This document shows, one piece after another, positions 1-64,000 of a stretch of DNA of 64,000 nucleotides. Position 1 is the first letter of the stretch; each line of letters begins with the position of its first letter. The translations under genes and the position numbers were made by a program. The notes beneath the pieces are model-generated. The model made no database searches. It was not told the origin of the DNA and worked only from the letters and a program-made list of their open reading frames with translations. Location of the stretch: positions 7,587 through 71,586 of the IMG/VR virus record IMGVR_UViG_3300032007_000075. One strand, written 5' to 3'. The stretch is from a virus (lineage: Duplodnaviria; Caudoviricetes).

Positions 1-2
1 TA

Positions 3-767
3 TTGCATCATACTGCTCCACCAGAACATAATGACTTGCCATTCGACCTCACTGATGCGGGCGAGGCGGACGCGCCACTTCGGACAGCCGAACACGAGCG
101 ACAGCACCGTCAGGCGGATATCCCGTTCCTGCTTTGCGAGGGCAGCGATCATTGGGACAGGCACCTGATTTCCGCCCGCTGTCGCTTTGCTCCTATCAGC
201 AGAGCCAGTCCCCCTGATACGCTGCCGCGCCTCTACGAGTTGGTTCGCCGTCGCCGTGTATGCTTCCATCCAGTCGTTGATCCAGCGGTAGGTCTGCCAC
301 GTCATGCCGTCCATCAGTTCGCCCGGCGCAAAGTAGTCGCGCTTCCACAGCGGCCACCAGCGGCGCAGTCTCGTCGGGTAGGGCCACATCAGTTTCGGCA
401 TCGGCAGCGCACGGCCCTTGCCATCGGTCGCGTCGAGCCACGCCAGCTGCTCCATGAACGAATGCACCTGCCAGGTCTGCAACTCGAACGTCTCCTTGCC
501 GAGCGACGGGTGTCGGCAGACGAACGTCGTATTGCCGTAGCGGGCGTCGGTCTCGTCACCATCGTAAACGTACTGGCTGACGATTGTCACCCCACTGAAG
601 CGGAAGAACAGCCGCGTCTTGATTTCGGTCCAGTCGAAGGGGTGGAACCTCGACAGCGAGACCATCATCTGCGCACGGATCATCTCCTCCGCAATCATCT
701 CCAGTTCCCGCGTGGTACATTGCGCCCAGCCACGGGGCACTTTCAGGTCTAATGTTGTTGGTTTCAT
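3..767 (-). CDS. Hypothetical phage protein, runs off the left edge (structural region)
   Basis: Hand-translated from ATG at 767 (MKPTTLDLKVPRGWAQCTTRELEMIAEE...), open to the window edge; preceded by promoter motif 796-830. Not in the ORF track because it has no stop. Confidence 0.75.
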   Translation of the reverse strand, partial: MKPTTLDLKVPRGWAQCTTRELEMIAEEMIRAQMMVSLSRFHPFDWTEIKTRLFFRFSGVTIVSQYVYDGDETDARYGNTTFVCRHPSLGKETFELQTWQVHSFMEQLAWLDATDGKGRALPMPKLMWPYPTRLRRWWPLWKRDYFAPGELMDGMTWQTYRWINDWMEAYTATANQLVEARQRIRGTGSADRSKATAGGNQVPVPMIAALAKQERDIRLTVLSLVFGCPKWRVRLARISEVEWQVIMFWWSSMMQ

Positions 768-795
768 AAAAATATCGCCTTGATTTTGTTTATTG

Positions 796-830
796 CAAAG
801 GTAATGCGACGTTTCGGTCAAAATGGGACA
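796..830 (-). promoter_or_regulatory. Phage-type promoter TGTCCCA-N20-TACCTTTG
   Basis: Bacteroidetes -7 box plus an upstream TGTCCCA motif that recurs before structural genes. Confidence 0.65.
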
Positions 831-900
831 AAATTGACTGATAATCGTTAAATTTACAAAATATATCGGCTGGTTTCTTGCAAGTTACGGATATTCTCCT

Positions 901-1116
901 TATCTTTGCAGTGACAAAATTCCAAGTGCGGCACGAAAGATGAAGCCGCCGCAACGAGCGGCTATTTTTGTGCCCTATCATTAAGGGGAGAGTATAGACT
1001 CTCATAAATAAACGACTGCACCGCGTGGGGTAGCGGACAACGCCCCCAAAGGTATTCGCACTTGGAAGCCTTGTCAGCGCGTAGTGCAGTTTTTTAATGA
1101 CTAAAATTTCAAGTGT
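901..1116 (+). ncRNA. Promoter plus C4/CI-like structured antisense leader, copy 1
   Basis: TATCTTTG at 901; structured element 1011-1095; its segment CGCACTTGGAA (1057-1067) is complementary to TTCCAAGTGCG (920-930) and nearly so to TTTCAAGTGT (1107-1116) just before the ATG; homologous to 11526-11730. Confidence 0.7.
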
Positions 1117-1566
1117 ATGAACAAGAAAGAAAAAGAACAAAAACTCCATGAGTACGAAGAGAAGGTGCGCGGCCTGCTCGGCCACCTGCTCTACGGCTAC
1201 AAGTGCGAGTTCATGGGCGACCATCCCGTGATGCAGGTCGTCTATTTCGACTACAAAGTGTCGATCATTGTCCGTGCCGCCCTGCTGTCGGCCATCGAGC
1301 CGCTGCTCGACTGCGACTATGCCTTCGACCACGACGACGGCGAGCCGCTGATGGTGAAGAAGGAGTGGGACGATGATGACAACGAGATTGAGTCAGAGCG
1401 CCGCGAGACACCGCTCCTGGAGTGGGCTATCTCCAAACTCTACGACGTTGACCTCTCCGACAAGGTGCTGCGCTACACGGAGGCTGAACAGGACGAATGC
1501 GCCATCGGCACTCTCTGGGACAACCTGAAAGCCAGCGACGACCGGCATCTGTCGCAGAGACAATAA
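1117..1566 (+). CDS. Hypothetical acidic protein downstream of the C4-like leader
   Basis: 149-aa ORF with good start context. Confidence 0.8.
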   Translation: MNKKEKEQKLHEYEEKVRGLLGHLLYGYKCEFMGDHPVMQVVYFDYKVSIIVRAALLSAIEPLLDCDYAFDHDDGEPLMVKKEWDDDDNEIESERRETPLLEWAISKLYDVDLSDKVLRYTEAEQDECAIGTLWDNLKASDDRHLSQRQ

Positions 1567-1651
1567 TATATAAAGGTAAATAGGATGATTATCTCTCACC
1601 GCATCAGCCGCCGCAAGCGCAAACTTGAACTGATTAAAGAGGACTTGAAGA

Positions 1652-2893
1652 ATGAGATTAGTCTATAAGTTTTACATACCGCACACCGAGCAGATTGACT
1701 CCCTTTGCAGGGTGGCAAACAACCTATACAACCAGGCTCTGTATCTGTTCCGCCAGCGTCTCGATGCCGAAGGCACGTGGACGTGGTACAACGACATGGA
1801 CAAACTCATGAAGGAAGTTACCAACCTTGAAGGAACTTGCAATTACAAGCTGCTCAAATCGCAGTGTTCACAGCAGGTGCTACGGGTGCTCGACAAGAAC
1901 ATGAAGGCTTACTGCAAGTCCATTAAGGACTGGAAGAAACATCCCGAGAAATACAAGGGTATGCCGCAGATGCCGAACTACCGCAAGCGCGGCGGCATGT
2001 TCAACCTGTACTATACCAATCAGTCTGCCATCATCAGGGATGGAAAAATCAAGCTGTCAAAAGGCTTGTACGTCAGCATACCGCAGTGGGAGAAGTACGG
2101 TGATAGCATTATCAGGTTTAACCAGGTACGTCTCATCCCGAACAATCAGAACATCAAGGTTGAGATTGTCTACGAGAAGGAAGCCAAGAAAGCGGACGTT
2201 GACAAGAGCAAGTGCGCTGCCATCGACCTCGGACTTGACAACCTCGCCACAATGGTCACTGCCGAAGGCTGCGTCATCTTCAGCGGACGTTATCTCAAAT
2301 CCTATAACAACTATTTCAACAAGAACCTTGCACGCCTGCAGTCCGTCAAGGACGGGCAGGGTATGAAGCGAAGCACTAACAGAATCAAGCGTATGTACGA
2401 CAAGCGAGACCGCTACTTTGAGGACGTGTTCCACAAGGTCAGCCGCCAGATTGTTGACATGCTTGTAGAGAAGAAGATTGGCACGCTGGCTGTAGGCTAC
2501 AATGCCGGATGGAAACAGGAATCCGACATGGGCAAAAGGAACAACCAGAAGTTTGTCCAGATGCCTTTTGCGAGGCTGGCGGGCTATCTTCGCTACAAGT
2601 GCGAGATGGTGGGCATCGACTTTGTGGTGCATGAGGAAAGTTACACATCCAAGTGTGACGCGCTGGCTTTCGAGGACATTGGCAAGCATGAGAAATACGC
2701 TGGCAGACGGATAAGGCGCGGCCTGTTCCGCTCGTCAACAGGCAAACTCATCAATGCCGATCAGAATGGAGCTCTCAATATTATGAGAAAAGTAGTCGGC
2801 GATTCTTACGTCCGTAAGATAGTCGATAGCGGGCACTCGTTATGTCCTATACGATACCGCAACCCGTTCCAACGGATTGCAGGAAGTATGTAA
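1652..2893 (+). CDS. tnpB: IS200/IS605-family RNA-guided endonuclease TnpB
   Basis: N-terminal LCRVANNLYNQALY; RuvC-I AIDLGLDNLA, RuvC-II VHEESYTSK, RuvC-III INADQNGALNI; no complete Zn finger. Confidence 0.93.
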   Translation: MRLVYKFYIPHTEQIDSLCRVANNLYNQALYLFRQRLDAEGTWTWYNDMDKLMKEVTNLEGTCNYKLLKSQCSQQVLRVLDKNMKAYCKSIKDWKKHPEKYKGMPQMPNYRKRGGMFNLYYTNQSAIIRDGKIKLSKGLYVSIPQWEKYGDSIIRFNQVRLIPNNQNIKVEIVYEKEAKKADVDKSKCAAIDLGLDNLATMVTAEGCVIFSGRYLKSYNNYFNKNLARLQSVKDGQGMKRSTNRIKRMYDKRDRYFEDVFHKVSRQIVDMLVEKKIGTLAVGYNAGWKQESDMGKRNNQKFVQMPFARLAGYLRYKCEMVGIDFVVHEESYTSKCDALAFEDIGKHEKYAGRRIRRGLFRSSTGKLINADQNGALNIMRKVVGDSYVRKIVDSGHSLCPIRYRNPFQRIAGSM

Positions 2894-2934
2894 AAAGTTT
2901 AATAGAGTTTAATAACTTAAATACTTTTAATAAC
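1652..2934 (+). mobile_element. Non-autonomous tnpB-only (IS1341-like) element; right end and omegaRNA probably near 2750-2934
   Basis: No tnpA nearby; hairpins TCTTACG-TC-CGTAAGA and GCAACCCGTT-CC-AACGGATTGC near the 3' end of the gene; AT-rich tail ending TTTAATAAC. Ends not precisely defined. Confidence 0.55.
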
Positions 2935-3033
2935 GTCGCCTTGATGTCTATCTTTGTTGGTAGAAAATCGCGATTAAGCGAGAGCAGACGAAAGCCGCGC
3001 TTTCAGTATGCCGAGCGAAAGCTATTTCGACGG

Positions 3034-6000
3034 TCAGTCGCTATATCGCTTCATGAACTGGTCGGCCTGTTTGATCTTCTTGTGGAGCCCGTTCTCACCG
3101 TACATGTTGATGTTCGGCGCCACGGGGTTCTGCAGCAGGTGGGTCATGCCCTGCATCAGCGGCAGCATCTGCTGCATCGTCTGCATGAGCAACTGGTCGC
3201 GCTCGCTCTGTCCGTTGTCGGTGGTTGAGCTCGTCGAAGCATCGTCGGCGGGACGGATGGCCGAGGCGAGGTCACTCAGATTACCTTCATCAAATGCTCT
3301 CACCTTCCGAGTGGTGATGCCACGGTCTATCATGGCTAAGTCTCTGAGCAAATCAGGTCGGTTCATCTGAATGGCTCTTGTTGTCTTGCGCCCGATGACG
3401 ATTTCGGGGCCGCGCTCACCGACGAGCGCCGCCTGACCGTTTACCCGCGTCGCAATCGGCTCCGTCACCATCGACACGCCACTCGGCAGACTGCGCTGCT
3501 CACGAGCCCGATACACGCGGCCATCATCGCCGACGACCGTCTGCACGTTTCCTTCGTCATAAGTCAACATACCGCTCTTGAGTTTCACCTTCGTCTTGGC
3601 GGCGTTCTCATTGCCACCCGACTTCGAGCCACCACCGAGGGCCGAGAGGGCTGCGGAGAGGAGTCCCATCAGCAGGGCGGTGAACACGGCGATGAGCGGT
3701 GCGCCGAACGGGCCGAGCGTACCGAGCACCTTGGCGGCCATCTCTGCGATACCTGCCATCACGGTGCCTTGAGCCTTCGTGCCCTCCTGAGTCATCTCCT
3801 GCGTATCCTGCGTCTGCTTCGTGGCGAGCACCTGCTGACCCATCGTCTGGGTGATGCCGGCGATACCCTGTTCTACGACGCTCGTCATATTGAGTCGCTC
3901 CTTTCCGCTCTCCTCGTCGGTGTCGGTCATCTCGCCTTGGGTGGCCTTCTCCTCCTTCACCATCGCCTTGCCGATGAGCTTCTGTTTCAACTTCTGCATC
4001 ATCAGGTCCTTGATGATCGAGATGGTCGATTCGCCCCACGACTTTACGAGGCTCTTCAGCGCGTTCTGCATACCCTCGGCCATATTCTCACTCTCGAAGA
4101 GCGCCTTGCCCATCGCGTCGCCCACGTCGGCCCCGAACTGCTCGATGGGCTGCGTCCACTGCTCCAGCTTGGAGATGTGCTCGTTGATATGGTTCATCAG
4201 GGATTCCTGCATCGCCATCTCCGCCTCGTCAATCGCCAGCTGCCGCTCTGCCAGTTCTTCATTGAATGCCAGCAACTCGGCGCCTTCGAGTTTCTTTTGC
4301 TCATTGACCATCTTGAACATTTCAAGTTCCTCCTGCAGCTGGGCCATACGAAGCATGGATGCCTGCACTTCGGGGTCTGTCTCGATGTTCAGGAATCCAG
4401 CTCGCTCGCCGAAGTTTGTGCCTTGGTCGGCACCCGTCATCTTCTGCCGACGGCCTTCGAGGCTTATCTGACTGCTTGCATCGGCATACTCCTGTCCCTT
4501 GCCGCTGGTGTCCCACCGCTGCTGGAAGTTCTCGTTCATCTTCTGGCGGTAGTTCTTCACGGAATCGAAATACTGCTTATCGAAGTCGATGAGCGAGAGA
4601 TAGAACGCCTGAATGTCGGCCTTGTAGGTCTCGGAGTCCTTCAGCCACTTGTTGAACTCGTCCTTGAACGCCTCGGCCCAGCCGCTGAACTGGAACTCGA
4701 AGCCGTTGGCACCCATACCAGCCTGAGCACCCGTAAAGTCCATAAGCCATTTGTTCAAGTCGGCAGTGTTCTCGTAGTTGACGGTGTAGTTCTGCTGTGC
4801 CGACTGCGTGAGGAACTGTTGTCCTGCCTGTCGGCGGGCGTTGCTGCGCTCCTGGGTGAGTTGTGCCTCACTCTTGCCACCGGCCTTCAGCGAACCTGTG
4901 GCCTGACGGATGCGGTCGGCAGCCTGCTCGGCGGTCTCTGTCAGCAGTCCAAGTTGCGTCAGTCGGTCTTCGTAAGCCTTGGCAGCCTGCTCGAAGTAGT
5001 TGAACTGCAACAGCGCCTTTTCCACCTCCTTGGCGGTCTTGTTGCGCAGTTCCTGCACCTTGCGGCGGTTGCCTGCGGCATTCTTGTCGAGTCCGTCCTT
5101 GAGCGACGAGGTGGTGATGCCGTACTGCCAACCTTCTTTATCTATACGCGAGAGGTTCTGACGGATGGAGGCCATCGACACGTCCATCATCTGTTGGAAG
5201 AGTTCCTGCGACCACTCGCCCGTGTCGAACATCAGCAGCTGGATGTTCTGCTTGGTCTTTTCCCATGTCTGGGTGTCGCGTCCGCTGATGGCGAGGCGGG
5301 CATTGGCCAAAGCCTCGTTCTTGGCCATTTCGAGTTGCTGGTTCATCTGGTTGGCCTGCTCCTGCGTCCACTTCCCGTCGGCGGCGAATCCCGTCACCAC
5401 CGTTTCCTGCAGCCTGTACCACTCCTCAATCTTCGCGATGATGGCATCCGACTCCTGCTTCGCGTCCTGCAAGTCCTTGCGTATCGCCTGCTTGTGCTCC
5501 GCCTGGGCCTTCTTGGCAGCTTTCTCGGCATCCTTATCGGGTTTGAGGTTGTCGAGTTGGCCTTTGCGCTTTAACTGACCTTTGAGGGCTTCCTCCTGGA
5601 ACTTCTCCATGTCGAAGTCGCCGACCTCGTTCTTGTAGAGTTCGTCCACTTCGCGGTTCAGCCGGTTCTCGGTGTTGCGCGACGTACTATATTCGCGGAT
5701 GTTCTTACGCAGACGTTCGAGTACCGTGGCCTCGATTAGATTACCCGCCTTGTCGTAATAGGCATTACCCTTTGCTCCACGACCAAAGTCCATCGTCTTG
5801 ACCGAGCCGCCAGCAGAGCGCACCACGGAGGCCATAATGTCTTCTACGGGGAGATTGTGCCTCTGACGCAGCCATTCGGCATCGACGTTCGATCCGAGGG
5901 CCTTGGCGGTCTGACCGAACTGCATACCGGCACGCATACGGTCAATCTTGTTATTCTGATTCACCTCGTCGCGGTACTGCTCACGCTCCTCGTAGGCTTT

Positions 6001-8823
6001 CTTCTGCTTCAGCACCTTCACAACCATCGCGTAGGCTTTGGCGAGGTCGATAGCACCGTCGATTTCGATGCCGAGATAGTCGAGGTACTGCTGATAGTCA
6101 CTCTTCAGCAGGTCTTTCAGCAGTTGGTTACGCTTTTCGAGCGAATAGTTGCTGTCGTCGAGTGCCCGCTTGTAGGACTCCAACGGAGCGGCCACGGTGT
6201 CGATGGCCTCCTTCGACTTGGCGAGTTGCATATCCAGTTCGGCCTGTCGCTTCTGTGCCTTCTCGGCGGCTTCGGCGGCGGCATTCATGTGATCTATATA
6301 TAAGGATATGCCGCCGACCACGGCTGCAATACCTGCCAACACCCAGTTCGAGTTCATCACGGCTTGCAGGGTAGCGGTGGCGGTAGTGGCCGCACGGATA
6401 GACACTATCAAGGCGGCGAACGAATTGACCATCATGCGGATGCCACCGAAGATACCGAACCACGTGAGCATCTTTATCAGGAACGGCAGCATCTTAATGA
6501 GCGTGATGACTGCAGACGTGATACCCTCGATGCCGTTGTGGAAGGCTTTCATCGAACCGTCGCTCTGTGTGAGCGCCTTGCTGACCTCGTACCACTGCTC
6601 GGCGAGTTGCTTCACCATATCCACACCTTCTGGGTTGGTGAATGCCTTGGCCCAAAGATTTTGGGCACGCTCCATGAGGGCATTGGCGGTCTCGTTCTGG
6701 ATCATATACTCGTTGATGACTGCCGTACCGTCCTTGAATGACTTGGTAGATGTTTCGAGGTGTTTCTTCAGGATATCCACGCGGTCGGCCATTGTGGTCA
6801 TCACGGCCACCAGACGGGCACCGTCGGAACCGAGGTCTTTGAAGATGCCGTCGAGGGCGTTCATATTCCCCCTCTTGTTCATCGCCTCGAAGATGTCAAC
6901 AATACTCTTGATGGTCTGCCCTTTGGCGAAGTTTTCATTGATAGAACCCTGCGCCAGTCCGAGCGACTTCTCAATCATATTGTGACCTTTCTGGATAGAT
7001 GTGAAAAGTTTGTTGAAGGCCGTTGCAGCCACTTCGGGCATCAGTCCCATTGCGTCTGCAGCAGAGCCGATGGCCAGCAGTTCGTCAGCCGTGACACGCG
7101 ACACGTTGGCCAAACCCATGAGTCGTTTTGAGAACTCCACGATGTTCTTACCTGTGGCTGTAGAGGTGGTCGAAAGCATGAAGATAGCACTGGCGGCTTT
7201 CTGCATAGATTGCTCTACGCCATACTTATCCATCAGTCCCATGACCTCAGTCAGCTTGGCCAGTGCGGGCAGCGCCTCTTCGCCCAGGTCTTCGCCAAGG
7301 CTCATTTGAACCATTTCCGCCGAGCGCACAAATCCAGTCAGGGCTTCCACGCCGCCATGTTCCTGCACACCAAGTTTGGCACCAGCGTAAGCCAATTTGT
7401 TGAGTGTCTCGATAGAATTACGGGTATCAATCTTTGTGATATTTGTATAGAGTTTGTTAATCTCCTGGGACGTCAAACCGCTGACTTTTCTGATATCGGC
7501 CAAACTGTCGCTCAATTTGAGATTGGACTTATAGACCTCCATCACTTTCGACTTGATCATGTTGAAGGCACCGAACACACCGACGTAGGCGGCGATATTC
7601 TTGATGGCTGTGCCGAAAGTGCCGCCCTGCTGCTGGATAGCACCCGTATTACGACGGATCTGGGCTTCGACGGCCTTCATGTCCTGTTTCAGTTTCTGGG
7701 CGGTGGCACTCTGCGTGGAGTTCAGGCTTTGCAGTTTCTGTTGCAACTGTGTGAGTGCGTTTTGTAGTTGCGCATTAGTGGCGGTTTTCAAGAACTGCTT
7801 GTCAATCTTGATTTCGGCCTGCATGGCGGCAGTTACCTTGTCGATACGGTTTTTCAGGAGTGCCATCTGCTGAGCGGCGGCACGCGCCTTGGCATCGTTG
7901 GTACCGGCGAACTGCTGCTGGCGGGCTTGCAAGGTTCTGTAAGCGGCCTGCAACTTCTCCAACTCGACGGCCTGACCGCGATACACGGCACGGACGGTGC
8001 CCGCAGCTTCCTGCGTGGCTTGCAGTTGCTTGGCGGCTTGGTCGGCCTTTTTCTCGTTGTCGGTCAGCAGTTTCAGTTGCTCGTTGACGGCTTTCAGTCT
8101 TTGCTCGTAACCAGCCGCTTTACCCTCGTAACCCTTCACACCACTGGTGGCTGCGAGTGCCGACATCAGGGCGGTACGCTCTGCGCCAAGTTGCTGGGCG
8201 TTCATCTTCGCCACGGGCATTGCTCCAGTCGGAGCGGTGCGCACGGCCATTGCAGCCTGATATTGTGCCTGCATCTGTTCTAATGACCGACGCCACTTGT
8301 TGCCGATGTTCGGATTGTCGAGCTGTGCTTTGATGGCAGCAAGTCCCTGCTTCAGCTTATCCATCGACGTGTTGTCGAGGTTCTTCAACTGCGTCTGAGC
8401 CTGACGGAACGACATCGTAAGGCCGCTGGTGCCAGAAATCTGATCTTTGATGCGCTTGATATCATCTATCAACTTCTGACGGCCAGGCGATTTCTCGCTC
8501 ATCTTGCCAAGTGCAGTAGTGGCCTCACGAAGAGCCGTTTTCAAGTCCTTCAACTTCGAGCCTGACAGATCTTTCAGCACTTGTCCGTACTTCACCATCG
8601 ACTGCTGGTTGTGGATGATGGCCGAGTCGATAGCCGTGGCCTGTTTGGTAAGGTCGCGGAAGTCCTTCTTCATCTGCTCCGTCCAGCCGCTCTTCTCACC
8701 CTTTGCGTTCAGGTCTTTCAGCTTCTGCTTGACGTCTGCCAGCTGTCGGTTCAGGTATTCAAACACGTCCTTCACCGCCTTGGCGTTACAGGTAATGACG
8801 AGTTCAGATTTTCTTGTTGCCAT
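3034..8823 (-). CDS. Phage tail tape measure protein
   Basis: 1929 aa, helical Ala/Gln/Lys-rich; TP901-like core (LADIRKVSGLT...ETLNKLAYAGAKLG); hydrophobic segments; located in the tail module. Confidence 0.92.
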   Translation of the reverse strand: MATRKSELVITCNAKAVKDVFEYLNRQLADVKQKLKDLNAKGEKSGWTEQMKKDFRDLTKQATAIDSAIIHNQQSMVKYGQVLKDLSGSKLKDLKTALREATTALGKMSEKSPGRQKLIDDIKRIKDQISGTSGLTMSFRQAQTQLKNLDNTSMDKLKQGLAAIKAQLDNPNIGNKWRRSLEQMQAQYQAAMAVRTAPTGAMPVAKMNAQQLGAERTALMSALAATSGVKGYEGKAAGYEQRLKAVNEQLKLLTDNEKKADQAAKQLQATQEAAGTVRAVYRGQAVELEKLQAAYRTLQARQQQFAGTNDAKARAAAQQMALLKNRIDKVTAAMQAEIKIDKQFLKTATNAQLQNALTQLQQKLQSLNSTQSATAQKLKQDMKAVEAQIRRNTGAIQQQGGTFGTAIKNIAAYVGVFGAFNMIKSKVMEVYKSNLKLSDSLADIRKVSGLTSQEINKLYTNITKIDTRNSIETLNKLAYAGAKLGVQEHGGVEALTGFVRSAEMVQMSLGEDLGEEALPALAKLTEVMGLMDKYGVEQSMQKAASAIFMLSTTSTATGKNIVEFSKRLMGLANVSRVTADELLAIGSAADAMGLMPEVAATAFNKLFTSIQKGHNMIEKSLGLAQGSINENFAKGQTIKSIVDIFEAMNKRGNMNALDGIFKDLGSDGARLVAVMTTMADRVDILKKHLETSTKSFKDGTAVINEYMIQNETANALMERAQNLWAKAFTNPEGVDMVKQLAEQWYEVSKALTQSDGSMKAFHNGIEGITSAVITLIKMLPFLIKMLTWFGIFGGIRMMVNSFAALIVSIRAATTATATLQAVMNSNWVLAGIAAVVGGISLYIDHMNAAAEAAEKAQKRQAELDMQLAKSKEAIDTVAAPLESYKRALDDSNYSLEKRNQLLKDLLKSDYQQYLDYLGIEIDGAIDLAKAYAMVVKVLKQKKAYEEREQYRDEVNQNNKIDRMRAGMQFGQTAKALGSNVDAEWLRQRHNLPVEDIMASVVRSAGGSVKTMDFGRGAKGNAYYDKAGNLIEATVLERLRKNIREYSTSRNTENRLNREVDELYKNEVGDFDMEKFQEEALKGQLKRKGQLDNLKPDKDAEKAAKKAQAEHKQAIRKDLQDAKQESDAIIAKIEEWYRLQETVVTGFAADGKWTQEQANQMNQQLEMAKNEALANARLAISGRDTQTWEKTKQNIQLLMFDTGEWSQELFQQMMDVSMASIRQNLSRIDKEGWQYGITTSSLKDGLDKNAAGNRRKVQELRNKTAKEVEKALLQFNYFEQAAKAYEDRLTQLGLLTETAEQAADRIRQATGSLKAGGKSEAQLTQERSNARRQAGQQFLTQSAQQNYTVNYENTADLNKWLMDFTGAQAGMGANGFEFQFSGWAEAFKDEFNKWLKDSETYKADIQAFYLSLIDFDKQYFDSVKNYRQKMNENFQQRWDTSGKGQEYADASSQISLEGRRQKMTGADQGTNFGERAGFLNIETDPEVQASMLRMAQLQEELEMFKMVNEQKKLEGAELLAFNEELAERQLAIDEAEMAMQESLMNHINEHISKLEQWTQPIEQFGADVGDAMGKALFESENMAEGMQNALKSLVKSWGESTISIIKDLMMQKLKQKLIGKAMVKEEKATQGEMTDTDEESGKERLNMTSVVEQGIAGITQTMGQQVLATKQTQDTQEMTQEGTKAQGTVMAGIAEMAAKVLGTLGPFGAPLIAVFTALLMGLLSAALSALGGGSKSGGNENAAKTKVKLKSGMLTYDEGNVQTVVGDDGRVYRAREQRSLPSGVSMVTEPIATRVNGQAALVGERGPEIVIGRKTTRAIQMNRPDLLRDLAMIDRGITTRKVRAFDEGNLSDLASAIRPADDASTSSTTDNGQSERDQLLMQTMQQMLPLMQGMTHLLQNPVAPNINMYGENGLHKKIKQADQFMKRYSD

Positions 8824-8851
8824 AGTCTATGTCGTTTTTGTGTTGTCGATG

Positions 8852-9394
8852 TTATACAATAGAAAGGTTCAGTTGCTGTCCCTCGAAGGTTTCAAGCACT
8901 TGGAAATCCAGCTTGGCATCGTAGAACCGCTGGACGTAATTTTCGAGACGCGTCAGCGTATGGTTGATTTCAGGACGTATGCCAGGACGGTGGCTGGCTC
9001 CCTTCGACGGTGCCCAGAGCGTGTAGCGGCTCTTGTAGCGGACGTTCTTTCCACGTTCAACATCCTCGGCGTGACGGCCTGCACCCACACCGATGTCAAC
9101 GTACTGCATGTAGTCGTTGAACTTGAAGCCCATCGTAACCATGCCCGTCTTTTCGTTGGCCTCGTACACCGTACCCTCGAACGACTTGATGCCCTCGCCC
9201 TTTGAGTACCAGCCACCATGCTGACGGCGATACTCGTTCACTTCAGGATAGGCCGAATAGGGTGCGTATGGAAACACCCTCTGCGTCATCATATTGATTT
9301 CGAGCTGCGATAGCGTCTGCTCCTTGAACAGGTTGGCGATATACCGCAATGGGTAAAGTGCCTTCCAGTCGCGTTTGCTGATTCCTTGTGCCAT
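8852..9394 (-). CDS. Putative neck/tail-completion protein
   Basis: 180-aa ORF directly upstream of the tape measure gene; function from position only. Confidence 0.55.
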   Translation of the reverse strand: MAQGISKRDWKALYPLRYIANLFKEQTLSQLEINMMTQRVFPYAPYSAYPEVNEYRRQHGGWYSKGEGIKSFEGTVYEANEKTGMVTMGFKFNDYMQYVDIGVGAGRHAEDVERGKNVRYKSRYTLWAPSKGASHRPGIRPEINHTLTRLENYVQRFYDAKLDFQVLETFEGQQLNLSIV

Positions 9395-9397
9395 AGC

Positions 9398-9988
9398 TTA
9401 GATATATTTGTTTGTGTGGATGCAGAGCAGGCAGGGTTGGAGCTGCTCGATGGTGATGCCGCAGAGCTGCCATCCGGTGATGAGCGGTGGGATGGTGCCC
9501 CACGACACGGTGTCGAGTTTCATGCCGCGCCAGGACTGGCGCTCGTCCTTGGTGATGGGGAAGAAGTGCTCGGCTCCGCTCAGGCCCGTGACGGTCAGTC
9601 CGTTCTTGCCATTGTTGGCGGCGGTCTGCATCTCGCGAAGGAAGGCAATCAGGTCCTGCACCATCTCGTCGGTGTCGTAGCGTGCGTCGGTGGCAGCGAG
9701 CTCGTCGGTCACGTCGGTCTTCTGCGGGTCGTTCTCCTGCTTCTTGAGGAAGTAGATGACGTGGCGGTAGGTGATGAACTTGGAGTTCTTCTCCGACTCG
9801 GCATCCACGTGGGTGGCAAAGGCCATGCAGGGCGACGGCTGGGTGGCGTGGTTGCGGATGAAGTACGACTGTCCGTCAATCATCGAGATGCGGAAGAACG
9901 TCTTGTGCTTCGCCTTAGCGGCGGGGTCGTGCTTCAGCGGCTCATAGACCTCCGCCCATTTTTCTAATACGTTGTCAAGTCTAAACAT
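9398..9988 (-). CDS. Putative tail-completion/terminator-type structural protein
   Basis: 196-aa ORF with its own promoter motif at 10015-10049; function from position only. Confidence 0.55.
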   Translation of the reverse strand: MFRLDNVLEKWAEVYEPLKHDPAAKAKHKTFFRISMIDGQSYFIRNHATQPSPCMAFATHVDAESEKNSKFITYRHVIYFLKKQENDPQKTDVTDELAATDARYDTDEMVQDLIAFLREMQTAANNGKNGLTVTGLSGAEHFFPITKDERQSWRGMKLDTVSWGTIPPLITGWQLCGITIEQLQPCLLCIHTNKYI

Positions 9989-10014
9989 ATCTGTGTCGTT
10001 TTTGATTTCTATGC

Positions 10015-10049
10015 CAAAGATACAGCCGCGCCGCTGGCGAAATGGGACA
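10015..10049 (-). promoter_or_regulatory. Phage-type promoter TGTCCCA-N20-TATCTTTG
   Basis: Exact motif and spacing. Confidence 0.65.
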
Positions 10050-10065
10050 AAGCGGTTTCCAGAGC

Positions 10066-10100
10066 AAAAAAAAGACCGCCACGACGGGCGGTCTCTCCTT
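10066..10100. terminator. Intrinsic terminator downstream of the endonuclease gene
   Basis: AAAAAAAGACCGCC-ACGAC-GGGCGGTCTCTCCTTTT hairpin with A/T tracts. Confidence 0.7.
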
Positions 10101-10122
10101 TTTATATATTATATAGGGAATC

Positions 10123-11235
10123 TCAGATGTTTAGTTCGTGTTCCAGGATTTCTTCAATTCTGTTAAATTCGGTATATGGGATTTCGAGCAGGCGAATCCC
10201 CTTCTGACGACAATACTCCCTCAAGGCAGCGTCTCTGCGTTTGCGATGGAGTAGTCCATCCTCACCACCCCACGCATGTTTACCTATATCATAATGTTGT
10301 TTTCCATTATATTCAATAATAATACCATTGTCTAACTGAAAATCAACAACAAATACTTTCTTTTCATTTGGCGAAATAGGCGTATGAATAGTTTTCTGCC
10401 ATGTGTAATGGATATTATGACGGTCGAGCCAAAGCATAACAGCCGCTTCACCTCTTGACATTTTACATTTAGGACAACCTGTTTTCAAACCGATATGGTC
10501 CCAGGGATTCGTTTTAAACGGGCCATGTTTTTTGCAGATAACAATAATAGGTGTTCTGCGGTTAACGTATTTGGTCTGGGAGTAGTCGTAACGGTCTCCG
10601 TGGACTTCCCGAGCCCTTTTTACTATATCTTCGGTTGTCAGGCCCTTCCCCGCACAATATTTACACCCATAACCTTGAAGGATAAGCACAGGTTTCTGCT
10701 TGTATTCCTTACCGCAGATATTGCATTTTACGCTAACTGGCGTTAAAATATCTTTGTAAACTGACTTCTTAAAATCATAATTGTCACCGTGTATCTTCTT
10801 GGCCCTGCAAAGAAAAGTGGACTGATCCATCAACTTGTTAGTTCTGCGGCGCTCCAATCCGCACTTGGGACAGGCGTACCCTTGCAGAAAAAGTCCAGGC
10901 TTCTTCTTAAAATCTCCATGAATAGGGCAAGTTATTATTACGTCCGATTTCTCGCTCTTATAATTTGTTTTAGAGTAGTCATAAAAGTCCCCGTATTTTT
11001 TTATTGCCTTGGCAATGAAGTCCTCAGTGGTGTCGAAGGAATAGCATTTGCAACCTCCATTGCCTTTCAGGTGGTTAAGAGGAAGTATCTCGTGTACCTT
11101 TCCGCAACGATTACATTTGACTTTGACTTTCTCGGCACAAACGGTGTATCTCGTTAGAGAATAGTCGTATTTGTCACCGTGCATAGCCTTCGCTCTGCGA
11201 ATAAATTCCTCGTTGGTAATTCTGTGGTTTGGCAT
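10123..11235 (-). CDS. Putative homing-type endonuclease: four Zn-ribbon (DUF723-like) repeats plus a C-terminal PD-(D/E)XK-like domain
   Basis: Four repeats F..(R/K)A...HGD.YDYS...Y......V...C..(H/C)G......P...L.G.GC..C; C-terminal VDFQLDNGIIIEYNGKQHY; AT-rich relative to its flanks. Confidence 0.8.
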   Translation of the reverse strand: MPNHRITNEEFIRRAKAMHGDKYDYSLTRYTVCAEKVKVKCNRCGKVHEILPLNHLKGNGGCKCYSFDTTEDFIAKAIKKYGDFYDYSKTNYKSEKSDVIITCPIHGDFKKKPGLFLQGYACPKCGLERRRTNKLMDQSTFLCRAKKIHGDNYDFKKSVYKDILTPVSVKCNICGKEYKQKPVLILQGYGCKYCAGKGLTTEDIVKRAREVHGDRYDYSQTKYVNRRTPIIVICKKHGPFKTNPWDHIGLKTGCPKCKMSRGEAAVMLWLDRHNIHYTWQKTIHTPISPNEKKVFVVDFQLDNGIIIEYNGKQHYDIGKHAWGGEDGLLHRKRRDAALREYCRQKGIRLLEIPYTEFNRIEEILEHELNI

Positions 11236-11246
11236 ATCTCTTCCTT

Positions 11247-11393
11247 TTAATAACTTCTATATCTGTTGCGTGAATAATACGGCGCGTGAGCGTTTACTTT
11301 TACTACGGCCTTGCGGCGGTTGCGCGGCACGACGGCCTTAGAGAGCAGTGCCATCAGCTCCTGCATCTCGGGATCAATGTCGGAGCGGTTCAT
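11247..11393 (-). CDS. Small basic ORF (48 aa, MNRSDIDPEMQELMALL...)
   Basis: Hand-translated; its ATG overlaps the upstream TGA; lies between the C4-like leader and the endonuclease. Confidence 0.5.
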   Translation of the reverse strand: MNRSDIDPEMQELMALLSKAVVPRNRRKAVVKVNAHAPYYSRNRYRSY

Positions 11394-11524
11394 AAGGCAG
11401 CGTCGTTAGGGTTAATCACTTGCGGGGCTGTCAGGCGGCTGAGCACCCTGCGGATGGACTGGCGGCGACGGGCTATCTCCATGAAGATAGGGTAGGTCGC
11501 ACGGACATTAGTTGTTGGCTTCAT
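11390..11524 (-). CDS. Small ORF (44 aa, MKPTTNVRATYPIF...); icd/kil-like position
   Basis: ATG at 11524 immediately after the antisense target AAATCAATTCAG. Confidence 0.55.
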   Translation of the reverse strand: MKPTTNVRATYPIFMEIARRRQSIRRVLSRLTAPQVINPNDAAL

Positions 11525-11525
11525 A

Positions 11526-11730
11526 CTGAATTGATTTTTTGACAATAAATAAACGGCACTACGCGCTGTCAAGGTTCAATTCAACTGAGACCTTTGGGGA
11601 CGTTATCCGTTACCCCACGCGGTGCCGTTTGGCTTGATGTATTCCTTTCACTTACGGGCACAAAAAATGCCGCTCGTCGCGGCTCGTTACATCTTCGTGC
11701 CGCTGAATTGATTTAGACGTTGCAAAGATA
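11526..11730 (-). ncRNA. Promoter plus C4/CI-like structured antisense leader, copy 2
   Basis: TATCTTTG at 11730-11723; structured element 11630-11551 homologous to 1011-1095 with a compensatory closing stem; 12-nt target repeated at 11703-11714 and 11526-11537. Confidence 0.7.
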
Positions 11731-11885
11731 GGCATAATCTGCGAAACGTGCAAATTTCCTATATACATTTTATAATATATTAAGATAAAATCGTTCAAGG
11801 TTCCAAATTGGAACATTGAAAAAAAGCGGGCAATCTCACGACTGCCCACCCTCGATTATGTTAGAAATGAAAGCTGAATCACTCG

Positions 11886-12050
11886 TCAATACGGTTTGTC
11901 GATGGTGTTCATATTGCGGCTCCACTCGCTCTGCAGGTCAATCTCCTAGATGCGGAAGAAGCGCTTGTCCTTCGACTTTACGGAGGGGTTGTGACTGATG
12001 GGGCGGTAGATGGTCGCCCAGTATTCCAAAACTTTGTCGAGTTCAAACAT
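11886..12050 (-). pseudogene. Truncated paralog of the 9398-9988 gene
   Basis: MFELDKVLEYWATIYRPISHNPSVKSKDKRFFRI*EIDLQSEWSRN aligns with MFRLDNVLEKWAEVYEPLKHDPAAKAKHKTFFRISMIDGQSYFIRN; in-frame TAG at 11946-11948, TGA at 11886-11888. Confidence 0.75.
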
Positions 12051-12062
12051 ACCTTTATATAT

Positions 12063-13172
12063 TTATAGTAACGGGGCGGTGACGAGCATAGCCATGCCGG
12101 GGCCGTTGAGGGAGTCGTGGTCGCAGCCGCAGGGTGACGGGGTGTCGGTGGCGGGGACTTCGGGCGCGGGCTTGACATAGAGCGGACTGTGCTCATAGAC
12201 TTCGGCCTGGTCGCCGAGGTCGTGGAGGATATCATCCTGATGCTGTTGGCAGTACTCGCGGAACTGGCCGAGCAGGCGCACACCCTCGTCGTGGGCTGCG
12301 ATACGGCGGTCTTTATCCACCTTGATGACCTTGGTGCGTCCTTCTAGCAGTGTGGCCTCGATCTTGCGGAGCTTATGCAGCAATCTGCGGGTGGTAGCAG
12401 GTATCGCGGAATCATCAGCCAATACTTTCGGCTTACTCGACACAGCGGCGGTGGCGTCGCGCTTGGTGCCGCCTTTAAGTTGCATGCCCACAAGGTATTC
12501 GCAGAAGTCTTCGCCAATCGCAGGAGCAATTTGTTCCTCCTGGATGAAGTGCAGGTCGGGCAGCATCTGGATGAATTTCTCGCGGCTGTCGTAGATATTC
12601 AGGTATTCCTGCAGGACGGTGGCGGACGGGATCAGCAACTGTGCGGCGAGGTAGAAGTAGCGGCTGCTGCGCCAGAACTTGCAGATCTCGAACAACTCCT
12701 CCGTATCTTCCTTTGCATCCTCGGCCTCGGGGCACTGTGCCGTCCATTGCTCCAGCGTGTAGAGCAGGCGGTTGAGGGCGCTGTGGGCCTCCTTCTGATA
12801 CGACTGCTTGGCGGCGTTGATGCTGTCGCGGTCGGCAGTCTTGTAGTCCTCGGCGCTGGCGAAGTTGATGCCGGAGCCGTTGATCGAGATGGCCTGCTGG
12901 TCGATGGCTCTCGACATGGCGTCAAAGGCGACGCACCGCTGGGCGATAAGCAGGAGTTTGTTGTAATACCCCGCCTGACGGTCGTCGATGGTGGTCATCG
13001 CGGGTTTGTTCTGGTCGTACCAGTCGCACAGTTTGTCATACAGCGGCTGTCCGAGTGGCTGGAGCAGGAACTCGTGCTCGGAGTTGTCGATATAGCCCAC
13101 AAATGCGTCGATGTGGTCGATGGCGTGGCTTGGGAAGCAGAGGCGAAGCTCTTCAATGGTGGTGATTATCAT
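12063..13172 (-). CDS. Putative head-tail adaptor/structural protein (DUF6712-like)
   Basis: 369 aa, follows the portal gene; N-terminus MIITTIEELRLCFPSH resembles Bacteroidales phage DUF6712 proteins (from recall). Confidence 0.6.
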   Translation of the reverse strand: MIITTIEELRLCFPSHAIDHIDAFVGYIDNSEHEFLLQPLGQPLYDKLCDWYDQNKPAMTTIDDRQAGYYNKLLLIAQRCVAFDAMSRAIDQQAISINGSGINFASAEDYKTADRDSINAAKQSYQKEAHSALNRLLYTLEQWTAQCPEAEDAKEDTEELFEICKFWRSSRYFYLAAQLLIPSATVLQEYLNIYDSREKFIQMLPDLHFIQEEQIAPAIGEDFCEYLVGMQLKGGTKRDATAAVSSKPKVLADDSAIPATTRRLLHKLRKIEATLLEGRTKVIKVDKDRRIAAHDEGVRLLGQFREYCQQHQDDILHDLGDQAEVYEHSPLYVKPAPEVPATDTPSPCGCDHDSLNGPGMAMLVTAPLL

Positions 13173-13199
13173 AATCTTTTGTTCTTATGTTCTTTTTAT

Positions 13200-15113
13200 T
13201 TAATTATTCTCGGCCTCGGTGATGCCGGTCTTGCTGTTATCGAGCGTGGTGAGGACTTCTTTCTTAATCCGCCAACAGAGATGCGGGTCCCACTGGTTGT
13301 ACTGGCTCACGACATCGAGGGTGTTCAGCACCTGACTCTGCATGGTACTCATGTTGACTTGTTTCAGCAGGTAGCGTTCGCGCAGGTCGGTGCCGCCGCT
13401 GCGGACGGTCGTGCCAGGCGTGTTTCCGATGAGCGTCGAGTCGGTGCCCCACGTGAAGAGGATGATGCTCGAAATCTCGGCGAGTTCCTCCTTGTTGGCC
13501 TCGGCGGTCTCTTTCGAGTTCTCCTGAATCTCGACGATTTCCCATGACTTGTAAATTTTGCCGTCCGAATCTTTAAAATTATAGGCCACGAGCGGTTCAC
13601 CCATGTTGTCGCGGTTCTTTAGGAACGAGTTGATCTCGGAGATGATTTCGTTGAAGCGGGCCTTCTTCTTATCGTCGGTATCGTCGCCGCGCTGGTAGTA
13701 GAGGCGCTGCAGATACTCGTCGCTGAGATACAGGATGCGTCCGATGACGTTGGCGTTGTCGCGGCGCTTCTTGCGGTCGGAGATAAGTATCGAGGCATAG
13801 GTGTAGACGTCGCCGCTGAAGATGGAGTACCACGCCGGCACGGGGTAGTAGGGATGTCCGTACTCATTATACGCCACGGGCATGGCTACATGAGTGGGTC
13901 GGTCGTCTTTCTTAGTTCGAGCGGTTCGGGCTTTTCGAGTAATCCCTTCCAGGTCTGTGGTTGGCGACTGATAGGAGAGGGAGGGAAGAGCGTCGATCTT
14001 GAAATCACTGTCCTTCGTTGGGACGGTCGATTCTGGGGATGAAATCCACTGGTTGCTGATGTAAACATGTTCTATCTGGTTTTGGTCATTCATTTGTTCG
14101 AGTCGCATGGTCTTCGCGTTGCGCCATTTGAGTCCCGTGATTTTCGGTTTCCACATCGAGGCGGGAACGGGCTGCATCTCGATCTCGCCGTTGTCCTTCT
14201 TACGACCCGTCTCCACGAGGTAAGTCTGCTGGAGCTCGAACTCGGGGAAGCAGATGTTGTACTGCAGCATGTCTGAATAGAGGTGCTGGAAGGTGTCGAG
14301 CAGGTTGTTGTTCTTCAGGAACGCCTGCACCTGAGCATTGGTCTCCTCCCACACGGCGAGGTCTTTGCGAAGTTGATCTATCTGCTCGTTGATGTCGTCG
14401 CGCATCTGCTCGGCTGCGGACTCCTTTTTGACAGAAGGACGTAAGGACATATTTTCCTGCTGCAGATTATTTTGTTCTTTTGTTCTTATGTCTAAATCGT
14501 CGTCGCCATCGGCGAGTTCGGGATGCTCCTGTTCGAGCTTCACCAGCTGCAGTTGCAGGTCACGGATCATTCCGCGAAGCAGCGTGCCGGCATCATCGTA
14601 CTTAATCGTCTTCTCGGTGATGTTGCCACCGACGTACTGCGTATAGGCATACATCGGTTTCGGTCCCATACCCGTACAGAGGTCGATGTTGAACTTTAGG
14701 GCTGCGGCGGTGTAGGGTAGGAGGGAGCAGAAGAAAGATACCACGTTGGGAATCTTGTTGCCCCAGCCCCAGGTGATGTAACTTCCCTTGTGGCCGTTTG
14801 CCGCCGTCACTGGCTGAGCGCAACCGCTGCTCACGTGGAGCAGGGGGAATACGCCCTTGCCCTGTCGTCCATCCTCGTCACAGGCCAGTCGCTCGTTGAT
14901 ATACTCGGCGTAGTCGTTTCGCGCACCGCCGTTTCCACCACCGAGGGCGTTGGGCAGTGCCACGAAGCCTTCCTTGCGCAGTCGCTCGGCCTCCTTATAG
15001 AACTGATCGGGCCCCTCGACCGTCACGATGGGGTTGTAGGGTTTTCCCATCTCCATGCCGTCGGGAACGGGCAGCGAGGCGGACTTCTTTGGATTTGTTT
15101 TCTTTCTAACCAT
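13200..15113 (-). CDS. Probable portal protein
   Basis: 637 aa directly after the large terminase; YITWGWGNKIP and HPYYPVPAW motifs typical of Bacteroidales phage portals. Confidence 0.7.
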   Translation of the reverse strand: MVRKKTNPKKSASLPVPDGMEMGKPYNPIVTVEGPDQFYKEAERLRKEGFVALPNALGGGNGGARNDYAEYINERLACDEDGRQGKGVFPLLHVSSGCAQPVTAANGHKGSYITWGWGNKIPNVVSFFCSLLPYTAAALKFNIDLCTGMGPKPMYAYTQYVGGNITEKTIKYDDAGTLLRGMIRDLQLQLVKLEQEHPELADGDDDLDIRTKEQNNLQQENMSLRPSVKKESAAEQMRDDINEQIDQLRKDLAVWEETNAQVQAFLKNNNLLDTFQHLYSDMLQYNICFPEFELQQTYLVETGRKKDNGEIEMQPVPASMWKPKITGLKWRNAKTMRLEQMNDQNQIEHVYISNQWISSPESTVPTKDSDFKIDALPSLSYQSPTTDLEGITRKARTARTKKDDRPTHVAMPVAYNEYGHPYYPVPAWYSIFSGDVYTYASILISDRKKRRDNANVIGRILYLSDEYLQRLYYQRGDDTDDKKKARFNEIISEINSFLKNRDNMGEPLVAYNFKDSDGKIYKSWEIVEIQENSKETAEANKEELAEISSIILFTWGTDSTLIGNTPGTTVRSGGTDLRERYLLKQVNMSTMQSQVLNTLDVVSQYNQWDPHLCWRIKKEVLTTLDNSKTGITEAENN

Positions 15114-15139
15114 ATTCGTCTTTGTTTTGTTTTGTGTCG

Positions 15140-15174
15140 TAAAGTTACTGATAAGCCGATTTCAAAGTGGGACT
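15140..15174 (-). promoter_or_regulatory. Phage-type promoter AGTCCCA-N20-TAACTTTA
   Basis: Motif variant upstream of the portal gene. Confidence 0.5.
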
Positions 15175-17227
15175 ACCTGCCGCCCGGGGTCATCAGAAGT
15201 GAGGTTCTGAAGCGGAACAGCTTCACACCGATATACAGCGAGTCAAAGGCGTCGGTGATGTCGGTACGGGTAGCCATCGGGTTGTCTTCGGTCTCGACCT
15301 TCTTCTCCTGCGACTTATCCTTCTTGATGGTCTTCGACGTGCCGGTGTAGCTCACCTTAATCTCGGCCTGCTCCATTGCCAGGATAAGTGCCTCGTTGTT
15401 GATGCGGTTGATGCGGATGCCGGGATAGGCAAAGCCGCCCAGTGCCTCGTTGATGATTTTCCATTTCTCGGTGTGGAACATCGGGTGGCCCATGTCGATG
15501 CCGATCACGTCCCACTGATACTTCTGCAGCTGCCCGATGATGGTGTCCTTGAAGTCGAGGTTCTTCTCGATGGCATAGCCCTTGAACTTGGCGGTCGAGT
15601 CGTAGTAGTAATACACTGTGCGGTTGTGGTTCTTGTGCGGCCCGTAGTAGCGGTTCCAGTCATCCAGCAGCGCGTAGAGCTTGCGTTCGTACTGCACGTA
15701 CATCGAACCGAGCACGCAGAGGCACTCCACCCCGTCGCGCTTATACACCTGCCCCGTGACGATACAGTTCATCTTGTCGTTGTAGTCGAAAGCGATGTGC
15801 AACGGCAGCATGTCCACCACGTCACCGTCCTGCGTACAGTCATCGACACGGGCCAGCCGGTCGAAGTCGTATGCCTCATACTGCTCCGTGTATTTCGCTC
15901 CGCTCTTGATCTGCGTGGCGGTCTGCAGCGTCACGCTCTTGTCGATGCACGGTGCGTCGTCGGGAATGTAGCCATGCACGTTCTCGATGTCGAGGTTGGT
16001 GTAGAATCCGTCGTTAGCCTTACGCTTGCGAAGATTGAGGATTGACGTACCGAACACGCCGCTTGGCAACTCGCGATACATCTGGGCGATATACTCAAAC
16101 GTCACGATGTCGGCATTGTCCAAGGTCGATGCCCGCCAGCAGTAGAACGCGCTCGCCCTGAGCTGCTGGATGCGCTTCAGGTAGGCATTGTTGGGGATGT
16201 TCAGTTTCATCAACTCAAACTGATCTTCCTTCGTGATGAGATACTTGTGGTTGAATAGCAGTTCGGCATCGTCCTGCGAGATTAACTTATACGACACGAG
16301 CATGTTCACGCAGCCCTTCGAGTCGGCTGCATACTGACGGGGGATGATGCGGTAAGGACCCTCGCGCTTCTCGACCGCCTCGAAGAGCGCCTCTATCGCC
16401 TTCTTCTTCTCGGGCTTCACCTCCATCGGCTGCCGACCCTCCTTCTTGGCATAATAGAAGAAGTCGTTCCACTTGATGACGTCCTTGGCAAACGCCTCCA
16501 ACTCCTCCTGAATCTGACGGTAGGTCATATCCGTAAACGGCCCGAGCATCGGCTTCTCGTCGAGTTTCTCTTCCTCCTGTTCGAGCCATGCGCCCTTGAT
16601 GGTCAGCGAGGCGTCCGACACAAAATAAGTTCCGCAATAGAGCGGGTTCTCACGCGAGAAGCCTGGGTCGCCGAACGGATGTGTCTGTCCGCTGATGGCG
16701 GGCACCAGTTCCTCGTAGATTTTCTGCTTGCGGGCAAATCGGCACTCGTCGAAGATGGCGTGATTGAAAGTGTAAGAGTTGGCCGATGCCACCTGTGCCA
16801 TACTGATAGCCGCCCATATAAAGCCGTTTGCAAACCAGATGGCATCCGAATAATTCCTTAAATCGGTAATTGGTCGTGGCACCCACGACGGCGGCTTGCC
16901 AGGACCGTAATGTACGCCAGGCGTCAACCCGTAGAACCTGCTCATGGCACTCAACGCGGCAGGGATCAACTTGCAATAGAGCTGCGGGCGAGAGATACCG
17001 CCCCACGCACCCATGCCCTGCGGCATGCTCTTTGCGACAAGAAACACCCTGTCGCCTATGCCATCCGTCTTTCCGACACGTCTGGATGCAACACCCCTGA
17101 CATCATGTGCCTGAATGATGTGATTCATCCTCTGCGGCTTGTTCATATATATATCTACGCTGTCTGCCATAGCCCTTTTGTTCCTTATGTTCTTATTATC
17201 TAAGATTTCCGTCTGGCGAAGACGCAC
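15173..17227 (-). CDS. Terminase large subunit
   Basis: Walker A-like ASRRVGKT, Walker B AIFDEC, RNase H-like HIAFDYN and TDITDAFD; likely true start near 17168 (MADSV). Confidence 0.88.
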   Translation of the reverse strand: MRLRQTEILDNKNIRNKRAMADSVDIYMNKPQRMNHIIQAHDVRGVASRRVGKTDGIGDRVFLVAKSMPQGMGAWGGISRPQLYCKLIPAALSAMSRFYGLTPGVHYGPGKPPSWVPRPITDLRNYSDAIWFANGFIWAAISMAQVASANSYTFNHAIFDECRFARKQKIYEELVPAISGQTHPFGDPGFSRENPLYCGTYFVSDASLTIKGAWLEQEEEKLDEKPMLGPFTDMTYRQIQEELEAFAKDVIKWNDFFYYAKKEGRQPMEVKPEKKKAIEALFEAVEKREGPYRIIPRQYAADSKGCVNMLVSYKLISQDDAELLFNHKYLITKEDQFELMKLNIPNNAYLKRIQQLRASAFYCWRASTLDNADIVTFEYIAQMYRELPSGVFGTSILNLRKRKANDGFYTNLDIENVHGYIPDDAPCIDKSVTLQTATQIKSGAKYTEQYEAYDFDRLARVDDCTQDGDVVDMLPLHIAFDYNDKMNCIVTGQVYKRDGVECLCVLGSMYVQYERKLYALLDDWNRYYGPHKNHNRTVYYYYDSTAKFKGYAIEKNLDFKDTIIGQLQKYQWDVIGIDMGHPMFHTEKWKIINEALGGFAYPGIRINRINNEALILAMEQAEIKVSYTGTSKTIKKDKSQEKKVETEDNPMATRTDITDAFDSLYIGVKLFRFRTSLLMTPGGR

Positions 17228-17535
17228 GGTTCGCCAGTCACGATCGAACAGGCCATCCGGAAGCCCGCCATCTGCAAGTCCTCAACGTAGAGCGCCAGCG
17301 GGTCGCCCAGCGAACACACGTAAGCCTTGAACACCTCGCGCAGCCTTGCATCGTCGAACTGCTCGTAGCCGTCGTCGCCCTCGCTGCACGGCACGTAGCC
17401 GTTCACGAAGGCCGTCACCTTTGCCGGCACGATAAAGTCGCGCAGACTGACCTTCGCCACCTCCACCTCGGGCATCAGTTCCTGCCCCGCCGGGTCGTCA
17501 TCCCAGTCCATCGTCTGTTTCTTTTTTCTGCTCAT
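17200..17535 (-). CDS. Hypothetical protein (MSRKKKQTMDW...)
   Basis: Likely true start ATG 17535 within track ORF 17200-17721. Confidence 0.65.
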   Translation of the reverse strand: MSRKKKQTMDWDDDPAGQELMPEVEVAKVSLRDFIVPAKVTAFVNGYVPCSEGDDGYEQFDDARLREVFKAYVCSLGDPLALYVEDLQMAGFRMACSIVTGEPCVFARRKS

Positions 17536-17626
17536 ATCATATTCTTTTTTCGACAGAAGAACAAAAGAACAAAATCTTATGTCCTTTTTATCTAAGAAAA
17601 AGTTATTATGTTTTATATGTCTTTCT

Positions 17627-18409
17627 TCATCTCGCAAACGGGTCATACGTGTCAGGCTCGTTGGTCTGTTCGGGTTCGTCGGTCTGTTCCTGCTCTTCTT
17701 TGTCGTCGCTGTCGTTTTCATCCGCAGGCACCATCATGCCGTCCTGCCCCTCGATGAACTCCTGAACATCCTCGAATTTTGCTCCGATTTTTTTAGCAAA
17801 GGCACGAAGTTCTTCAGGTGTGTAGCATGTCCTGTCTGGTTTAATTATACTGATATCAGAAGTGATATTCCGCTCTGCTCCCGGCTTCATGGCATCGGCA
17901 GGGTTCGCATCCTCCTTGAAGTCATTGTTGATCTTCTCCAGATTTCGTTGTGCCTCGCGCATGGCCGTCACGTTGCCCGTCTTCTTACCGAACTGTATCA
18001 GCCACTCGATGTTGTCCTCGTACATCGCCCGCTGGATATGGTTCTTCGCCACCGACAGACGGCCTACGAGTTGATTCACGACATAGATATCGTTGGCAAT
18101 CTCCGTCTCGCGCCGTGCCGACACCACGCCCTGGTCGTTGCGCCGGATGCCGAGCGCCTGTACCATTGCCTGTGCTTCGACATTTCCCAACTCGGCATTT
18201 TTCATCAGTGTCGAATAATCCCGCGCTGCAATGTTCATCACGATGCGCCTTACGTTGGCACTTTTGTTTTGCTGCCACAGCATATAGCACTCCAAGGCCA
18301 GCCGCGCACGGAACTGTCCTGGCAGCGGAATGTTCATCTTCGCCAGGTCGACCTGTCCGTAGGTCCACCTGACTACCTTCTCAATGTAATTCGGTGAGGG
18401 TTGACTCAT
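17627..18409 (-). CDS. Putative terminase small subunit
   Basis: 260 aa, first gene of the packaging operon, helical with an acidic tail; from position only. Confidence 0.5.
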   Translation of the reverse strand: MSQPSPNYIEKVVRWTYGQVDLAKMNIPLPGQFRARLALECYMLWQQNKSANVRRIVMNIAARDYSTLMKNAELGNVEAQAMVQALGIRRNDQGVVSARRETEIANDIYVVNQLVGRLSVAKNHIQRAMYEDNIEWLIQFGKKTGNVTAMREAQRNLEKINNDFKEDANPADAMKPGAERNITSDISIIKPDRTCYTPEELRAFAKKIGAKFEDVQEFIEGQDGMMVPADENDSDDKEEQEQTDEPEQTNEPDTYDPFAR

Positions 18410-18446
18410 ATATATCGCCTATTTTTAATTGTTGGTTTTGTTGTTG

Positions 18447-18481
18447 CAAAGATAGGGCAAGGCGGTTTTCGAAATGTGACA
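18447..18481 (-). promoter_or_regulatory. Phage-type promoter TGTCACA-N20-TATCTTTG
   Basis: Motif upstream of the packaging operon. Confidence 0.65.
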
Positions 18482-18633
18482 AATAATTAAAAATATCAAA
18501 ATATCCTATTAAAATGATAGATAATAAAGATTTAAATTGTAAATTTGCACCCGAAAGGCAATAATGCCATTTCTCAGAAAAAATAATGCGAATCGCGATT
18601 ATGCTAAATAGGATATAAACAATAATATAAATA

Positions 18634-21339
18634 ATGAGAACGCAGTTACTATCACACAACAAGACGGCCTATCAGAAAGTGATGCGGGCATTCGAGACTG
18701 CCGACCGCACCTGTGTGGTGCATCCGACCGGCACGGGCAAGTCGTATCTGATTGCCGCTGTCAGCGAGAGCTTTATGAGGGTGCTGATACTCGGGCCTAA
18801 CACGTTCGTGCTCGACCAGGTGCATTCTGTGCTGGCGTGGCGCGACAAGGCAAAGGACGCAGGGACGGTGGAATATATGACCTACTCTCTGCTGATGTAT
18901 CGGGGAGAATCACCAACGGGCTACGACCTGATTTGCCTGGACGAGTTCCACCGTGCCGGTGCACCTGAATGGGGCGAGGCCGTGGACCGCTTGCTCGAAG
19001 CGAACCTGCAGGCGAAGGTGCTCGGTACCACCGCCACACCAATCCGTTTCCTCGACGACAACCGCGACATGGCCGACGAACTGTTTGAGGGCAATATCGC
19101 ATCGTACATGACATTGAAGGACGCCTGGGACAGAAATATCCTCGCTACCCCACGCTTTGTGACTGGCTTGTTTGAGTTTGACAAGGTGGTTTCAGATATT
19201 GAGGACCGCATCAACAAGAGCCGCCGTATCGACGAGAAGGAAAAGAAGGTACGGCTGACGCGGGTGAACAACCTGCGCCTCGACTGGGAGCGTTCGCAGG
19301 GTATGCCGCAGATTATTCGCAAGCACATTGACGAAGGAGCGAAGCGTATCATCGTGTTCTGCGGTAACGTGGAGCATCTGAAGGACATGGAGCAGACGGT
19401 GCGCGAGTGGTTCCGTCGTGCGGGAAGGAAGGTGGCAGAGGTATATAATGTCCATGCCTATATGCCAGACAAGGAACTGAAGGCGGCGATGGACGGTTTC
19501 GAGGACGACGACTTCGGCGAGGGCGGCGTGAAGCTGATGCTGAGTGTGAACCTGCTGAACGAGGGTGTGCATATCCCACGTGTGAATGCGGTCATACTAC
19601 TGCGCACCACGTCGTCGAAAATCATCTACCTGCAGCAGATAGGTCGATGTCTGACTGCAGCAAACACGGATAAGCCCGTCATCCTCGACATGGTGGACAA
19701 CATCACGACCACCAACCTCGTGCATGACATCAAGGAGGGCTTCGACTGGTATGCCCATCAGAAGAATGTTGATGACGAAGAACGCGAGCCCAGCGAGCCC
19801 AAGGACTTTGTGGTGTATGACTACACGCTGGGCATCCGTCAGGCCATCGAGAAGCTGGTGCCGGTGGATTGGGTTCCCGTTTCATTTGAGGATCGTTTGG
19901 CCCGCGCAACGGCTTTCTGTGACAAATTCGGACGTGTGCCTGGAAAGCGTGATAACATAGAAGAAAAGAATAACTGGTATTTGTTGCGCGACAGATATGG
20001 CAATCGACAGGAGGTAAAAGACTTGGTGGCGAAATACCATGCCGAAATGACACGGGAAGAGAAAATCGAATGGCTTCAGCGGTATGTCAAGGAAAAGGGC
20101 TTTCTTCCAAGCAGAACAAAGGATTCTAATGAACAGGAATGCAAAGAATACAGAATATATGCAGGATTGCGCGATGAAAATCCGTGTGACCCAAGGGTTC
20201 TGGAATTGAAGGAAAAATATAGTATTGTCAAAAGCGACGACAGGCTGTTACAGGAATACCTCGACTTTGTTGAGAAGAACGACAGACTGCCAGAGCGGAT
20301 AATGAGCAAGGTTAAGACCGATGAGTTTAACCTCGCCGACTCCGTACACAGAAGACTCAGAAATCATCCGCAAGTGGTGGCACTTTGGGAGAAATATGGC
20401 AAGAAAAAGAGAGCACTGTACAAGTCTATTGAAGAACGTATGGCAGACTTGGAGGCTTTCGCGGAGAAAGAAAACCGCCTGCCAAACAAGAAGGACGGAA
20501 AGGCCTGTGTGAACTTGAAAATCCTGCAGAAAGCCAACAGGAAGAAAGCCATACCCGAACTGGAGGAACTGATGCAAAAGTACAGTCGCAAGAAAAGCGA
20601 TGAGACTGTTGCTAAGGAAGCGCAACAAGTGATAGACTTTATTGTAGCTAAGGGCAGGCGCCCTATATATACTGCCAACCATAATGAACGGCTGTTGGTG
20701 AATCTGATGAACAGTCTTCTGAAGACATATAGTGCCCATCCGAAAGTACAGGAACTTGCAGAAGTCAAGGAGGCAAACGGCAGGAAAATGAGCGACGAGG
20801 AAGTGAAGGCCAAGATAAAGGCCTTTGTTGCAAAGCATAACCGCCTGCCGCTCAAAAGTGTACCAGAAGAGGAAAGGCTACGAGAGGCATGGAGGTACAG
20901 AATGGATAGGCTGAGAGCAGAAGATCCGGAAATTCAGGCAATATATGATATTTACAAGCCGCGTCGCCAATCCTATGAGGACTTCTTTAGCGAAGTACGC
21001 AGATGGTCTGACGAGCACGGACGACTGCCAAAGAAGAGCGACGGGGACATCTATCGCCAATGGAGTCGGTTGCAATCCACATACATTAACGTTCCAGAGG
21101 TCAAGAGCTTTGCCAGCAAGTATGGTTACAACCCTGGTAAACCTTTGCTCGACATAGATGCCATCCTTGACGATATCAAAGCGTATGCGGATGAACATGG
21201 ACGGATGCCGTCGAATAATACAAGCGACCGGACGGAGAAGAAACTCGCCCGTCACTGGTCTCGCTTCAAGCGGCGTTATGCCGACAATCCGAAGCTGGTA
21301 GCGCTCAAAGAGCGTTTCCCTATTCAGAACAGGAAATAA
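18634..21339 (+). CDS. SF2 (DEAD/DEAH-like) helicase with C-terminal helicase-associated repeats, paralog 1
   Basis: HPTGTGKS, DEFH, TAT, QQIGR motifs; repeated ...F....GRLP units. Confidence 0.88.
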   Translation: MRTQLLSHNKTAYQKVMRAFETADRTCVVHPTGTGKSYLIAAVSESFMRVLILGPNTFVLDQVHSVLAWRDKAKDAGTVEYMTYSLLMYRGESPTGYDLICLDEFHRAGAPEWGEAVDRLLEANLQAKVLGTTATPIRFLDDNRDMADELFEGNIASYMTLKDAWDRNILATPRFVTGLFEFDKVVSDIEDRINKSRRIDEKEKKVRLTRVNNLRLDWERSQGMPQIIRKHIDEGAKRIIVFCGNVEHLKDMEQTVREWFRRAGRKVAEVYNVHAYMPDKELKAAMDGFEDDDFGEGGVKLMLSVNLLNEGVHIPRVNAVILLRTTSSKIIYLQQIGRCLTAANTDKPVILDMVDNITTTNLVHDIKEGFDWYAHQKNVDDEEREPSEPKDFVVYDYTLGIRQAIEKLVPVDWVPVSFEDRLARATAFCDKFGRVPGKRDNIEEKNNWYLLRDRYGNRQEVKDLVAKYHAEMTREEKIEWLQRYVKEKGFLPSRTKDSNEQECKEYRIYAGLRDENPCDPRVLELKEKYSIVKSDDRLLQEYLDFVEKNDRLPERIMSKVKTDEFNLADSVHRRLRNHPQVVALWEKYGKKKRALYKSIEERMADLEAFAEKENRLPNKKDGKACVNLKILQKANRKKAIPELEELMQKYSRKKSDETVAKEAQQVIDFIVAKGRRPIYTANHNERLLVNLMNSLLKTYSAHPKVQELAEVKEANGRKMSDEEVKAKIKAFVAKHNRLPLKSVPEEERLREAWRYRMDRLRAEDPEIQAIYDIYKPRRQSYEDFFSEVRRWSDEHGRLPKKSDGDIYRQWSRLQSTYINVPEVKSFASKYGYNPGKPLLDIDAILDDIKAYADEHGRMPSNNTSDRTEKKLARHWSRFKRRYADNPKLVALKERFPIQNRK

Positions 21340-21348
21340 TATATAGAT

Positions 21349-23841
21349 ATGAGAACCATCCTGAAGAAGCATAACAAGATAGCCTACAAAAAGGTGATGG
21401 CGGCGCTGGAGACGAGCCGTATGACCTGCGTGTGTCACCCGACTGGCACGGGTAAGTCGTACATTGCCGCAGCCGTGGCCGAGTCGTTTGATAAGGTGTT
21501 GGTATTGGCACCTGGCAAATTCGTGCTGAATCAGATACGTAGCCTGCTTGATTGGAAAGATCATGTAGAATACCGCAATTATCAATGGCTGATACTGAAC
21601 GTACTCAACCTAACAAACGAGTACGATTTGATAGTGCTCGACGAGTTTCATCGTATCGGCGGTGATGAATGGGGTGCCGCAGTCAGGCTATTGGTAGAGA
21701 ACCAACAAAACGCGAAGGTACTTGGGTTGACGGCCACACCTATCCGGTCGCACGATGACCGTGACATGGCCGACGAGTTATTTGGCAGGAATATCGCATC
21801 GCAGATGTCGATAGCAGAGGCATGGGCACAGAAGATCCTTCCAATACCTACATACATCACTGGTATCTTCAATTTCAATGACATTGTGAACGATGCCATT
21901 GTCCGCATCAGCAAAAGCCGCCGAATCAGCAAAGAGAAAAAGCGCGAACGTATCTATCGTCTCAGTAACACAAAACTGGACTGGGAAAAGTCGAGCGGTA
22001 TGGTTCGCATCCTGCAGAAACATATCGAAAAAACAATTAAGCGCATCATTGTGTTCTGTCCGAGAATAGAACGGCTGCCATCAATGCGAGACGAAACGAT
22101 AGAATGGTTTCATAAGGCTGGATTTGAGATTGCCTTTTGTGGCACAATACATAGCAATCTGACCAGACGACAGCAGCGTGACGTGATGCAGGACTTCGAG
22201 GCCAACGACGGTGACGGTGTGCGTCTAATATTCTGTGTCGATATGCTTAACGAGGGCATCCATGTCCCAGACGTCGGAGCCGTCATCATGCTGCGCACCA
22301 CCGAGAGCCGTATCATCTATATGCAGCAGCTCGGGCGAGTGCTGACAACATCAAACACCAACAACCCTATCGTGCTTGACATGGTAGACAACCTCACGAC
22401 CACAACTGCCGTCAAAGAGTTCTATGACGAGTATGAACGTCTGCAGCCAGAGCCAAGAGAAAGCTCGGACCCAAAACGATTTGAAATCATAGACTATACG
22501 CAGTCTGTTCGTGAACTGATTGAAAAACTGGTTCCAGAAGAGTTTAGTCATCTCGGGACAGATGACCGATTGGCTATTGTGCGTGTTTTTGAGAAGGAAC
22601 ACCACCGCATGCCATCCTCTCTGAAAGAACAAAACGAGTACCGACACTGGCGGTGGCTGCTCACCAACGCATACAACCACCCAGAGGTGCAGGCGTATAT
22701 CAGTAAGTATGGTCTGCATCTCGGATATAGAAAGCACACCTTTGAAGAGAGCCTGAAGATGTTTACCGACTTCTACGACGAGTACGGGCGGTTGCCGAAG
22801 CGCAAGAACGGAAAGAAAGAGGGTCAAATAGAGGCTATATGGAAGAATGCTCGCAAGCATCACCTTGATCACCCAGTAGTACATGAGTACGTAGAAAAGG
22901 TGCGCCGAGACAACGAAGCCGCCGAGGATAAAAAGATAGCACAATACGCCAAGACCGTGACTGAAATATGTGAGTCGAAAACAAGCTCTCTTTCTAAAAT
23001 ACCAGAGTGGCGTTATCTCGAAGCCCATCATCCGGCAAACCCATTGACGATTGAACTTAGAAAGAAGTATGGCAAGTTTCGCATGCCTACATTTTCTGTG
23101 GATAAACGTATCGCCATGGTTCTGGAATATTGTAAGGAGAAGGGCTATCTACCAAAGGCAAGAGACGGAAACACTCAATACATTTGGAGACATCTTTTAA
23201 AATCTTATCCAGACCACCCGGGTGTGAAGGAGATAGTTGACAACTATTCCCCATACGACCGCATGAGCACTCAGGTCGATAATGCTTTGCGAATAGTTCG
23301 TCAGTTCACCGACGACAACGGGCGGTTGCCGAAACTTGCAGAGGGTGTACCAGGCGCGAAATGGAAATCACTAACAAAACTTCATCGCGACCATCCCGAA
23401 GTACAGGCACTGATCAAGGAATATGGCTATGCGCCTGACCAGTTTAAGAAAATCTGTGATGACGTGCGTGCCTATTATGAGGAGAATGGCTGTTTTCCTC
23501 GCTTTCGCGACGAACCAAAACTTTACGCCAGATGGAAGAGAATCCGGAAAAAACATCCAGACCGTGAAGACGTTCAGGAACTGATGGCTCTTGACGTCAA
23601 ACGCCGCCGCACCATGCAAGAGGAACAGCGTATCGACAAATATGAGCGGTTCCTTGCAAAACATGGGCACCATGCACGGCGAGGTCTCAATGAAAAGGAA
23701 TACAACCTATGGAGCGGCCTTTATTCATCATTGCCCAATCACCCTCGTATCATGGCAATAGTCGAGAAATACGGGCGAAGTTATATGGAATGGAAGAAAC
23801 AAAATAGCAAAAATGATTATGGAACAGAAGAAACAGAATGA
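21349..23841 (+). CDS. SF2 helicase with C-terminal helicase-associated repeats, paralog 2
   Basis: HPTGTGKS, DEFH, TAT, QQLGR motifs; repeats ending HP.V..I...YG. Confidence 0.88.
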   Translation: MRTILKKHNKIAYKKVMAALETSRMTCVCHPTGTGKSYIAAAVAESFDKVLVLAPGKFVLNQIRSLLDWKDHVEYRNYQWLILNVLNLTNEYDLIVLDEFHRIGGDEWGAAVRLLVENQQNAKVLGLTATPIRSHDDRDMADELFGRNIASQMSIAEAWAQKILPIPTYITGIFNFNDIVNDAIVRISKSRRISKEKKRERIYRLSNTKLDWEKSSGMVRILQKHIEKTIKRIIVFCPRIERLPSMRDETIEWFHKAGFEIAFCGTIHSNLTRRQQRDVMQDFEANDGDGVRLIFCVDMLNEGIHVPDVGAVIMLRTTESRIIYMQQLGRVLTTSNTNNPIVLDMVDNLTTTTAVKEFYDEYERLQPEPRESSDPKRFEIIDYTQSVRELIEKLVPEEFSHLGTDDRLAIVRVFEKEHHRMPSSLKEQNEYRHWRWLLTNAYNHPEVQAYISKYGLHLGYRKHTFEESLKMFTDFYDEYGRLPKRKNGKKEGQIEAIWKNARKHHLDHPVVHEYVEKVRRDNEAAEDKKIAQYAKTVTEICESKTSSLSKIPEWRYLEAHHPANPLTIELRKKYGKFRMPTFSVDKRIAMVLEYCKEKGYLPKARDGNTQYIWRHLLKSYPDHPGVKEIVDNYSPYDRMSTQVDNALRIVRQFTDDNGRLPKLAEGVPGAKWKSLTKLHRDHPEVQALIKEYGYAPDQFKKICDDVRAYYEENGCFPRFRDEPKLYARWKRIRKKHPDREDVQELMALDVKRRRTMQEEQRIDKYERFLAKHGHHARRGLNEKEYNLWSGLYSSLPNHPRIMAIVEKYGRSYMEWKKQNSKNDYGTEETE

Positions 23842-23953
23842 AGTGAGTGACAGCACCCGTGCTGTTCTCCGCGAAATCCTCGACATTTATTATGCGGATG
23901 GATTTGAAGCGATGCTTAACAAAGTGAAGGAACTAGCTGGTGTGGAGAGGTGA
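23819..23953 (+). CDS. Small hypothetical protein (44 aa)
   Basis: Hand-translated MEQKKQNEVSDSTRAVLREILDIYY... Confidence 0.5.
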   Translation: MEQKKQNEVSDSTRAVLREILDIYYADGFEAMLNKVKELAGVER

Positions 23954-24894
23954 CTATGGGCAAAACATTGAAAATCCTTTCCCGTCCACAGGGGAATGCG
24001 GAAGAATATGGGCGATGGAGTGTGAATCCATATCTCGGGTGTCGGAATGGCTGCCTGTACTGCTATTTGAAGAGCGGTCCCGGTGCGAAGACGCTCGGCG
24101 GGAATGTGGCCACGCTGAAGAAGGGCGTGGTGAATGATGAACACGCCTTCCACCTGGCAATGGCGGAGATTATCGAGCACCGCGACGAGATTATCCGCGA
24201 CGGCGGGCTGTTTATGACGTTCACAAGTGATCCGTGCGCCGAGGAAACAAGAATACTGTTTGTCAGAATTGGCGCCGATAGCATCCATAAAGGAATCCCT
24301 GTCACTCTACTGACAAAGAGTACGAACTTCTGCCGCGAGTGGATTTGCTTGGTAAGAACGCCTATTCTTACTCGTTTAGGTAGAGATATAGAATCAGAAT
24401 ACTATTACGAACATCTCCGTAGTCTCGCCATCGGTTACACCTTGACTGGACACGATGAGTTGGAACCAAATGCTTGCTCCAATGAACAGCGTATCAAAGA
24501 TATGGCTCACGTTAAGGATTTTGAAGGCGGCGAGAATGTTCATTTGTGGGCGAGCGTCGAGCCTGTCATCGACTTCCCTTCTTCGCTCGACATGATTTAT
24601 CAGGCACTGAATGCGGGCTGCCAGCACTTCAAGATCGGACTACTGACGAACAACACGCGACTGGTGCGCAAGCCGTTTGAGTTTGGCGAGCATAAGTTCG
24701 ATGCTTACAAAGTTAAGGACTGCCTGCACTTCATCGAGGACGTGATGCGGATAACTGACGGCAAGGCTACGGTGTACTGGAAACAATCAGTGCGAGACCT
24801 GCTGGAGACTATCTATACCCCCGCAGCCGTTGACGATCTCTTGAATTATCCGCATTCCGTCGGCAAGGACTGGAGTATGTTTAATGACAAATAA
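23950..24894 (+). CDS. Radical SAM protein (spore photoproduct lyase-like family)
   Basis: NPYLGCRNGCLYCY CxxxCxxC motif; FTSDP and SVEPV motifs. Confidence 0.85.
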   Translation: MTMGKTLKILSRPQGNAEEYGRWSVNPYLGCRNGCLYCYLKSGPGAKTLGGNVATLKKGVVNDEHAFHLAMAEIIEHRDEIIRDGGLFMTFTSDPCAEETRILFVRIGADSIHKGIPVTLLTKSTNFCREWICLVRTPILTRLGRDIESEYYYEHLRSLAIGYTLTGHDELEPNACSNEQRIKDMAHVKDFEGGENVHLWASVEPVIDFPSSLDMIYQALNAGCQHFKIGLLTNNTRLVRKPFEFGEHKFDAYKVKDCLHFIEDVMRITDGKATVYWKQSVRDLLETIYTPAAVDDLLNYPHSVGKDWSMFNDK

Positions 24895-24898
24895 AACT

Positions 24899-25039
24899 AT
24901 GGAAGATATGAACGAAGAACGAAAGGTGCTGATGGCCGTGGCCGCTGCCGACGTGCAGCACAATGGAGCCTTGCAGGAGGCTATCGACGGCCACCGCGAG
25001 GACATCAAGTCGGGCAAGGTGGTGATAAAGAACCGCTGA
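24899..25039 (+). CDS. Small hypothetical protein
   Basis: Hand-translated MEDMNEERKVLMAVAAAD... Confidence 0.5.
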   Translation: MEDMNEERKVLMAVAAADVQHNGALQEAIDGHREDIKSGKVVIKNR

Positions 25040-25120
25040 TTACACGTAATCGCTTTAGCGCTTTCACAAAGCGTAGCGACTGAAAGAATTATTTTTCATC
25101 AATTAAAAACATTCAAGATT

Positions 25121-25531
25121 ATGACACAGATTGAATTTGAGAACCAGATGAGAGAGTTGCGCACTCAGAAAGGCGCAGAGTTGACAGCCATTGCAAAGAT
25201 GCAGGGCGAAGTGAAGGAAGAAATTGCGGCCATCGACCGCCAAGTGAAGGAACTGCGAGCCAAGCGCGAGAAGCTGAACCAGCAGCGCATTATGATTGCC
25301 AACCGCCGTTTCGACTTGGAGCGAGAGTGGGGCGCAAAGATCAAGAAGTTCTACGACGAGAACTACACGACGAGCCGCGAACTGGAGAACGTCAGCGAGT
25401 GGGCACTGGCCAACGAACTGCGGCACCGAGGCTACACGGGTCAGCTGATAAACCCCGAAAAGGACGAGGAGTTTATGATGAACCTCAATGGCAAACTGAA
25501 TGGCTGTGAGCAAGGCAAAGCGCAAGACTGA
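25121..25531 (+). CDS. Hypothetical coiled-coil protein
   Basis: 136-aa ORF in the plus-strand operon. Confidence 0.7.
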   Translation: MTQIEFENQMRELRTQKGAELTAIAKMQGEVKEEIAAIDRQVKELRAKREKLNQQRIMIANRRFDLEREWGAKIKKFYDENYTTSRELENVSEWALANELRHRGYTGQLINPEKDEEFMMNLNGKLNGCEQGKAQD

Positions 25532-25536
25532 CCGAT

Positions 25537-25911
25537 ATGGAACTGCATCTGAAGATTAACGACGTGGTGGGAATGGACGACGAGAACCGTCACATACTGC
25601 GAGTGGACGAGGAAAGTCTGCGCACGGCACTCATGGAGCACCCAGGCTGGCTTACGCAGAACGTGGTCAAGGAATGGCTCTTGAAGCACAATACCCGACT
25701 GCTGAACGAAATCATCGACGACCCCACGCTGCGCAACAACATCTACATGGACGAAAAGGCCAAGCGTGAGAACAAGGCAGAGCGCCGCGAGCGTCACCGT
25801 CTGATAGAGATAGAGAAGCAGCACCGCCGCGACCAGTTCCTCGCCTCGAAGAACTACCGCAAAAGCGTGGACTATATTCACAATGTATTAGGTTGGAACG
25901 ATGGAGAATAA
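25537..25911 (+). CDS. Hypothetical protein
   Basis: 124-aa ORF in the operon. Confidence 0.7.
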   Translation: MELHLKINDVVGMDDENRHILRVDEESLRTALMEHPGWLTQNVVKEWLLKHNTRLLNEIIDDPTLRNNIYMDEKAKRENKAERRERHRLIEIEKQHRRDQFLASKNYRKSVDYIHNVLGWNDGE

Positions 25912-26221
25912 ACCAATCAATCTGCACGAGGAAGCGCAGGCCATCCATTGGGTACGGCTGGCAGCCGAGTCACTGACAAGTGGCGATCGCGACAATGGCG
26001 GGGTCACGCACTTCATCTGCAACGACCTAAAAATGCCGAAGCGGTTGTCACAGGAAAAGCAGACGTTCCTTATGCTCGAACTCATCAGCAGGGAGCCTCG
26101 CCCGTTCGTCGAATACCTCGAAAGCGGCTGCACCAACCTGCGCCGTGTCGAGGTCGTAGGCGACGGCACGAAGAAATCACCCTTCAAGGCGCAATGGAGA
26201 GACGATTATTACAGGGACTGA
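25901..26221 (+). CDS. Hypothetical protein
   Basis: 106-aa ORF overlapping the previous stop. Confidence 0.65.
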   Translation: MENKPINLHEEAQAIHWVRLAAESLTSGDRDNGGVTHFICNDLKMPKRLSQEKQTFLMLELISREPRPFVEYLESGCTNLRRVEVVGDGTKKSPFKAQWRDDYYRD

Positions 26222-26287
26222 AAGGTCAAGGGGTCTGACCCCGTGACCAAATAGTAACATATAACTATATATAAAAGGTATAAGACT

Positions 26288-26494
26288 ATGGCGAATAAAT
26301 TTCTAGGTAACGGACTGAGCCGCACGGCGATGGTGTTTAAGATTGCGACGCTGGCAGGACATAAGCTGACGGTTCCAGAACTGAACCGCATCAAGGATAT
26401 CAACCCCCGCGCCCTGGAGCGTGTCTATGACTCCGTATTGGAGGGGGTAAGTAAAGGCGACGCGCTGTTTGCGCTCAGACTGGTATTGAAGTAA
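26288..26494 (+). CDS. Hypothetical protein
   Basis: 68-aa ORF with good start context. Confidence 0.65.
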   Translation: MANKFLGNGLSRTAMVFKIATLAGHKLTVPELNRIKDINPRALERVYDSVLEGVSKGDALFALRLVLK

Positions 26495-26633
26495 TATGAA
26501 ATAATATAAAGCGATATGACAAGAGAAGAAAAAATAGAGTTGTTTAAAACACAATGTAGACGTTTGGAATATAGTGCTGAAATGTTAGTAAGCGACAAGT
26601 ATGATATTGAACCAGTAATTAAAATGAGTAACT

Positions 26634-27146
26634 ATGGCAACAATTGACTACAAAGAGAAGTATGAGAAAGCAGTACAGGCTGCAATGCTGGCAAAGCAGG
26701 ACACAGAGTCTGCTGTAACTATTGGAATCCTTGAAGAAATATTCCCCGAACTCAGAGAGAGTGAGGATGAGAGAATAAGGAAAGAGTTAATTGCTTTTAT
26801 TAAAAAACAGGAGGGACAAACTCTGCCTAATAATGGAGAAACCTGGATAGCCTGGATCGAAAAGCAAGGTGAGCAAAAGCCTGCTGAACCAATACTTTCA
26901 AAAGAAGTTGATAGTCAAATTTGGCAAATTGCAAATAATGCTGGTATAACTTATGACCAAAGTATTTCTCTTTTAATGGCCACTAAGAAAGCCTATGACA
27001 AAGGCAAGGAAGATGCTATTAAAGAGCAGAAGCACTGGAAGCCGAGTGTTGAGCAGATGAAGGCACTTAATAAAGCAATGTATCATGTGGATGATAGTGT
27101 TGCTACTCAGATTGCAATGTTAATAGGTGAACTAAGTAAATTATAA
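26634..27146 (+). CDS. Hypothetical Bacteroidales-phage protein (ESEDERIRKELI motif)
   Basis: 170 aa, AT-rich. Confidence 0.7.
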   Translation: MATIDYKEKYEKAVQAAMLAKQDTESAVTIGILEEIFPELRESEDERIRKELIAFIKKQEGQTLPNNGETWIAWIEKQGEQKPAEPILSKEVDSQIWQIANNAGITYDQSISLLMATKKAYDKGKEDAIKEQKHWKPSVEQMKALNKAMYHVDDSVATQIAMLIGELSKL

Positions 27147-27150
27147 AGTT

Positions 27151-27243
27151 ATGAAAGCAAACGGAGCACTAGAGTATGCGACGAAATCTACGAACTCGAC
27201 CAGATTAGCGAGGAGTGGGCAAAGGAACATAAGGAGGACTGAA
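27151..27243 (+). pseudogene. Chimeric gene remnant (MKAN-type start out of frame with a ...DEIYELDQISEEWAKEHKED* end)
   Basis: First 25 nt nearly identical to the start of 33650; the tail frame ends at the AAGGAGGACTGA junction motif. Confidence 0.45.
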
Positions 27244-27259
27244 CGATGCGGTAAGCGAT

Positions 27260-27838
27260 ATGGAGATACGCGAGAAGATACAGCAGAAGTGTGAGCGGAT
27301 TGCAGCAAACATTGCCGACCACGGGTGCTCGGAAGGTACGGAGATAGCTACCCAGATGGAAATGCTCTGGCTGGCGCTACAGATGACACTGCGCGGCGTG
27401 CTGTTCTCATACAGTGCCGACGAAAGCACGTACCAAAATGGTGACGAGAGCTATTACTACTATTGGGCTATCTCGGCCAGCGAGGAGCGTGACAAAGTGG
27501 ATGGGTTTCTTAGATGTTATGCCGTGCTGTCAGCCAACGAACTGAAGAAACTATACATCCTCGTCGCTGATGACAGCCGTCAGTACGACAATGTAAAGCT
27601 GGTGCGACGGCAGGTGATGCGCCGCGACCGTCAGCGCCGTCAGCGCGAGAAGAAAGAGCGTCTTGAGTGGGAACAGCGCGAGAAGGAAGAGCGTCTTGAG
27701 CGGGAACAGCGCGAGGAAGAAAAACGTGAAGCCGCCATGCAGGAAGCCTACGACCACCGCGATGACTTGACATGGCTCGTCAGCCGTATCGAGTCGCTTG
27801 GCTGGGAGGTGACGCTGAAAAAGAAAACCACGGATTAA
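27260..27838 (+). CDS. Hypothetical protein with a charged repeat
   Basis: 192 aa. Confidence 0.7.
   Translation: MEIREKIQQKCERIAANIADHGCSEGTEIATQMEMLWLALQMTLRGVLFSYSADESTYQNGDESYYYYWAISASEERDKVDGFLRCYAVLSANELKKLYILVADDSRQYDNVKLVRRQVMRRDRQRRQREKKERLEWEQREKEERLEREQREEEKREAAMQEAYDHRDDLTWLVSRIESLGWEVTLKKKTTD
27641..27720 (+). repeat. 33-bp tandem repeat (about 2.5 copies) encoding QREK(K/E)ERLE(W/R)E
   Basis: CAGCGCGAG recurs at 27641, 27674 and 27707. Confidence 0.8.
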
Positions 27839-27854
27839 ATAAATAAAAGGAATT

Positions 27855-28490
27855 ATGGCAGAAAAGAAACTAATAGAGTTTAAGGTTCTAAAGAAGAACC
27901 AGTACGGGCACAGATGGATATTGGAGCCCAAGGAGCGCATCAAGTTCCGCGAGAAATGCAAGTTCAACAAGTTGGGTACGCTGTGCGAGAAGGGTTACTA
28001 TTGCTACACATGCAACCCTCACACAAGAGTGATTGACGGCCAACTGATAGGCTGCACACCAGACGTGTCATGTCCGCGACTGAGAACGTGGGATAAGAAG
28101 CACGGACTGGAGAGACCTTTCACGATGGTCGAAAACAAATACCCAGACATGAAGCCGACCTCGTTCACGTGGCAGCCTGCCACGGAGAGTCCTGGAAAGC
28201 GACGCGTGCTGATGGCGTTTACGAGAAAAGACCTGAAAGAAGGTCAGTACGTGTTTGAATCCGTGCGGTTCTTATCCGCCGACGTGCGGCCAGCCGAGTG
28301 TGAATTTCACGACAGCGAGGGGCGCAAGCAGTTGCCCGTGGCATGGGCATACTACGACGAGATTGTCAAGGGCATCGAACCTTGGATGATCAGCCGCGCC
28401 GAGAGTGCTGCATGGGCTTGGTGGCCCGACAAGGAAGAAGACAAACAAGGAGGACTGACGGATGAAAGTCAAGATAGAGGGAATGTATAA
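27855..28490 (+). CDS. Hypothetical protein with a Cys-rich N-terminus
   Basis: 211 aa, CKF...LC..GYYCY.C..CP. Confidence 0.7.
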   Translation: MAEKKLIEFKVLKKNQYGHRWILEPKERIKFREKCKFNKLGTLCEKGYYCYTCNPHTRVIDGQLIGCTPDVSCPRLRTWDKKHGLERPFTMVENKYPDMKPTSFTWQPATESPGKRRVLMAFTRKDLKEGQYVFESVRFLSADVRPAECEFHDSEGRKQLPVAWAYYDEIVKGIEPWMISRAESAAWAWWPDKEEDKQGGLTDESQDRGNV

Positions 28491-28731
28491 CATCATAGGG
28501 AGAGGATGGATATTGTCTGTCACTGACAAACGCCTCTCCAGATGCAAGGTGCCTTGCGGGTCCACCGTCACGGCGTGCGACAAGGTGTTCACCATCATAG
28601 GCGTGGAGCGTTCTTCGTATGGCGAGGGTTGGTTTAGTCCTTCGATAGGAATCAGACTCAGACCGAACGATCAGGTGAAGGAGTGCTTCCACGAGGGTCA
28701 GGAGATTGAAATTGAAACAAATGACATATAA
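28462..28731 (+). CDS. Hypothetical protein
   Basis: 89 aa, starts at the junction motif. Confidence 0.7.
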   Translation: MKVKIEGMYNIIGRGWILSVTDKRLSRCKVPCGSTVTACDKVFTIIGVERSSYGEGWFSPSIGIRLRPNDQVKECFHEGQEIEIETNDI

Positions 28732-28734
28732 ATT

Positions 28735-28953
28735 ATGACAGGACAAGAGTTTATCACGGGCGTATGGTTTGCCATCGACCACCTTGTGCGCTACGAGGAT
28801 CAGCCGTCGATGGCCGTTGAGATTGCCGACGCTGCTGGCATCAGCCGCAAGCAGGCTTGCCAACTGTGGAAGGACAGCGACATGGAGGGCTGCGACAACG
28901 AGAACCGCATGACGTGGTTCTTGGAAAATGAGAAATTTGTGAAGGAGGACTGA
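28735..28953 (+). CDS. Hypothetical protein
   Basis: 72 aa, ends in KED* at the junction motif. Confidence 0.7.
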   Translation: MTGQEFITGVWFAIDHLVRYEDQPSMAVEIADAAGISRKQACQLWKDSDMEGCDNENRMTWFLENEKFVKED

Positions 28954-28956
28954 CGG

Positions 28957-29130
28957 ATGAGATATTTGTTTTCATTTCTGATAACCATCATAATACTCAT
29001 TGTATCATTCGTTGCGTATGCTTTCGTCTGCTGGTTATTTGACAACAAGCCGACATTCACTAACTTTACGTTTGTTTTGATAGTGAACCTGATGTGGCAA
29101 TTTTATCACGAAGGAATGAAAGATAAATAA
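28957..29130 (+). CDS. Small membrane protein (57 aa)
   Basis: Hand-translated MRYLFSFLITIIILIVSFVAYAFVCWLF...; hydrophobic; starts at the junction motif. Confidence 0.6.
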   Translation: MRYLFSFLITIIILIVSFVAYAFVCWLFDNKPTFTNFTFVLIVNLMWQFYHEGMKDK

Positions 29131-29131
29131 T

Positions 29132-29443
29132 ATGGAAAGAAAGACATTAAGCATTAAGCGCATGGCATTGGCCCACGGATGGAACTGCCAGGAGGAGTCG
29201 AGGGCTGCTTGCGCCGTTGAGTATGAGCATGGCGCGAATGCCGTCTTGGATGTGATTAAAGGAGCCTGCATGAACGGTGTGTCCGTGGAAGACAAGTACG
29301 ACAATGTGCTGAAAGCCATCTATGACCTTGAAGGTGTAGAGCACGGCGACAGGATTATCCAGCGTTCCGTGTGGGATAAGTATGCCATCGTAATCCTCGT
29401 GCTCATCTTTGGCTGTGGCGTGTTGACGGGTATGTTTATTTAA
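29132..29443 (+). CDS. Hypothetical protein with a C-terminal TM helix
   Basis: 103 aa, ends YAIVILVLIFGCGVLTGMFI. Confidence 0.7.
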   Translation: MERKTLSIKRMALAHGWNCQEESRAACAVEYEHGANAVLDVIKGACMNGVSVEDKYDNVLKAIYDLEGVEHGDRIIQRSVWDKYAIVILVLIFGCGVLTGMFI

Positions 29444-29454
29444 AGGTATAAGTT

Positions 29455-29868
29455 ATGACTGAGACGAGAGTATCAATGTCGCCGGAGGAGTTCGACAGGC
29501 TCCGCGAGTGCGAGAGGGAATGTAAGGAACTGCAGAAGCGGATTGCCGAGGTCGAGACGGCGCGTGGGCACTACGTACACAAGGAGGTCAGGATCCTTCC
29601 CCTGCAGATGTCCGCTGCCGAGGAACTGGAGTTCGCGAACAAGATTCAGTTTGAGATTATGTCCGACGAGGAGGTGCTGGCCGAGGCCCGTCTGGAGTTG
29701 GAACGCACGAAGGTGGCTATGGCCGCGCTGGTCTCTGCCTTCAAGCGTCGCGGCGAGGTCATCAAGGAACTGGAAGGCCGTTCGCTATGGCAGCGCATTA
29801 TCAACAAGCGTTCCGCCCTCGCCGACGTGCCACTTACCAACGATTTGGCAAACATCAAGGAGGACTGA
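29455..29868 (+). CDS. Hypothetical coiled-coil protein
   Basis: 137 aa. Confidence 0.7.
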   Translation: MTETRVSMSPEEFDRLRECERECKELQKRIAEVETARGHYVHKEVRILPLQMSAAEELEFANKIQFEIMSDEEVLAEARLELERTKVAMAALVSAFKRRGEVIKELEGRSLWQRIINKRSALADVPLTNDLANIKED

Positions 29869-29871
29869 CGG

Positions 29872-30333
29872 ATGACACTACACAGATTTATGTCAAAGCG
29901 GGAGCTTGTTGCGCTGGTGAAGGGAGAAGTGCTTCACAACGAGACCGACCACGGGGCGATGGGGCGTAAGACGGACAGCGTGGGCTTCTGCTTCTTCCCC
30001 GAGCCGCCCGACGAGGCGATACACTGGCTGTCGTTCATCGTCGATGCCGACGTCTGCGTGACGATGGAGATACCCGACGCGATGCTGCGCAAGTCGCGAG
30101 GCCGTTACCGCGACGTGGAGAAGGACAAGGGCAGTGGACTCTTCGACGATCCGCCGTTGCTATGGCGCACGGAATACTGCCTGACTGAGTACAGCCTGCA
30201 GACCGTCAGCGTGCTGCATGTCACCGACCAATACAAGTGGTATGGCCGCATACCAGAGAACGCTTCCTTCTTCGAGCGCATCGAGCGGCTCCGCATGGTG
30301 GGCGAAATGGAGAACAAACGATTGAAACATTAA
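29872..30333 (+). CDS. Hypothetical protein
   Basis: 153 aa, starts at the junction motif. Confidence 0.7.
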   Translation: MTLHRFMSKRELVALVKGEVLHNETDHGAMGRKTDSVGFCFFPEPPDEAIHWLSFIVDADVCVTMEIPDAMLRKSRGRYRDVEKDKGSGLFDDPPLLWRTEYCLTEYSLQTVSVLHVTDQYKWYGRIPENASFFERIERLRMVGEMENKRLKH

Positions 30334-30340
30334 AAAATTA

Positions 30341-30622
30341 GTGAATATGATTAACAACTTCAAACTGACGGGCGATTTCTATGACGACGTGAAGAAGGTC
30401 AACGAGGCCATCTGCTATCTGAAAGGCATGATTGACTTTCTCGAAAAGGAGCGCATGGAACGCGACAAAGGGAAACCTGCAACAGAACTGTTCATCCGCA
30501 TCAACGACCTGAAAATGGCGACGGAGAAGATGGTTGCCGAGAGTGAGCGGCTTGTGCGTGCTGCCGACATCGAGCACTACGGGCCATTGAGTAAATACGC
30601 AAGACCATATTTAGCATATTAG
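30341..30622 (+). CDS. Hypothetical protein
   Basis: About 91-93 aa. Confidence 0.65.
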   Translation: MNMINNFKLTGDFYDDVKKVNEAICYLKGMIDFLEKERMERDKGKPATELFIRINDLKMATEKMVAESERLVRAADIEHYGPLSKYARPYLAY

Positions 30623-30627
30623 GACGT

Positions 30628-31185
30628 ATGAAAACAGATAACTACTTAGACCCCGAGCGGCTGGCAAAGTTGCAGCAGCGGATATGGGACGTGGCCACGG
30701 CGCACGGCTGGCATGAGCAACCAATATCGACGGCACAGTATTGCGGACTGATAATGACCGAAATGGCAGAAGCCGTTGAAGCCGATCGCAACGGCAGGCG
30801 GTTTAAGCTGACGTCGGCACCGCCCGAACACCCGCAATGGTTCCAAGGCTGGTATCAGGAGTGGGTGAAGGGCACCATCGAAGAAGAGTTTGCCGACGTG
30901 GTGATTCGTGTGCTCGACATGGCGCAGGAAGTTCACGGCGACAAGATGCGCTGGCTCGGCTACTACCCATACGGCCAAGTGTATCAGGAAAAGGAGAGCT
31001 TCATCGAGAATGCCTGGTACTTCATCCGCGAGGTGCTGAACTGGGGCACGATGAACATCAGCGACTCGGTGTCGTTCATGTTCGACTGGGCGCAAGACCT
31101 CGACGTCGACCTCTGGCAGCACATCGAGTGGAAGATGAAGTACAACGAACTCCGTCCGTACAAGCACGGCGGCAAGAAATATTAA
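30628..31185 (+). CDS. MazG-like nucleotide pyrophosphohydrolase family protein
   Basis: HGWH...IMTEMAEAVEADR...EEEFADVVIR...HIEWKMKYNELRPYKHGGKKY. Confidence 0.8.
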   Translation: MKTDNYLDPERLAKLQQRIWDVATAHGWHEQPISTAQYCGLIMTEMAEAVEADRNGRRFKLTSAPPEHPQWFQGWYQEWVKGTIEEEFADVVIRVLDMAQEVHGDKMRWLGYYPYGQVYQEKESFIENAWYFIREVLNWGTMNISDSVSFMFDWAQDLDVDLWQHIEWKMKYNELRPYKHGGKKY

Positions 31186-31191
31186 GGAGGG

Positions 31192-31662
31192 TTGACGATG
31201 CAGATTTGTTTAGTAGGATATCTCGACAATACACCAGAGAACAAGCAGATGCTCGACACCTACGAATTGCGGAATGACTTCTGGGCTGAGAACTTTGCCT
31301 TTCGCCGCCGCGATGGCAAGCAAGTAACGGAGGAAGAGCTGAGAGAGGTATCGAAGTGGATTGACCGCGAGATTGTAAAGAAGCACCGCACGAACTGGCT
31401 CAGCAACCGCGAAACGCCGTACATCGACGTGAAGGATCCTGAACTCATAAAGAAGTATTGTCCTTGGATGAGCGACCAGGAGATTCAGGAGCAGTTGGAG
31501 GCGGAGCGTCGTTCGGAGGAACTTGCCGCGATTCGCGACCTGCCTTACGAGGAATGGAAGCGGCGGATGCTCGCCATTCCAGGCAGGCCAAACAATATGT
31601 TGACGGGTGATACTGAACCGATGAATCTACCAAAGCAAATGGAATTAAGATTTGAGGATTAA
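31192..31662 (+). CDS. Hypothetical protein
   Basis: About 154 aa (ATG at 31198). Confidence 0.65.
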   Translation: MTMQICLVGYLDNTPENKQMLDTYELRNDFWAENFAFRRRDGKQVTEEELREVSKWIDREIVKKHRTNWLSNRETPYIDVKDPELIKKYCPWMSDQEIQEQLEAERRSEELAAIRDLPYEEWKRRMLAIPGRPNNMLTGDTEPMNLPKQMELRFED

Positions 31663-31674
31663 AATAAATGTGAT

Positions 31675-32046
31675 ATGAACAAAGAAGAATTGATTGAGAA
31701 GATGGCCGATGCTATCAAGAAGATGAAGGAAGAGACCAACAAGGGAGTCATCAAGGACCACACGATTAACTCCGTAGTGAATTGGAAGACAGGCAAGGAA
31801 GCGGGTCAGGCTGCTGTGCTGACCTGCGGTACGAAGTTTGAGTACACCGAGGACGTGCTGAACCATTGGAAGGATCAACTTGGTGCCGATGAGTTTCGCT
31901 TTAAGGTGAACGGCACGCGGTTGTATATCACGTTTATTGCCTATTACAAGGAGGACAAGCGTAAGGCTGACAGTAAGAAACTGATGCAGGCTATCAACGG
32001 CGAACTTGCCAAAGACGGGCTGCATATACCAACGGAGATGAAGTGA
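31675..32046 (+). CDS. Hypothetical protein
   Basis: 123 aa. Confidence 0.7.
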   Translation: MNKEELIEKMADAIKKMKEETNKGVIKDHTINSVVNWKTGKEAGQAAVLTCGTKFEYTEDVLNHWKDQLGADEFRFKVNGTRLYITFIAYYKEDKRKADSKKLMQAINGELAKDGLHIPTEMK

Positions 32047-32378
32047 CTATGGCAAACGTACAACCGACAACAGAGGACATTATGAAGTCCATTCCATTGA
32101 CCCCGCAGGTCATCGGGCAGTTCACGGATTTCCTTGTGAATCCGAAGAAGTATAATTGCGACTACAAACCGCTGAAGGAGTGCTTCGTGGAGGGCGACCA
32201 CTACGAACCGCAGCACCTGCTCTACCAGCAGTACGTGGACTATATCAAGAAGCCGCTGCCGAAGGTGGTGTTCTACATCATCATGCGGGAGCAGTTTCCA
32301 GAGTATTTCGGCAAGGACGACCGCCCTGGTCAGCGCGGCGACCTCGGGTATAAACTGAAATTAAATGTGGAGGACTGA
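32043..32378 (+). CDS. Hypothetical protein
   Basis: 111 aa. Confidence 0.65.
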   Translation: MTMANVQPTTEDIMKSIPLTPQVIGQFTDFLVNPKKYNCDYKPLKECFVEGDHYEPQHLLYQQYVDYIKKPLPKVVFYIIMREQFPEYFGKDDRPGQRGDLGYKLKLNVED

Positions 32379-32380
32379 CG

Positions 32381-32737
32381 ATGAAAGTTATCACTCACGA
32401 AAACCTATGGTGGTGGGGTAAGTCATACACGCTCATCACAGATGATGGCAAAAGCATGGTTGAACTCGCCATTGAGGATGACGAGGAGCGCAATTACTTT
32501 GGTACGATCCAATCGTTGATGGTGCATGAATCGGTACGCCTGCAGGGCAGAGGGAATGCCTTGCTGAAACTTGCCGAGGAAAAGGCGAAGGCGGTCGGGC
32601 TGAGACAGGTCGTACTCTGCGCTCGGAAGGGGACGTTTCTCATTCCCTGGTATCAGCGCAACGGTTACGAGATTTACGACGAGAATCCCGAATACTCGAA
32701 AGGAAACACAGTGGCAATGAACAAATATTTCGATTGA
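32381..32737 (+). CDS. GNAT-family N-acetyltransferase
   Basis: SLMVHESVRLQGRGNALL (acetyl-CoA motif A) and WYQRNGY. Confidence 0.85.
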   Translation: MKVITHENLWWWGKSYTLITDDGKSMVELAIEDDEERNYFGTIQSLMVHESVRLQGRGNALLKLAEEKAKAVGLRQVVLCARKGTFLIPWYQRNGYEIYDENPEYSKGNTVAMNKYFD

Positions 32738-32834
32738 CGAATGAGACTACCACGGAAACTGAGGAAAGGTTGTCGCATCAATTTAAAGACGAAACAAATT
32801 AAAACGGAGAAATAATTATGGGATTATTTAGAGA

Positions 32835-33035
32835 ATGGAGAGATCCGATGCGACTGAACGGGACGGACAGGAGTATCAAGGTGAAGGCGATCTGAATGAG
32901 AACTATGACGGATTTGGCAGCGGCTACGATGAGCATAAGAAATATCTGCCGTGTATGGCCATCCTCGAACGGTTGTCTGGTGACAATAGCAGGCTTTGGC
33001 GGCCGCTCCCATTTTTAAAGAAACTAAAAGAATAA
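32835..33035 (+). CDS. Hypothetical protein
   Basis: 66 aa. Confidence 0.5.
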   Translation: MERSDATERDGQEYQGEGDLNENYDGFGSGYDEHKKYLPCMAILERLSGDNSRLWRPLPFLKKLKE

Positions 33036-33039
33036 AGTT

Positions 33040-33261
33040 ATGAAAGCAAACAAAATACAACAATGTCTTTGTGATGTTATTCTTAGGGAACAAGCATTTT
33101 GGTGTGTGAGTAATGATATTACTTCTCCAACTCACCTTGTTGACATAGAAGAAGAGTGCTATGCACAATTAGGAAATTTACTCCTTGATGAAGATAGAGA
33201 GGAATTTCAAGACAAATTAAAGGATTTGTATTGGTTTATTAGAAAATTTGATAAAGTATGA
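33040..33261 (+). CDS. Hypothetical protein (MKAN start)
   Basis: 73 aa. Confidence 0.65.
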   Translation: MKANKIQQCLCDVILREQAFWCVSNDITSPTHLVDIEEECYAQLGNLLLDEDREEFQDKLKDLYWFIRKFDKV

Positions 33262-33653
33262 AAGCAAACGAATTGATGATTGGGGATTGGCTATATTATA
33301 AAGGTCAGTTCAACACTTTCCCTTTCAAAGTGGAGAGTATTACAAAGAAAAAGGTTGGCTATCATGCAGAGCCTAATGAACATCGTATGTACTATCTAAG
33401 ATTGAGTGAGTGCAAACCTATTCCACTAACCCCAGAGATTCTTGAAAGGAATGGCTTTGATAATGTTATATGGCAAGGTGAAGCATCATGGAGTTATCAC
33501 GAGAATGAAGTTTACGTTTGTATATCTGGTCGTAGTGGAGGAATAAAGCATTTTGGCTACAATGGATGGGATTCTAAGATTGCAATCTCCAGCGTCCACG
33601 AACTCCAACACGCATTAAAACCTTGTTGTATTGAAAAAGAAATTGAATTATGA
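33258..33653 (+). CDS. YopX-like phage protein (MKANELMIGDW...PIPLTPEILE.NGF)
   Basis: Characteristic ELMIGDW and PIPLTPEILE motifs. Confidence 0.7.
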   Translation: MKANELMIGDWLYYKGQFNTFPFKVESITKKKVGYHAEPNEHRMYYLRLSECKPIPLTPEILERNGFDNVIWQGEASWSYHENEVYVCISGRSGGIKHFGYNGWDSKIAISSVHELQHALKPCCIEKEIEL

Positions 33654-33925
33654 AAGCAAACGAAGCACCAGAGAGGATATATTGTGAATCTGACGGTCTT
33701 GGCAATATTGATAGAGCGCATAATATCAAGTGGCCTGATGATGAAGCAGAAAATGTAGAGTACACCCGCACTGATGCCTTTATTGAGAAGGCTTGCGAGT
33801 GGCTAAGAACTCATAGCGAGGTAGATTACTTTGAGCTGATTCCTGATGCAAACTATTGCGGTGCAGGTAATCTTAATAAAAAGAGAATGATTGAAGATTT
33901 TAGAAACTATATGAAAGGAGAGTAA
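33650..33925 (+). CDS. Hypothetical protein (MKAN start, KGE end)
   Basis: 91 aa. Confidence 0.7.
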   Translation: MKANEAPERIYCESDGLGNIDRAHNIKWPDDEAENVEYTRTDAFIEKACEWLRTHSEVDYFELIPDANYCGAGNLNKKRMIEDFRNYMKGE

Positions 33926-34018
33926 TAGTATGCATGAAGAAATTACAACAATTTGTGTTACAATGCTATTCTGCACACTTATTTTAAGTCTTGTGATTGC
34001 ATTTAAAAATAAATAGTT

Positions 34019-34345
34019 ATGGCACATTTAATAGACAAAGACGCTTTAGTAGCGGAGATAGAGAGACTTAAAACAAATGCTTTGCAGAAGAAAGAACAAT
34101 GTAAACGAAGAGGTTTGGAAAAGATAATGCATCAAATAGGTGCTTACAATAAGGTTCTTTCTTTCCTCGACACCCTTGAAGTGAAAGATTTGCCTATATG
34201 GGAAAAAGTAAGTCCAGACACAGGGCAAACGACACTTTACAAGGATGAATGTAAATCTTATTTAGAACGCTTTGGGTATCGGATTGATTTGGAAGATTTA
34301 GATAAGTTACCAAAGAAAAATCTTAAAGCACAGAAAGGAGAATAG
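34019..34345 (+). CDS. Hypothetical protein
   Basis: 108 aa, LIDKDALVAEIE start, KAQKGE end. Confidence 0.7.
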   Translation: MAHLIDKDALVAEIERLKTNALQKKEQCKRRGLEKIMHQIGAYNKVLSFLDTLEVKDLPIWEKVSPDTGQTTLYKDECKSYLERFGYRIDLEDLDKLPKKNLKAQKGE

Positions 34346-34347
34346 AT

Positions 34348-34548
34348 ATGACAGAAATTAAGAAAGGTAATTGTTATATGTGTCTTGAAGATATAAAAGG
34401 ATATGATTCTTTCACAAAAGGAAAGGTATATACAAGTATTTATGATAATGCACTTATAAACGACAATCATATAGAAGTACTAGTGAAGCCAAGTAATTTC
34501 TTTCGTATTGCAACAAAGCAAGAAATTAAAGCACAGAAAGGAGAATAA
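34348..34548 (+). CDS. Hypothetical protein
   Basis: 66 aa, KAQKGE end. Confidence 0.65.
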   Translation: MTEIKKGNCYMCLEDIKGYDSFTKGKVYTSIYDNALINDNHIEVLVKPSNFFRIATKQEIKAQKGE

Positions 34549-34550
34549 GT

Positions 34551-34724
34551 ATGACAGACAAATTAGAATTAAAGAGCAGCCATGAGGTTATAGATACCGT
34601 AAGTGTTGCAGATGTAGATAGTATCTTTCAAGGCAAGCCAACAGACCCAGACATTCTAACTGTGGTTATGAAAGGTGGAAGAAGGTTATATTGTGACGAG
34701 GTTTGTCCTGTTGACTCCTTATAA
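34551..34724 (+). CDS. Small hypothetical protein (57 aa)
   Basis: Hand-translated MTDKLELKSSHEVIDTVSV... Confidence 0.55.
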   Translation: MTDKLELKSSHEVIDTVSVADVDSIFQGKPTDPDILTVVMKGGRRLYCDEVCPVDSL

Positions 34725-34759
34725 GAAGAGTCTGTAAATAACATAAAAAGGAACAAGAT

Positions 34760-35221
34760 ATGGCAATTATCAACGTAACAAAGAAGAATTTCTCGAAGCT
34801 GGTCTCAGAGAAGATCGACGATTTGGGAATTGGTGGTATGTTTGCATCGGCCCTCATGGGTGGTAAGGACAAACTAAAGGAGGCGATGGCGGATATGCCC
34901 GACGAGCAACTGCTATGGGTAAATACCGACCACGTGGTGGCGGTGTCGGACATGACGAAGATTGCAGAGACGGGCGACCTCGTGTTCCGCATCTTCTTCA
35001 AGTACACCACCAGCAAGGACGAAGCCATCTGGATCAAGGGCGACGATTACAAGCGGTTCATCCTAGCGTGGGCTGGCGAGGTGAAGTATATCAATGAGGG
35101 CGAGTACGAGGTGCCCAGCGGCTACCGCGCCGTGGTCAGCGAGGACGGCAGCAAGGTGACGGTCAAGAAGAATGAGTACACTGTTGAAAACGACCAAAAT
35201 ACTGACACGGGCAAAATGTAG
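34760..35221 (+). CDS. Hypothetical protein
   Basis: 153 aa. Confidence 0.7.
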   Translation: MAIINVTKKNFSKLVSEKIDDLGIGGMFASALMGGKDKLKEAMADMPDEQLLWVNTDHVVAVSDMTKIAETGDLVFRIFFKYTTSKDEAIWIKGDDYKRFILAWAGEVKYINEGEYEVPSGYRAVVSEDGSKVTVKKNEYTVENDQNTDTGKM

Positions 35222-35242
35222 AACGAACCAAATGATGACACA

Positions 35243-35530
35243 ATGAAAAGACTGCCGATAGTGGATCCTGCGAACCGAAAGCAGATGATGACCGAGGCGG
35301 AACGCGCCCGACAGGAGAAGTCGCGCGAAATCGCCAAGTTGATGAAGGAACAGGGACTGATTCTCGACAAACAGCGCATCTTCGACCGATGGATTATCCG
35401 ATTCCGAAAGAAAAGCGACATGACGCCGGTGCATACGCTGCGGGGCATGAACGAGGACACGTTGCTCGGAAATATGCTGGCGTGGCTGCAGAAGCGGGTG
35501 GAGAAGCAGGCGAAAAAGGAAAAAACTTGA
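35243..35530 (+). CDS. Hypothetical basic protein; last gene of the plus-strand block
   Basis: 95 aa. Confidence 0.65.
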   Translation: MKRLPIVDPANRKQMMTEAERARQEKSREIAKLMKEQGLILDKQRIFDRWIIRFRKKSDMTPVHTLRGMNEDTLLGNMLAWLQKRVEKQAKKEKT

Positions 35531-35588
35531 AATAGGCGAATACTATTCCTAGCGAAACAAAATTCATAATATTAAAAAAGAATGAGCA

Positions 35589-37100
35589 TTACTGCCCATC
35601 CTTCTTCTTCCCTGTTTTAGGCTTGTCAGCTTTCTTCTTGGCCGAAGATTTCTTGGGTTTATCATCTTTGATCTTTTCCTGAGTGCTGACAGGCTCCGAC
35701 GCTTTCTCCTTGTCCTCTGTTTCGTGAAGTTTGCGGTTCTCTTCCTCGATATAGGTTATCAACGGATAATAGTTCATCGCCTCTTTCTCGCCAATCAGTT
35801 CGACAAGTCTTGGAAACTTTACTTCTTTTGCAGATTTCAGTCTAACGTCGCTCGCAGGCTTGTCCTTGCGCTTGAGATAGCGGAGAATGTCGGAGACTTC
35901 TTCTTTCTTCGCTTCCTCGGCCTTCAGGCGGGCGGCGTACTCGGGGTTGTCCGTCTTGATGGCGAGTTTGACACGGGCGTCGATGGCAGGATTGTCCTTC
36001 TTCACCTTTTCATAATACGGGCGGGTGATGTGCAGCACCTTCTCGATATCCACGCCACGGAAGCGCTGTTTGAAACGCTCGATGTACGGCAGGTCGATAC
36101 TGAGGCGCTTGAACTGCACGGCGAGTTCCTCGTCGACAGCCTGGTAGATGGCCATGTAGCCCTCTACGGCTTCTTTCGCCTGTTGGGCGTAGGGCGCAAT
36201 CTGGTCGGGCGAGGCACCCATGTCGGCCATCGTCTTGGCACGTTCGGAGGCACTTTCGGCGGTGACACGCAGACCGCGCACCGTCTCGATACGCTTCTTC
36301 AGGTCGTCGGAGCAGAGCCAGGCGAGGTCGGAGAGGCGCAGGCGGTCCTGTTCGATGCGGTCCTGATAGACCTCACTCATCGTGGGACAGGGTAAACCAC
36401 CCTCGGCAGGCTGACCTTCGCGACGGTCGGCACTGCCTGCAGGTGGGGTTGTGACTTCTATGGCGGCGGCCCCGGGTGCGGAAGTTACGGACGCACCCTT
36501 GGCAACAACGGAGGGTTGTGTATCGGTTGGAAACAGACTCGGATTCTGTTTCTCGTATTCGGCCTTCTTGGCGGCCTTCTCGGCGGCCACCTCGGCATTG
36601 TTCTTCTCGCGGGGCGCCTTGTCAGAGACAATCACCTCGACGCCCATCAGTTTGGCGATCACCATCTGCTTCTCCATCTCGGGGTCTGTAGGCTTCGGCA
36701 TCTCGATGCCTTTCTTGCGGGCCTCGATCTCGGCGGCACTCGGACGGCCACGTCGACGGGCTGGTACGGTCGGTGCCACGAGGGCGTAAGTGTGGCCGTC
36801 ACTGCCCTTCAGTGCAAGTCCCTTAGCCACCTCGCCCTTGATTTTATCGACATAAATACGCAGGCGGTGGGCACGGGCGGCATAGTCGCCGTAGCGCACG
36901 GCCTTGTCAACGAAGTCGCGGGCGAACTGGAAGGCGTAGAGCAGCTGCAGGCCCGTCTCCATGTCCTTGCGCGACGACTGCTCCCAGGCGTCGCCGATCC
37001 GTTCGAGCACGGGTAGCTTCTCATCGCAGAACTTTGTCAGGTCGGTTACGTAGCGTAATTGTTCATCAGGTGTCATTTGTGAATAAAGTTTCTGTTCCAT
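35589..37100 (-). CDS. Hypothetical protein (about 503 aa, AT-hook-like RRRGRP, Lys-rich tail)
   Basis: Likely start MEQKL at 37100, downstream of promoter 37125-37159. Confidence 0.75.
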   Translation of the reverse strand: MEQKLYSQMTPDEQLRYVTDLTKFCDEKLPVLERIGDAWEQSSRKDMETGLQLLYAFQFARDFVDKAVRYGDYAARAHRLRIYVDKIKGEVAKGLALKGSDGHTYALVAPTVPARRRGRPSAAEIEARKKGIEMPKPTDPEMEKQMVIAKLMGVEVIVSDKAPREKNNAEVAAEKAAKKAEYEKQNPSLFPTDTQPSVVAKGASVTSAPGAAAIEVTTPPAGSADRREGQPAEGGLPCPTMSEVYQDRIEQDRLRLSDLAWLCSDDLKKRIETVRGLRVTAESASERAKTMADMGASPDQIAPYAQQAKEAVEGYMAIYQAVDEELAVQFKRLSIDLPYIERFKQRFRGVDIEKVLHITRPYYEKVKKDNPAIDARVKLAIKTDNPEYAARLKAEEAKKEEVSDILRYLKRKDKPASDVRLKSAKEVKFPRLVELIGEKEAMNYYPLITYIEEENRKLHETEDKEKASEPVSTQEKIKDDKPKKSSAKKKADKPKTGKKKDGQ

Positions 37101-37124
37101 AAGTTTTGTTGTTTGATTACAGGG

Positions 37125-37159
37125 CAAAGGTAACACCTTTTATTATATATAATGGGACA
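37125..37159 (-). promoter_or_regulatory. Phage-type promoter TGTCCCA-N20-TACCTTTG
   Basis: Exact motif and spacing. Confidence 0.65.
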
Positions 37160-37161
37160 AG

Positions 37162-37192
37162 AAAAACCCCGCGCCAACTCGTGACGCGGGGT
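37162..37192 (-). terminator. Intrinsic terminator after the tail-tube gene
   Basis: CCCCGCG/CGCGGGG stem followed by a T tract on the minus strand. Confidence 0.7.
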
Positions 37193-37322
37193 GACTACTA
37201 ACCTAAAATCAAGTCAACTTATGAAACCATTCAAATTGCTTTCGATTATGGTTCTTCGGGAGAATCGTCGGGCTCCTCGGTGGGAGCTGGTGACGGTTGT
37301 TCAGCCGGAGCGGTGCCGGCGG

Positions 37323-37871
37323 TTATTCCCCCATCAAGCCGTCCCATCCACCAGTCTGCGGCTCAGTGACGTAGAGCAGAGGATATTTGACGGGCTTGAG
37401 CTTGAACTCGCAAGTGGCCTGACGATCAGAGTCGGCTGTATCACCAGTGTCACCAGCGATGCCGCCTGAGTCAGCCTCGCAACGGCGCTGCGGGTCGTAC
37501 ATAATCAGACTCTCGTCACCATCTTTTACGATGAAGAACAGGTCGAGATTATTGAGGGCGCGACCAGCCTTCGAGAAGACCTTGTTGAGAGACTCGATGA
37601 CGATTGTGATCGTGAGCTCGTAGCCCTTGCGGGGACCGAGGCTTGAGAAAGCAATCTTCTGGGCCTCGTTCTTGCCCTGAATCTTATACAATCCCTTACC
37701 GCTAGCGAAGGCGGGCGTCGAATAGACATTCTCCTCGGCGGTCAGGGGAGCCGACAGGTCAGACTTGATACCGACATAGACGTCGGCGCTGATGCCAGCC
37801 AAATTCTCCAAACAGTCGTCTGCTTTGAGAATATTCATCATTGTTGGACAATTCTGTGCCATATAATTCAA
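37323..37871 (-). CDS. Probable major tail (tube) protein
   Basis: 182 aa downstream of the capsid; CLENLAGI start and DSGGIAGDTG..DSDR motif typical of Bacteroidales siphophage tube proteins (from recall). Confidence 0.65.
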   Translation of the reverse strand: MNYMAQNCPTMMNILKADDCLENLAGISADVYVGIKSDLSAPLTAEENVYSTPAFASGKGLYKIQGKNEAQKIAFSSLGPRKGYELTITIVIESLNKVFSKAGRALNNLDLFFIVKDGDESLIMYDPQRRCEADSGGIAGDTGDTADSDRQATCEFKLKPVKYPLLYVTEPQTGGWDGLMGE

Positions 37872-37967
37872 TGTTTTTGTGTGGTTACTACTTTTACTTA
37901 GAAAAGGGAGGGAGCCCGTCGGCGGGCGATATTGCGCCTGGGGCTCCCCTACCCCCTTTGTGAGAGA

Positions 37968-38357
37968 TTAGTCATCCAGGTCGGTGTCCTCACCGCCGCC
38001 CTGACCTACGTCAGCGAGGGGTGTGATAGTCACCAGGATGCCGGCTTCGTTACCTTCTGCGTCGTAGAGCGGGTACTTGGTCTCACCATCGGCGGCTGCC
38101 GTTGCGATGATGTAGAACTTACGTCCTACCCACTCTGGAATTGAGTTCTCCTTCACCTCGACCTCGATGTACTCCTGTCCACCAAAGGTCTTCTTCTCGC
38201 CTGTGGTCTCGGCTACGCCCGTGGCGTACTCAGTCTGACCATCGGCGCTGAAGCTGGTGAAATTGTAACTGACCTTTTCGGGTTCCTGCGGCTCGGGCTG
38301 TTGTGGCTCGGGCTCTGGTGCAGGCGTTTGATTAGCCGGGTCGCCTCCGGCTATCAT
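37968..38357 (-). CDS. Pro/Glu-linker protein; possible -1 frameshift extension of the capsid or a coupled decoration gene
   Basis: ATG overlaps the capsid TGA; begins MIAGGDPANQTPAPEPEPQQPEPQEPE. Confidence 0.65.
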   Translation of the reverse strand: MIAGGDPANQTPAPEPEPQQPEPQEPEKVSYNFTSFSADGQTEYATGVAETTGEKKTFGGQEYIEVEVKENSIPEWVGRKFYIIATAAADGETKYPLYDAEGNEAGILVTITPLADVGQGGGEDTDLDD

Positions 38358-39613
38358 TCCCCCGAGAAGATACCGACGATAGCGATAGGATCGCCAGTGG
38401 TGACAATGCTGGTCGGGTTGGCGGTTGAGCCGTTGCTCCACTTCACGAAGTTCTTACCAGTCTTCGGTGTAGCGGTCAGCGTCAGGGTCACGCCCTTGGC
38501 TACCTCAGTGCCGCTCTCGACGGGTGTCTCACCGTTCTTGATTGTCACTGAACCGAGCTCCTTGTCGTTGGGGATAGCGATGACGGCATCCTTCTCGTAG
38601 TCGCCGCGCTCGATGTTGCCAGCCTCGATGGTTCCGCCGTTGGTAACGAACGAACGCTTCAGGATGTCGAGGATGCGGCAGCCGTAGATACCCTGGATCT
38701 GGAAAATGATGTCCTTCACATCCTCGTCGCTGCCATGTTGCACGGCTACGAACGACTCCTGACCCTCGCTGTTCACGCCGAGCTCGAAGTTGCCGGGGAT
38801 GGTGGCCACCATGCGGGTGCCGTTACCCCACTTGGCTGTCGGGGCGAAGGTGATGTTCGGATAGCGGGCAATCTTGAAGTTGCCGTCGTCGAGGAAGTCA
38901 GCTGACTTCAGCGAGCGGTGCTTCTGCTCGTAGGCGTCGCTGATATTGTTGCCGTAGTCCACGCCGAGATAGACAATCACGTTGTCGGCATCCTGCAGCA
39001 CTGAGGGCCACTTGTCGTGCCACTTCACGAAGTCGTCCCAAGCCTGGCTGTCGCCCTCGCTCTGCGGAGCGTCGAGCACGGCGCAGGGAATCAGGTTGCC
39101 GTTGGCCTCGCTGATCAGACCCTTGGCCATGTCGTTGTTGATGATGGTGTGGAAGCCGTTGTAGTAGTTCAGAGACTCGTCCTCGCTGTTCTCGTCGCCG
39201 AAGAACAGGTTGGCGTACACGTCGTCGGAGAACTCCTTACCGATCTCAGTGATGAACTCCTCGGCGAGGGGATAGTGGAAGTTTGCGCTGCCCTCGATGG
39301 GGATGGGCTTCTCCTGGAACTCGTCCTCGTTGTGACGGAAGCGGTTCCAGACGATGTGAGCGACAAGCTCACGCTCCATCAGGTAGCCAATCTTCGACTC
39401 CTGGTGAACGCCTACCTTCTTACGACGGCTGGTACCACCCTTGCGGCTGAGCACCATAGCGGTCTTCTTGAACTGCACGCCGGTGATGACCTTGATAGCA
39501 AGGCGGCTCAGCTCGGCCTTCTTGAAATACGCGGGACCCATGATGATGTTGGGCTCCAGCTGGTTCGCAATGTTGATCACATTGTCGATACCGATGAACT
39601 TTAATTCTGCCAT
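38354..39613 (-). CDS. Probable major capsid protein with a C-terminal InlB/Ig-like repeat domain
   Basis: 419 aa directly after the prohead protease; C-terminal VTLTLTATPKTGKNFVKWSNG. Confidence 0.75.
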   Translation of the reverse strand: MAELKFIGIDNVINIANQLEPNIIMGPAYFKKAELSRLAIKVITGVQFKKTAMVLSRKGGTSRRKKVGVHQESKIGYLMERELVAHIVWNRFRHNEDEFQEKPIPIEGSANFHYPLAEEFITEIGKEFSDDVYANLFFGDENSEDESLNYYNGFHTIINNDMAKGLISEANGNLIPCAVLDAPQSEGDSQAWDDFVKWHDKWPSVLQDADNVIVYLGVDYGNNISDAYEQKHRSLKSADFLDDGNFKIARYPNITFAPTAKWGNGTRMVATIPGNFELGVNSEGQESFVAVQHGSDEDVKDIIFQIQGIYGCRILDILKRSFVTNGGTIEAGNIERGDYEKDAVIAIPNDKELGSVTIKNGETPVESGTEVAKGVTLTLTATPKTGKNFVKWSNGSTANPTSIVTTGDPIAIVGIFSGE

Positions 39614-39674
39614 AGTTTTTTAATGTTGGTGAATAATGTTATTTGAAAAAGTTTTTGTGTGGTCTTTTAGAGGG

Positions 39675-41408
39675 CTACTTCTCGATGCCGTGTTCCTTGT
39701 TCCACTGCTCCTCCCGCTTCCAGTTCTCCTCGGCTGAGAGTTCGCGGTTCCACACGTAGCGGTTCACCACGGCTGCGGGAGCGTCGGCACCGCCACCATT
39801 GTTCTGCGGGGCTGCGCCTGCTGCGGGCTCTGCGCCGGGGTTGTTCTGCAGCTCCGTAATCTGAGCGTTCAGGTCGGTAATCTGCTGGTCACGCTCGGCA
39901 AGCGTGTTCTCAGCCGTTGTCAGCGACTCCTTCACACCGTTCAACTCAGTCTCTTTCTCAGTCAGAGCGTTGGTCTTTTCGTCAACCTCGGCCTGCTTGG
40001 CGTTCAGGTCGTTCTGCAGGTTGCCAATCGTCTCCTCCTTGGCAGTGATGTCCTGCTCCTGATCGGCGATCTTAGCATTCAGGTCGTCGATGGCCTTCTG
40101 CTTCTCCTCAACGAGAGCAGTCTGGGCAGCAATAGCCTCGGTGTGCTCGGTGTTCAAATCCTCGATAGCCTTCTGGTGGTCGGCCATCAACTGTTCCTTC
40201 TCTGCGGTCAGATCGTCGGCGAGTTTCTTCGCGTCGGCAATCTCCTGGTTCTTCGCCTCGATGGCGGCATTCAGCGTGGCGAGCAAATCCTTGTTGAAGA
40301 AAGTGCCCTCCTCGCTCATTTGCATCTCCTCAACTCCGAGAAGTGCAAATACTGCTGGGAAATTCTCTTTCATATTAATACTATTGTTTGTTGGTGAAAA
40401 AATGTTCTCCTTCGCTGCCCCGGCCTGCTGACGGACTGACGGCTTCTGCATCTTGCCAATCTTGCGGCTGGCAGTGCGCTCGATGGGCTGGGCGCTGCCG
40501 TTGGCGAGGTCGAAGACGCGGCCTATCACTTCGCCGAGCATCATCTGACCGTCGCACAGAATGCCCATCACGTCCTTGGCATCGAAAATCTTGCCTTTCA
40601 AGTGCTCGTCCACGTCGGTCTTCGGAAAAGCAGCCTTCATGTCGACACGGAACTCCTCACCGAGATTCTTCAGTTCCGCGATGAGCAGCGTGGCGTCCTC
40701 GTCCTCGGCGATGTCGCGCATCTCCTTATTCTTATCCACGCTCTCGGGGTCGTAATACTCGCGGTAGGTCTCGCCCGTCGAGAGGTCCTTGTCGCCATTC
40801 TTCATCGTGAAGAAAGCAGCCATCACGCCGACGCAGCCCAACTGGTCTTTCGGGTTCATTACATACACCTCGTCGCAGAGCGAAGCGAGGTACATACCAG
40901 CCGAAGCGCAAAGTCCGTCGATGAAGGCGATAACGCGCTGACCACGGGCGTGAGCATAGTCGATGCCCTGCTGGAAGTCGTTCTTCGCCCAAGCGCTGCC
41001 GCCAGGGGTGTTGATGTGCAGGACGTGACCTTGACAGAACTTGTTGTCGGCGGCCTTCATCATCCAGTCGCGGATGTCGCGTGATCCGTAAGAGCAGGCG
41101 CCACCATTGCGGGTGATAGGTCCGTCAACAGGCATCACATTTACAAAAGGCTCCTTCATCTTGCCGAGCACGTCACCCTCGCCCCAGCCATCATAGGCAG
41201 GAAGCACGTTGCCGTCCTCAGTCACCTGATACTCACGTAGGAAGTCCTGCCCCTGCTGACCGATGGCCATAGGCGACTTCTTCTCGCGCTCGATGCCGAG
41301 CGTCGCATGGTTTGTAATGTTGTACTGCAGCGTCGGCAGGATGCTGTGCAGGAACTCCTGCTGAATCATCCACTCCTTGTTGCTGAGTATCTCAAATAGT
41401 CCGTTCAT
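39675..41408 (-). CDS. S49/ClpP-like prohead protease with a C-terminal coiled-coil scaffold
   Basis: HINTPGGS, GLCASAGMYLAS, GCVGV motifs; long coiled-coil C-terminus. Confidence 0.88.
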   Translation of the reverse strand: MNGLFEILSNKEWMIQQEFLHSILPTLQYNITNHATLGIEREKKSPMAIGQQGQDFLREYQVTEDGNVLPAYDGWGEGDVLGKMKEPFVNVMPVDGPITRNGGACSYGSRDIRDWMMKAADNKFCQGHVLHINTPGGSAWAKNDFQQGIDYAHARGQRVIAFIDGLCASAGMYLASLCDEVYVMNPKDQLGCVGVMAAFFTMKNGDKDLSTGETYREYYDPESVDKNKEMRDIAEDEDATLLIAELKNLGEEFRVDMKAAFPKTDVDEHLKGKIFDAKDVMGILCDGQMMLGEVIGRVFDLANGSAQPIERTASRKIGKMQKPSVRQQAGAAKENIFSPTNNSINMKENFPAVFALLGVEEMQMSEEGTFFNKDLLATLNAAIEAKNQEIADAKKLADDLTAEKEQLMADHQKAIEDLNTEHTEAIAAQTALVEEKQKAIDDLNAKIADQEQDITAKEETIGNLQNDLNAKQAEVDEKTNALTEKETELNGVKESLTTAENTLAERDQQITDLNAQITELQNNPGAEPAAGAAPQNNGGGADAPAAVVNRYVWNRELSAEENWKREEQWNKEHGIEK

Positions 41409-41440
41409 TGCGTTTTTGATTTTTAATTTTCAACTGTCGG

Positions 41441-41473
41441 CAAAGGTATATGTTCCTATTTTTACGTGTGACA
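41441..41473 (-). promoter_or_regulatory. Phage-type promoter TGTCACA-N18-TACCTTTG
   Basis: Motif upstream of the head operon. Confidence 0.55.
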
Positions 41474-41671
41474 GATTTTAAGGCGCTTTAATCCGTTTTT
41501 CGGGCAATACAACAATCAAGGCCGATGCTCGCGCACCAGCCTTGACATACACATCTTTAATATTTGACTTTCAAAAATTGTGCAGTTTTGCTCCCACACC
41601 CTCACGGGCTCCAGAGCAAATGAACTTCAAATTTTAATCAATGATTTATAATCAATAATTCGGATATAACG

Positions 41672-42157
41672 TTAATTATTTGTTCGCGTAATCTTTATCA
41701 TATTAGATAGTGACTGCAGACTAACCTTCACCGTCTGCTTCGATTCCGACCCAACCTGATCTTCGACAGAGACGGTCGATGTGTTCGGAAGAGAATAAAG
41801 CAGGAACTCTGAACCTGATAACATCCGCAAAACGACGTAGAAATCACGGCCTGCAAGCGAACCGCGCTTCTGTCGGATGGTGTCGTAACCGTCCTTGATA
41901 GGTATCTGCAAGTCGTGGTTGCGCAGATAACCTGCGGCCTGCGGCTTCTCCTGGGTCTTCAACGTCGACGCCGACTGCAAGAGTCCGTCCGCACTTGTAC
42001 TACTGATATCCACAACCATCGTCGCCTCTCCAATCGTACAGTTGTTCATTTGCGTGATTTCGCCCACACAGAATGGTATCGGTAACGTACAAACCGACGC
42101 CTGTATCAACTCTATACGAGTCACCTCGTTGAGAAATATTTCAAAGCAATTTTCCAT
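41672..42157 (-). CDS. Hypothetical protein (possibly structural)
   Basis: 161 aa. Confidence 0.65.
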   Translation of the reverse strand: MENCFEIFLNEVTRIELIQASVCTLPIPFCVGEITQMNNCTIGEATMVVDISSTSADGLLQSASTLKTQEKPQAAGYLRNHDLQIPIKDGYDTIRQKRGSLAGRDFYVVLRMLSGSEFLLYSLPNTSTVSVEDQVGSESKQTVKVSLQSLSNMIKITRTNN

Positions 42158-42277
42158 TTGAAACTACCATTTTTCGCTTTTTAAAGTGCGCTACTCCAAT
42201 ATCTTGCCATTGCGGGCGGTTTTTTAACCTATTTTACAATACGGATTAACTTTCATTTACTTGTCACACTTAAAAAA

Positions 42278-42565
42278 TCAATTATTGCTATTTTCGGGCA
42301 GTTTTTTAATAGGGTTTCCAGCACGGTCGTAGTTCTGTGTGAACTTAGCCGCAAAGGCCATCCCTGCCGTGATGCCGACCAGATACGGATAGATATCGTT
42401 CCACCACTCCGGCACTTGTGACCCGGTGGTCTGCATGGCCGTATGTGCTGCGATGGCCGTACCAGATACCAGAGAGCAAATCCAACATACCCGACGAAAG
42501 AAAACTGGCATGGCATTCTGCCAGCGCGTCTTCAGTGTGGTCCAAAATTGATTCATCGTCTTCAT
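42278..42565 (-). CDS. Putative holin/small membrane protein
   Basis: Two hydrophobic segments (VCWICSLVSGTAIAA; IYPYLVGITAGMAFAA); likely start MKTMNQFW. Confidence 0.5.
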   Translation of the reverse strand: MKTMNQFWTTLKTRWQNAMPVFFRRVCWICSLVSGTAIAAHTAMQTTGSQVPEWWNDIYPYLVGITAGMAFAAKFTQNYDRAGNPIKKLPENSNN

Positions 42566-42566
42566 A

Positions 42567-42929
42567 TTACTGTCGTTCAATTTTAATACCTTTGTCCGAA
42601 GCAAGGATGAGATTGCTTAATCCCTTAACCTCCGAAGCCAACGATGACACGCTGGCCGAAATGGTTCCCATTTCCTTCACGATGTCGAGGTTCATCTTCG
42701 ACACGTCGCCCTTCATACCACCAAGGGCGTCGTATATCTCATCCTGCTTCTTGGAATGGGAATCAAGCCGCTTCTGCATAGACTCGATGGTTTTTGTCAG
42801 GTCTTCGAGTGTCTTCTCCAACACTGCCACACGTGTCTTTAGTGTGTTGACATAGCGAGCATAGCCTATGATGATGCCAACGAGTGCCGTGAGCAGGATG
42901 GGCTGAATGTCATTAATCAATGTATTCAT
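42567..42929 (-). CDS. Membrane-anchored coiled-coil protein (holin/XhlA-like)
   Basis: Start MNTLINDIQPILLTALVGIIIGYARY at 42929, after promoter 42952-42986. Confidence 0.6.
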   Translation of the reverse strand: MNTLINDIQPILLTALVGIIIGYARYVNTLKTRVAVLEKTLEDLTKTIESMQKRLDSHSKKQDEIYDALGGMKGDVSKMNLDIVKEMGTISASVSSLASEVKGLSNLILASDKGIKIERQ

Positions 42930-42951
42930 TTTTTCTTTGTTCTCTTTTCGG

Positions 42952-42986
42952 CAAAGATACAATAGAACTAAAGTGCGTTTGGGATA
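42952..42986 (-). promoter_or_regulatory. Phage-type promoter TATCCCA-N20-TATCTTTG
   Basis: One mismatch to the motif, same spacing. Confidence 0.55.
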
Positions 42987-43077
42987 TATGACTATCAGTA
43001 TCGTCCTTTTCGGGCAAAAAAGCAGGGCGGAGCAGCCATTAAGACCACCCCACCCCACACGTTCACGGCTATATGAA

Positions 43078-43347
43078 TTATTTCTTGAAAAGTTTACCGA
43101 GCAGCCATGACGCAGAGTTGGTAAGCACATTGGCAGCGACATCCGATCCGAACGCCACATACCATTTATCACGGTTGGCGTGCTCCACCAACTGCTGTAG
43201 GCGCTGCTGGTTCTTCCGAATCGCCTGCAGGATCTCGTCGTTGCTCCTGTTCTGCATCGAGAGCAGAACGAAGAGGCGTTTTTCCTCGTCGGTCATCTTA
43301 TCGTAGATGCGTTCGAGGAGCATCCGGCGGGCGATGGCGTTGTTCAT
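43078..43347 (-). CDS. Hypothetical protein
   Basis: 89 aa, coupled to the upstream gene. Confidence 0.7.
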   Translation of the reverse strand: MNNAIARRMLLERIYDKMTDEEKRLFVLLSMQNRSNDEILQAIRKNQQRLQQLVEHANRDKWYVAFGSDVAANVLTNSASWLLGKLFKK

Positions 43348-43853
43348 TTCAGTCCGAAGTAGGCGCGAATATCATACACGCCGTCCTTGTCGCGGAGCAC
43401 GTCGATGGCGAGGGCGTGGATGGCTGGCACGATGTCCTCGGTGGGGATGGTCGCGAGCGGCTTCTTCCAAACCTTGTCGGCCAGCGACTGCGCGTGATCG
43501 CTGTACTGCTTGTTCATCTCGGTCCAAAGGGCGCATGAATTATAATAAGGGGATTCCTCGGTCGGGATGCCGAGTTTGGTCATGGCGGTCAACCATACAT
43601 CGTGCTTCCAAGGGGCGGACGGGTTCATCCTGGCGATGATATTCTCCGCCTCCTTGTGGGTGAGATACTGGTTCCAGCGGATAGCTTCGAGTTTCTGGAC
43701 CATCTCCTCTGCCACATCGGGTTTGTTGGCGATGAGCCAGTCCATCATCTCGGTCATCACGTGGCCGAAAGCCTTCATGTTCTTCGGGTCGCGGCTCTGC
43801 GCCATGTATTCGTAGAGCATCATATACTGCTCTTTCAGTTCGTTTGCTGTCAT
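43344..43853 (-). CDS. Hypothetical helical protein
   Basis: 169 aa. Confidence 0.75.
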   Translation of the reverse strand: MTANELKEQYMMLYEYMAQSRDPKNMKAFGHVMTEMMDWLIANKPDVAEEMVQKLEAIRWNQYLTHKEAENIIARMNPSAPWKHDVWLTAMTKLGIPTEESPYYNSCALWTEMNKQYSDHAQSLADKVWKKPLATIPTEDIVPAIHALAIDVLRDKDGVYDIRAYFGLK

Positions 43854-43941
43854 AATCTTATTTGTTGAATAAATCCTTGTTTGTTACAAATTACTGAATA
43901 TCTGCATCTTTTTATTTGCGCAGAATTTCCTTATTCCATCC

Positions 43942-44115
43942 TTAACACCTAGGACAGCGGGCTGTCGGGATGCGGGGTGTATATTGTACGGGGACACGAC
44001 GAGTGGCAGTGGGCTTACGCTTGCTTTGCCGCTGTACCGCAGCAACAGACTCGACGGGTTCATCACTCACCTTCGTCGCGGATTTCTTCTTCGTTGTTGT
44101 TTTCGATGATGCCAT
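43942..44115 (-). CDS. Small basic protein (57 aa, ends RCPRC)
   Basis: Likely start MASSKTTTKKK at 44115. Confidence 0.5.
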   Translation of the reverse strand: MASSKTTTKKKSATKVSDEPVESVAAVQRQSKRKPTATRRVPVQYTPRIPTARCPRC

Positions 44116-44389
44116 ATATTTTATTATATAATGTGTCGATTGCGTACATAATGAGTTCAAGCCAGATGGCGAGATAAGAGCAAAGGAAGGATATTGCGAG
44201 CGCCATTGGTAGGTCGGAAAAACCGACGCACCACAGTTCGTAGGCAAAGACGCTCCAGCAGGTGAAGCATCGCGGGCAGTTGACGATGGGGATTTCCCTT
44301 TTGATGATACCCTCAATCGTCTCGATCAGTCCGAGGTGGTTGACCGCCGTGCAGACGAACACGATGCAAGCAATATCCCTCCAGTCCAT
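44063..44389 (-). CDS. Membrane protein with a CPRC motif
   Basis: Likely start MDWRDIACIVFVC; several TM segments. Confidence 0.65.
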   Translation of the reverse strand: MDWRDIACIVFVCTAVNHLGLIETIEGIIKREIPIVNCPRCFTCWSVFAYELWCVGFSDLPMALAISFLCSYLAIWLELIMYAIDTLYNKIYGIIENNNEEEIRDEGE

Positions 44390-44393
44390 AGCG

Positions 44394-44849
44394 TTAAGCG
44401 CCAGTAGCGACGGTGAAGGCGAACTCCACTTCACAGACGTTCGTGGACGGACAGCCGCAGGATGCTCCCACGGGTGAAGCACTCACACCGACGGGTGTCA
44501 CGGTGGGCACGTCGGCTGACGGACAGGGGATGCACTTGGTGACGATGACCTTCTCGGTCACGAGGCAACTGTTCGGACAACCATTGCCGCAGCGATAGAC
44601 CTGCTGATAGGTGAGGTCGCAGATGCAGCGCACGTCGCAGCAATACTCGCTGCCGAGGGCGCGGGGCACGCCGAGCACCTGAACGTCAATGTTACTTGCC
44701 AAGGGGAATCCGTCGGCTGAGACGCACATCTGGCGGTTGCCGCACGTGTAGTGCGTTGCATCCAGCATGTACGTGGTGGAGGCGTCGGTGCCTCCTGGGT
44801 ACGGGGTCAGACTGTTGAAAAACGTCTTTCCATTCTGATTACAAGCCAT
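44394..44849 (-). CDS. Cys-rich hypothetical protein
   Basis: 151 aa with many Cys; beta-strand pattern. Confidence 0.75.
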   Translation of the reverse strand: MACNQNGKTFFNSLTPYPGGTDASTTYMLDATHYTCGNRQMCVSADGFPLASNIDVQVLGVPRALGSEYCCDVRCICDLTYQQVYRCGNGCPNSCLVTEKVIVTKCIPCPSADVPTVTPVGVSASPVGASCGCPSTNVCEVEFAFTVATGA

Positions 44850-44920
44850 AGTTTAAAATGTTTTGTGGGTTTATTTATACGAGGACCTATTCTCTGCACC
44901 GTCCTCCTCCTGTGCATTTC

Positions 44921-45202
44921 TTAACTCTGTTCGACAAACGGGATTGAGAGTTGTCCGTCAGCCTCCTTCGGTTTCATCTGATCCTGAAGCACGCCAACGG
45001 CCTTTGACATCTCCTCCATCTGATTGCGGAGCTGCTGCTGTGAGCGGCTCATCTCAAACAACATCTTCACCGCACAGAAAATCTGCTGCGGCATCATACA
45101 CTTGGTGCAGTCCTGTGGACACGGACGGGGTTGTACCGTTCCTGGTTGCGGAGCAGCACCAGCTGCAGGCTGACCGCCTATTGTTTTCACTTCTTCTGCC
45201 AT
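44921..45202 (-). CDS. Hypothetical protein (CPQDCTKC...C motif)
   Basis: 93 aa. Confidence 0.7.
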   Translation of the reverse strand: MAEEVKTIGGQPAAGAAPQPGTVQPRPCPQDCTKCMMPQQIFCAVKMLFEMSRSQQQLRNQMEEMSKAVGVLQDQMKPKEADGQLSIPFVEQS

Positions 45203-45238
45203 AACTTAATCCTTTCTATTTCTTTCCAATTCTTTCTA

Positions 45239-45472
45239 CTATTGAAAGTATTTAATGATTTGATTCTTCACTAATGGATTTTTGTCCCAGTTGGCGACGG
45301 CTTTCGCCAGACGCGCCGCATCAATGGCACGACCTTGATGAGCATGAGTACCGATAAAAGCAACGATAGCCATGCGTAAATCCTCAACTTCCTGCTCGTT
45401 TCGTGCGTAGACATTGAACGTGATGGGGAAACCTTTGAGCGGTTCTTTCTGAACATTCTCTTTTTCATTCAT
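45239..45472 (-). CDS. Hypothetical protein
   Basis: 77 aa. Confidence 0.7.
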   Translation of the reverse strand: MNEKENVQKEPLKGFPITFNVYARNEQEVEDLRMAIVAFIGTHAHQGRAIDAARLAKAVANWDKNPLVKNQIIKYFQ

Positions 45473-45483
45473 ATTGCCGTGAA

Positions 45484-45846
45484 TTAATTAATATTTGGCA
45501 GCGGCTCGGCGGCGGGTGCCTCGGGTGTGATGGTCGGCAGGGCACCCTTGTTGGCAATCACCTGTTGCACGAACGAGTATGCCTGCTGAATGGTACTGCC
45601 ATTGTTCTTCAGCCAGTCCATGATACCGTTGACGGTGGCTGCCGTGTTCTGCTGCCACGTCGGTGCGGGTTGATCGTAATCAGGTAGTTCTGGCATATCC
45701 TTGGCAAAGTATTCATAGAGTTTCATCGCCTCGTCGAGGTCGCCTTTGCATACCATCAGACACTGCATCTTCAGTGTCGCTTTACTCGTTGGTCGTATAG
45801 CCTGTATCATTTCGAGTCGCTTCTTGTTGTTTGTAAACCATTTCAT
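45484..45846 (-). CDS. Hypothetical protein
   Basis: 120 aa. Confidence 0.7.
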   Translation of the reverse strand: MKWFTNNKKRLEMIQAIRPTSKATLKMQCLMVCKGDLDEAMKLYEYFAKDMPELPDYDQPAPTWQQNTAATVNGIMDWLKNNGSTIQQAYSFVQQVIANKGALPTITPEAPAAEPLPNIN

Positions 45847-45945
45847 ATATTGCCGTGAGAAAAGTGGCAGGCGGCGGCAGGGCCAGTAGCAAGCAGCAAA
45901 GCCGAGCGGCCACGTATGGAAAGAACCGCCGCCTACCGTGTGACC

Positions 45946-46500
45946 TTACTGACCGCAACCGCAGCCTGGGCAGTTGCAAGGCTGAGGAGCCGAGTACAGG
46001 CTGACGGGAGTCGGGTTGAGCGAGGCGCGACCAGTCACGAAGTCGGAGTAGGTCTGCGTCATCACACTGTTGACAGCGCTCAGTTCAGCAGCCTGCTGTG
46101 CAGTGAGAGACGACTGCTGGCTACCACTCACGGTGTCGGTGACAGTCTGGGTAATAGTCTGGTCGCCATTGATGCGCTCTGCACGCTCGGCGGCAAACAG
46201 GCTGGTCAGTTGGTCGAGCTGACGCTGTGTGGCGCCGTTCTGCAGGGCAGCAATCTCCTTGGCGGCGATGGCAACCTCCTTGGCCTCCTTGCCCTTGGCG
46301 TTGGCGAACAATCCGCCGAACAGCCATGCAGTTACGCCGGCGGTCACACCGACAACACCAGTTACCAATCCTGCCACAGCCACACCGCCAGTGTGACTCT
46401 TGGCCGTCAGGTGATCGAGCTTCACCTGCTCATAAGGCGACAGTTCGCTGCCTCCGTTCATCGACTTCAGCAAAGCGAGGTCATTAACATCTAAAGCCAT
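45946..46500 (-). CDS. Hypothetical protein with a TM segment, coiled coil and Cys/Gly tail (PCNCPGCGCGQ)
   Basis: 184 aa; first gene of the 43-46.5 kb cluster. Confidence 0.8.
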   Translation of the reverse strand: MALDVNDLALLKSMNGGSELSPYEQVKLDHLTAKSHTGGVAVAGLVTGVVGVTAGVTAWLFGGLFANAKGKEAKEVAIAAKEIAALQNGATQRQLDQLTSLFAAERAERINGDQTITQTVTDTVSGSQQSSLTAQQAAELSAVNSVMTQTYSDFVTGRASLNPTPVSLYSAPQPCNCPGCGCGQ

Positions 46501-46645
46501 AATACAATAGTTTTGTGTTGTTATTAAATTGAATTTTGGTGGTAGCGGGATTGCTCCCGTCCGTCGGCAAAATTCGGAATTAATCAGCGGAATCGCAAGA
46601 AAACAGAAGTCACTTTAGGCTCAAAAATCAAGCCTAAAACCACTT

Positions 46646-46680
46646 CGTCCCAAATCGTTTTTATGTCGATTATATCTTTG
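46646..46680 (+). promoter_or_regulatory. Phage-type promoter CGTCCCA-N20-TATCTTTG
   Basis: Same motif on the plus strand, upstream of the structured leader and 46909 ORF. Confidence 0.6.
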
Positions 46681-46908
46681 CCTACAACTCGGGCAAACCG
46701 ATGCAAACTAACATCGTTGAACCCTTTAAAATATAAGGAAAGGAAACATGATGATTACATAGCAAAGAAACAGGGGCTTGCCTTGCCGGAATCAAGACTT
46801 GCCCCTTCAGTCTGCGACCTCCTTTCGCTGTTTCGTCCATTGGACGGCGTATCTACAAGGAGGCTCGCAGACCTTTGGTGTTAGCAAACATTAGACTTTG
46901 CAAAGCGT

Positions 46909-47187
46909 TTGCTTCAAACATGCTGCAAAGTTAACCAAAAGATTCATACAATGGACACTATTTTCGACCATATTGAACTTTTTGAGGCATTTTTGGCTGC
47001 TCTCAAGCGCAATAAGGTCTCTGTCGGCGATGTGAAATATTTCCCAGCCTATCGGGAATACCTTCAGAGACGTTTCGTTGACAAGGACTTATATTACACC
47101 TGCGTTGATGAGATAGCCAAGAAATACAGCTTGAAGCCTGGCACGTTCAGGACCAAGATCAAGCGGTTCTCGTCAGAGTTCAAATAA
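46909..47187 (+). CDS. Small putative DNA-binding protein (C-terminal HTH-like)
   Basis: CVDEIAKKYSLKPGTFRTKIKRF; likely start MDTIF near 46950. Confidence 0.55.
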   Translation: MLQTCCKVNQKIHTMDTIFDHIELFEAFLAALKRNKVSVGDVKYFPAYREYLQRRFVDKDLYYTCVDEIAKKYSLKPGTFRTKIKRFSSEFK

Positions 47188-47272
47188 TGAGCCCGCTGCT
47201 TAACAAAGTTTAGCAGTCAGAGAGATTTTTGCATCGTTTTTGCCCGAGTTTTGTATTAAAATATCAAAACCG

Positions 47273-47304
47273 TTTGTCGTTATCAAAAATAAATAGTATC
47301 TTTG
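47273..47304 (+). promoter_or_regulatory. Canonical Bacteroidetes promoter for the recombinase (TTTG-N20-TATCTTTG)
   Basis: -33 TTTG at 47273 and -7 TATCTTTG at 47297. Confidence 0.7.
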
Positions 47305-47394
47305 CGCCGAAAATCTCCTTGATGGAGGTTTATGTCTTTATCTTCTACTAATTATTATCTTATTATTGATTTATAATCTTAAATTTAATCTGAA

Positions 47395-48585
47395 ATGCCT
47401 TTAAAAATCGACTCAAAAATCAGGTATCGTCTGTGCTACAATTACGGCAACAGACTGAACGCTGACGGACGCTCATCGGTGGCCGTCGAAGCACGTAAGA
47501 ACGGGAAAAGGATATACTTCTCTACCCAAGTCATGCTCTATCCTAATCAATGGCATCGTGGCCGCGTCGTCAACCACGACAACTCAGACAAACTGACCGT
47601 CTGGCTGGTCCATTGGATGCACGAAATTGAGGAAATTGAACTCGATGCACTACTCCACGGTCAGCCGATGTCGCTTCTGCAGTTGAAGCAGGCAGTGAAG
47701 TCAGGCGCCAAACCATCGGCCACCATCGAAGAATTTGTCGAGGCGGTCATCGACACGAGTACGCGCAAACCCCAAACCAAGTCGTCTTATCATACCCTGG
47801 CCCGCGAAGCCGAGAAGTTTGATAAGCAAATCCGCATGGACACCATCACGCACGACTGGATCGAGCGTTGGAGGACCGATATGACCAACAGCGGACTGTC
47901 GGATAACACCATCAAAGGCCGCCTAAAACAACTCCATTGTCTCACACAGGAGGCCATCAAACGCGACATACTGGTGTCGAACCCGTTCAAATGGATTACC
48001 ATAGGCAATATGACGCCGAAACAGGAGTTTCTGACTAAGACAGAACTGCGAAAGATTGAACGAGCCAGACTGACTGGCAAGGAGGCAAAGGTGCGCGACC
48101 TGTTCCTACTCGGGGTCTATACGGGTCTCAGATGGAGCGACCTGACCACGCTCGACGAAGCCGACATCAGCGGTGGTATCATCCGCAAACGGATGTATAA
48201 GACGCAGCGCGATGTGACTATCCCGATTAAGACACTCTTCTGGGGGAAAGGTCAGGAAATCATCGACCGCTACCAACCGATCACACGACTCTGCAAATGC
48301 GTGAAGTGCAATTCGACGGGCAACCGTATCATCCAGACCATCGCCGAACGTATCGGCATCAAACAGCGCGTACACTTCCACCTGGCCCGCAAGACCTGCT
48401 CGACGATGCTCAACGCTATGGGCCTGCCAACGAACGATATCACCACCATCCTCGGACACGCCAAAATGGAAACTACTCAGAAATACTACATCTTTGGAAA
48501 AGAAGAGTCGCTCATCAAATCGTCGAAAAAACTGTTTAAACAACAAAAGGAATCGCCCGATGAAACGGGCACGGAATCTACATAG
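47395..48585 (+). CDS. Tyrosine recombinase (Bacteroidales Int type); candidate shufflon invertase
   Basis: N-terminal arm-binding domain, SAM-like core, catalytic GLRWSD (R), HLARKT (HxxR), LGHAK (H), QKYY (Y); abuts the cassette array. Confidence 0.92.
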   Translation: MPLKIDSKIRYRLCYNYGNRLNADGRSSVAVEARKNGKRIYFSTQVMLYPNQWHRGRVVNHDNSDKLTVWLVHWMHEIEEIELDALLHGQPMSLLQLKQAVKSGAKPSATIEEFVEAVIDTSTRKPQTKSSYHTLAREAEKFDKQIRMDTITHDWIERWRTDMTNSGLSDNTIKGRLKQLHCLTQEAIKRDILVSNPFKWITIGNMTPKQEFLTKTELRKIERARLTGKEAKVRDLFLLGVYTGLRWSDLTTLDEADISGGIIRKRMYKTQRDVTIPIKTLFWGKGQEIIDRYQPITRLCKCVKCNSTGNRIIQTIAERIGIKQRVHFHLARKTCSTMLNAMGLPTNDITTILGHAKMETTQKYYIFGKEESLIKSSKKLFKQQKESPDETGTEST

Positions 48586-48645
48586 TCTTAACTACGCCCA
48601 TAATACACTTTTAACTAAGAGTGTCTTATAGTCTTAGTACAAACT

Positions 48646-48791
48646 GTGAACTACCCCGCAGCTAAAGACTGCGTGGCTTCGGGTCATGATGGACCTTCGC
48701 TTTTCCTGCTTCTGCGCAACGCTGCTTCTTAGGATGCACAGGGCAGCGGTCGTCCACAGGAGGTTGCTTCGCAGGCTTGACTTTCTGGGCG
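48646..48791 (-). mobile_element. IS200/IS605 tnpB 3' end/right-end (omegaRNA-like) remnant
   Basis: Minus strand encodes KVKPAKQPPVDDR...AEAGK and ends GAAGCCACGCAGTCTTTAGCTGCGGGGTAGTTCAC, a typical tnpB right-end pattern; no RuvC motifs upstream. Confidence 0.65.
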
Positions 48792-49057
48792 GGGTGATTT
48801 TGGAAGATAAAGGAACACTTGTAGATGGTAGGACCTTTACAATAGCCAAAAGAAGCGGACAAGGTACAGCTGGAGCTTACGTTATAAGAGCATCTTATGA
48901 TACGTGTTGCATCGTGTTTTGCCAAGAAAGTGAATGTGAAAAGATAGGTATTCATAACCCGTCTAGGTTTGATTTTGGCTCATCAGGAGGAGATTTGATT
49001 ATTACAGAAAAGGCAACTACTCCTGGGGTACGTTTATTTGTAGGAGCAATCTATTAA
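48785..49057 (+). other. Silent tip cassette 1 (LGGVILEDKGTLVDG...)
   Basis: Starts at CTGGGCG 48785, open to stop. Confidence 0.85.
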
Positions 49058-49065
49058 ATTACCTT

Positions 49066-49281
49066 CTGGGCGTTGGTAAATACTATGGAATAGAATCATC
49101 GGAGTATAATAGAGAGCATGATACATGGTATGCTGCCCAGGTGCCAAACTACCCTGCGCCATATATGAAAGTGTTCAATTTAACAGGAGGGGATGGGTGC
49201 AAAATTGCAATAGATACAAATGGTAATTTTTATTCAAAGTTTGACGCTTCTTCTGCTTGGGTAAAAATAGCAAAAACATAA
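49066..49281 (+). other. Silent tip cassette 2 (LGVGKYYGIESSEY...WVKIAKT)
   Basis: Hand-translated; ends at terminator 49284-49310. Confidence 0.9.
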
Positions 49282-49308
49282 TAAAAAGGTGGGAATCAAC
49301 CCCACCTT

Positions 49309-49593
49309 TTATGAATAAATTGTATGCCATACAGTCCATGTACCACCATAACATAATCTCTCATAATTCCGACCATATCCTGAAAGCAATGTTTGTTTCA
49401 CCATCAACAAAGTTCCATCAGTTGGCATCTTATAGATTGTATTATCAACGATTATGGCACCTGTTGAAGTACCGCTCGGCAAATTTGTAATTGTTGTCCA
49501 TTGTAAGTTTGCAAAATACCTCTTTTCTTCTTTTAAATTATCCAGATCTGTATTGTTGTCCAACTGAGTCATCTTTTGATCTGATACGCCCAG
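49309..49593 (-). other. Silent tip cassette 3 (LGVSDQKMTQLD...WTVWHTIYS)
   Basis: Core 49587-49593; knob-like W..W end. Confidence 0.9.
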
Positions 49594-49614
49594 AGAATAA
49601 GATGGCATAATCTT

Positions 49615-49791
49615 CTGGGCGATCAATTAAGTTTGCCGGATGTATATCTTTCATCAGGATGGTTATATATAAGGGCAAAAGATAGCGGCAATGATGGTTT
49701 TAGTTTTGCTTACAATTCGACAACAAATAGATTGCTATTGCAAGACAACAAAACATCAGCTATGTGGGAAATTCAAAAGACGGCCGTATAA
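49615..49791 (+). other. Silent tip cassette 4 (LGDQLSLPDVY...WEIQKTAV)
   Basis: Hand-translated. Confidence 0.85.
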
Positions 49792-49818
49792 GCCGTCTTT
49801 TTATGTCAGCGATACTTT

Positions 49819-50001
49819 CTGGGCGTTGGAGGAATGTCAAGTGCGACATATTCAATAAATGACGAGAATTGCATAGGTGTTCAATTCTATACTTCAGATG
49901 GTGGATGGGCAGACTTAGCAATTTCTTTTAATACTGGATATTTATATTATAGAGATTATGTACATTTCAACTGGAAGCGTGTAGAAGGAGTTGGAATATA
50001 A
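49819..50001 (+). other. Silent tip cassette 5 (LGVGGMSSATY...WKRVEGVGI)
   Basis: Hand-translated. Confidence 0.85.
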
Positions 50002-50013
50002 AGGTTGGTTCTT

Positions 50014-50244
50014 CTGGGCGTTGTCAAGGAAATCCAAAATCCTTCAAATATTTATGATGGATACTCTACCCCTGGTACTTATTGGCTTAGCGGTGATTAT
50101 ATAGAGGTCTTTAGAAACTCGGACACATTAAGAGTTATTCAAAGAGTAACACAAACATCTTCTGCTGGAGGAACCGGAGCATGTTGGTTTAGAGTACTTG
50201 TTGGTAACACATGGTCAAAACCAAGGCTACTCACTCTAACATAA
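50014..50244 (+). other. Silent tip cassette 6 (LGVVKEIQNPS...WSKPRLLTLT)
   Basis: Track ORF 50005-50244. Confidence 0.9.
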
Positions 50245-50297
50245 CAATTAAAGGAGGATTTTGGTCCTCCTTTTTAATCAACTTATTATACTAATAC

Positions 50298-50552
50298 TTA
50301 TTTTTGAAACCACCCATACCAAGTTCCATTATGATTTATCCTAAAACCGCTTTCTCCAGTAAGTGATAATGCTCTTTGAATTAATTCAGTGCCGTTTTCT
50401 ATCACCAATATACTAGCTGTTGAAGTAGAAGGAATAAATGATGGCATATTTGAAGGATGCATTTGTGAATATGCAGTATAAGAACCAGCGGTTAATATAT
50501 TATTCAAATTATCGTTTGGGGCGAGATCTCTTACATGCCTTAATCCGCCCAG
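50298..50552 (-). other. Silent tip cassette 7 (LGGLRHVRDLAPNDNLN...WYGWFQK)
   Basis: Knob-like N.L...G.Y and W..W motifs. Confidence 0.9.
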
Positions 50553-50575
50553 AAGATTAATCCGCATGTTATTCT

Positions 50576-50794
50576 CTGGGCGGATGGAATTATTTGGGAC
50601 GCCAATATATAACAGCTCTGTCTCAGATATCCAGTTCGATTGTTGCCGAAGCCAATAGTTCTTCAATAGAAGGACAGCCTGTAGCTTGGGCTTCTTATGT
50701 TCGAGTTCCAAATACATTGTTAGACATAGCTTTTAGAGAAGATACTGGTGCAATATATATGAGGGTTAATGGGAGAGCATGGAAAGAAATATAA
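50576..50794 (+). other. Silent tip cassette 8 (LGGWNYLGRQY...AWKEI)
   Basis: In frame with track ORF 50594-50794. Confidence 0.9.
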
Positions 50795-50820
50795 GAAGGT
50801 GGAGCGTAGTACTCCACCTT

Positions 50821-51039
50821 TTATAATGTCTTTATGACAGACCATTTCCCTGTACCGGTGGTTCGTTGTTCGATTGCCAAATCACCACCCCAAGAGAATC
50901 TAAGCCTATACCCATTTCCATTAACATTATACAGTGTCAAATATAGTGTACCTCCGTCTGGGGATAGGAACAAACCATTCCCTAACGTGTCTTCTCCGCT
51001 ACTCAGTTTCTTGACCTTTACTGTACCAGCTGCGCCCAG
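50821..51039 (-). other. Silent tip cassette 9 (LGAAGTVKVKK...KWSVIKTL)
   Basis: Hand-translated, 72 aa. Confidence 0.9.
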
Positions 51040-51060
51040 AAGATTATGCCATCTTATTCT

Positions 51061-51369
51061 CTGGGCGGAGTTTCCTCCAGATTACTAAAAGGAATAAGCG
51101 GGAATATAACTACAACTTCGGTGCTTGGATCAGATAGAAGATTTGTTACATTCAATCTTTTAAAAAACAAAAATGGCATTATTATCCTAAAGATTGATAA
51201 TGGATTTTCTGTGTATTCATTTACAGCAGACAATGGCGCTTCTCCCCTGTTTGGTGAAGGAGACACATCCAAAGCAAGTATAGGATATTATGCTGGAAAC
51301 TGGATTGCGGTAGTGTATGGAACTACGGACAAAACTATAGAATACAAATTAATGTACTATGACGAATAA
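51061..51369 (+). other. Silent tip cassette 10 (LGGVSSRLLKG...LMYYDE)
   Basis: Track ORF 51046-51369. Confidence 0.9.
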
Positions 51370-51419
51370 AAAGGTGGAGCATTTAACTCCACCTCTTTTA
51401 TGTCAACTATATAGCTTTC

Positions 51420-51602
51420 CTGGGCGTAATAGTAGAACAAAAAATTAACGATTCAGATATGCCCACACCTTATGGTGTATTAACCACGTTAAAAGGCACG
51501 ACCTATTGTAATCAACTATTTGGAAATGCCTCAGACTCTCGTTTTTTTATAAGAAATTCGTTAAATGGAGGAAGTAGTTATAGTAATTGGAGAGAAATAT
51601 AA
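51420..51602 (+). other. Silent tip cassette 11 (LGVIVEQKIND...SNWREI)
   Basis: Hand-translated; core preceded by TTC. Confidence 0.85.
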
Positions 51603-51629
51603 ATAGAGGTGGGTTAAAGCCCACCTCCT

Positions 51630-51860
51630 TTATTTGTCAACCCATGAACCGTTTACAAGTGTTCCAAGTTTTCCATTCGCTGCTATTTTTAATCTGGCCC
51701 CTCTGCCTACAATGAGAAGGCCGTCTGCTTGAAATGCTGAGCCATTGTTAGTAGTGCCTGAAACCAAATATATACCCATCTCTGTGACTGTGGTCTGATC
51801 ATTTATATTAGAAGAGTTCATACCACCTTTTATGACGAAGAATGGAGAAAGAGCGCCCAG
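51630..51860 (-). other. Silent tip cassette 12 (LGALSPFFVIK...SWVDK)
   Basis: Track ORF 51630-51890; degenerate flank. Confidence 0.85.
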
Positions 51861-51929
51861 GTGTGTGGCGAGCATTGAAAAGTGCTTCATATATTAATAA
51901 AGAGAGGTGATCAACCACCTCTTTATTTA

Positions 51930-52097
51930 TCAAGTCCTCTTTGTCACACTAATATCATAAATACCTCCAGGCGTTTGAAAAAAGAACCCGTTACCGTTAT
52001 CATATCCAACATAAAAGGTTTTTACTCCAAAGTCATTAGTATGGATGTATGAGAAACTACCACTTGCACTTGTTTTCGCACAATTGTTAACGCCCAG
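51930..52097 (-). other. Silent tip cassette 13 (LGVNNCAKTSA...VTKRT)
   Basis: Hand-translated, 55 aa. Confidence 0.85.
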
Positions 52098-52119
52098 AGA
52101 ATACATGTGAATTAATCTT

Positions 52120-52293
52120 CTGGGCGATCCTTTGAAGATTTATGTTCATTCCACAATGCACTCAGGCAAGAGTTTCTGGGTAATTACATTGGGTGATTCC
52201 ATGAGACGGTCACTTGCTATAAGTATAAGTGATCAGGATGTTTATCATGTCAATGGTGGAGGTAGTGATGCAGATACATGGACAAAACTATAA
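52120..52293 (+). other. Silent tip cassette 14 (LGDPLKIYVHS...TWTKL)
   Basis: Hand-translated. Confidence 0.85.
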
Positions 52294-52323
52294 AGATATA
52301 GGTGGAGCTTAGTACTCCACCTT

Positions 52324-52542
52324 TTAAAGTTCTTTCCATGCAGTCCATGAATTGTCATTGCTACGCCTATACCTGATTCCACCTGAGTAACCAAACAGTT
52401 GAATTATGAATGCCGTTGAATTGAAAGTGACCAATACTCCATATTTTTCTTCAGATGATAACAGAAGAGTATAAATGCCACTTTGCTTTAAAGCCTCTGC
52501 ATTAGGATTATCATATTGACCTCTATACCTAAAAACGCCCAG
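52324..52542 (-). other. Silent tip cassette 15 (LGVFRYRGQYD...WTAWKEL)
   Basis: Hand-translated; knob-like. Confidence 0.9.
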
Positions 52543-52587
52543 TAGCTGTGTAGAAAGTAAAAAGGTGGAGTGCTAAGCTCCACCTCT

Positions 52588-52860
52588 TTAAATCTCTTTC
52601 CATGCTGACCAACCTTCTGTACCTGATACTGTAGAATATCGCCTAATATAAGTTTTTCCATCATATCCACTTGTGATTGTTTGTTTTGTAATATAGTTAC
52701 CTGATAGATAATAAGATTCAACATCAAGTAAAAATGGATATGCACTTGCACCCCACGGTGTGTTTGTATAAGATCCATACCCACAATATCTTGCTTCTTT
52801 TAGCGGTACATCATTCAAATCTGCTATTCCTCCAAAATTTTTTCTCCAAGATTCGCCCAG
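52588..52860 (-). other. Silent tip cassette 16 (LGESWRKNFGGIADLN...WSAWKEI)
   Basis: Track ORF 52588-52869; knob-like. Confidence 0.9.
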
Positions 52861-52882
52861 AGAATACATGTGAATTAATCTT

Positions 52883-53188
52883 CTGGGCGGAAAGGATCAT
52901 CCTATAGTAACATTTTACGACGTAAACTTGGGGGATGGCTATTCAAGTAATGATGTACTTAAAAAAATAGCTACTGAATATCCAAACATAAACCCAAACC
53001 TACAAAGAGTTTTTATTGGAAGATTTGTGTTAGGTACGTCAGGGTTTTATATTCTGCATAGTTATGGTGGAACACCGGTTAATGACTATTATTCATATTG
53101 CACAGGAATAATGATTGGTCTTAACGTAAGATATATTTTTGGAACAACCGGTGGAACACCCTATAGAAATACAATAAATGTAACATAA
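52883..53188 (+). other. Silent tip cassette 17 (LGGKDHPIVTF...RNTINVT)
   Basis: In frame with track ORF 52928-53188. Confidence 0.9.
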
Positions 53189-53216
53189 TAAAAGGAGGGT
53201 CACCCCTCCTTTATAT

Positions 53217-53459
53217 TTATTCTGGTCCAGCTATAGTCACCCATGCTTGAGGCGTATGTCTAACTTCTCTTACTCGGATAATTCCACCCCAGAGGAACGA
53301 AAAATTCCATCCATAACCATTTGGGTTATATAGAATCACATAGAACGTTCCACCATCATTTGAAAGATATAAGCCCGGATTTTGAAAAACAGACTGAGAA
53401 TCTTCTGTTTCTTCTGAAGTCATTTTTCTGAATTTAATTGTTGGGTGGTTTGCGCCCAG
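53217..53459 (-). other. Silent tip cassette 18 (LGANHPTIKFR...WVTIAGPE)
   Basis: Track ORF 53217-53519. Confidence 0.9.
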
Positions 53460-53481
53460 AGAATACATGTGAATTAATCTT

Positions 53482-53766
53482 CTGGGCGAAACAACAACAA
53501 CTGCTTTCAACTTTGACAATCCTCCTCTAGGCTTTCATTGTATTAGTATAGCTCAACCAAATCTTGGTTTGTATGGTACAGCTCCATCTAATTTGGTTAC
53601 TGGTGGTTGGAAAGCAGCTTGTTTAATTATTAGCTCTAAGCAGTACGATAATTCTAATACAACAGGGATTCAGATAATATATAACTACAATTCATCTACC
53701 TTGAAGAAATTCCATAGAATGTATAATCCAGATAATAGTTCATGGGGATCGTGGACTGAAGAGTAA
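53482..53766 (+). other. Silent tip cassette 19 (LGETTTTAFNFD...WGSWTEE)
   Basis: In frame with track ORF 53569-53766. Confidence 0.9.
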
Positions 53767-53829
53767 AAAACAAGGATGATTTAAAATAAAATAAGGTGGG
53801 AGGCGATCAAAAGACTACCTCCCATTTAT

Positions 53830-54147
53830 TTATTTGCTCAAAATGAAAATTCCTCTTGCATTTGAGATTGAGCTGTTGAATACAATATTTCCTTCGCTTG
53901 AGACACTAAAAGAGGTGGATGCAGTAGCGTTGCCACCTTGACTCTTAACAATATTAACCACTGTAATATGATTACCACTATAGCCACATCTTATCATGTC
54001 TATTTGAGAGTAAGTAGCATCTTCAGAGCTTTGGTTTGCTGACGTTAAAGCTAATATCGTTCTACCACTTTGCCAGCCGTTTGCACTAATACCAGTATCT
54101 CCAACTATTATAGATATCACTCTTCCTGAAATAGCCCCAACGCCCAG
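53830..54147 (-). other. Silent tip cassette 20 (LGVGAISGRVI...IFILSK)
   Basis: Track ORF 53830-54162. Confidence 0.9.
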
Positions 54148-54168
54148 AGAATAAGATGGCATAATCTT

Positions 54169-54444
54169 CTGGGCGCATTGGTTCTAACAAGCCAAACAAA
54201 TTTGGATACCATGCCAGAATTTTCGGTTTGTATAGCAAAGCAACCGTCTCTATCAGGAACTTTTCCAAGTAATCTCCCAAGTGGAGGTAATAATGTTAGA
54301 GTTGTTGTAGTAACATACTGCAATTCTGGAAATGGCTTTCAAGAGTATATTGCTACACATGAAAATGGAGTAACGAAATGGCACAGGTCAAAGTACAACA
54401 GTGCATGGAAAAGCTGGACTCTTGAATACAAAACTCAAAACTGA
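54169..54444 (+). other. Silent tip cassette 21 (LGALVLTSQTNLD...WKSWTLEYKTQN)
   Basis: In frame with track ORF 54178-54444; knob-like. Confidence 0.9.
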
Positions 54445-54482
54445 AAAAGTTAATAAATAAAGGTGGGCTAATAACCCACCTT

Positions 54483-54734
54483 TTATATTTGATTCCACGT
54501 TGTTGCCCAAACACTATTATTTTTCCCTCGCCAATAGAGTTTTTCTTCACTATGAACATAACCAAACTGCCATGCCCAAGGTAAGTTAGATGAATTAGGA
54601 CTTCCTATAGTTAATACCCATCCAGCGCTGGGTGATGGGGCGTTTGTGGAATTAGCGTTATAATAGCAGACCTTATTCAATAATCCATCATTACAGTTGC
54701 TTATCGTGCCTCCATGCCACAGGTCTACGCCCAG
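54483..54734 (-). other. Silent tip cassette 22 (LGVDLWHGGTISNCN...WATTWNQI)
   Basis: In frame with track ORF 54483-54680; knob-like. Confidence 0.9.
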
Positions 54735-54754
54735 AGAATATATGGCACAATCTT

Positions 54755-55024
54755 CTGGGCGTATGGAAGTGGTGTGGATCAGTTAGAGATGCAAAATATA
54801 ATAGTGACATGAACAACTTGACAACTCCTGGATACTATTATTATGATTCCGTTCAAAATATTAGTCACGCTCCATCTCACAGTGTAACACATGCAGGAGT
54901 CGTATTAGTATTCAGAATGGTTGGTTATACTAATAGTGTCATCCAGCTTGCTATTACAATAGAAGGCACAATAGAAATTTCAGGTCGTTATGAAGTCACA
55001 GGAACATGGAATAAGTTAGCGTAA
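54755..55024 (+). other. Silent tip cassette 23 (LGVWKWCGSV...DMNNLTTPGYY...WNKLA)
   Basis: In frame with track ORF 54809-55024; knob-like. Confidence 0.9.
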
Positions 55025-55045
55025 AAGGTGGGCTAATACCCACCT

Positions 55046-55243
55046 TTATACTTGTTTCCATGTCATTGTTTCAATAGAAGCACCATATCCAACTGCTCTA
55101 TATCCATCATTAGCTCCGGCTATACCTACAAATCTATTTGAAACATCAAAAGGGCTAAATATTATTGCTGCTCCGTAGCTATGACCTGCAAAAGGAGTGG
55201 GAATACCTTCTGTACTCCATGTCAACGTTTGTTTTACGCCCAG
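55046..55243 (-). other. Silent tip cassette 24 (LGVKQTLTWST...TWKQV)
   Basis: Hand-translated, 65 aa. Confidence 0.85.
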
Positions 55244-55256
55244 AACTCTGAATCTA

Positions 55257-55469
55257 TTATGGCGCTATTTGAGTAGTTGTATTTGTTATTGCATTATGCC
55301 AATGCATTGAACCATCATAATGTGCTTCAAGATTTCCAACTTCTCCAGAATTATTTTCAAAAACAATACACGCACTATTTGATGCAGTGCTTCTATGTAT
55401 TGTTAATGTTTGATAATCAGAACTTCTTAGTTTCCAATTATTATCAAAACTTGAGGCAGCAACGCCCAG
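55257..55469 (-). other. Silent tip cassette 25 (LGVAASSFDNN...TQIAP)
   Basis: Hand-translated, 70 aa. Confidence 0.85.
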
Positions 55470-55491
55470 GGAATATGTGGTATGTTATTCT

Positions 55492-55716
55492 CTGGGCGGA
55501 GAGCATGTATTTGTAGAAAGTAGATTTAATAGAGACAACTCAATTCCTGATATGCCATCTGGTTATGGATACTTATTAGAGTGCGCTCCAATAGGTACGG
55601 GGCCTAAACTATGGGCATATTTTTCTTTAAATAATCCTGGAGACAAGTGGGAGCACCTATATACAAGATATATTGATTCAGGTGGCACGCCTATGAGTTG
55701 GACTATGCTTGTATAG
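55492..55716 (+). other. Silent tip cassette 26 (LGGEHVFVESR...SWTMLV)
   Basis: Track ORF 55477-55716. Confidence 0.9.
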
Positions 55717-55742
55717 ATATAAAGGTGGGTTTAGCCCACCTT

Positions 55743-56009
55743 TTAAACTTTAAACCACGATGACCATGTGCTGTTCTTTGATCTTACAAACACCTCTGTC
55801 TTCCCTCCTGTTGCCTCTGAGCAAAATATAACCTGAACACCTCTTGATGTACTTGAAACAAAAGTCAACAACAGAAAAATCGTACTCCAATCACCTGCAG
55901 AAAGTGTTGGTACGTTTCCTGAAAGATTTGGGAATTGACCTGTCACAAATCCGTTTCCAAAGCTGTCGATACTTGTGGATGTCGATATATATTGTAAGCC
56001 TACGCCCAG
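55743..56009 (-). other. Silent tip cassette 27 (LGVGLQYISTS...WSSWFKV)
   Basis: Track ORF 55743-56093; knob-like. Confidence 0.9.
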
Positions 56010-56028
56010 AAGATTAGTTTCGCATTCT

Positions 56029-56289
56029 CTGGGCGCATTTAGATTCATTGATACTACTACAGAGACAATTAGTATAGACGATATAACTAGCATTGGAATT
56101 TATGGAAACATTGGCGGAAATATATCAAACGCCCCTGCTGGAAGTAGTTATGGAAGTCTTTTGGTTTTCGACGCAAAGTATCTACCCTTTCAGTTCTATG
56201 TAGATGTTTATCAAAATAAAACGGATTTGTATTTTAGAACAAAAGTTGGTGCTCCACCATCGTGGTCTACTTGGGTAAAACTAAACTAA
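56029..56289 (+). other. Silent tip cassette 28 (LGAFRFIDTTT...WSTWVKLN)
   Basis: Track ORF 55975-56289; knob-like. Confidence 0.9.
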
Positions 56290-56317
56290 AAAGGAGGGGT
56301 GACCCTCCTTTTTATTA

Positions 56318-56599
56318 TTATGAAAGTGCTTTCCAAGCTAGCCAGTTAACTCCATTGCTAACAGAAACCCTTGAATAAATTTTTGTACCAGTCACTCCAC
56401 TTGGCATTAACCATTGGACTAAAAATGTTCCTGCTCTAAGTACAACTACTAATGAGCCTGCATTATTATAATCTATATCTGAAGGTTTATTGGCGATCAT
56501 TAAAGTATTCCAGCAGTCATACATGCCAGGTTCAATCATGGTATTATAGTCGTTGCCACTTGCTTCGTGCTTCAAATATAGATTACCAACTCCGCCCAG
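56318..56599 (-). other. Silent tip cassette 29 (LGGVGNLYLKH...DYNTMIEPGMY...WLAWKALS)
   Basis: Track ORF 56318-56743; strongly knob-like. Confidence 0.9.
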
Positions 56600-56621
56600 A
56601 GAATAACATACCACATATTCC

Positions 56622-56885
56622 CTGGGCGTGAGTATTGTTTCTATTTCAAACTTAAATACTGACTTTGATGGTTTGATGATTGGTATGGGGCTTGACGGAT
56701 CTGGAGAGGCAACAAATGGTTGCGGAGTACCAGGAACATACATTCATTTCAGAGCTGGCAAAAACAACTGGGATAAAACTGTTCAAGTACAGATTTTCTT
56801 TGGTAACAAGAATACGGCAGCCACCGTGAAGAAATTCAGAACACAATGGACTTCTGCGGGATGGAGTTCGTGGGCTGACTTGTAA
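56622..56885 (+). other. Silent tip cassette 30 (LGVSIVSISNLN...WSSWADL)
   Basis: In frame with track ORF 56628-56885; knob-like. Confidence 0.9.
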
Positions 56886-56918
56886 TTATAAAAGGTGGAG
56901 TACTAAGCTCCACCTTCT

Positions 56919-57494
56919 TTAAATAATCTTATTCCACGCATCAGAATCTATACGTTTAGAATATATATAATGAGTCGCTCCAGATGCGGTATTTGTTGAA
57001 ATCAACAGCGTTGAAAAATTGACAGCATCATATCTATTTCTTATGATAATTGCTGATCCAGATATGCCAGATGGGGCGTCTGAAGCATTTTGAATATATC
57101 CTGTAACAAATGCCCCCTCTCCAAAAGTTGAGATGGCTACATTGTCTTTTCTTCCATTTTCTTTCATAAACCATCCGCCCAGAACTGATGCGAGGTTCGC
57201 AGGGGTGATAGATCCGAGATCGTGGTTGGCGTCGGTGGCGAGGACGCGGGAGATGGCGGTACCTTTGTCAAGATTGTCTACCAATGCGCCGAATGCCGAG
57301 CGGACAGCCTCGTCGATGTACGCCTTGATGGCGGTGTTGAATCCGTCGTCATCGCCATTGACGAGCAGGAACTTCAGGTTGGCGATAGCCGATGCGCCAG
57401 CGACTGCTGAGCGCTCCTTCAACTGACGGTCCTTATAGTACACGTTCACACCTCCAACGGAATTGTGATCAGAAAATTGTCTATTGTCTGCCAT
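56919..57494 (-). CDS. Expressed tail-fibre tip/adhesin: 104-aa constant region plus variable cassette 31 (57182-56919)
   Basis: Has a real start (MADNRQFS); junction ...ANLASV|LG at GTTCTGGGCG 57185-57176; last gene of the minus-strand fibre cluster. Confidence 0.9.
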   Translation of the reverse strand: MADNRQFSDHNSVGGVNVYYKDRQLKERSAVAGASAIANLKFLLVNGDDDGFNTAIKAYIDEAVRSAFGALVDNLDKGTAISRVLATDANHDLGSITPANLASVLGGWFMKENGRKDNVAISTFGEGAFVTGYIQNASDAPSGISGSAIIIRNRYDAVNFSTLLISTNTASGATHYIYSKRIDSDAWNKII

Positions 57495-57600
57495 AATTTG
57501 TTTCCTTTCTATTCTTTATGGCAGCGGCGACACTCCTGTCAACCGCTGCAAAGTTAATGATAAATTTCCGATTTCTCTTGTTTTTGATTCTTAAAAGATG

Positions 57601-58200
57601 TTATTCAACCTCATTCCATCCTGCGAGTGAGGCGATGGGGCGCACGCAGAGTTCGTCGCTCTGACCCATCCACATGGCGAACCGTCCGTCGGCCATCGAC
57701 ATGTGCCAGGGATAGTCGTTGGAGAACATCTGTGAGGTCCAGTAGGGCAGGTCCTCGCTCAGCGGGTCGCCACCGACGGCCTCCAGCAGCGCGTTCACCT
57801 CCTGCTTGTGGGCGAAGATGAGTGCCATCTCGCCGCCTGCTGGCAACCATCCGAACGCCTTCGATGCGACAGCGGCACCGTCGGTCAGTTCATAGTGCGC
57901 GATGATGAAGTCGGTGCGCTGCTCACCGTCGAAGTCGGTCATCGACGATGTGATGTCGCGGCGCTTGTCGCCCTCGGGCACGTCCTGCGACTCTCCGCCG
58001 TAGTTGAGCAACTGCTCGGCAAGGGCGATGAGCATCTCGTGCTCGCCGTCCTTGATGGCGATGCCGTTGACGGTGTAACCACTCTCGTAACCCTCCATCG
58101 AGGGGACGAGAATCTTCTGTTTGCCCCGATTCTTTGTCAGGGCGATGAGTACCTTGGCGCCCGTGGGCTGCTCCTGTACGTTCAATGTTTCTTCTGCCAT
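57601..58200 (-). CDS. DUF1566/C-type-lectin-fold-like protein (putative adhesin)
   Basis: WLPAGGEM...YWTSQ...W.M...DG......CVRPI pattern. Confidence 0.7.
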   Translation of the reverse strand: MAEETLNVQEQPTGAKVLIALTKNRGKQKILVPSMEGYESGYTVNGIAIKDGEHEMLIALAEQLLNYGGESQDVPEGDKRRDITSSMTDFDGEQRTDFIIAHYELTDGAAVASKAFGWLPAGGEMALIFAHKQEVNALLEAVGGDPLSEDLPYWTSQMFSNDYPWHMSMADGRFAMWMGQSDELCVRPIASLAGWNEVE

Positions 58201-58228
58201 AGTTTTATCGTTTTTGTTGTTATTCTGA

Positions 58229-58738
58229 TTAGTGGAAAATCATACCTTCAGTGGTTGGATCGTACTCCACGCGACTTGTATCTGCTGGGAACACCATGCA
58301 CTCGTTCACGGGGTCGTAGTAGATGGCGAGTTTCGAGTCGACCTCGGCCTTGGTGTAGGCGTTGGCGAGTTCGCCGACGATATCAAACTGCGTGCCGTTG
58401 TAGCGCAGCATCACCTTCATGCCAGCACCGATCATGTTGGCGGCCAGGGCGGCACCTTTATAGTAGATGGGCTTGGCGGCGAGGGTCGCGGTGGAGCCAG
58501 ATGCGCCGTAGGTGACGGCGAGGGTGGCCGATGCGACGGTGATGGCGTTCTGGAAGGTGACGAGCAGCGTGGCGCCGGCGACGGGCGAGAACGTCGTGCC
58601 GACGGTGACTTCCTTGGCGGCGGTGGCGGCGGCGGTGGTGCAGGTACCCTCCGAGCCGATGCCCTTGTTGTGGATGACCTTGCCGAATGCCTGCATGTCC
58701 TCCACGTTCACGGTTTTCTTTTTCTCTTGTTCTGTCAT
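58229..58738 (-). CDS. Tail-fibre-associated protein
   Basis: GTCTTAAATAAKEV...GATLLVTF...AKPIYY.G...YNGTQF fibre domain. Confidence 0.7.
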   Translation of the reverse strand: MTEQEKKKTVNVEDMQAFGKVIHNKGIGSEGTCTTAAATAAKEVTVGTTFSPVAGATLLVTFQNAITVASATLAVTYGASGSTATLAAKPIYYKGAALAANMIGAGMKVMLRYNGTQFDIVGELANAYTKAEVDSKLAIYYDPVNECMVFPADTSRVEYDPTTEGMIFH

Positions 58739-58750
58739 ATCGCAAAATAT

Positions 58751-58888
58751 TTAAGTGAGTTCTCCAGCTGCGGCCTCGCTCTCGGCGATGGTGGCCACCG
58801 ACTGCGAGGGCATCTCTTCCTTCAGTTTTGTGCGGAACCGATTGAGCCGTCGCACGGTCACGTACTTTGTTTCGTTTGTTAGTGCCAT
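58751..58888 (-). CDS. Small fibre-associated protein (45 aa, MALTNETKYVTVRRLNRF...AESEAAAGELT)
   Basis: Hand-translated; shares its N-terminal motif with 59926 and its C-terminal motif with 61633. Confidence 0.7.
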   Translation of the reverse strand: MALTNETKYVTVRRLNRFRTKLKEEMPSQSVATIAESEAAAGELT

Positions 58889-58957
58889 ATCTCTTGATGT
58901 TTTAAAATGTTTGGCAAGCCAGCAGGGAGTCGAACCCTGCTGACCCGTTGAGAGAGA

Positions 58958-59926
58958 TTAAGCGAAGATGCTGTCGATGTCAGAGTCGGAGCACTCCAGC
59001 AGGCCGTCGAGCTTCTCCTTGTCGGTGGCGAGCATCAGGCCGTTTGTGCCGCCCGTGCCGGAGGTAGAGGCAGACACGTTGGGAACGGTCTTCTTGTGGA
59101 CGGAGATCTCACCGTTCTGGTCCTGCGTCACGCTGTCGACGAAGGTGGTGTCGTTGCCGCTGGTGGTGGCGTCGCTGTCGGCCACTGCCGTCTGCTTGGT
59201 CTTGTAGTCGCTGTGCTTGTGACCAGAGTCAACGGGGTTGCCGTTGGCGTCGAAGGCAGCGAAGTTACCCTCCACGGCGTCGGCGTCGACGATAGCCAGG
59301 TCGGTGGCTGCGATGCCGGAGTCGATGGGATTACCGTTGGCGTCGAACTTGGCGATGTTGCCAGTCACGGCGTCGGTGTCCTTGTCGGCCTTACCGCTGA
59401 TGTCCTGGTGAGCAACGAGAACCTGCTGAGAGAGACCTGACTTCAGAGTGATGTTCTTCTTGGTGCTGTCACCAGAAACATCCTCGATAGCCATCTCACT
59501 CTTCAGGGCGTAGCCGGAGAGGTCATACATACCCTGGAAGATGTCGTACTTGTAGACGGGCTCAGCGGCTGTGCCTACGTTTGCCACGTAGATGTTGGCT
59601 CCTGCAGGGATGCTCTTGCCAGCACCCTCTGCGAAGTCAGCGGTGGTCGTGAAGGCGTCGCTGATGTTCCACATGAAGCCGAGGTTAGCGGCTGCAAGGT
59701 CAGTGGACGGAGCGAGCTGCGAGAACGTGCGAGTTCCCTTTGGTATGATGGCAGAAGGGATAGCCTGAATCTTGCCGAGCAACTCAGCCAGAGCGGCCTC
59801 TACTGTTTCTGCACTAAGACCTGTGATGGCGGTGATGGCCTGGGTCTGATACTTGGCAGCGAGCTTGGTCTCAAAGCGCTGCAAACGTTGTACGCTAACG
59901 TACTTGGTTGGATTTGTAATTGCCAT
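58958..59926 (-). CDS. Tail fibre/whisker-like protein with two DA..GN.A.FDANGNP.DSG repeats
   Basis: 322 aa; ends SDIDSIFA. Confidence 0.75.
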   Translation of the reverse strand: MAITNPTKYVSVQRLQRFETKLAAKYQTQAITAITGLSAETVEAALAELLGKIQAIPSAIIPKGTRTFSQLAPSTDLAAANLGFMWNISDAFTTTADFAEGAGKSIPAGANIYVANVGTAAEPVYKYDIFQGMYDLSGYALKSEMAIEDVSGDSTKKNITLKSGLSQQVLVAHQDISGKADKDTDAVTGNIAKFDANGNPIDSGIAATDLAIVDADAVEGNFAAFDANGNPVDSGHKHSDYKTKQTAVADSDATTSGNDTTFVDSVTQDQNGEISVHKKTVPNVSASTSGTGGTNGLMLATDKEKLDGLLECSDSDIDSIFA

Positions 59927-60091
59927 AGTGGTAAAACAAATTTAAATTAAACATTTAGTTAACTATAGTTGGATTTTGATCCGTTGTCTTGTGTTGATAT
60001 TTCATATCGAGCCTGCTCACGCTCGGACATTGATGCGAGCATCATGTCTCTCGCTTACTCGCAGCCTGGGATTTTTGATGTTGGTGTTGGG

Positions 60092-60442
60092 TTACTTTTT
60101 GGGCTTCTTTTTCGGTGGCTTTGCGGCGGGTTTCGGTGGCTGCGGAGAGCCTTGCGCCTCGTCGAAGTCCGGGGCTGGCTGTGTAGTCTTCTTCGATGGC
60201 TTCTCAGCCTTTTTGTTCGGCTCCACCCGCATCGTGACGAACAGCCCGCCGCTGGCGTCCTGCATCAGCAGCTTCGACTGGCCCGTCTCGCGGCAGTAGT
60301 CGTTGAAAAACTCCGTAAACATCGTCATAATCTCCTCGGCAGTCACCTTGTGCGCATCGGCACTCAGCGAGCCGTCCTTCTTTTCGCGCCCGGCATAGAA
60401 GCCGTCGTCGCGCCGGTAAAGTTCAATTCCTTTCTGTTTCAT
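60092..60442 (-). CDS. Hypothetical protein with a Lys/Pro-rich tail
   Basis: 116 aa. Confidence 0.7.
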   Translation of the reverse strand: MKQKGIELYRRDDGFYAGREKKDGSLSADAHKVTAEEIMTMFTEFFNDYCRETGQSKLLMQDASGGLFVTMRVEPNKKAEKPSKKTTQPAPDFDEAQGSPQPPKPAAKPPKKKPKK

Positions 60443-60454
60443 AATTATATCGCC

Positions 60455-60754
60455 TTATGGTTTATTGAAAATGCTGTCGATGTCGCCGTCGCCCGCCTCG
60501 ATGTCCGGGTCGAGGTCTTCCTGATGCACGCCGCCGTCCTTGATCTCGTCAGTACCGACGGAATCCTTCGGAATGTCGATGGAAGAGCCCTCGGGGAAGC
60601 GGATGACCAGGTGGCGCTTGCCGACGATGGCACCCACGAGCAGGTTCGCGCCGTCCACCGTCTTATAGTAGTACCGCTGGTTGCCCTCCTGGATGGAGTC
60701 GAGCCCCTTAAAATCCTCGGGCAGGTAACTTGGATATTTGTCTGTCGTTGTCAT
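60455..60754 (-). CDS. Hypothetical fibre-associated protein (ends DIDSIFNKP)
   Basis: 99 aa. Confidence 0.7.
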   Translation of the reverse strand: MTTTDKYPSYLPEDFKGLDSIQEGNQRYYYKTVDGANLLVGAIVGKRHLVIRFPEGSSIDIPKDSVGTDEIKDGGVHQEDLDPDIEAGDGDIDSIFNKP

Positions 60755-60791
60755 ATTGATTTACGATTTACGGATTTACGATTTACGATTT

Positions 60792-61568
60792 TCAGTCGCC
60801 TTCCTCCTCTTGCATCGGGTCGTTGAAACCGCCCGAGCCGCCGGTCTGGACGTCAGGCTCGAAAATGCTGTCGATGTCGGCGTCGCTCGCCTCGTTCTCC
60901 TCCTGACTCTCGTCGATTTCCTTCTGGATCTTCTGCGGGATGGTCTCGTCGTCACTGATGCCCTGTGCGGCATCGAACATCTCAGGGATGGTGTCAATCT
61001 CACCGTTCGGGTCACGGCCCTCCCACTTCTTCAGGAACTCCTCGCCCGTCATCTTCATCTTTACTTTTCCCATATCTTCTACAATGTCTGATAATTGATT
61101 GCTGAACTGGATTCGCTTGCCATCGCTGGTATAGACGTAGTTGCCGTCGCAGTCGGCCAGATAGTCCTCGCCGTCGACGCTGACGTCCCACACCTGCTCG
61201 TACTCCACGGGGTGCCCCTCGCAGGAGTGCTGCTTGTGCGACGTCTGACAGTCCTCGATGCCCACGAACAGCGGCTGACGGTCGGTCCACACGCGGCGCT
61301 GCTTGTCGTAGTCCTCGTCCTCGTAGGCCCCGATGAACACGGCGGTGTGCTCGCCCGCCTTCACGTTCTCAAGTGCAAAGTACCACCGCGCCTCGCTGTC
61401 GTAGAAGCAGTCGTTCTTCCCAATGCGGGCCACGACGCGGCCATACGAGTTCTTGACGATAATCTCAAACCAATCCCTCGCCAGGTTGAAGTCCTCCTTC
61501 GAGGCCGTCACCCTGAACTTGCCGTCCGTGCCGACTGGTAATTGTGGTATGTATCTTGGTTCTGCCAT
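60792..61568 (-). CDS. Hypothetical baseplate/fibre-associated protein (ADIDSIF near the C-terminus)
   Basis: 258 aa, after promoter 61593-61627. Confidence 0.75.
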   Translation of the reverse strand: MAEPRYIPQLPVGTDGKFRVTASKEDFNLARDWFEIIVKNSYGRVVARIGKNDCFYDSEARWYFALENVKAGEHTAVFIGAYEDEDYDKQRRVWTDRQPLFVGIEDCQTSHKQHSCEGHPVEYEQVWDVSVDGEDYLADCDGNYVYTSDGKRIQFSNQLSDIVEDMGKVKMKMTGEEFLKKWEGRDPNGEIDTIPEMFDAAQGISDDETIPQKIQKEIDESQEENEASDADIDSIFEPDVQTGGSGGFNDPMQEEEGD

Positions 61569-61592
61569 AATGCTCGTTTCGTTTTGCTGATG

Positions 61593-61627
61593 CTAAGTTA
61601 ATGTCAAGCGGATTTCAAAATGGGACA
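61593..61627 (-). promoter_or_regulatory. Phage-type promoter TGTCCCA-N20-TAACTTAG
   Basis: Motif and spacing conserved. Confidence 0.55.
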
Positions 61628-61632
61628 ACTGC

Positions 61633-63252
61633 CTAAGTCAACTCCTGAGCGGCGGACTGCGACTCGGCGACGGAGGCATAGACAATCGTCGAATAGAAGG
61701 CGTCGGCCATCGCCTGTTTCTGTGCCTCGGTCAGTTCGTCGAAGTTGATGATCATCTTGTTCGTGCGCACCATCGTCTCCGTGTCCTCGTTCCACACCCA
61801 GATGTAGCCGTCCTGACGCACCTCCATCGGGTGGTCGTTATAGCCCTGGGCACGGTCGCCCTCCTCCTCGGCATGAGCGGTGGCCACAACGGCGGCGTCA
61901 TGATCGTCCGTAGCGGTCTGATGGTCGTTGGTGGCGGTACCGTGGTCGGTCTGCGCCGTCCCGTGGTCGCTGGTGGCGATACCGTGGTCGTCCTGCGCCG
62001 TCGTGTGGTCGCTCGTGGCATAGCCGTGGTCGGTGTCTGCCGTGGTGTGGTCCTGTTCGGCCCGTGTGTGGTCGCCGTCCGCCGTCTGGTGGTCGGTCTC
62101 GGCGCGTCCGTGGTCGGTCTCCGCCCTTGTGTGGTCGCCTTCTGCCGTCTGGTGGTCGGTGCCCGCAGTCGTATGGTCCTGCGTGGCGGTCGAGTGGTCG
62201 GTCGAGGCGGTCGAGTGGTCGTTCTCGGCACGGGTATGGTCGCCCTCGATGACGGGTTTGTAGTTATTCATCCAGTCGGCCCACGCACTCGAAGAAGCCT
62301 GGTCGAGGTCGGAAAGGAAGGTGAACGCCCCTATGCCAGCCGAGGCGGGTTGCGAGTTACGACTCCAGAGCGTGGCGTTGTCGGTGGCCGTCGGGTCGGT
62401 AGTGGCAATCATACAGAACTGACCGGCACGGATGTTCGCCGCGTCGTCTATCATCGCCTGCTTCGAGGTATATACGTGACTGGGGTCGATCTCGAAACCG
62501 ATGTTCACCGAACGACTCACCCCGTTGCGGTCGGTGATGGTCACGGTCATACCCGTCAGGTCGGCGTTCACGTTCGACGCCTCCTGCGTGGCGGCGACGC
62601 TGGCCGAGTGGTCCTGCGTGGCGGTGTTGTGGTCCTGCAAGGCGGTACCGTGGTCGGTGGTCGCCGTCGAGTGATCCTGCTCGGCGCGGGTATGGTCTGT
62701 TCCAGCTGTACCGTGATCAGTTGTGGCCGTCGTGTGGTCGCTCGTGGCATAGCCGTGGTCGGTGTCTGCCGTGGTGTGGTCCTGTTCGGCCCGTGTGTGG
62801 TCCTGCGTGGCCGTCGAGTGGTCGGACGACGACTGCTGCTCACGCGCCGACTCCTGCTGCTGACGGGTCGTCTCGTTCGACTGGCGCTGACCCTCGTTGG
62901 CCTCGATGGCGACGCGCGACTGGTTGGCGGCGGTGGCGGCCTGGTTGGCACCGTCGCGGGCGGCTTCGGTCTGATCCTTCAACTCCTCCACACCGTCGAT
63001 GGCGGCCTCGGCAGCGGCGGCGAGGTTGTCGAGGAAGGTCTTAAACGTCTGCATGGGGATGTGACAATAGGAGTCAAACCTGTTGTCGCCGTTGGGATTG
63101 TAGGGGGCGGTATAGCGCACAGCGGGCAGCGTCACCGCCATGTCCATCCTGTCGATGGTCATCACGGGGATGTCGCCGGCCTCGATATTCTTACCATATT
63201 CTTCCTGGCATTCGAGCCATTGCTCACGAAATTCTTCAGATACTCCTGCCAT
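61633..63252 (-). CDS. Fibre-like coiled-coil protein with Asp-His heptad repeats (xDHxxAx)n
   Basis: 539 aa; two blocks of DH heptads flanking a globular segment. Confidence 0.8.
   Translation of the reverse strand: MAGVSEEFREQWLECQEEYGKNIEAGDIPVMTIDRMDMAVTLPAVRYTAPYNPNGDNRFDSYCHIPMQTFKTFLDNLAAAAEAAIDGVEELKDQTEAARDGANQAATAANQSRVAIEANEGQRQSNETTRQQQESAREQQSSSDHSTATQDHTRAEQDHTTADTDHGYATSDHTTATTDHGTAGTDHTRAEQDHSTATTDHGTALQDHNTATQDHSASVAATQEASNVNADLTGMTVTITDRNGVSRSVNIGFEIDPSHVYTSKQAMIDDAANIRAGQFCMIATTDPTATDNATLWSRNSQPASAGIGAFTFLSDLDQASSSAWADWMNNYKPVIEGDHTRAENDHSTASTDHSTATQDHTTAGTDHQTAEGDHTRAETDHGRAETDHQTADGDHTRAEQDHTTADTDHGYATSDHTTAQDDHGIATSDHGTAQTDHGTATNDHQTATDDHDAAVVATAHAEEEGDRAQGYNDHPMEVRQDGYIWVWNEDTETMVRTNKMIINFDELTEAQKQAMADAFYSTIVYASVAESQSAAQELT
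61997..62802. repeat. 77-bp exact direct repeat (61997-62073 and 62726-62802) within a 21-bp-period repeat region
   Basis: GCCGTCGTGTGGTCGCTCGTGGCATAGCC...CCCGTGTGTGGTC occurs twice. Confidence 0.85.
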
Positions 63253-63278
63253 AGTCTCGTTCTGTTTTTATGTTACTG

Positions 63279-63312
63279 CAAAGTTATGTCGTCACGCTGC
63301 CAAAGTGGGACA
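63279..63312 (-). promoter_or_regulatory. Phage-type promoter TGTCCCA-N19-TAACTTTG
   Basis: Motif upstream of the DH-heptad gene. Confidence 0.6.
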
Positions 63313-63317
63313 AGGGG

Positions 63318-63593
63318 TTATTCCGACGACTCGGCAAGCGATTTCAGAGAGTCAATAAACGATGGCGTCATCGCCTGCTCTGCAAACAGCAGCATCAACT
63401 GGAACTCCTCGGGCGAATAATCCGTCGCTCCCTGCGAATTGTATATCTTCAGAGCCAGGGCATGACAGACAATGCCCTGCCCTCTGTCATACATTTCGTT
63501 GGCAAATACTTGTCTCACATCCATCATTTCCTTCGTCTGATGGTCTATCCCCTTATAGAGGACAAAATGTTCAAAATCTATTTTCATATTCAT
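63318..63593 (-). CDS. Small hypothetical protein (possible fibre assembly chaperone)
   Basis: 91 aa directly after a tail-fibre C-terminus. Confidence 0.65.
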   Translation of the reverse strand: MNMKIDFEHFVLYKGIDHQTKEMMDVRQVFANEMYDRGQGIVCHALALKIYNSQGATDYSPEEFQLMLLFAEQAMTPSFIDSLKSLAESSE

Positions 63594-63600
63594 TTCGTTT

Positions 63601-63999
63601 TTACGGGTCGTTCACTCTCAAATATCCGTCTCCATCCACATAGACACCGCCAGTACCGGCTGTACTGCTGGATCTCTGCCATGCTCCTTTTGTAGCACTA
63701 ATGAAAACTTTTCCGCTACTGTCTATTCCAAGGTCGAGTTCTTTTAAAGACCCGTTTAGCATGTGGCGCATATACAGATTACTCTTAGTTGTATCTGCAT
63801 ATAGTTGTGAATAGTTGTTGTCATTGTTGGGAGTACCTACACGAATCAGATATTGCCTGAACATGTTATTTCCTCCAAGGTCAAGGATAGGACCTGTTGA
63901 ACCGCCATCACTTCTAAAGCCCAAAGTGAAAGCCTGTTTGGTGCCGATATAACCCTTGATGGAAGATCCACTATTGCTCGGTATAATCTTGATACTGTT
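63601..63999 (-). CDS. C-terminus of a tail/fibre protein (starts beyond the right edge)
   Basis: Frame open to the window edge; Gly/Ser/Asn-rich beta pattern; ends GGVYVDGDGYLRV. Confidence 0.7.
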   Translation of the reverse strand, partial: NSIKIIPSNSGSSIKGYIGTKQAFTLGFRSDGGSTGPILDLGGNNMFRQYLIRVGTPNNDNNYSQLYADTTKSNLYMRHMLNGSLKELDLGIDSSGKVFISATKGAWQRSSSTAGTGGVYVDGDGYLRVNDP

Positions 64000-64000
64000 A

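Follow-up and report, generated by a model that had tools for sequence, protein, structure and literature searches.

A c4-2 family RNA lying between two complementary targets forms a putative antisense cassette in a gut phage genome

A short segment of phage DNA, in which a structured RNA lies between two sequences complementary to its own loop and directly ahead of a small open reading frame, raises the question of whether the arrangement is a regulatory switch of the kind described for phages P1 and P4 and, if so, what is being switched. The segment lies within a 64,000-nucleotide stretch (the window), which is part of a 71.6-kb IMG/VR virus record and whose sequence is contained in bovine gut metagenomes. 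An earlier note on this DNA had read positions 901-1116 as an antisense RNA switch made up of a promoter, a first target (a1), a hairpin, a structured RNA and a second target. The features as they are now resolved are collected in Table 1. The analysis presented here makes it probable that 901-1566 is a self-contained cassette under the control of an antisense RNA of the c4-2 family, a judgment that is made jointly with the whole of the mechanism set out below. Tape-measure and other phage genes adjoin the cassette, which is the phage context associated with Rfam c4-2. The cassette would belong to a rumen phage that probably infects Prevotella; 2 of the 19 matches in a scan of GTDB genomes were full-length c4-2 RNAs, both on Prevotella(ceae) MAG contigs from rumen, a mere hint of the host.

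Table 1. Positions of the cassette features and of the adjoining insertion sequence in the window
Feature	Position	Strand	Source or remark
Bacteroidota-type -7 promoter box TATCTTTG	901-908	+	Box and its spacing to the first target shared by 37 of 41 relatives
Upstream target: constant box GTGACA (b1, 911-916) and variable site TTCCAAGTGCGG (a1, 920-931)	911-931	+	
Hairpin A, proposed anti-terminator: TGCGGC (927-932) / GCCGCA (948-953)	927-953	+	
Terminator-like hairpin T1: GCCGC-AACGA-GCGGC (948-962), then TATTTTT; alternative register from 944	944-969	+	Terminator scan
Outer stem GGCAC (930-934) / GTGCC (970-974) around T1 and U-run	930-974	+	Read from sequences
c4-2 RNA, with U-run 1090-1095 at its end	1014-1095	+	Rfam RF02944
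Antisense segment: variable loop TCGCACTTGGAA (a', 1056-1067) and constant box TTGTCA (b', 1071-1076)	1056-1076	+	
Downstream target: box TGAC (b2, 1098-1101) and TTTCAAGTGT (a2, 1107-1116), touching the start codon	1098-1116	+	
Putatively regulated ORF, 149 aa, C-terminal half acidic	1117-1566	+	Without known family
IS605-family TnpB-only insertion sequence; tnpB at 1652-2893; outside the switch	1607-2936	+	Pfam and metagenome contigs; ends approximate

The central RNA was assigned by cmscan to the Rfam family c4-2 (RF02944) at 1014-1093 (+), with 44.9 bits against a gathering score of 41 and a match that spans positions 1-79 of the 79-position model. This family shares clan CL00128 with c4, and c4-2 was also detected in the source record by a genome search. 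The structured RNA that had been placed at about 1011-1095 is therefore present and has a name, where the earlier note had recognised no named Bacteroidales version. The scan against c4-related Rfam families that the same note had recommended returned both copies in the window above the gathering score, the second at 11550-11629 (-) with 42.2 bits. At 1014-1093 c4-2 alone was reported, and no match of this RNA to the P1 c4 family model (RF01695) or to c4-a1b1 was returned; here, overlapping clan matches are collapsed to the best one, and a weaker c4 match could thus be hidden. The c4 clan models gave no reported match on the upstream target at E values of up to 10. The available text of Weinberg et al. 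(2017, PMC5737381) describes c4-2 as a likely distant homologue of a known RNA. Searches of the available literature found no paper on the targets or the cargo of c4-2, and none linking c4-type RNAs to Bacteroidota phages or to homing endonucleases.

The predicted fold of the window RNA is consistent with this assignment. A covariance model of our own, built from 13 members, gave the window RNA 83 bits, a score as high as those of its relatives, and 15 of the 22 base pairs carry compensatory changes in the RNAalifold analysis of 13 sequences. The single-sequence fold (-34.4 kcal/mol, z = -2.9) agrees with the fold of the 13-member alignment. It consists of an outer stem, a three-way junction, a conserved hairpin of the form GGGG-UA-GCG-loop-CGC-CCCC and a second hairpin that bears the antisense loop. 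The same three-way junction and the same conserved GGGG-UA-GCG hairpin are found in Rfam c4-2, although the window copy has the 5-nt loop GACAA where the consensus has GAAA. Judged by its sequence and predicted structure, the window RNA is a genuine member of the c4-2 family and a new copy of a known motif. The spacer between T1 and c4-2 (976-1011) contains a small hairpin, GAGAG...CTCTC, at about 986-1003, and several relatives have a hairpin of other sequence in the same spacer position; this hairpin may be a processing signal.

Two complements of the variable loop are present on the same leader. In a repeat search, the loop CGCACTTGGAA (1057-1067) was the exact complement of 920-930 (11 nt, 100%), as had been proposed for a1. 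The loop can also form 10 pairs, two of them G-U, with 1107-1116, and the ATG at 1117 follows directly after this second target, an adjacency that had likewise been pointed out. When loop and constant box are taken together, 1059-1076 is 72% complementary to 1098-1115 over 18 nt before G-U pairs are counted, and the constant boxes GTGACA (911-916) and TGAC (1098-1101) pair with TTGTCA at 1071-1076. The earlier description of the targets was thus correct as to the variable sites; it had missed the second, mostly constant box of each target and the terminator within the upstream hairpin. Duplexes with c4-2 are predicted at -26.5 kcal/mol for the upstream target and -17.2 kcal/mol for the downstream target.

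Relatives of the cassette were collected in five pattern scans, four over IMG/VR and one over GTDB genomes, and the matches were passed through the 13-member covariance model; the earlier note had suggested a search of this kind. This gave 50 matches and 45 distinct RNAs, in a sample that is biased to near kin of the window and in which several loci come from one phage lineage. Scans with relaxed motifs returned mostly chance matches, with 3 of 100 loci in one and 25 of 100 (26 matches) in another passing the covariance model. The layout is constant in the 45 distinct relatives: promoter, box and target, terminator-like hairpin, c4-2, U-run, box and target, and start codon. Their leaders begin with a -7 box TAnnTTTG, which is the Bacteroidota -7 promoter consensus, followed by four bases, a box GTCAAA, a variable site mostly ending in GCGG, and a hairpin with U-run. 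After a spacer of about 40 nt come c4-2 with its U-run, a box TGTCAAA, the variable site again and ATG. The c4-2 RNA at L207:12581 (relatives are designated by locus number) is without recognisable targets. In the 64 kb of the window, the combined pattern of promoter box and first target box, TANNTTTGNNNNGWSWAAA, is confined to the two cassettes, with one occurrence at each and 0.04 expected in all. The promoter placed ahead of a1 by the earlier note is borne out by the recurrence of its box in the relatives (Table 1), and a transcript start near 912 is predicted.

The specificity of the pairing was assessed across the relatives, for which 35 cassettes were collapsed to 30 specificity classes. 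Duplexes of an RNA with its own upstream site averaged -22.9 kcal/mol, compared with -13.5 kcal/mol for mismatched combinations, and the corresponding values for the downstream site were -18.3 and -10.9 kcal/mol. None of 20,000 permutations attained the observed mean at either site; these statistics are inflated by sequence kinship, although the loops nevertheless differ in nearly every cassette. The RNA of the same cassette was the best partner for the upstream site in 25 of the 30 classes. The constant boxes covary as well, being GACA/TGTC in most relatives, GTCA/TGAC in copy 1 of the window and AGCA/TGCT in L012. Covariation of the loop with both targets, together with the c4-clan match and the structural covariation, upholds the target-antisense-target order and the kinship with P1 c4 that had been drawn from the window alone. 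Within the window, the RNA of copy 1 pairs with its own sites at the values given above and that of copy 2 at -16.1 and -22.0 kcal/mol, compared with -10 to -7 kcal/mol for the sites of the other copy, which gives each of the two RNAs a preference of 7 to 16 kcal/mol for its own sites. Their loops differ, and no cross-reaction would be expected between the two cassettes of this phage. The occurrence of 30 classes among 35 cassettes is the pattern that would be expected of a trans-acting specificity determinant.

The leader upstream of c4-2 contains two competing pairings. Within the hairpin that had been drawn at 928-975, a terminator scan located a terminator-like stem (948-952/958-962) followed by TATTTTT, designated T1, and a stem with U-run occupies this position in 35 of the 37 leaders with a located promoter box. 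Hairpin A shares sequence with a1 in its 5' arm and with the 5' arm of T1 in its 3' arm. Before the 3' arm of T1 has been made, hairpin A is the minimum-energy fold of the nascent RNA (-9.5 kcal/mol). Its pairing is kept in relatives despite changed sequence (GGGGC/GCCCC, AGTGGC/GCCACT and TAGCGA/TCGCTG), with -10.8 kcal/mol for own pairings and -8.7 kcal/mol for cross pairings, and none of 20,000 permutations attained the own mean. The outer stem at 930-934/970-974 is also kept by paired changes in relatives (GGTAC/GTATC and GGCAA/TTGCC), as read by eye from the sequences. With the U-run added, the structure of lowest energy is T1 (-12.7 kcal/mol) even when c4-2 is not bound, and the attenuator would therefore have to act kinetically.

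These observations can be accommodated by the following model. A single promoter would drive, in order, the b1-a1 target, the attenuator, c4-2 with its own stem and U-run, the b2-a2 target and the small ORF. Once set free, the RNA of ~80 nt would use its variable loop and constant box to pair with fresh transcripts from the cassette that encodes it. Pairing at the upstream target would occupy the 5' arm of hairpin A and so prevent this hairpin, T1 would form, and transcription would halt before c4-2 and the ORF, which amounts to negative feedback. On transcripts that had read through, pairing at the downstream target would cover positions -19 to -1 of the ORF and block the initiation of translation. 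The expected outcome would be a cargo gene that is expressed at a low level, independent of gene dosage. From the complementarities and predicted folds we infer such dual control, with upstream pairing freeing the terminator and downstream pairing hiding the start codon, and likewise action in trans, processing of the RNA, control of termination, the block to translation and the purpose of the cassette. Taken as a whole, from family and fold through targets and attenuator to repression in trans, this explanation is one that we hold with reasonable confidence.

The ORF that follows the second target (1117-1566) has no Pfam family, and gave one weak PHROG match, to an entry of unknown function. 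A homologue search returned ten proteins, of which nine have 169-173 aa and one has 105 aa. The window ORF is without 21 internal residues (RAELQRLLPEVELATVKRLLS in relatives), the gap lying near nt 1272; all nine full-length homologues have these residues, as does L003 in a diverged version, and the loss is in frame, between two RA.L motifs. The first ORF of L003 is a member of this family, and that of L239 groups with it in a BLAST clustering; a search of IMG/VR with the ORF alignment found no relative. Its AlphaFold model reached a pLDDT of 66 and a pTM of 0.48, and a Foldseek search of this model against the PDB gave nothing below E = 0.01, with generic alpha/beta folds only.

The product of the tnpB gene further downstream carries the Pfam domains OrfB_IS605 and Cas12f1-like_TNB. 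Metagenome contigs match the window from 1607 to 2936 and then run into unrelated sequence on both sides; this stretch, sharply delimited in rumen metagenome contigs, occurs in many other contexts, and its summed contig depth is far above that of the cassette. By these contig matches, tnpB is part of a separate insertion sequence that landed ~40 nt behind the stop of the ORF, outside the cassette. The earlier placing of the cassette ahead of a hypothetical gene stands, and for tnpB it reduces to adjacency. The stretch 2963-3017 likewise has high depth, with loose ends on both sides, in rumen metagenome contigs. Three other cassettes (L003/L004, L006 and L239) also have a TnpB gene immediately behind them in the same orientation, possibly by chance. 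Those at L003:719-2574, at L006:1072-2598 and in L239, where c4-2 is at 4113-4196 (-) with TnpB downstream, are of another lineage with an HTH_OrfB_IS605 domain; in L003 and L006 a small HNH endonuclease gene is situated between c4-2 and tnpB, 16-18 nt before the latter.

Sequences of this type are also represented among metatranscriptomes. A sheep-gut metatranscriptome contig of 1,510 nt covers 892-1557 at about 94% identity, and other c4-2 relatives occur on bovine metatranscriptome contigs. It counts against the model that the RNA contig of a relative already starts about 30 nt ahead of the predicted transcript start. Such contigs show neither ends nor strand, and with DNA carry-over possible they lend weak support to expression.

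The genes behind the 45 cassettes are summarised in Table 2. Homing endonucleases of four kinds follow 19 of the cassettes and antirepressors follow 14. Within the loci that bear c4-2, 10 of 11 NUMOD4-HNH genes are located at most 1.3 kb downstream of the RNA, a position that corresponds to 7% of strand space. Viewed from the side of the nuclease, c4-2 was found upstream of 6 of the best 80 NUMOD4-HNH relatives, a share too small for c4-2 to be typical of these nucleases as a family. An N6/N4 DNA methylase gene (L211:1018-2088) and a PAPS-reductase-like gene (L002:3-925) are each positioned behind a c4-2 cassette, and imply that the cargo consists of accessory genes in general, beyond nucleases and antirepressors.

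Table 2. Cargo recognised among the first genes behind the 45 distinct c4-2 cassettes
Cargo	Cassettes
NUMOD4/HNH_3 homing endonuclease, after a small helical ORF often overlapping by ATGA	11/45
GIY-YIG endonuclease	3/45
Zinc-finger endonuclease with DUF559-type domain, including window copy 2	3/45
Small HNH, then TnpB	2/45
TnpB only, including window copy 1	2/45
Rha antirepressor	8/45
KilAC/ANT antirepressor	6/45
DNA methylase	1/45
PAPS-reductase-like gene	1/45
No recognised cargo (unknown)	7/45
Cargo cut off at locus end	1/45

Comparison of individual loci suggests that the parts of these cassettes are exchanged. The copy 2 cassette of the window (10123-11730, -) is 82% identical to L207:2189-4800 through promoter, leader, c4-2 and both micro-ORFs. 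The endonucleases of copy 2 and of the cassette at L207:2366 are different, one of 370 aa and the other of 667 aa with seven DUF4379 fingers, and the two cassettes have 26 identical nt in common right after the stop. The nuclease thus looks like an exchangeable module, and the modules of the cassettes appear to recombine. A cassette with c4-2 and a GIY-YIG gene (L288:4404-5832) lies beside a homologue of the window gene at 3-767, whereas L289 and L290 have, around 5975-6001, no cassette beside the homologue of this gene and only a spacer of ~25 nt; this is not a clean comparison of filled and empty sites, the far-side neighbours being not homologous to the window tape measure. The c4-2 RNA in L288 is without recognisable targets or -7 box. 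Two c4-2 cassettes each, with different loops as in the window, are found on the 5-kb contig of L002 and on the contig of L207/L288.

On this basis a broader reading can be put forward tentatively, as a possibility that we take seriously without leaning towards it. The c4-2 cassettes may be portable, "barcoded" governors that travel with selfish or accessory phage genes, the cargo in the rumen being chiefly free-standing homing endonucleases (NUMOD4/HNH_3, HNH, GIY-YIG and zinc-finger DUF559-type). Control at two levels, by attenuation and by occlusion of the start codon, would then keep the nuclease low at any genome copy number, through the cassette's own RNA only.

Explanations other than an intact repressor acting in trans were weighed against the same data. 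The matches might be repeats at the level of DNA, such as recombination or homing sites of a mobile cassette, instead of RNA partners. The two targets do form a 13-nt direct repeat (916-928/1103-1115, 92%) that flanks the RNA gene, and the cassettes look mobile, being present or absent with swapped cargo in related phages. However, the non-Watson-Crick positions of the upstream duplexes comprise 11 G-U and no A-C; tolerance of G-U together with avoidance of A-C argues for selection on pairing by the RNA of this strand and not for a DNA repeat. The repeat, moreover, always abuts the start codon and the promoter, and its partner occupies the apical loop of a hairpin that is conserved in the RNA, all of which makes this reading very improbable. 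A switch operating purely in cis has a better claim, although it too appears unlikely. Here, the loop would pair with the upstream site, leaving translation on, or, after the 5' part of the leader had been cut off or refolded, with the downstream site, turning translation off. Folding of the full precursor predicts a cis pairing between the loop and a1, which fits a cis-only switch as well: b1-a1 is paired to the loop in the minimum-energy fold of leader and c4-2, the stronger of the two sites is systematically the upstream one (-22.9 versus -18.3 kcal/mol), and all parts are on one transcript. Against this, the terminator-like stem and U-run of the RNA itself should stop many transcripts short of the second target, and P1 c4, a member of the same clan, is a trans-acting RNA (PMC8546580). 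A cis switch would, furthermore, have no need of diversified loops or of orthogonality between two cassettes in one genome, and would leave the conserved terminator directly behind a1 without a role.

The copy examined here could also be a decaying remnant, in which the RNA and its targets remain recognisable and the cassette is useless now, its cargo damaged and an IS behind it. The 21 residues missing relative to homologues of 169-173 aa, and the TnpB IS ~40 nt after the stop, do speak against intact function. Yet promoter box, both targets, hairpin A, T1 and the RNA itself are intact, the last with its 83 bits; the upstream complementarity is perfect; and the deletion, in frame and between repeated RA.L motifs, may have left a working protein. 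Decay of the cassette is accordingly regarded as improbable, and repression in trans by an intact c4-2 RNA as the preferred reading.

P1 c4 is a textbook antisense repressor, whereas its Bacteroidota counterpart c4-2 has been a database motif only. The present locus and its 45 relatives give c4-2 a testable anatomy, with binding sites, specificity bases, a likely second mode of action by way of a terminator, and cargo. By itself, the single locus adds one more member to a known family; what most deserves testing is the anatomy of dual control and the link to endonucleases. If the cassettes are indeed governors, the ORF family at 1117-1566 would be such cargo, or else the leader gene of a cargo since lost. 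If the endonuclease link is true, it would show how selfish nucleases stay harmless in gut phages, and it would supply natural orthogonal RNA repressor-target pairs for Bacteroidota, where genetic tools are few.

Three known systems bear comparison with the cassette. In T-even phages, free-standing and intron homing endonuclease genes, for example that of I-TevI, are controlled by cis hairpins that sequester the RBS and are bypassed from late promoters. The likely purpose in the c4-2 relatives is the same, a selfish nuclease kept scarce by a hidden translation start. The means differ, given the separate barcoded small RNA of the c4 clan found here, and the cargo of copy 1 is not a recognisable nuclease.

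The closest likeness is to the immI region of P1 and P7, whose RNA belongs to the same clan and whose RNA gene is situated between two target pairs on its own transcript, the downstream pair at the start of a leader ORF. The two-part a/b targets of P1/P7, upstream and downstream, are present in the window (911-931 and 1098-1116, versus a' at 1056-1067 and b' at 1071-1076), the b boxes pair with the RNA in the manner of the P1 b sites, and loop specificity differs between related phages as it does among c4-2 relatives. The P1/P7 RNA is a processed product of about 77 nt whose 5' end is made by RNase P. In P1, c4 RNA represses Ant synthesis in the c4-icd-ant operon (PMC8546580, PMC8198154) and acts in trans (PMC8546580); its precursor is, according to Hartmann et al. 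(1995) as cited in PMC4919922, a substrate of RNase P. The present locus is not a P1 immI operon, as the antirepressor is absent: where P1 and P7 have one after the leader ORF, the window has an ORF without family and then an IS-borne tnpB, although 14 of 45 relatives do have Rha or KilAC. The window also differs from P1/P7 in that its host is a member of the Bacteroidota, which are not known to make classical use of Shine-Dalgarno sequences, in that the downstream site abuts the ATG itself and in that a terminator and a competing hairpin follow the upstream target, and the cargo of the relatives is mostly homing endonucleases.

The order of target, antisense RNA and target on one leader transcript is also that of P4 CI (seqA - cI/seqB - seqC), where pairing with the leader provokes premature termination. 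P4 CI governs an entire early operon and prophage immunity, whereas the window holds a small accessory cassette within a tail-gene region. By analogy with these phages, the block at the leader ORF probably works like P1 c4, and the upstream site probably works like P4 CI.

Follow-up and report, generated by a model that had tools for sequence, protein, structure and literature searches.

The locus analysed here raises the question of whether a short structured RNA, flanked by two sites complementary to its loop and followed by two micro-ORFs and an endonuclease gene, is an antisense regulator, and if so, of what class and at which step it would act. The window, i.e. the whole 64,000-nt stretch of DNA that we analysed, is part of an IMG/VR virus record (IMGVR_UViG_3300032007_000075), and genes for a tape-measure protein, a protease and a helicase place it in a phage context. 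The phage originates from bovine-gut (rumen) metagenomes and its host is probably Prevotella or another member of Bacteroidota; a blastn search of deposited phage genomes with positions 10000-14000 of the window returned no match.

The class of the RNA can be established directly. The RNA gene of ~84 nt (11547..11630, minus strand; copy 2) comprises a closing stem P1, a conserved hairpin P2, a variable hairpin P3, a 4-nt junction and a U-rich 3' tail. It matches the full Rfam model of c4-2 (RF02944, model positions 1-79) at 11629-11550 with 42.2 bits, just 1.2 bits over the curated gathering score of 41 bits, while our own model R1 assigns it 86.8 bits. Copy 1 (1013..1096, plus strand; loop GCACUUGGAA, junction UUGUCA), which serves here for comparison, scores 44.9 bits against the Rfam model at 1014-1093. 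The scaffold that the original prediction had proposed to be common to both copies is real, as both exceed the Rfam threshold and share the same three-way junction, with fold z-scores against shuffled sequences of -4.4 and -3.1. The minimum-energy fold of copy 2 is the c4-2 family consensus, the conserved hairpin GGGGUA-CGGA-AACG-CCCC and the U-rich tail are present as in other members of the family, and 19 of the 20 pairs of the consensus structure exhibit compensatory changes in a set of 19 sequences. The closing stem, described earlier as compensated between the two copies, is so for one pair (U-A in copy 1, G-C in copy 2), but the other change is one-sided. The designation "C4/CI-like" also agrees with the family assignment, since RF02944 is placed by the Rfam curators in clan CL00128 together with the P1 c4 RNA, and the loop is, by sequence, complementary to both putative targets. 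The Rfam scan reports c4-2 alone, but a weaker match to C4 (RF01695) would not show, as overlapping hits from the same clan are suppressed. Because both copies exceed the c4-2 threshold, the RNA class is one already known, and copy 2 is a new member of it rather than a new class. In the main text of their paper, Weinberg et al. 2017 (PMC5737381) regard c4-2 as a probable distant homologue of an RNA known before. Our literature search for a functional study of c4-2 found none, and since 2017 it has stood as a computer-predicted motif only.

The RNA resides in a self-contained transcription unit of ~1.7 kb on the minus strand, with its own promoter and with terminators on both sides. The putative promoter (11723..11754, minus strand), read from the sequence, is of the Bacteroidota type, with TTTG at -33 (11754-11751), a 20-nt spacer and the -7 box TATCTTTG (11730-11723), and resembles TTTG/TAnnTTTG, the Bacteroides promoter consensus; the same box is found 5' of nearly all related modules. 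Upstream, a hairpin (GGGCA...TGCCC) and the T run after it form a candidate intrinsic terminator (11819..11847, minus strand), which appears to close the unit of the DUF6712 gene; the loop of the hairpin, at more than 8 nt, kept it out of the listing of the consensus terminator scan. The end of the module is marked by a strong intrinsic terminator (10066..10094, minus strand), whose stem (10073-10094) is listed in the scan and is followed by a run of seven T residues. Between these boundaries the RNA carries, in order, the upstream target b1/a1, the leader hairpin T1, the c4-2 RNA, the downstream target b2/a2, orf44, orf48, the nuclease gene and the terminator. Directly upstream of the module, a p196-like gene has left a remnant of its 5' end, interrupted by an in-frame stop (11892..12050, minus strand), which shares 79% amino acid identity with positions 1456-1614 of the related locus L140. 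In the related phage L046 the module is absent and the genes that flank it are only 72 nt apart; no joint that skips the entire module was seen in three DNA sequencing runs.

The three ORFs that had been predicted downstream of the RNA are all present on the minus strand. orf44 (11390..11524, ATG at 11524) encodes a basic protein of 44 aa, the start of orf48 (11247..11393; 48 aa) overlaps its stop codon in an ATGA motif, and the nuclease gene (10123..11235) encodes a 370-aa protein that combines treble-clef zinc-finger repeats of the DUF723/DUF4379-like kind with a nuclease region at its C-terminus. The latter matches phrog_559, "HNH endonuclease" (E 6.7e-88), and Pfam DUF723 (E 7e-5), and its best relatives elsewhere exhibit at most 41% identity. 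Searches of Pfam, PHROGs and the ESM Atlas with orf44 and orf48 returned no match, and as neither belongs to a known family, the term "icd/kil-like" applied to them earlier holds for their position but not beyond it. Homologues of orf44 form five clusters (74-98% identity, 40-46 aa) and are always accompanied by orf48 and a nuclease gene, while those of orf48 form 27 clusters, with 48 aa in 23 of them and 43-47 aa in the others, and their pairwise differences are commonest at third codon positions.

The coordinates given in the original prediction proved exact, all on the minus strand: the variable segment GTTGAATTG at 11585-11577, the target AAATCAATTCAG at 11714-11703 and again at 11537-11526, and the ATG at 11524. 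The proposed 12-nt target is indeed complementary to the loop, but its AAA is an unpaired spacer, and the actual duplex, formed by TCAATTCAG(C/U) with (G)UUGAAUUGA, comprises 10 bp including one G-U. According to our analysis, the antisense segment a' (GUUGAAUUGA, 11576..11585, minus strand) occupies the P3 loop, and a further segment b' (UUGACAG, 11566..11572, minus strand), overlooked in the first reading of the sequence, occupies the 3' base of P3 and the single-stranded junction and pairs with UUGUCAA in the downstream target. Two parts thus contribute to the predicted pairing, as they do for P1 c4, because the junction UUGACA also pairs with UGUCAA in the targets. The upstream target (11702..11718, minus strand), located where the transcript is predicted to begin, consists of b1 GTCTAA (11718-11713) and a1 TCAATTCAGC (11711-11702); it is unpaired in the fold of the leader and its duplex with its own antisense segment has an energy of -16.1 kcal/mol, with b1 (GUCUAA) fitting its own b' over only ~3-4 bp. 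The downstream target (11525..11545, minus strand) consists of b2 TTGTCAA (11545-11539), a spacer of four A residues and a2 TCAATTCAGT (11534-11525), which ends 1 nt before the ATG of orf44, and its duplex with the copy 2 RNA reaches -22.0 kcal/mol.

The match is better than chance would give: the motif TCAATTCARY occurs four times in the window, compared to 0.81 occurrences expected, and three of these are a1, a2 and the loop itself. Two extra target-like sites, TTCCAAGTGC at 8896-8905 within a gene for a 180-aa protein and TCAATTCAAC at 52415-52424 in a cassette array, were treated as chance, because both lack a b segment and the A-rich context. Between the upstream target and the c4-2 RNA lies the terminator-like hairpin T1 (11657..11701, minus strand), in which a GC hairpin (11683-11669) with U6 behind it lies inside an outer stem GGCAC.../...GUGCC; the terminator scan lists this inner hairpin (11683-11669) plus ATTTTTTG, and the inner stem varies between loci yet remains paired. 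In an Rfam E-value scan of the leader (11480-11780) only c4-2 and a spurious miRNA match were found, with no match to IsrK, seqA or c4-a1b1. The sole signal from an RNA library is a 375-nt contig of a relative in a sheep-gut metatranscriptome, corresponding to ~11703-11338, which shows neither ends nor strand and may represent DNA carry-over.

The evidence that the complementarity matters comes from related loci. We show that the two-part complementarity of the RNA to both targets is kept by coordinated changes across many related and orthologous modules. Our set comprises 21 instances in 20 specificity classes, and the duplex test was, after a longest-helix test, finally carried out on short target windows; longer ones, of 125 nt and 45 nt, had been dropped as too noisy, because GC-rich hairpins inside them gave strong non-cognate energies. 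The mean energy of the a1/b1 duplexes is -22.3 kcal/mol for cognate and -10.5 kcal/mol for non-cognate pairs, and that of the a2/b2 duplexes, scored for the 14 instances with a clean target window, is -18.1 and -9.7 kcal/mol, respectively; in both cases none of 20000 permutations was as good. Thus, in the 20 classes the homologous loci do exhibit the covariation of segment and targets, whose absence the original prediction had named as its refutation. All 21 instances exhibit the b/a layout at the upstream site and 17 of them also at the downstream site, and the b' junction changes together with its targets as well: UUGAC/GUCAA, UUGUCA/UGACAA (copy 1), UUUAGC/GCUAAA, UAGGA/UCCUA, AAGCA/UGCUU, UGAAC/GUUCA, and UUAGAC/GUCUAA in a third copy of the same phage.

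In the orthologous orf44-orf48-nuclease modules, nearly identical orf44 and orf48 are headed by three different sets of loop, a1 and a2. At L140 and L141, ~190 nt of orf44/orf48 are identical in nucleotide sequence to the window, and the loop, a1 and a2 have all changed to GCGCAUUUGA/UCAAAUGCGC; eight more metagenome loci with readable heads comprise three specificity types with one cargo. In every orthologous module a2 ends 0-3 nt before the start codon or overlaps it. The claim of two non-cross-reacting specificities in one phage agrees with the calculated energies, which for cross pairs of copies 1 and 2 range from -6 to -9 kcal/mol, compared to -16 to -26 kcal/mol for cognate pairs. However, the L140 RNA reaches -18.0 kcal/mol on a2 of copy 2, so by this crude energy measure specificity is not absolute, and at the a1 site of copy 2 its own RNA is just 2.3 kcal/mol better than the RNA of the third copy. 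Four related copies (L055, L056, L058 and L059) possess a1 and lack a2; therefore, pairing with a2 cannot be the sole role of the c4-2 RNA.

We propose, with reasonable though not complete confidence, that c4-2 acts as an antisense block of orf44 translation initiation, which we consider the most likely mechanism. According to this scenario, the host-type promoter would start an RNA that carries both targets, c4-2, orf44, orf48 and the homing-type nuclease, and the c4-2 RNA would be freed from it by partial termination at the U-rich tail and/or by processing. The freed RNA would pair with b2/a2, at roughly -1 to -21, in the presumed A-rich ribosome-loading zone; this pairing would stop initiation at orf44, and coupling and polarity would reduce the expression of orf48 and of the nuclease, by the same logic as that of P1 c4 on icd-ant. 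More tentatively, b1/a1 and T1 could give rise to a short leader RNA or a decoy in cis as a competitor for the antisense loop and, like P4 seqA or Gifsy-1 IsrK, could set the threshold of repression. As each copy has its own predicted specificity, the cassettes could be regulated independently.

The same elements can be read in other ways, and the closest to hand is the mode of action of P4, in which the CI RNA pairs with seqA and seqC on either side of itself and causes premature termination of transcription (PMC4825925). It is conceivable, though we consider it rather unlikely, that here too the pairing of c4-2 with b1/a1 and b2/a2 acts mainly by terminating transcription prematurely, so that less read-through reaches orf44, orf48 and the nuclease gene. 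Both targets adjoin terminator-like structures, the 3' end of a1 overlapping the base of the T1 stem and b2 starting 1 nt past the U-rich tail of c4-2, and a1 is retained in the copies without a2. On the other hand, the pairing of a1 would open just ~2 bp of the outer stem of T1 and leave the inner terminator hairpin intact, the predicted structures of the leader include no alternative antiterminator fold, and in all orthologous modules a2 overlaps the start codon or lies no more than 0-3 nt from it, a position needed for a block of initiation but not for termination.

The proximity of the loop, a1 and a2, all within 200 nt of one RNA, also brings to mind a purely cis-acting switch, in which the loop would pair within one transcript either with a1 (translation on) or with a2 (translation off), as decided by processing or by folding kinetics. 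The contacts between the loop and a2 in the centroid fold of the whole leader are consistent with such a switch, as is the observation that a1, which is transcribed first, is the stronger partner at most loci by the mean energies given above. Nonetheless, we regard it as improbable, since the compact stable fold and the U-rich tail are typical of a free small RNA, the founder of the clan acts in trans, copies without a2 would have no cis target to switch, and different specificities among copies are needed only if the RNAs diffuse to other transcripts. The arrangement of a1 and a2 as direct repeats on either side of T1 and c4-2 could even suggest an insertion-site duplication, and hence that a1 and a2 are features of the DNA (protein operators or target-site duplications), with no RNA-RNA function and with an incidental complementarity to the loop. 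This we consider very improbable indeed: the loop, a1 and a2 change together in the 20 classes, the separate b' junction covaries too, G-U pairs are tolerated in the RNA sense only, and a complementarity to a hairpin loop is expected of neither operators nor target-site duplications.

The antisense block of initiation that we favour has its closest counterpart in the immI locus of P1 and P7 (a1b1-c4-a2b2-icd-ant; RF01695), the mechanism of which has been summarised for P1 (PMC5320573, PMC8546580). Both loci present target, RNA and target on one transcript, with a' and b' complementary to both targets, and in both the first ORF is small, has its initiation region covered by the downstream target and is coupled to the gene that follows, a coupling suggested in our case by the ATGA overlap. 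Between P1 and P7, as among the loci analysed here, specificity shifts by a coordinated change of a' and the targets (PMC5320573). The differences lie in the cargo, which is icd-ant (antirepressor) there and two micro-ORFs with a nuclease here, in the end of the RNA, which here is a terminator-like U tract, in the number of copies, three or more in one phage genome here, and in the Bacteroidota host, in which an A-rich leader, and not a ribosome-binding site, is the region predicted to be occluded, because Bacteroidota do not rely on Shine-Dalgarno pairing. From the Rfam c4-2 family itself copy 2 exhibits no difference at the RNA level, as the sequence and structure, the three-way junction, the conserved hairpin, the U-rich tail and the phage context are the same.

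P4 CI with seqA/seqC and the isrK locus of Gifsy-1 (IsrK - STnc1160 - orf45 - anrP; PMC4825925) share a leader complementary to a downstream CI/c4-like RNA, followed by a Rho-independent terminator, with the read-through product serving as mRNA, an arrangement that is predicted here from the modelled structure. In Gifsy-1 the small first ORF also has ~45 codons, and its translation governs the downstream gene. However, our leader lacks any sequence or Rfam match to IsrK, seqA or c4-a1b1, the Gifsy-1 cargo is an antirepressor and not a nuclease, and the short leader RNA of Gifsy-1 activates translation, whereas the role of the leader here is inferred. The C4-like sRNAs of Acinetobacter baumannii (PMC5320573) are similar in that many c4-type scaffolds per genome differ mainly in the a' loop, but these are chromosomal members of the C4 family, while in our case each copy possesses its own cis-linked pair of targets and its own cargo. 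A looser analogy is provided by other selfish elements whose DNA-cutting or DNA-moving enzymes are restrained by an RNA-level brake at the start of translation. The transposases of IS10 and IS200 are under antisense control by RNA-OUT and art200, respectively, and the homing endonuclease I-TevI of T4 is under translational control. RNA-OUT and art200 are true cis-antisense RNAs from the opposite strand, whereas c4-2 is structured, is encoded on the same strand and would pair by a short two-part seed.

The phage genome of the window contains three copies of c4-2, the third of which, absent from the first reading, lies just outside the window, and related rumen phages contain 2-4 copies per genome, with mutually distinct loop/target codes. 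In five phage records a c4-2 copy lies directly upstream of 14 of 15 nuclease genes (HNH, GIY-YIG, DUF723/DUF4379 and TnpB), and 11 of the 13 copies in these records are linked to a nuclease. The presence of 2-4 distinct copies per rumen phage and their linkage to nucleases in these five records are probably new. Code and cargo can be separated in both directions, as one code is found with different cargo (L052 and L153; L010 and L036) and one cargo with three codes. At L004, L008, L010 and L022 c4-2 is located directly upstream of genes for Bro-N/ANT antirepressors. A general tie of c4-2 to the HNH family of the 370-aa nuclease was rejected, as c4-2 was found near none of the relatives of this gene at 79 loci in other phages; of the 19 matches in a pattern scan of a genome collection, 17 matched the short hairpin alone and were due to chance.

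It is tempting to speculate, although we would put it somewhat below an even chance, that phages of the rumen Prevotella type have co-opted the c4-2 scaffold from the control of antirepressors, and that it now forms a set of antisense regulators, "addressable" and distinct from one another, at the head of selfish nuclease cassettes. By analogy, the loop/target code may serve as a label of immunity or incompatibility, which during co-infection by related phages would decide on the silencing of a cassette; this idea is modelled on P1 and P7, which differ in the specificity of c4.

The locus and its relatives offer a complete anatomy amenable to testing, namely a promoter, two-part targets, a terminator-like leader hairpin and ORFs, and nature already offers "swap" experiments, with three codes found for the same cargo. 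Initiation of translation in Bacteroidota is mostly not led by Shine-Dalgarno sequences, and a defined antisense RNA that occludes an A-rich leader would be a useful model of translation in this group. It would also provide a set of non-cross-reacting RNA regulators for the engineering of Bacteroides and Prevotella. If the link with homing endonucleases and TnpB holds in a full survey, selfish nucleases of phages would be under RNA-based control, and this link, if true, would bear on the spread of the cassettes and on their competition during co-infection.

An Rfam scan of the whole window returned exactly two matches above the gathering score, both to c4-2 (RF02944, clan CL00128; gathering threshold 41 bits): copy 1 at 1014-1093 on the plus strand (44.9 bits) and copy 2, the RNA studied here, at 11629-11550 on the minus strand (42.2 bits). 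The scaffold that the original prediction had recognized in the two copies is therefore that of a curated RNA family. Both fold into the three-way junction of this family, with z of -3.1 for copy 1 and -4.4 for copy 2 relative to shuffled sequences, and the structure is well supported by compensatory changes in 19 of the 20 pairs of the consensus secondary structure. According to Weinberg et al. (2017, PMC5737381), c4-2 is likely a distant homologue of an RNA described earlier. Copy 2 is a bona fide, well-formed representative of this known family, which is not known to have been studied experimentally. A longer variant of 96 nt with an extended P3 (variable) hairpin is found in a related locus (L151:35-130, +; 49.8 bits with R1, our model built from the alignment of c4-2 instances); the small contig that carries it also has a normal copy, 1.3 kb downstream.

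Copy 2 lies in a tail-gene block, where a DUF6712 gene is followed by the c4-2 module, by genes for 196-aa and 180-aa proteins, and by the gene for a 1929-aa tape-measure protein (PhageMin_Tail). On the minus strand throughout, a terminator-like hairpin closing the DUF6712 gene (11847-11819) precedes a Bacteroidota-type promoter, composed of a -33 TTTG (11754-11751), a 20-nt spacer and a -7 TATCTTTG (11730-11723). The predicted 5' end of the transcript carries the upstream targets b1 (11718-11713) and a1 (11711-11702); there follow the leader hairpin T1 (11701-11657), in which a terminator scan finds an inner GC stem and U6, the c4-2 gene (11630-11547), the downstream targets b2 (11545-11539) and a2 (11534-11525), orf44 (44 aa, ATG at 11524, 11524-11390), orf48 (48 aa, 11393-11247, with an ATGA overlap), a 370-aa nuclease ORF (11235-10123) and a strong terminator (10094-10066). 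The TATCTTTG box is found again at 10015-10049, ahead of the gene after the module, which, together with the promoter and terminators of its own, makes the module an autonomous unit. The loop segment GTTGAATTG (11585-11577) and the two occurrences of AAATCAATTCAG (11714-11703 and 11537-11526), read from the sequence, had been located exactly by the original prediction, as had the ATG. In copy 1, the 3' side of T1 (971-978, +) reads TATTTTTG and fits the -7 pattern TAnnTTTG; an internal promoter seems unlikely there, as a -33 TTTG at the proper distance is missing and the TA is not present in copy 2.

When duplexes were predicted for the P3-plus-junction part of the RNA with short windows of target sequence, every related instance compared showed a two-part interaction: the antisense segment a' (the P3 loop) pairs with the 3' part of the target, and b' (the 3' base of P3 and the 4-nt junction) with the 5' part, the two being separated by an A-rich spacer of 2-5 nt. 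The same a'/b' layout is known from P1 c4 (PMC5320573). Copy 2 has UUGACAG as b' and UUGUCAA as b2, and across instances this segment covaries between RNA and target: most loci have UUGAC/GUCAA, copy 1 has UUGUCA/UGACAA, the L008 group UUUAGC/GCUAAA, L003 and L034 UAGGA/UCCUA, L055 AAGCA/UGCUU, L058 UGAAC/GUUCA, and a third copy of this genome UUAGAC/GUCUAA. The sample comprised 38 IMG/VR loci that share the conserved hairpin, additional copies in those phage genomes, and orthologous modules reached via orf44/orf48; 21 instances, representing 20 specificities, entered the duplex comparison. Cognate a1/b1 duplexes average -22.3 kcal/mol versus -10.5 (sd 3.9) for non-cognate ones, and a2/b2 duplexes -18.1 versus -9.7 kcal/mol; the cognate mean was reached in none of 20000 random reassignments. 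Isolated 10-nt matches to the copy 1 target (8896-8905, -, within the gene for the 180-aa protein) and to the sequence complementary to the copy 2 loop (52415-52424, -, in the cassette array) lack the b segment and are probably due to chance. Two c4-2 copies (L055:1499-1582 and L059:1502-1585, -) have a1/b1 and lack a2/b2; in both cases the start codon of a TnpB gene (L055:1595-2743; L059:172-1491, -) with HTH_OrfB_IS605, OrfB_IS605 and TNB domains follows within about 15 nt.

The coordinated change is most evident in orthologous modules. In L140 and L141, from related phages, the promoter and the inner hairpin of T1 are the same as in the window, and approximately 190 nt of orf44/orf48 show zero nucleotide differences, but the loop, a1 and a2 have all changed, to GCGCAUUUGA/UCAAAUGCGC. 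The orf44-orf48-nuclease set is encoded in eight further metagenome loci with readable heads, and together the modules carry three codes (loop/target specificities): TCAATTCAG in this window, L146, L149 and L150; TCAAATGCGC in L140, L141, L144, L145, L151 and L154; and TCTTAGAAGC in L153. Throughout, a2 either includes the start codon or stops 0-3 nt short of it. Thus, homologous loci, in which covariation of segment and targets had been anticipated, bear out this reading, with loop, a1 and a2 changing together. P2, the conserved hairpin, also occurs in mixed combinations, e.g. in L150. L153 shares its code, the third, with the L052 copy, whose cargo is entirely different, and L010 and L036 likewise combine one code with different cargo.

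Family membership, two-part complementarity to two sites kept by coordinated change, the position of the downstream site at a start codon and the autonomy of the unit can be regarded as established; that the RNA works by the P1 c4 design is what we infer from the sequence. Bacteroidota mostly rely on A-rich leaders rather than on Shine-Dalgarno pairing. Free c4-2 RNA would pair with b2/a2 and block 30S loading on the A-rich leader of orf44, and expression of orf48 and the nuclease would follow that of orf44 through coupling. Owing to the U-rich tail after the closing stem, most transcripts would end as c4-2, which would give the repressor a built-in excess over its target. By analogy, the leader, with single-stranded b1/a1 and a terminator-like hairpin, may serve as a decoy or yield a short RNA that competes; P4 seqA and Gifsy-1 IsrK are precedents for such a leader, and in Gifsy-1 the short terminated leader RNA IsrK forms a regulatory pair with a read-through mRNA whose first ORF has 45 codons (PMC4825925). 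The main rivals are an effect on termination as in P4, to which the terminator-like hairpin might point but which seems unlikely, and a purely cis-acting switch, in which each RNA would serve only its own transcript and which is more improbable still: trans-acting translational repression is favoured by the constant placement of a2 at the AUG and by the requirement for different codes in a single genome. A sheep-gut RNA library contains one 375-nt contig of a relative, running approximately from a1 through T1, a variant c4-2, a2 and orf44 to the start of orf48; it is compatible with read-through transcription without proving it, and could represent DNA carry-over. The stretch itself is present in bovine, goat and other animal gut metagenomes (14 studies), and two rumen Prevotella/Prevotellaceae genome bins contain c4-2 matches of this subtype over the full length, in agreement with the promoter type.

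The module is accessory. In L046 the DUF6712 and 196-aa genes are 72 nt apart with no module between them, in L045 an unrelated small membrane ORF occupies the corresponding place, and in L140, L144, L145, L150, L153 and L154 the module lies behind, not ahead of, the 196-aa-type gene. Short CTCGAAAT-type tandem repeats fill the empty site (L046:7185-7250). In the window, the module is immediately preceded by what is left of the 5' end of a 196-aa-type gene, 159 nt that include an in-frame stop (12050-11892, -; 79% amino-acid identity to L140:1456-1614), apparently a recombination scar left when the module arrived. The variable position and this remnant indicate that the module has moved or recombined.

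A third c4-2 copy lies just outside the window in the same virus record (G000:3137-3220, -, equivalent to L142:3137-3220, -; 76.4 bits with R1). Its loop GCUUAACGA and junction UUAGAC each match its own a1/b1, and the genes that it heads are a 173-aa paralogue of the 149-aa gene following copy 1 and then a second TnpB gene (a 625-aa TnpB-type ORF). The segment duplicated between copy 1 and the third copy (81% identity) extends from T1 through the first gene and stops before the TnpB genes. Behind copy 1, the 149-aa gene is followed by an ORF of about 27 codons (1586-1669, +) and then by the TnpB gene, whose start this ORF overlaps. Other genomes of this group have 2-4 copies each; the codes differ within each genome, and at a1 the cognate pair gives the best predicted duplex in every row and column, in line with the distinct specificities proposed for one phage. 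The initial reading of copy 2 is supported, and to it are added a second pairing segment, a terminator-like hairpin in the leader, a third copy and code swaps among orthologous modules.

P1 c4 heads an antirepressor, and c4-2 in smaller phages likewise heads Bro-N/ANT antirepressor genes. In this phage group the cargo is mostly different. A search for GIY-YIG, HNH, TnpB, DUF4379 and DUF723 domains in five records (G000, G001, G002, G003 and G007) showed that 14 of the 15 such nuclease genes follow a c4-2 gene of the same strand within about 3 kb, in stretches that make up less than 4% of the stranded sequence, and that 11 of the 13 c4-2 copies are followed by such a gene. An HNH gene of G002 is exceptional, as are two copies, of which one heads a radical-SAM and methyltransferase pair and the other a gene of the KilAC antirepressor type. 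In L056, where a c4-2 copy heads a radical-SAM gene (670-1461, -), the next ORF (2-658, -) begins with a cytosine-5 methyltransferase-like motif (FCGAGG), i.e. DNA-modification cargo rather than a nuclease. No c4-2 was found in 79 loci from other phages that encode relatives of the 370-aa nuclease. Given the small sample and the partial relatedness of the cassettes, the near-exclusive linkage of c4-2 with mobile nuclease genes in this phage group is a lead rather than a settled result, but it appears to be new and worth following, as do the sets of distinct c4-2 copies in one phage genome and the shuffling of codes relative to cargo.

Follow-up and report, generated by a model that had tools for sequence, protein, structure and literature searches.

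A 31-cassette shufflon of a cow-gut phage that probably exchanges the C-terminal tip of a small tail-fibre protein

DNA inversion alters the C-terminal part of phage tail fibres, and hence host range, in the Gin (Mu), Cin (P1) and Min (p15B) systems, whose serine invertases work with an enhancer and Fis on 2 to about 6 crossover sites. In the R64/IncI1 shufflon, Rci acts on asymmetric sfx sites with a 7-bp core, and multiple inversions select the C-terminus of the PilV adhesin (PMC5430464). Among described systems, the nearest are phage shufflons with a tyrosine recombinase, not named in a preliminary description of the DNA studied here: the Rin shufflon of Bifidobacterium breve and B. longum prophages (Mavrich et al. 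2018, PMC6109161) and the tail-fibre shufflon of BV01-like Phocaeicola vulgatus phages, for which reads show all configurations (2026 preprint, PMC13596623).

We analysed a 64,000-nucleotide stretch (hereafter the window) of the virus record IMGVR_UViG_3300032007_000075. The record is 71.6 kb long and 73% complete, so that about 27% of the genome (~100 kb, from cow gut or rumen) is missing; the type of its recombinase suggests a Bacteroidota host. The explanation that we consider highly probable is a multiple-inversion shufflon, in which the adjacent tyrosine recombinase swaps the C-terminal tip of a small late tail-fibre protein.

Architecture of the array and its core site

As claimed in the preliminary description, 31 copies of CTGGGCG (16 in plus and 15 in minus orientation) lie in an 8.4-kb AT-rich block (38% GC; 0.36-0.39 vs ~0.50 for the window), and each opens an in-frame, stop-terminated ORF of 55-105 aa beginning with Leu-Gly; both points were recovered exactly, the second in 31/31 cases (Table 1). 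The window as a whole holds 42 copies of the motif, where 7.7 +/- 2.9 are expected, a number that no shuffle reached. Together the cassette ORFs, none overlapping another, fill 90% of the block. Assuming that stops make up ~6.6% of codons at the composition of the block, we estimate the chance of 31 frames staying open for at least 55 codons at ~1e-51.

Table 1. Coordinates of the shufflon features in the window
Feature	Position	Strand	Remarks
Tyrosine recombinase, presumed shufflon invertase	47395..48585	+	396 aa; Arm-DNA-bind_5, Phage_int_SAM_5, Phage_integrase (Pfam)
Whole array	48785..57182	both strands	31 cores, 31 cassettes, 11 head-to-head units, hairpins at tail-to-tail joints
Cassette 1	48785..49057	+	90 aa
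Cassette 2	49066..49281	+	71 aa
Cassette 3	49309..49593	-	94 aa
Cassette 4	49615..49791	+	58 aa
Cassette 5	49819..50001	+	60 aa
Cassette 6	50014..50244	+	76 aa
Cassette 7	50298..50552	-	84 aa
Cassette 8	50576..50794	+	72 aa
Cassette 9	50821..51039	-	72 aa
Cassette 10	51061..51369	+	102 aa
Cassette 11	51420..51602	+	60 aa
Cassette 12	51630..51860	-	76 aa
Cassette 13	51930..52097	-	55 aa
Cassette 14	52120..52293	+	57 aa
Cassette 15	52324..52542	-	72 aa
Cassette 16	52588..52860	-	90 aa
Cassette 17	52883..53188	+	101 aa
Cassette 18	53217..53459	-	80 aa
Cassette 19	53482..53766	+	94 aa
Cassette 20	53830..54147	-	105 aa; beside two other spacers in public contigs
Cassette 21	54169..54444	+	91 aa
Cassette 22	54483..54734	-	83 aa
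Cassette 23	54755..55024	+	89 aa
Cassette 24	55046..55243	-	65 aa
Cassette 25	55257..55469	-	70 aa
Cassette 26	55492..55716	+	74 aa
Cassette 27	55743..56009	-	88 aa
Cassette 28	56029..56289	+	86 aa
Cassette 29	56318..56599	-	93 aa
Cassette 30	56622..56885	+	87 aa
GC hairpin AAAGGTGGAG...CTCCACCTTT	56890..56922		Repeat family D2; example following expressed gene
Cassette 31, currently expressed	56919..57182	-	87 aa plus stop; fused at core 57176-57182
Constant N-terminal coding region	57183..57494	-	104 aa, M1-V104; 55% GC
199-aa gene, directly upstream of shufflon gene	57601..58200	-	Homologous neighbours in relatives; weak match PHROG 4245

The sites are mostly paired, 22 of the 31 forming 11 head-to-head units CGCCCAG-N19-23-CTGGGCG, and exact repeats of 35-40 nt are common to units. 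ATYYT usually stands directly 5' of the core, and conservation ends at once on the 3' side and after 5 nt on the 5' side; a site conserved over 12 bp only is little for a tyrosine recombinase and counts against a shufflon. Within the cassettes, CTG accounts for 7% of Leu codons and GGC for 12% of Gly codons, yet despite the rarity of both every one of the 31 sites reads CTG GGC G (P ~2e-65). Because these rare codons are used at all sites, the core is constrained as DNA and not merely as protein, and the uniform CTCGGCG of the L003 array (see below) agrees with this.

Each cassette ends in a stop codon, usually followed by a terminator hairpin; the GC hairpins come after stop codons at tail-to-tail joints, and the array holds 29 terminator-like hairpin sites where 8.4 +/- 2.3 are expected. 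One cassette is indeed fused, as had been proposed, to a 104-aa constant region: the core lies inside a 191-aa ORF (57494-56919, minus strand) after ...ANLASV|LG, and at this point GC shifts from 0.55 to 0.37, the latter value matching the silent cassettes.

In the mechanism that we propose, this small late gene would consist of the constant part followed by a swappable C-terminal domain of ~55-105 aa. The crossover would lie within the 7-bp core (codons Leu-Gly plus one base), and the neighbouring recombinase would recombine the expressed gene's core with one of opposite orientation in the array, so that the DNA between the two inverts and another cassette is joined in frame to the constant part, by inversions only and without deletions. 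The 16 plus-strand cassettes should be reachable by one inversion, while the 14 silent minus-strand cassettes would first need an earlier inversion that flips them; this one-or-two rule, already put forward before, follows from the orientations. Since a cassette has its own stop, usually a hairpin terminator and mostly no start codon, only the fused one would be made; as inversions swap it, a phage population could display up to 31 different tips, which would be expected to alter host range.

One constant region, many tips

All structural elements of the shufflon reading having been recovered, comparison with other sequences adds support. Relatives with 2-6 cassettes have the junction GCATCAGTT|CTGGGCG in common with the window, and their recombinase is orthologous; an independent contig (L003) carries at least 11 cassettes, with CTCGGCG at every site. 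Relatives join one constant region to many unrelated tips, and the break falls exactly at ...SVLG: within lineages, constant regions are 90-100% identical and tips 14-30% identical. Cassettes silent in one phage also have similar counterparts among the expressed tips of others. The silent cassettes of L020 resemble tips expressed in P0008 and P0015, and a cassette 52-56% identical to cassette 16 of the window is the expressed tip of L035 and L048.

The constant region is conserved in 18 database proteins (41-99% identity), the conserved part stopping at ...SVLG or SVLS; 19 proteins have it in common and part ways at ...SVLG. Neither a family nor a confident fold was found for it, so the label 'tail fibre' rests on the fold of the cassette and on the neighbouring genes; the constant part probably attaches to the tail or baseplate. 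The gene directly upstream has homologues of 195-199 aa that adjoin the shufflon gene in L020, L021, L030 and the contig carrying P0001, and is probably co-transcribed with it. The shufflon gene itself had no match among 50,697 GenBank phage records.

The cassette sequence matches neither Pfam nor NCBIfam. An AF2 model of cassette 31 (pLDDT 81), however, predicts the knob domain fold of R-pyocin and phage tail fibres: in a comparison with 48,161 chains, the R2 pyocin fibre ranks first (Z 9.5, rmsd 2.1 A, 78/87 residues), the top 11 places are all taken by phage fibres or receptor-binding proteins, and the next, unrelated match falls to Z 4.7. The same small beta-sandwich is found in the knobs of PDB 6cu2 and 6cl6 (Z 9.5 and 9.0, rmsd 2.1 A, 78-79/87 residues) and of the phi11 receptor-binding protein (5efv), although in sequence the 6cl6 knob shows no significant similarity to the cassette (E 7.9). 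In a profile search the cassette domain was found in 2-20 tandem copies within long proteins, some bearing Phage_fiber_2, GDSL or GDPD domains; pyocin and phage fibre knobs likewise stand in tandem in long fibre proteins, whereas here a single knob terminates a protein of 191 aa. The modelled fold thus backs the earlier suggestion of a tail-fibre tip.

The adjacent recombinase and the proposed switching of cassettes

The tyrosine recombinase reported at the far end of the array is there, with its domains and a complete catalytic set (R246, K269, H329-x-x-R332, H355, Y364). It is related to recombinases that adjoin three other such arrays (49% and 40% identity), with 49% beside the L003 array and 40% (E 8e-72) beside the four-cassette array of L020. 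A fourth, beside the L029 gene pair and typed by domains only, has the same two core Pfam domains. We infer that the neighbouring recombinase is the invertase.

It is unlikely, on our assessment, that the shufflon is real but its neighbouring recombinase is a phage integrase or a relic, the inversions being made by an enzyme from the missing part of this incomplete record or from the host. The enzyme does have an arm-type DNA-binding domain, as in integrases, which is absent from Rin and from the L020 orthologue, and its nearest GenBank phage matches (33% identity) are annotated Bacteroides phage integrases. Moreover, in L002, a sister phage, a recombinase with 82% identity still occupies the corresponding position, but a DGR stands in place of the array, and the 106.9-kb record has no constant-region gene and no TYTCTGGGCG anywhere; the recombinase may therefore have another role, e.g. 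integration. Against this, related recombinases directly adjoin the L003 and L020 arrays, and L020 has a separate integrase that is unrelated to the window recombinase (E 0.2). There is also no sign of a prophage state, since 185,579 species genomes held no relative of the shufflon gene, and the 71.6-kb record contains no second tyrosine recombinase and no serine recombinase.

Evidence of switching in the phage's own population was sought in Logan contigs. One contig of run X1 links cassette 20 with the reverse-complemented unit 56003-56035, as an inversion between 54141(-) and 56029(+) would produce. In X1 and X2, contigs break 1-2 nt beyond the plus core in two units, each with a spacer that is unique in the reference, and loose ends of cassette 20 occur at 54152 (run X1) and 54153 (run X3); the sides of the 'skip' joints, at most 33 nt long, are too short to interpret. 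Evidence for ongoing inversion in the source phage is thin: a single contig with an alternative junction, and two branches of the graph just beyond a core. A co-occurring strain in which a rearrangement is fixed could have supplied that contig.

We regard as quite improbable a fossil or static library, built by recombination at the cores, which would still take place between phages on evolutionary time scales, with no programmed switching within a population. Co-occurring strains could yield the heterogeneity seen within samples, including the graph branches, and the P0001 strain, with a constant region 99-100% identical to that of the window, has cassettes absent from the window. However, functionless silent sequence would decay, whereas the recombinase is intact, 31/31 cores are perfect and 31/31 frames open, and the codon usage described above shows that the core is held at the DNA level.

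There is very little to recommend an assembly artefact, in which strains with few cassettes each were chained through the shared 35-40-nt units. Shufflons are hard to assemble (PMC5430464), and the cassette order of the contig may be one of several; but with ~4 cassettes per strain the array bins would lie several-fold under the flanks, and in two runs their depth equals that of the single-copy flanks (in X1, 7-20x vs 10-11x), every bin being covered by Logan contigs from both. Because these depths agree, all cassettes belong to one genome, and the contig of L003 is an independent case of a long array.

Scarcely credible is a family of free knob proteins encoded by independent small genes: an in-frame ATG 3-5 codons ahead of Leu-Gly, in the shared spacer, does count against a shufflon in 8 silent cassettes (MPSYSLG, MYSLG), and gene callers list some cassettes as ORFs (P0027, P0039, P0054, P0060), but 16 of the 30 silent cassettes lack any ATG, GTG or TTG upstream of Leu-Gly as far as the nearest in-frame stop, promoter-like sites are not enriched in the array (29 vs 31 expected), and only the fused cassette is preceded by a long reading frame that relatives conserve.

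Comparison with described systems

With Gin, Cin and Min the locus shares an inversion that changes the C-terminal part of a tail fibre; those enzymes are serine invertases, a class absent from the 71.6-kb record. The likeness to R64 Rci/sfx, drawn in the preliminary description, holds for the mode of working: a tyrosine recombinase carries out multiple inversions between asymmetric sites that have a 7-bp core, and one adhesin C-terminus is thereby chosen. It does not extend to family membership, as the window recombinase yields generic, sub-threshold Xer-like matches only; nor is there a long conserved arm beside the core, and R64 varies a plasmid pilus adhesin with 7 C-termini, here replaced by a phage fibre with 31.

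The BV01-like system is likewise carried by a phage of Bacteroidota lineage, in which a recombinase flanks a multi-cassette invertible region overlapping the 3' end of a tail-fibre gene. It has three cassettes, six isoforms, 1.7 kb and the 10-bp motif TGGGAGAACT, compared with 31 cassettes, 8.4 kb and another core here, and no sequence relationship to the shufflon gene of the window was found among the GenBank phage records searched.

Rin, too, is phage-encoded, with a constant N-terminal part of a receptor-binding protein, start-less variable C-terminal segments behind a short asymmetric repeat, and a tyrosine recombinase at the far end of the array. It differs in the small number of its Rv segments, a handful against 31 cassettes here, in its 11-bp rix site (TTCCCTAACCC), to which the 7-bp core and ATYYT of the window correspond, in its recombinase without an arm-type domain, and in Rv segments that resemble the C-terminus of the TP901-1 receptor-binding protein rather than a pyocin-type knob; the head-to-head pairing of 22/31 sites is a further difference. 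The array is a real shufflon of the known kind represented by Rin and the BV01-like phages, a member of neither the Rci nor the Rin family, and of extreme size: the principle is already known, and its 31 tips make up by far the largest host-recognition library of this type that we could find.

Organization of the cassette array

The locus is best read as a shufflon. The heptamer CTGGGCG occurs 42 times in the window vs 7.7 expected, and a recount of the cores in the 8.4-kb AT-rich block gives the numbers of the preliminary description, 31 copies (16 plus, 15 minus), with a GC content of 38% vs 50% for the window. As had also been claimed, every core (31/31), when read from its CTG, opens an in-frame ORF that begins with Leu-Gly and ends at a stop after 55-105 codons; these ORFs do not overlap and together they cover 90% of the block. 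Twenty-two of the 31 cores are paired into 11 head-to-head units (CGCCCAG, 19-23 nt, CTGGGCG), and GC hairpins are found 3' of the stop codons at the tail-to-tail joints. Terminator-like sites number 29 in the array vs 8.4 ± 2.3 expected, and promoter-like sites are not enriched there.

The same description had one cassette fused at its core to a 104-aa constant region and a tyrosine recombinase at the other end of the array, and both statements hold: a core lies inside the 191-aa ORF, directly after its 104-aa N-terminal part, and the recombinase has a complete catalytic set and points into the array. The cores are the in-frame joint between a single constant 5' coding part and alternative 3' segments. 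The structural features of a shufflon in the general sense are thus present: the short repeat recurs, identical and in either orientation, throughout a compact block, and a site-specific recombinase gene adjoins this block.

In operation, the recombinase would act on the expressed gene's core and on one in the opposite orientation and invert the DNA that separates them, so that another knob cassette is fused in frame; plus-strand cassettes would be reached by one inversion and minus-strand cassettes by two. Since 16 of the 30 silent cassettes lack any codon from which translation could start, only the fused cassette would be translated. The 15 minus-strand sites are mutually in direct orientation, and how deletions between directly oriented sites are avoided has likewise been raised as a question for Rin of Bifidobacterium prophages (PMC6109161).

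The virus record is 71.6 kb long and 73% complete (CheckV), of which the window covers 64 kb, with a gene content that includes a tape-measure gene, a protease, helicases and an HNH endonuclease; the stretch is held in public runs of bovine and other ruminant gut metagenomes. The GC content of every cassette, the expressed one included, is 34-44%, in a phage of about 50-55% GC, which could reflect a shared mobile cassette pool or the avoidance of core-like GC-rich sequence. Two more AT-rich islands are present in the window, one of them with an HNH homing-type endonuclease. In the source sample, the segment that separates the recombinase gene from the first core has 4-9x the depth of its surroundings; the contigs with this segment part at either end of it, on the right at the first base of the core, and Rfam gave no match within 46000-58500, this segment included.

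Features of the locus and of related records (window coordinates unless a related record, L###, is named)
Feature	Coordinates	Strand	Remarks
Recombinase gene	47395-48585	+	396 aa
Segment before first core	48646-48785		~140 nt
CTGGGCG cores (31)	48785-57182
Cassette 20	53830-54147	-
Unit joined to cassette 20 in one contig	56003-56035
Expressed (shufflon) gene	57494-56919	-	191 aa
Constant region	57494-57183	-	104 aa
Core of expressed gene	57176-57182
Cassette 31	56919-57182		expressed
Gene start of raised depth	57179-57555		constant region
AT-rich island	10001-11300
HNH homing-type endonuclease	10123-11235		PHROG 559, E 7e-88
AT-rich island	33001-35000
Genes of the 322-, 99- and 258-aa structural proteins	58958-61568		also L002:16613-19024
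539-aa protein	61633-63252	-	D-H-[ST]-x-A type repeat
DGR of sister phage L002	L002:12168-15850		IMGVR_UViG_3300037454_000334
Array of contig L003	L003:8286-11145		independent contig; at least 11 cassettes directly after recombinase, mostly tandem, not head-to-head; contig ends inside array
Facing genes of L029	L029:10001-11156		two complete genes, each with own constant region and GCATCAGTT/CTGGGCG core; 477-aa recombinase adjoins
Array of L020			four cassettes, then 304-aa recombinase
Array of L023			four cassettes
Array of L021			five cassettes
Array of L042			six cassettes
Arrays of L024, L025, L027			two cassettes each

The core site and the differing tips of relatives

The core is constrained as a DNA site, beyond a protein motif. 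Within the cassettes CTG accounts for 7% of Leu codons and GGC for 12% of Gly codons, and all 31 sites read CTG GGC G, which under protein-level selection alone has a probability of ~2e-65. In the L003 array the sites (at least 11) all read CTCGGCG, which also codes Leu-Gly, so the synonymous core base is the same throughout an array and varies from array to array. When the 31 sites are drawn as a logo, ATYYT is conserved 5' of the core and nothing is conserved 3' of it. Constant-side identity stops at the core and cassette-side identity begins directly after it; therefore the exchange must take place within, or at the edges of, these 7 bp. The constant part has a GC content of 0.55 and the fused cassette one of 0.37, which equals that of the silent cassettes.

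A search with the constant region returned 19 proteins, all of them conserved up to ...ANLASVLG and unrelated beyond it. Proteins of one lineage are 90-100% identical in the constant part and 14-30% identical in the tip: three proteins (P0002, P0003 and P0004) carry three different tips on one common constant region, and a further six (P0008-P0011, P0013 and P0014) carry six tips on another common one. Protein P0001 shares the constant region at 99-100% identity and has a tip absent from the 31 cassettes of the window. The relatives have the same constant region joined to unrelated tips, with the break at ...SVLG. Small arrays in the relatives' contigs use the identical junction of GCATCAGTT and CTGGGCG, and silent cassettes of one genome resemble expressed tips of another. 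In L029, where two genes face each other, one inversion would exchange the tips between two expressed genes.

Searched with the 191-aa protein, IMG/VR yielded no related loci; blastn and tblastn against 50,697 GenBank phages matched neither the shufflon gene nor the fibre region, a genome collection of 185,579 species held no relative, and the exact 28-nt junction pattern had no match among the JGI metagenome records searched. In two public runs of the source sample (X1 and X2) the summed contig depth over the start of the shufflon gene is 115-189x vs ~10x for the rest of the phage, and this gene start seems to be common to many related phages in the same sample.

Predicted fold of the cassettes

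The cassette is predicted, from a model of the expressed one, to have a knob beta-sandwich fold of the R-pyocin fibre type. The AlphaFold model of this one cassette (pLDDT 81, pTM 0.71) was compared with 48,161 solved chains, and the 11 best matches were all phage fibres or receptor-binding proteins, with the R2 pyocin fibre knob at the top (Z 9.5, rmsd 2.1 Å, 78/87 residues), a further one at Z 9.0, and the first unrelated match, after these 11, at Z 4.7. Foldseek against the PDB gave no match at E <= 0.001, its top rows being phage fibres; a profile search of PDB sequences gave nothing significant (6cl6 at E 7.9), and Pfam and NCBIfam gave chance-level matches only for all 31 cassettes. A profile of the 31 cassettes matched 121 representative proteins, most of them long, with the domain in 2-20 tandem copies, and some carrying Phage_fiber_2, GDSL or GDPD domains. 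In one long tandem protein GFGLG precedes each domain copy, and therefore Leu-Gly is a natural domain boundary.

The AF2 model of the whole 191-aa protein was not usable (pLDDT 52). In this poor model the constant part is helical, and no family matched it; the ESM Atlas rows for the constant region, of the T4 gp9/gp10-type baseplate and with scores <0.9, are weak leads only. Three neighbouring structural proteins, of 322, 99 and 258 aa, carry the acidic motif D-I-D-S-I-F at or near the C-terminus, also in the sister phage L002, and this may be a shared docking motif. A 539-aa protein (61633-63252) contains long runs of a D-H-[ST]-x-A type repeat and has weak PHROG matches to minor head/tail proteins.

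Evidence on switching, the sister-phage slot and known systems

The evidence from the phage's own population consists of Logan contigs and not of read-level junction counts. In X1 these contigs cover every array bin at a depth of 7-20x vs 10-11x in the flanks, and this equality of depth argues that all 31 cassettes reside in one genome. Where the contigs break, they mostly do so at units with shared repeats that exceed the assembler's word in length, and two breaks lie 1-2 nt past a plus core, at units with reference-unique spacers. In one contig of X1 cassette 20 adjoins unit 56003-56035 in reverse complement, which is what an inversion between 54141(-) and 56029(+) would be expected to yield, and in a run of an independent sample (X3) yet another spacer lies beside cassette 20. 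The alternative arrangements in the source sample amount to one junction contig and two graph branches, taken from contigs and not reads; as such, they are suggestive of switching. Left out of the evidence are six "skip" joints (sides of 20-33 nt, with unknown content between) and runs X5-X16, which contain small shares of the stretch.

The recombinase, the sole one in the 71.6-kb record, carries an Arm-DNA-bind_5 domain; no serine recombinase (Resolvase domain, PF00239) was present in that record, with positive controls. It is 49% identical to the enzyme beside the L003 array and 40% identical (E 8e-72) to the one beside the L020 array, which has no arm-type domain, and it is unrelated to the separate integrase of L020. 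Its NCBIfam matches, to XerC/D/A and generic invertases, all stayed below threshold. The sister phage L002 has a recombinase 82% identical in the same place and a neighbouring fibre protein 85% identical; its record contains no constant-region gene and no core site, no convincing inverted repeats surround its recombinase, and downstream of this gene L002 and the window do not align. Because L002 keeps the enzyme without the array, and the enzyme here has an arm-type domain, the recombinase may serve a further purpose as well, or the enzyme in L002 may be a remnant.

In L002 and five more sister phages (L004, L008, L010, L012 and L014) a DGR stands in place of the shufflon; it comprises a template repeat, a reverse transcriptase and a target of 392 aa whose variable region is C-terminal, and its slot is bounded by the neighbouring fibre gene (protein 48-89% identical) and a 184-aa gene. 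A DGR is defined by a reverse transcriptase and a template/variable repeat pair; in the record studied here RVT_1 was not found. In L009 shufflon-type genes are present. The slot looks like a swap site for host-range diversification modules.

Phage host range is usually thought to change by mutation, inter-phage recombination, DGRs and two- to six-way inversion switches. We incline slightly to the view that no larger programmed-inversion library has been described and that this one works as a 31-way switch of receptor-binding tips, with head-to-head double sites and an integrase-like arm-domain recombinase; that, with a DGR in the same slot of sister phages, shuffling and targeted hypermutation are interchangeable modules against variable rumen host surfaces; and that many phages living side by side share and exchange the cassette pool. 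A self-encoded switch offering 31 in-frame choices on a protein of only 191 aa would show how far the shufflon principle scales. It would also supply, as a small library made by nature, knob-type domains for receptor binding on a single scaffold, helping to study receptor recognition in rumen Bacteroidota and to engineer phage host range in laboratory strains. Because sister phages have a DGR in this slot, the two diversification strategies can be compared as they occur in nature. For synthetic biology, in which the set of shufflon recombinases in use is small (PMC11852207), the 7-bp core with its recombinase could be a further addition.

Phage tail-fibre shufflons run by tyrosine recombinases are an already known kind: Rin, in Bifidobacterium prophages (PMC6109161), and that of BV01-like phages, with three cassettes, six isoforms and activity shown by reads (PMC13596623). 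With Rin the present locus shares the layout of a constant gene part, variable ends and a recombinase (PMC6109161); in Rin, however, the recombinase is armless and XerD-like and the rix site is 11 bp long, whereas here there are an arm domain and a different site. The likeness to R64 Rci/sfx put forward in the preliminary description stands for the working principle; the family is probably a different one, and the site differs: sfx has a 7-bp core with one long conserved arm, while here conservation 5' of the core is limited to ATYYT and is absent 3' of it. Gin, Cin and Min are serine invertases, in contrast to the tyrosine recombinase found here. In the literature we found no paper describing more than a handful of cassettes in such systems. 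New within this kind are the scale (31 cassettes), the head-to-head double-site units, the use of knob cassettes to end a protein of 191 aa, and a slot that sister phages fill with a DGR instead.
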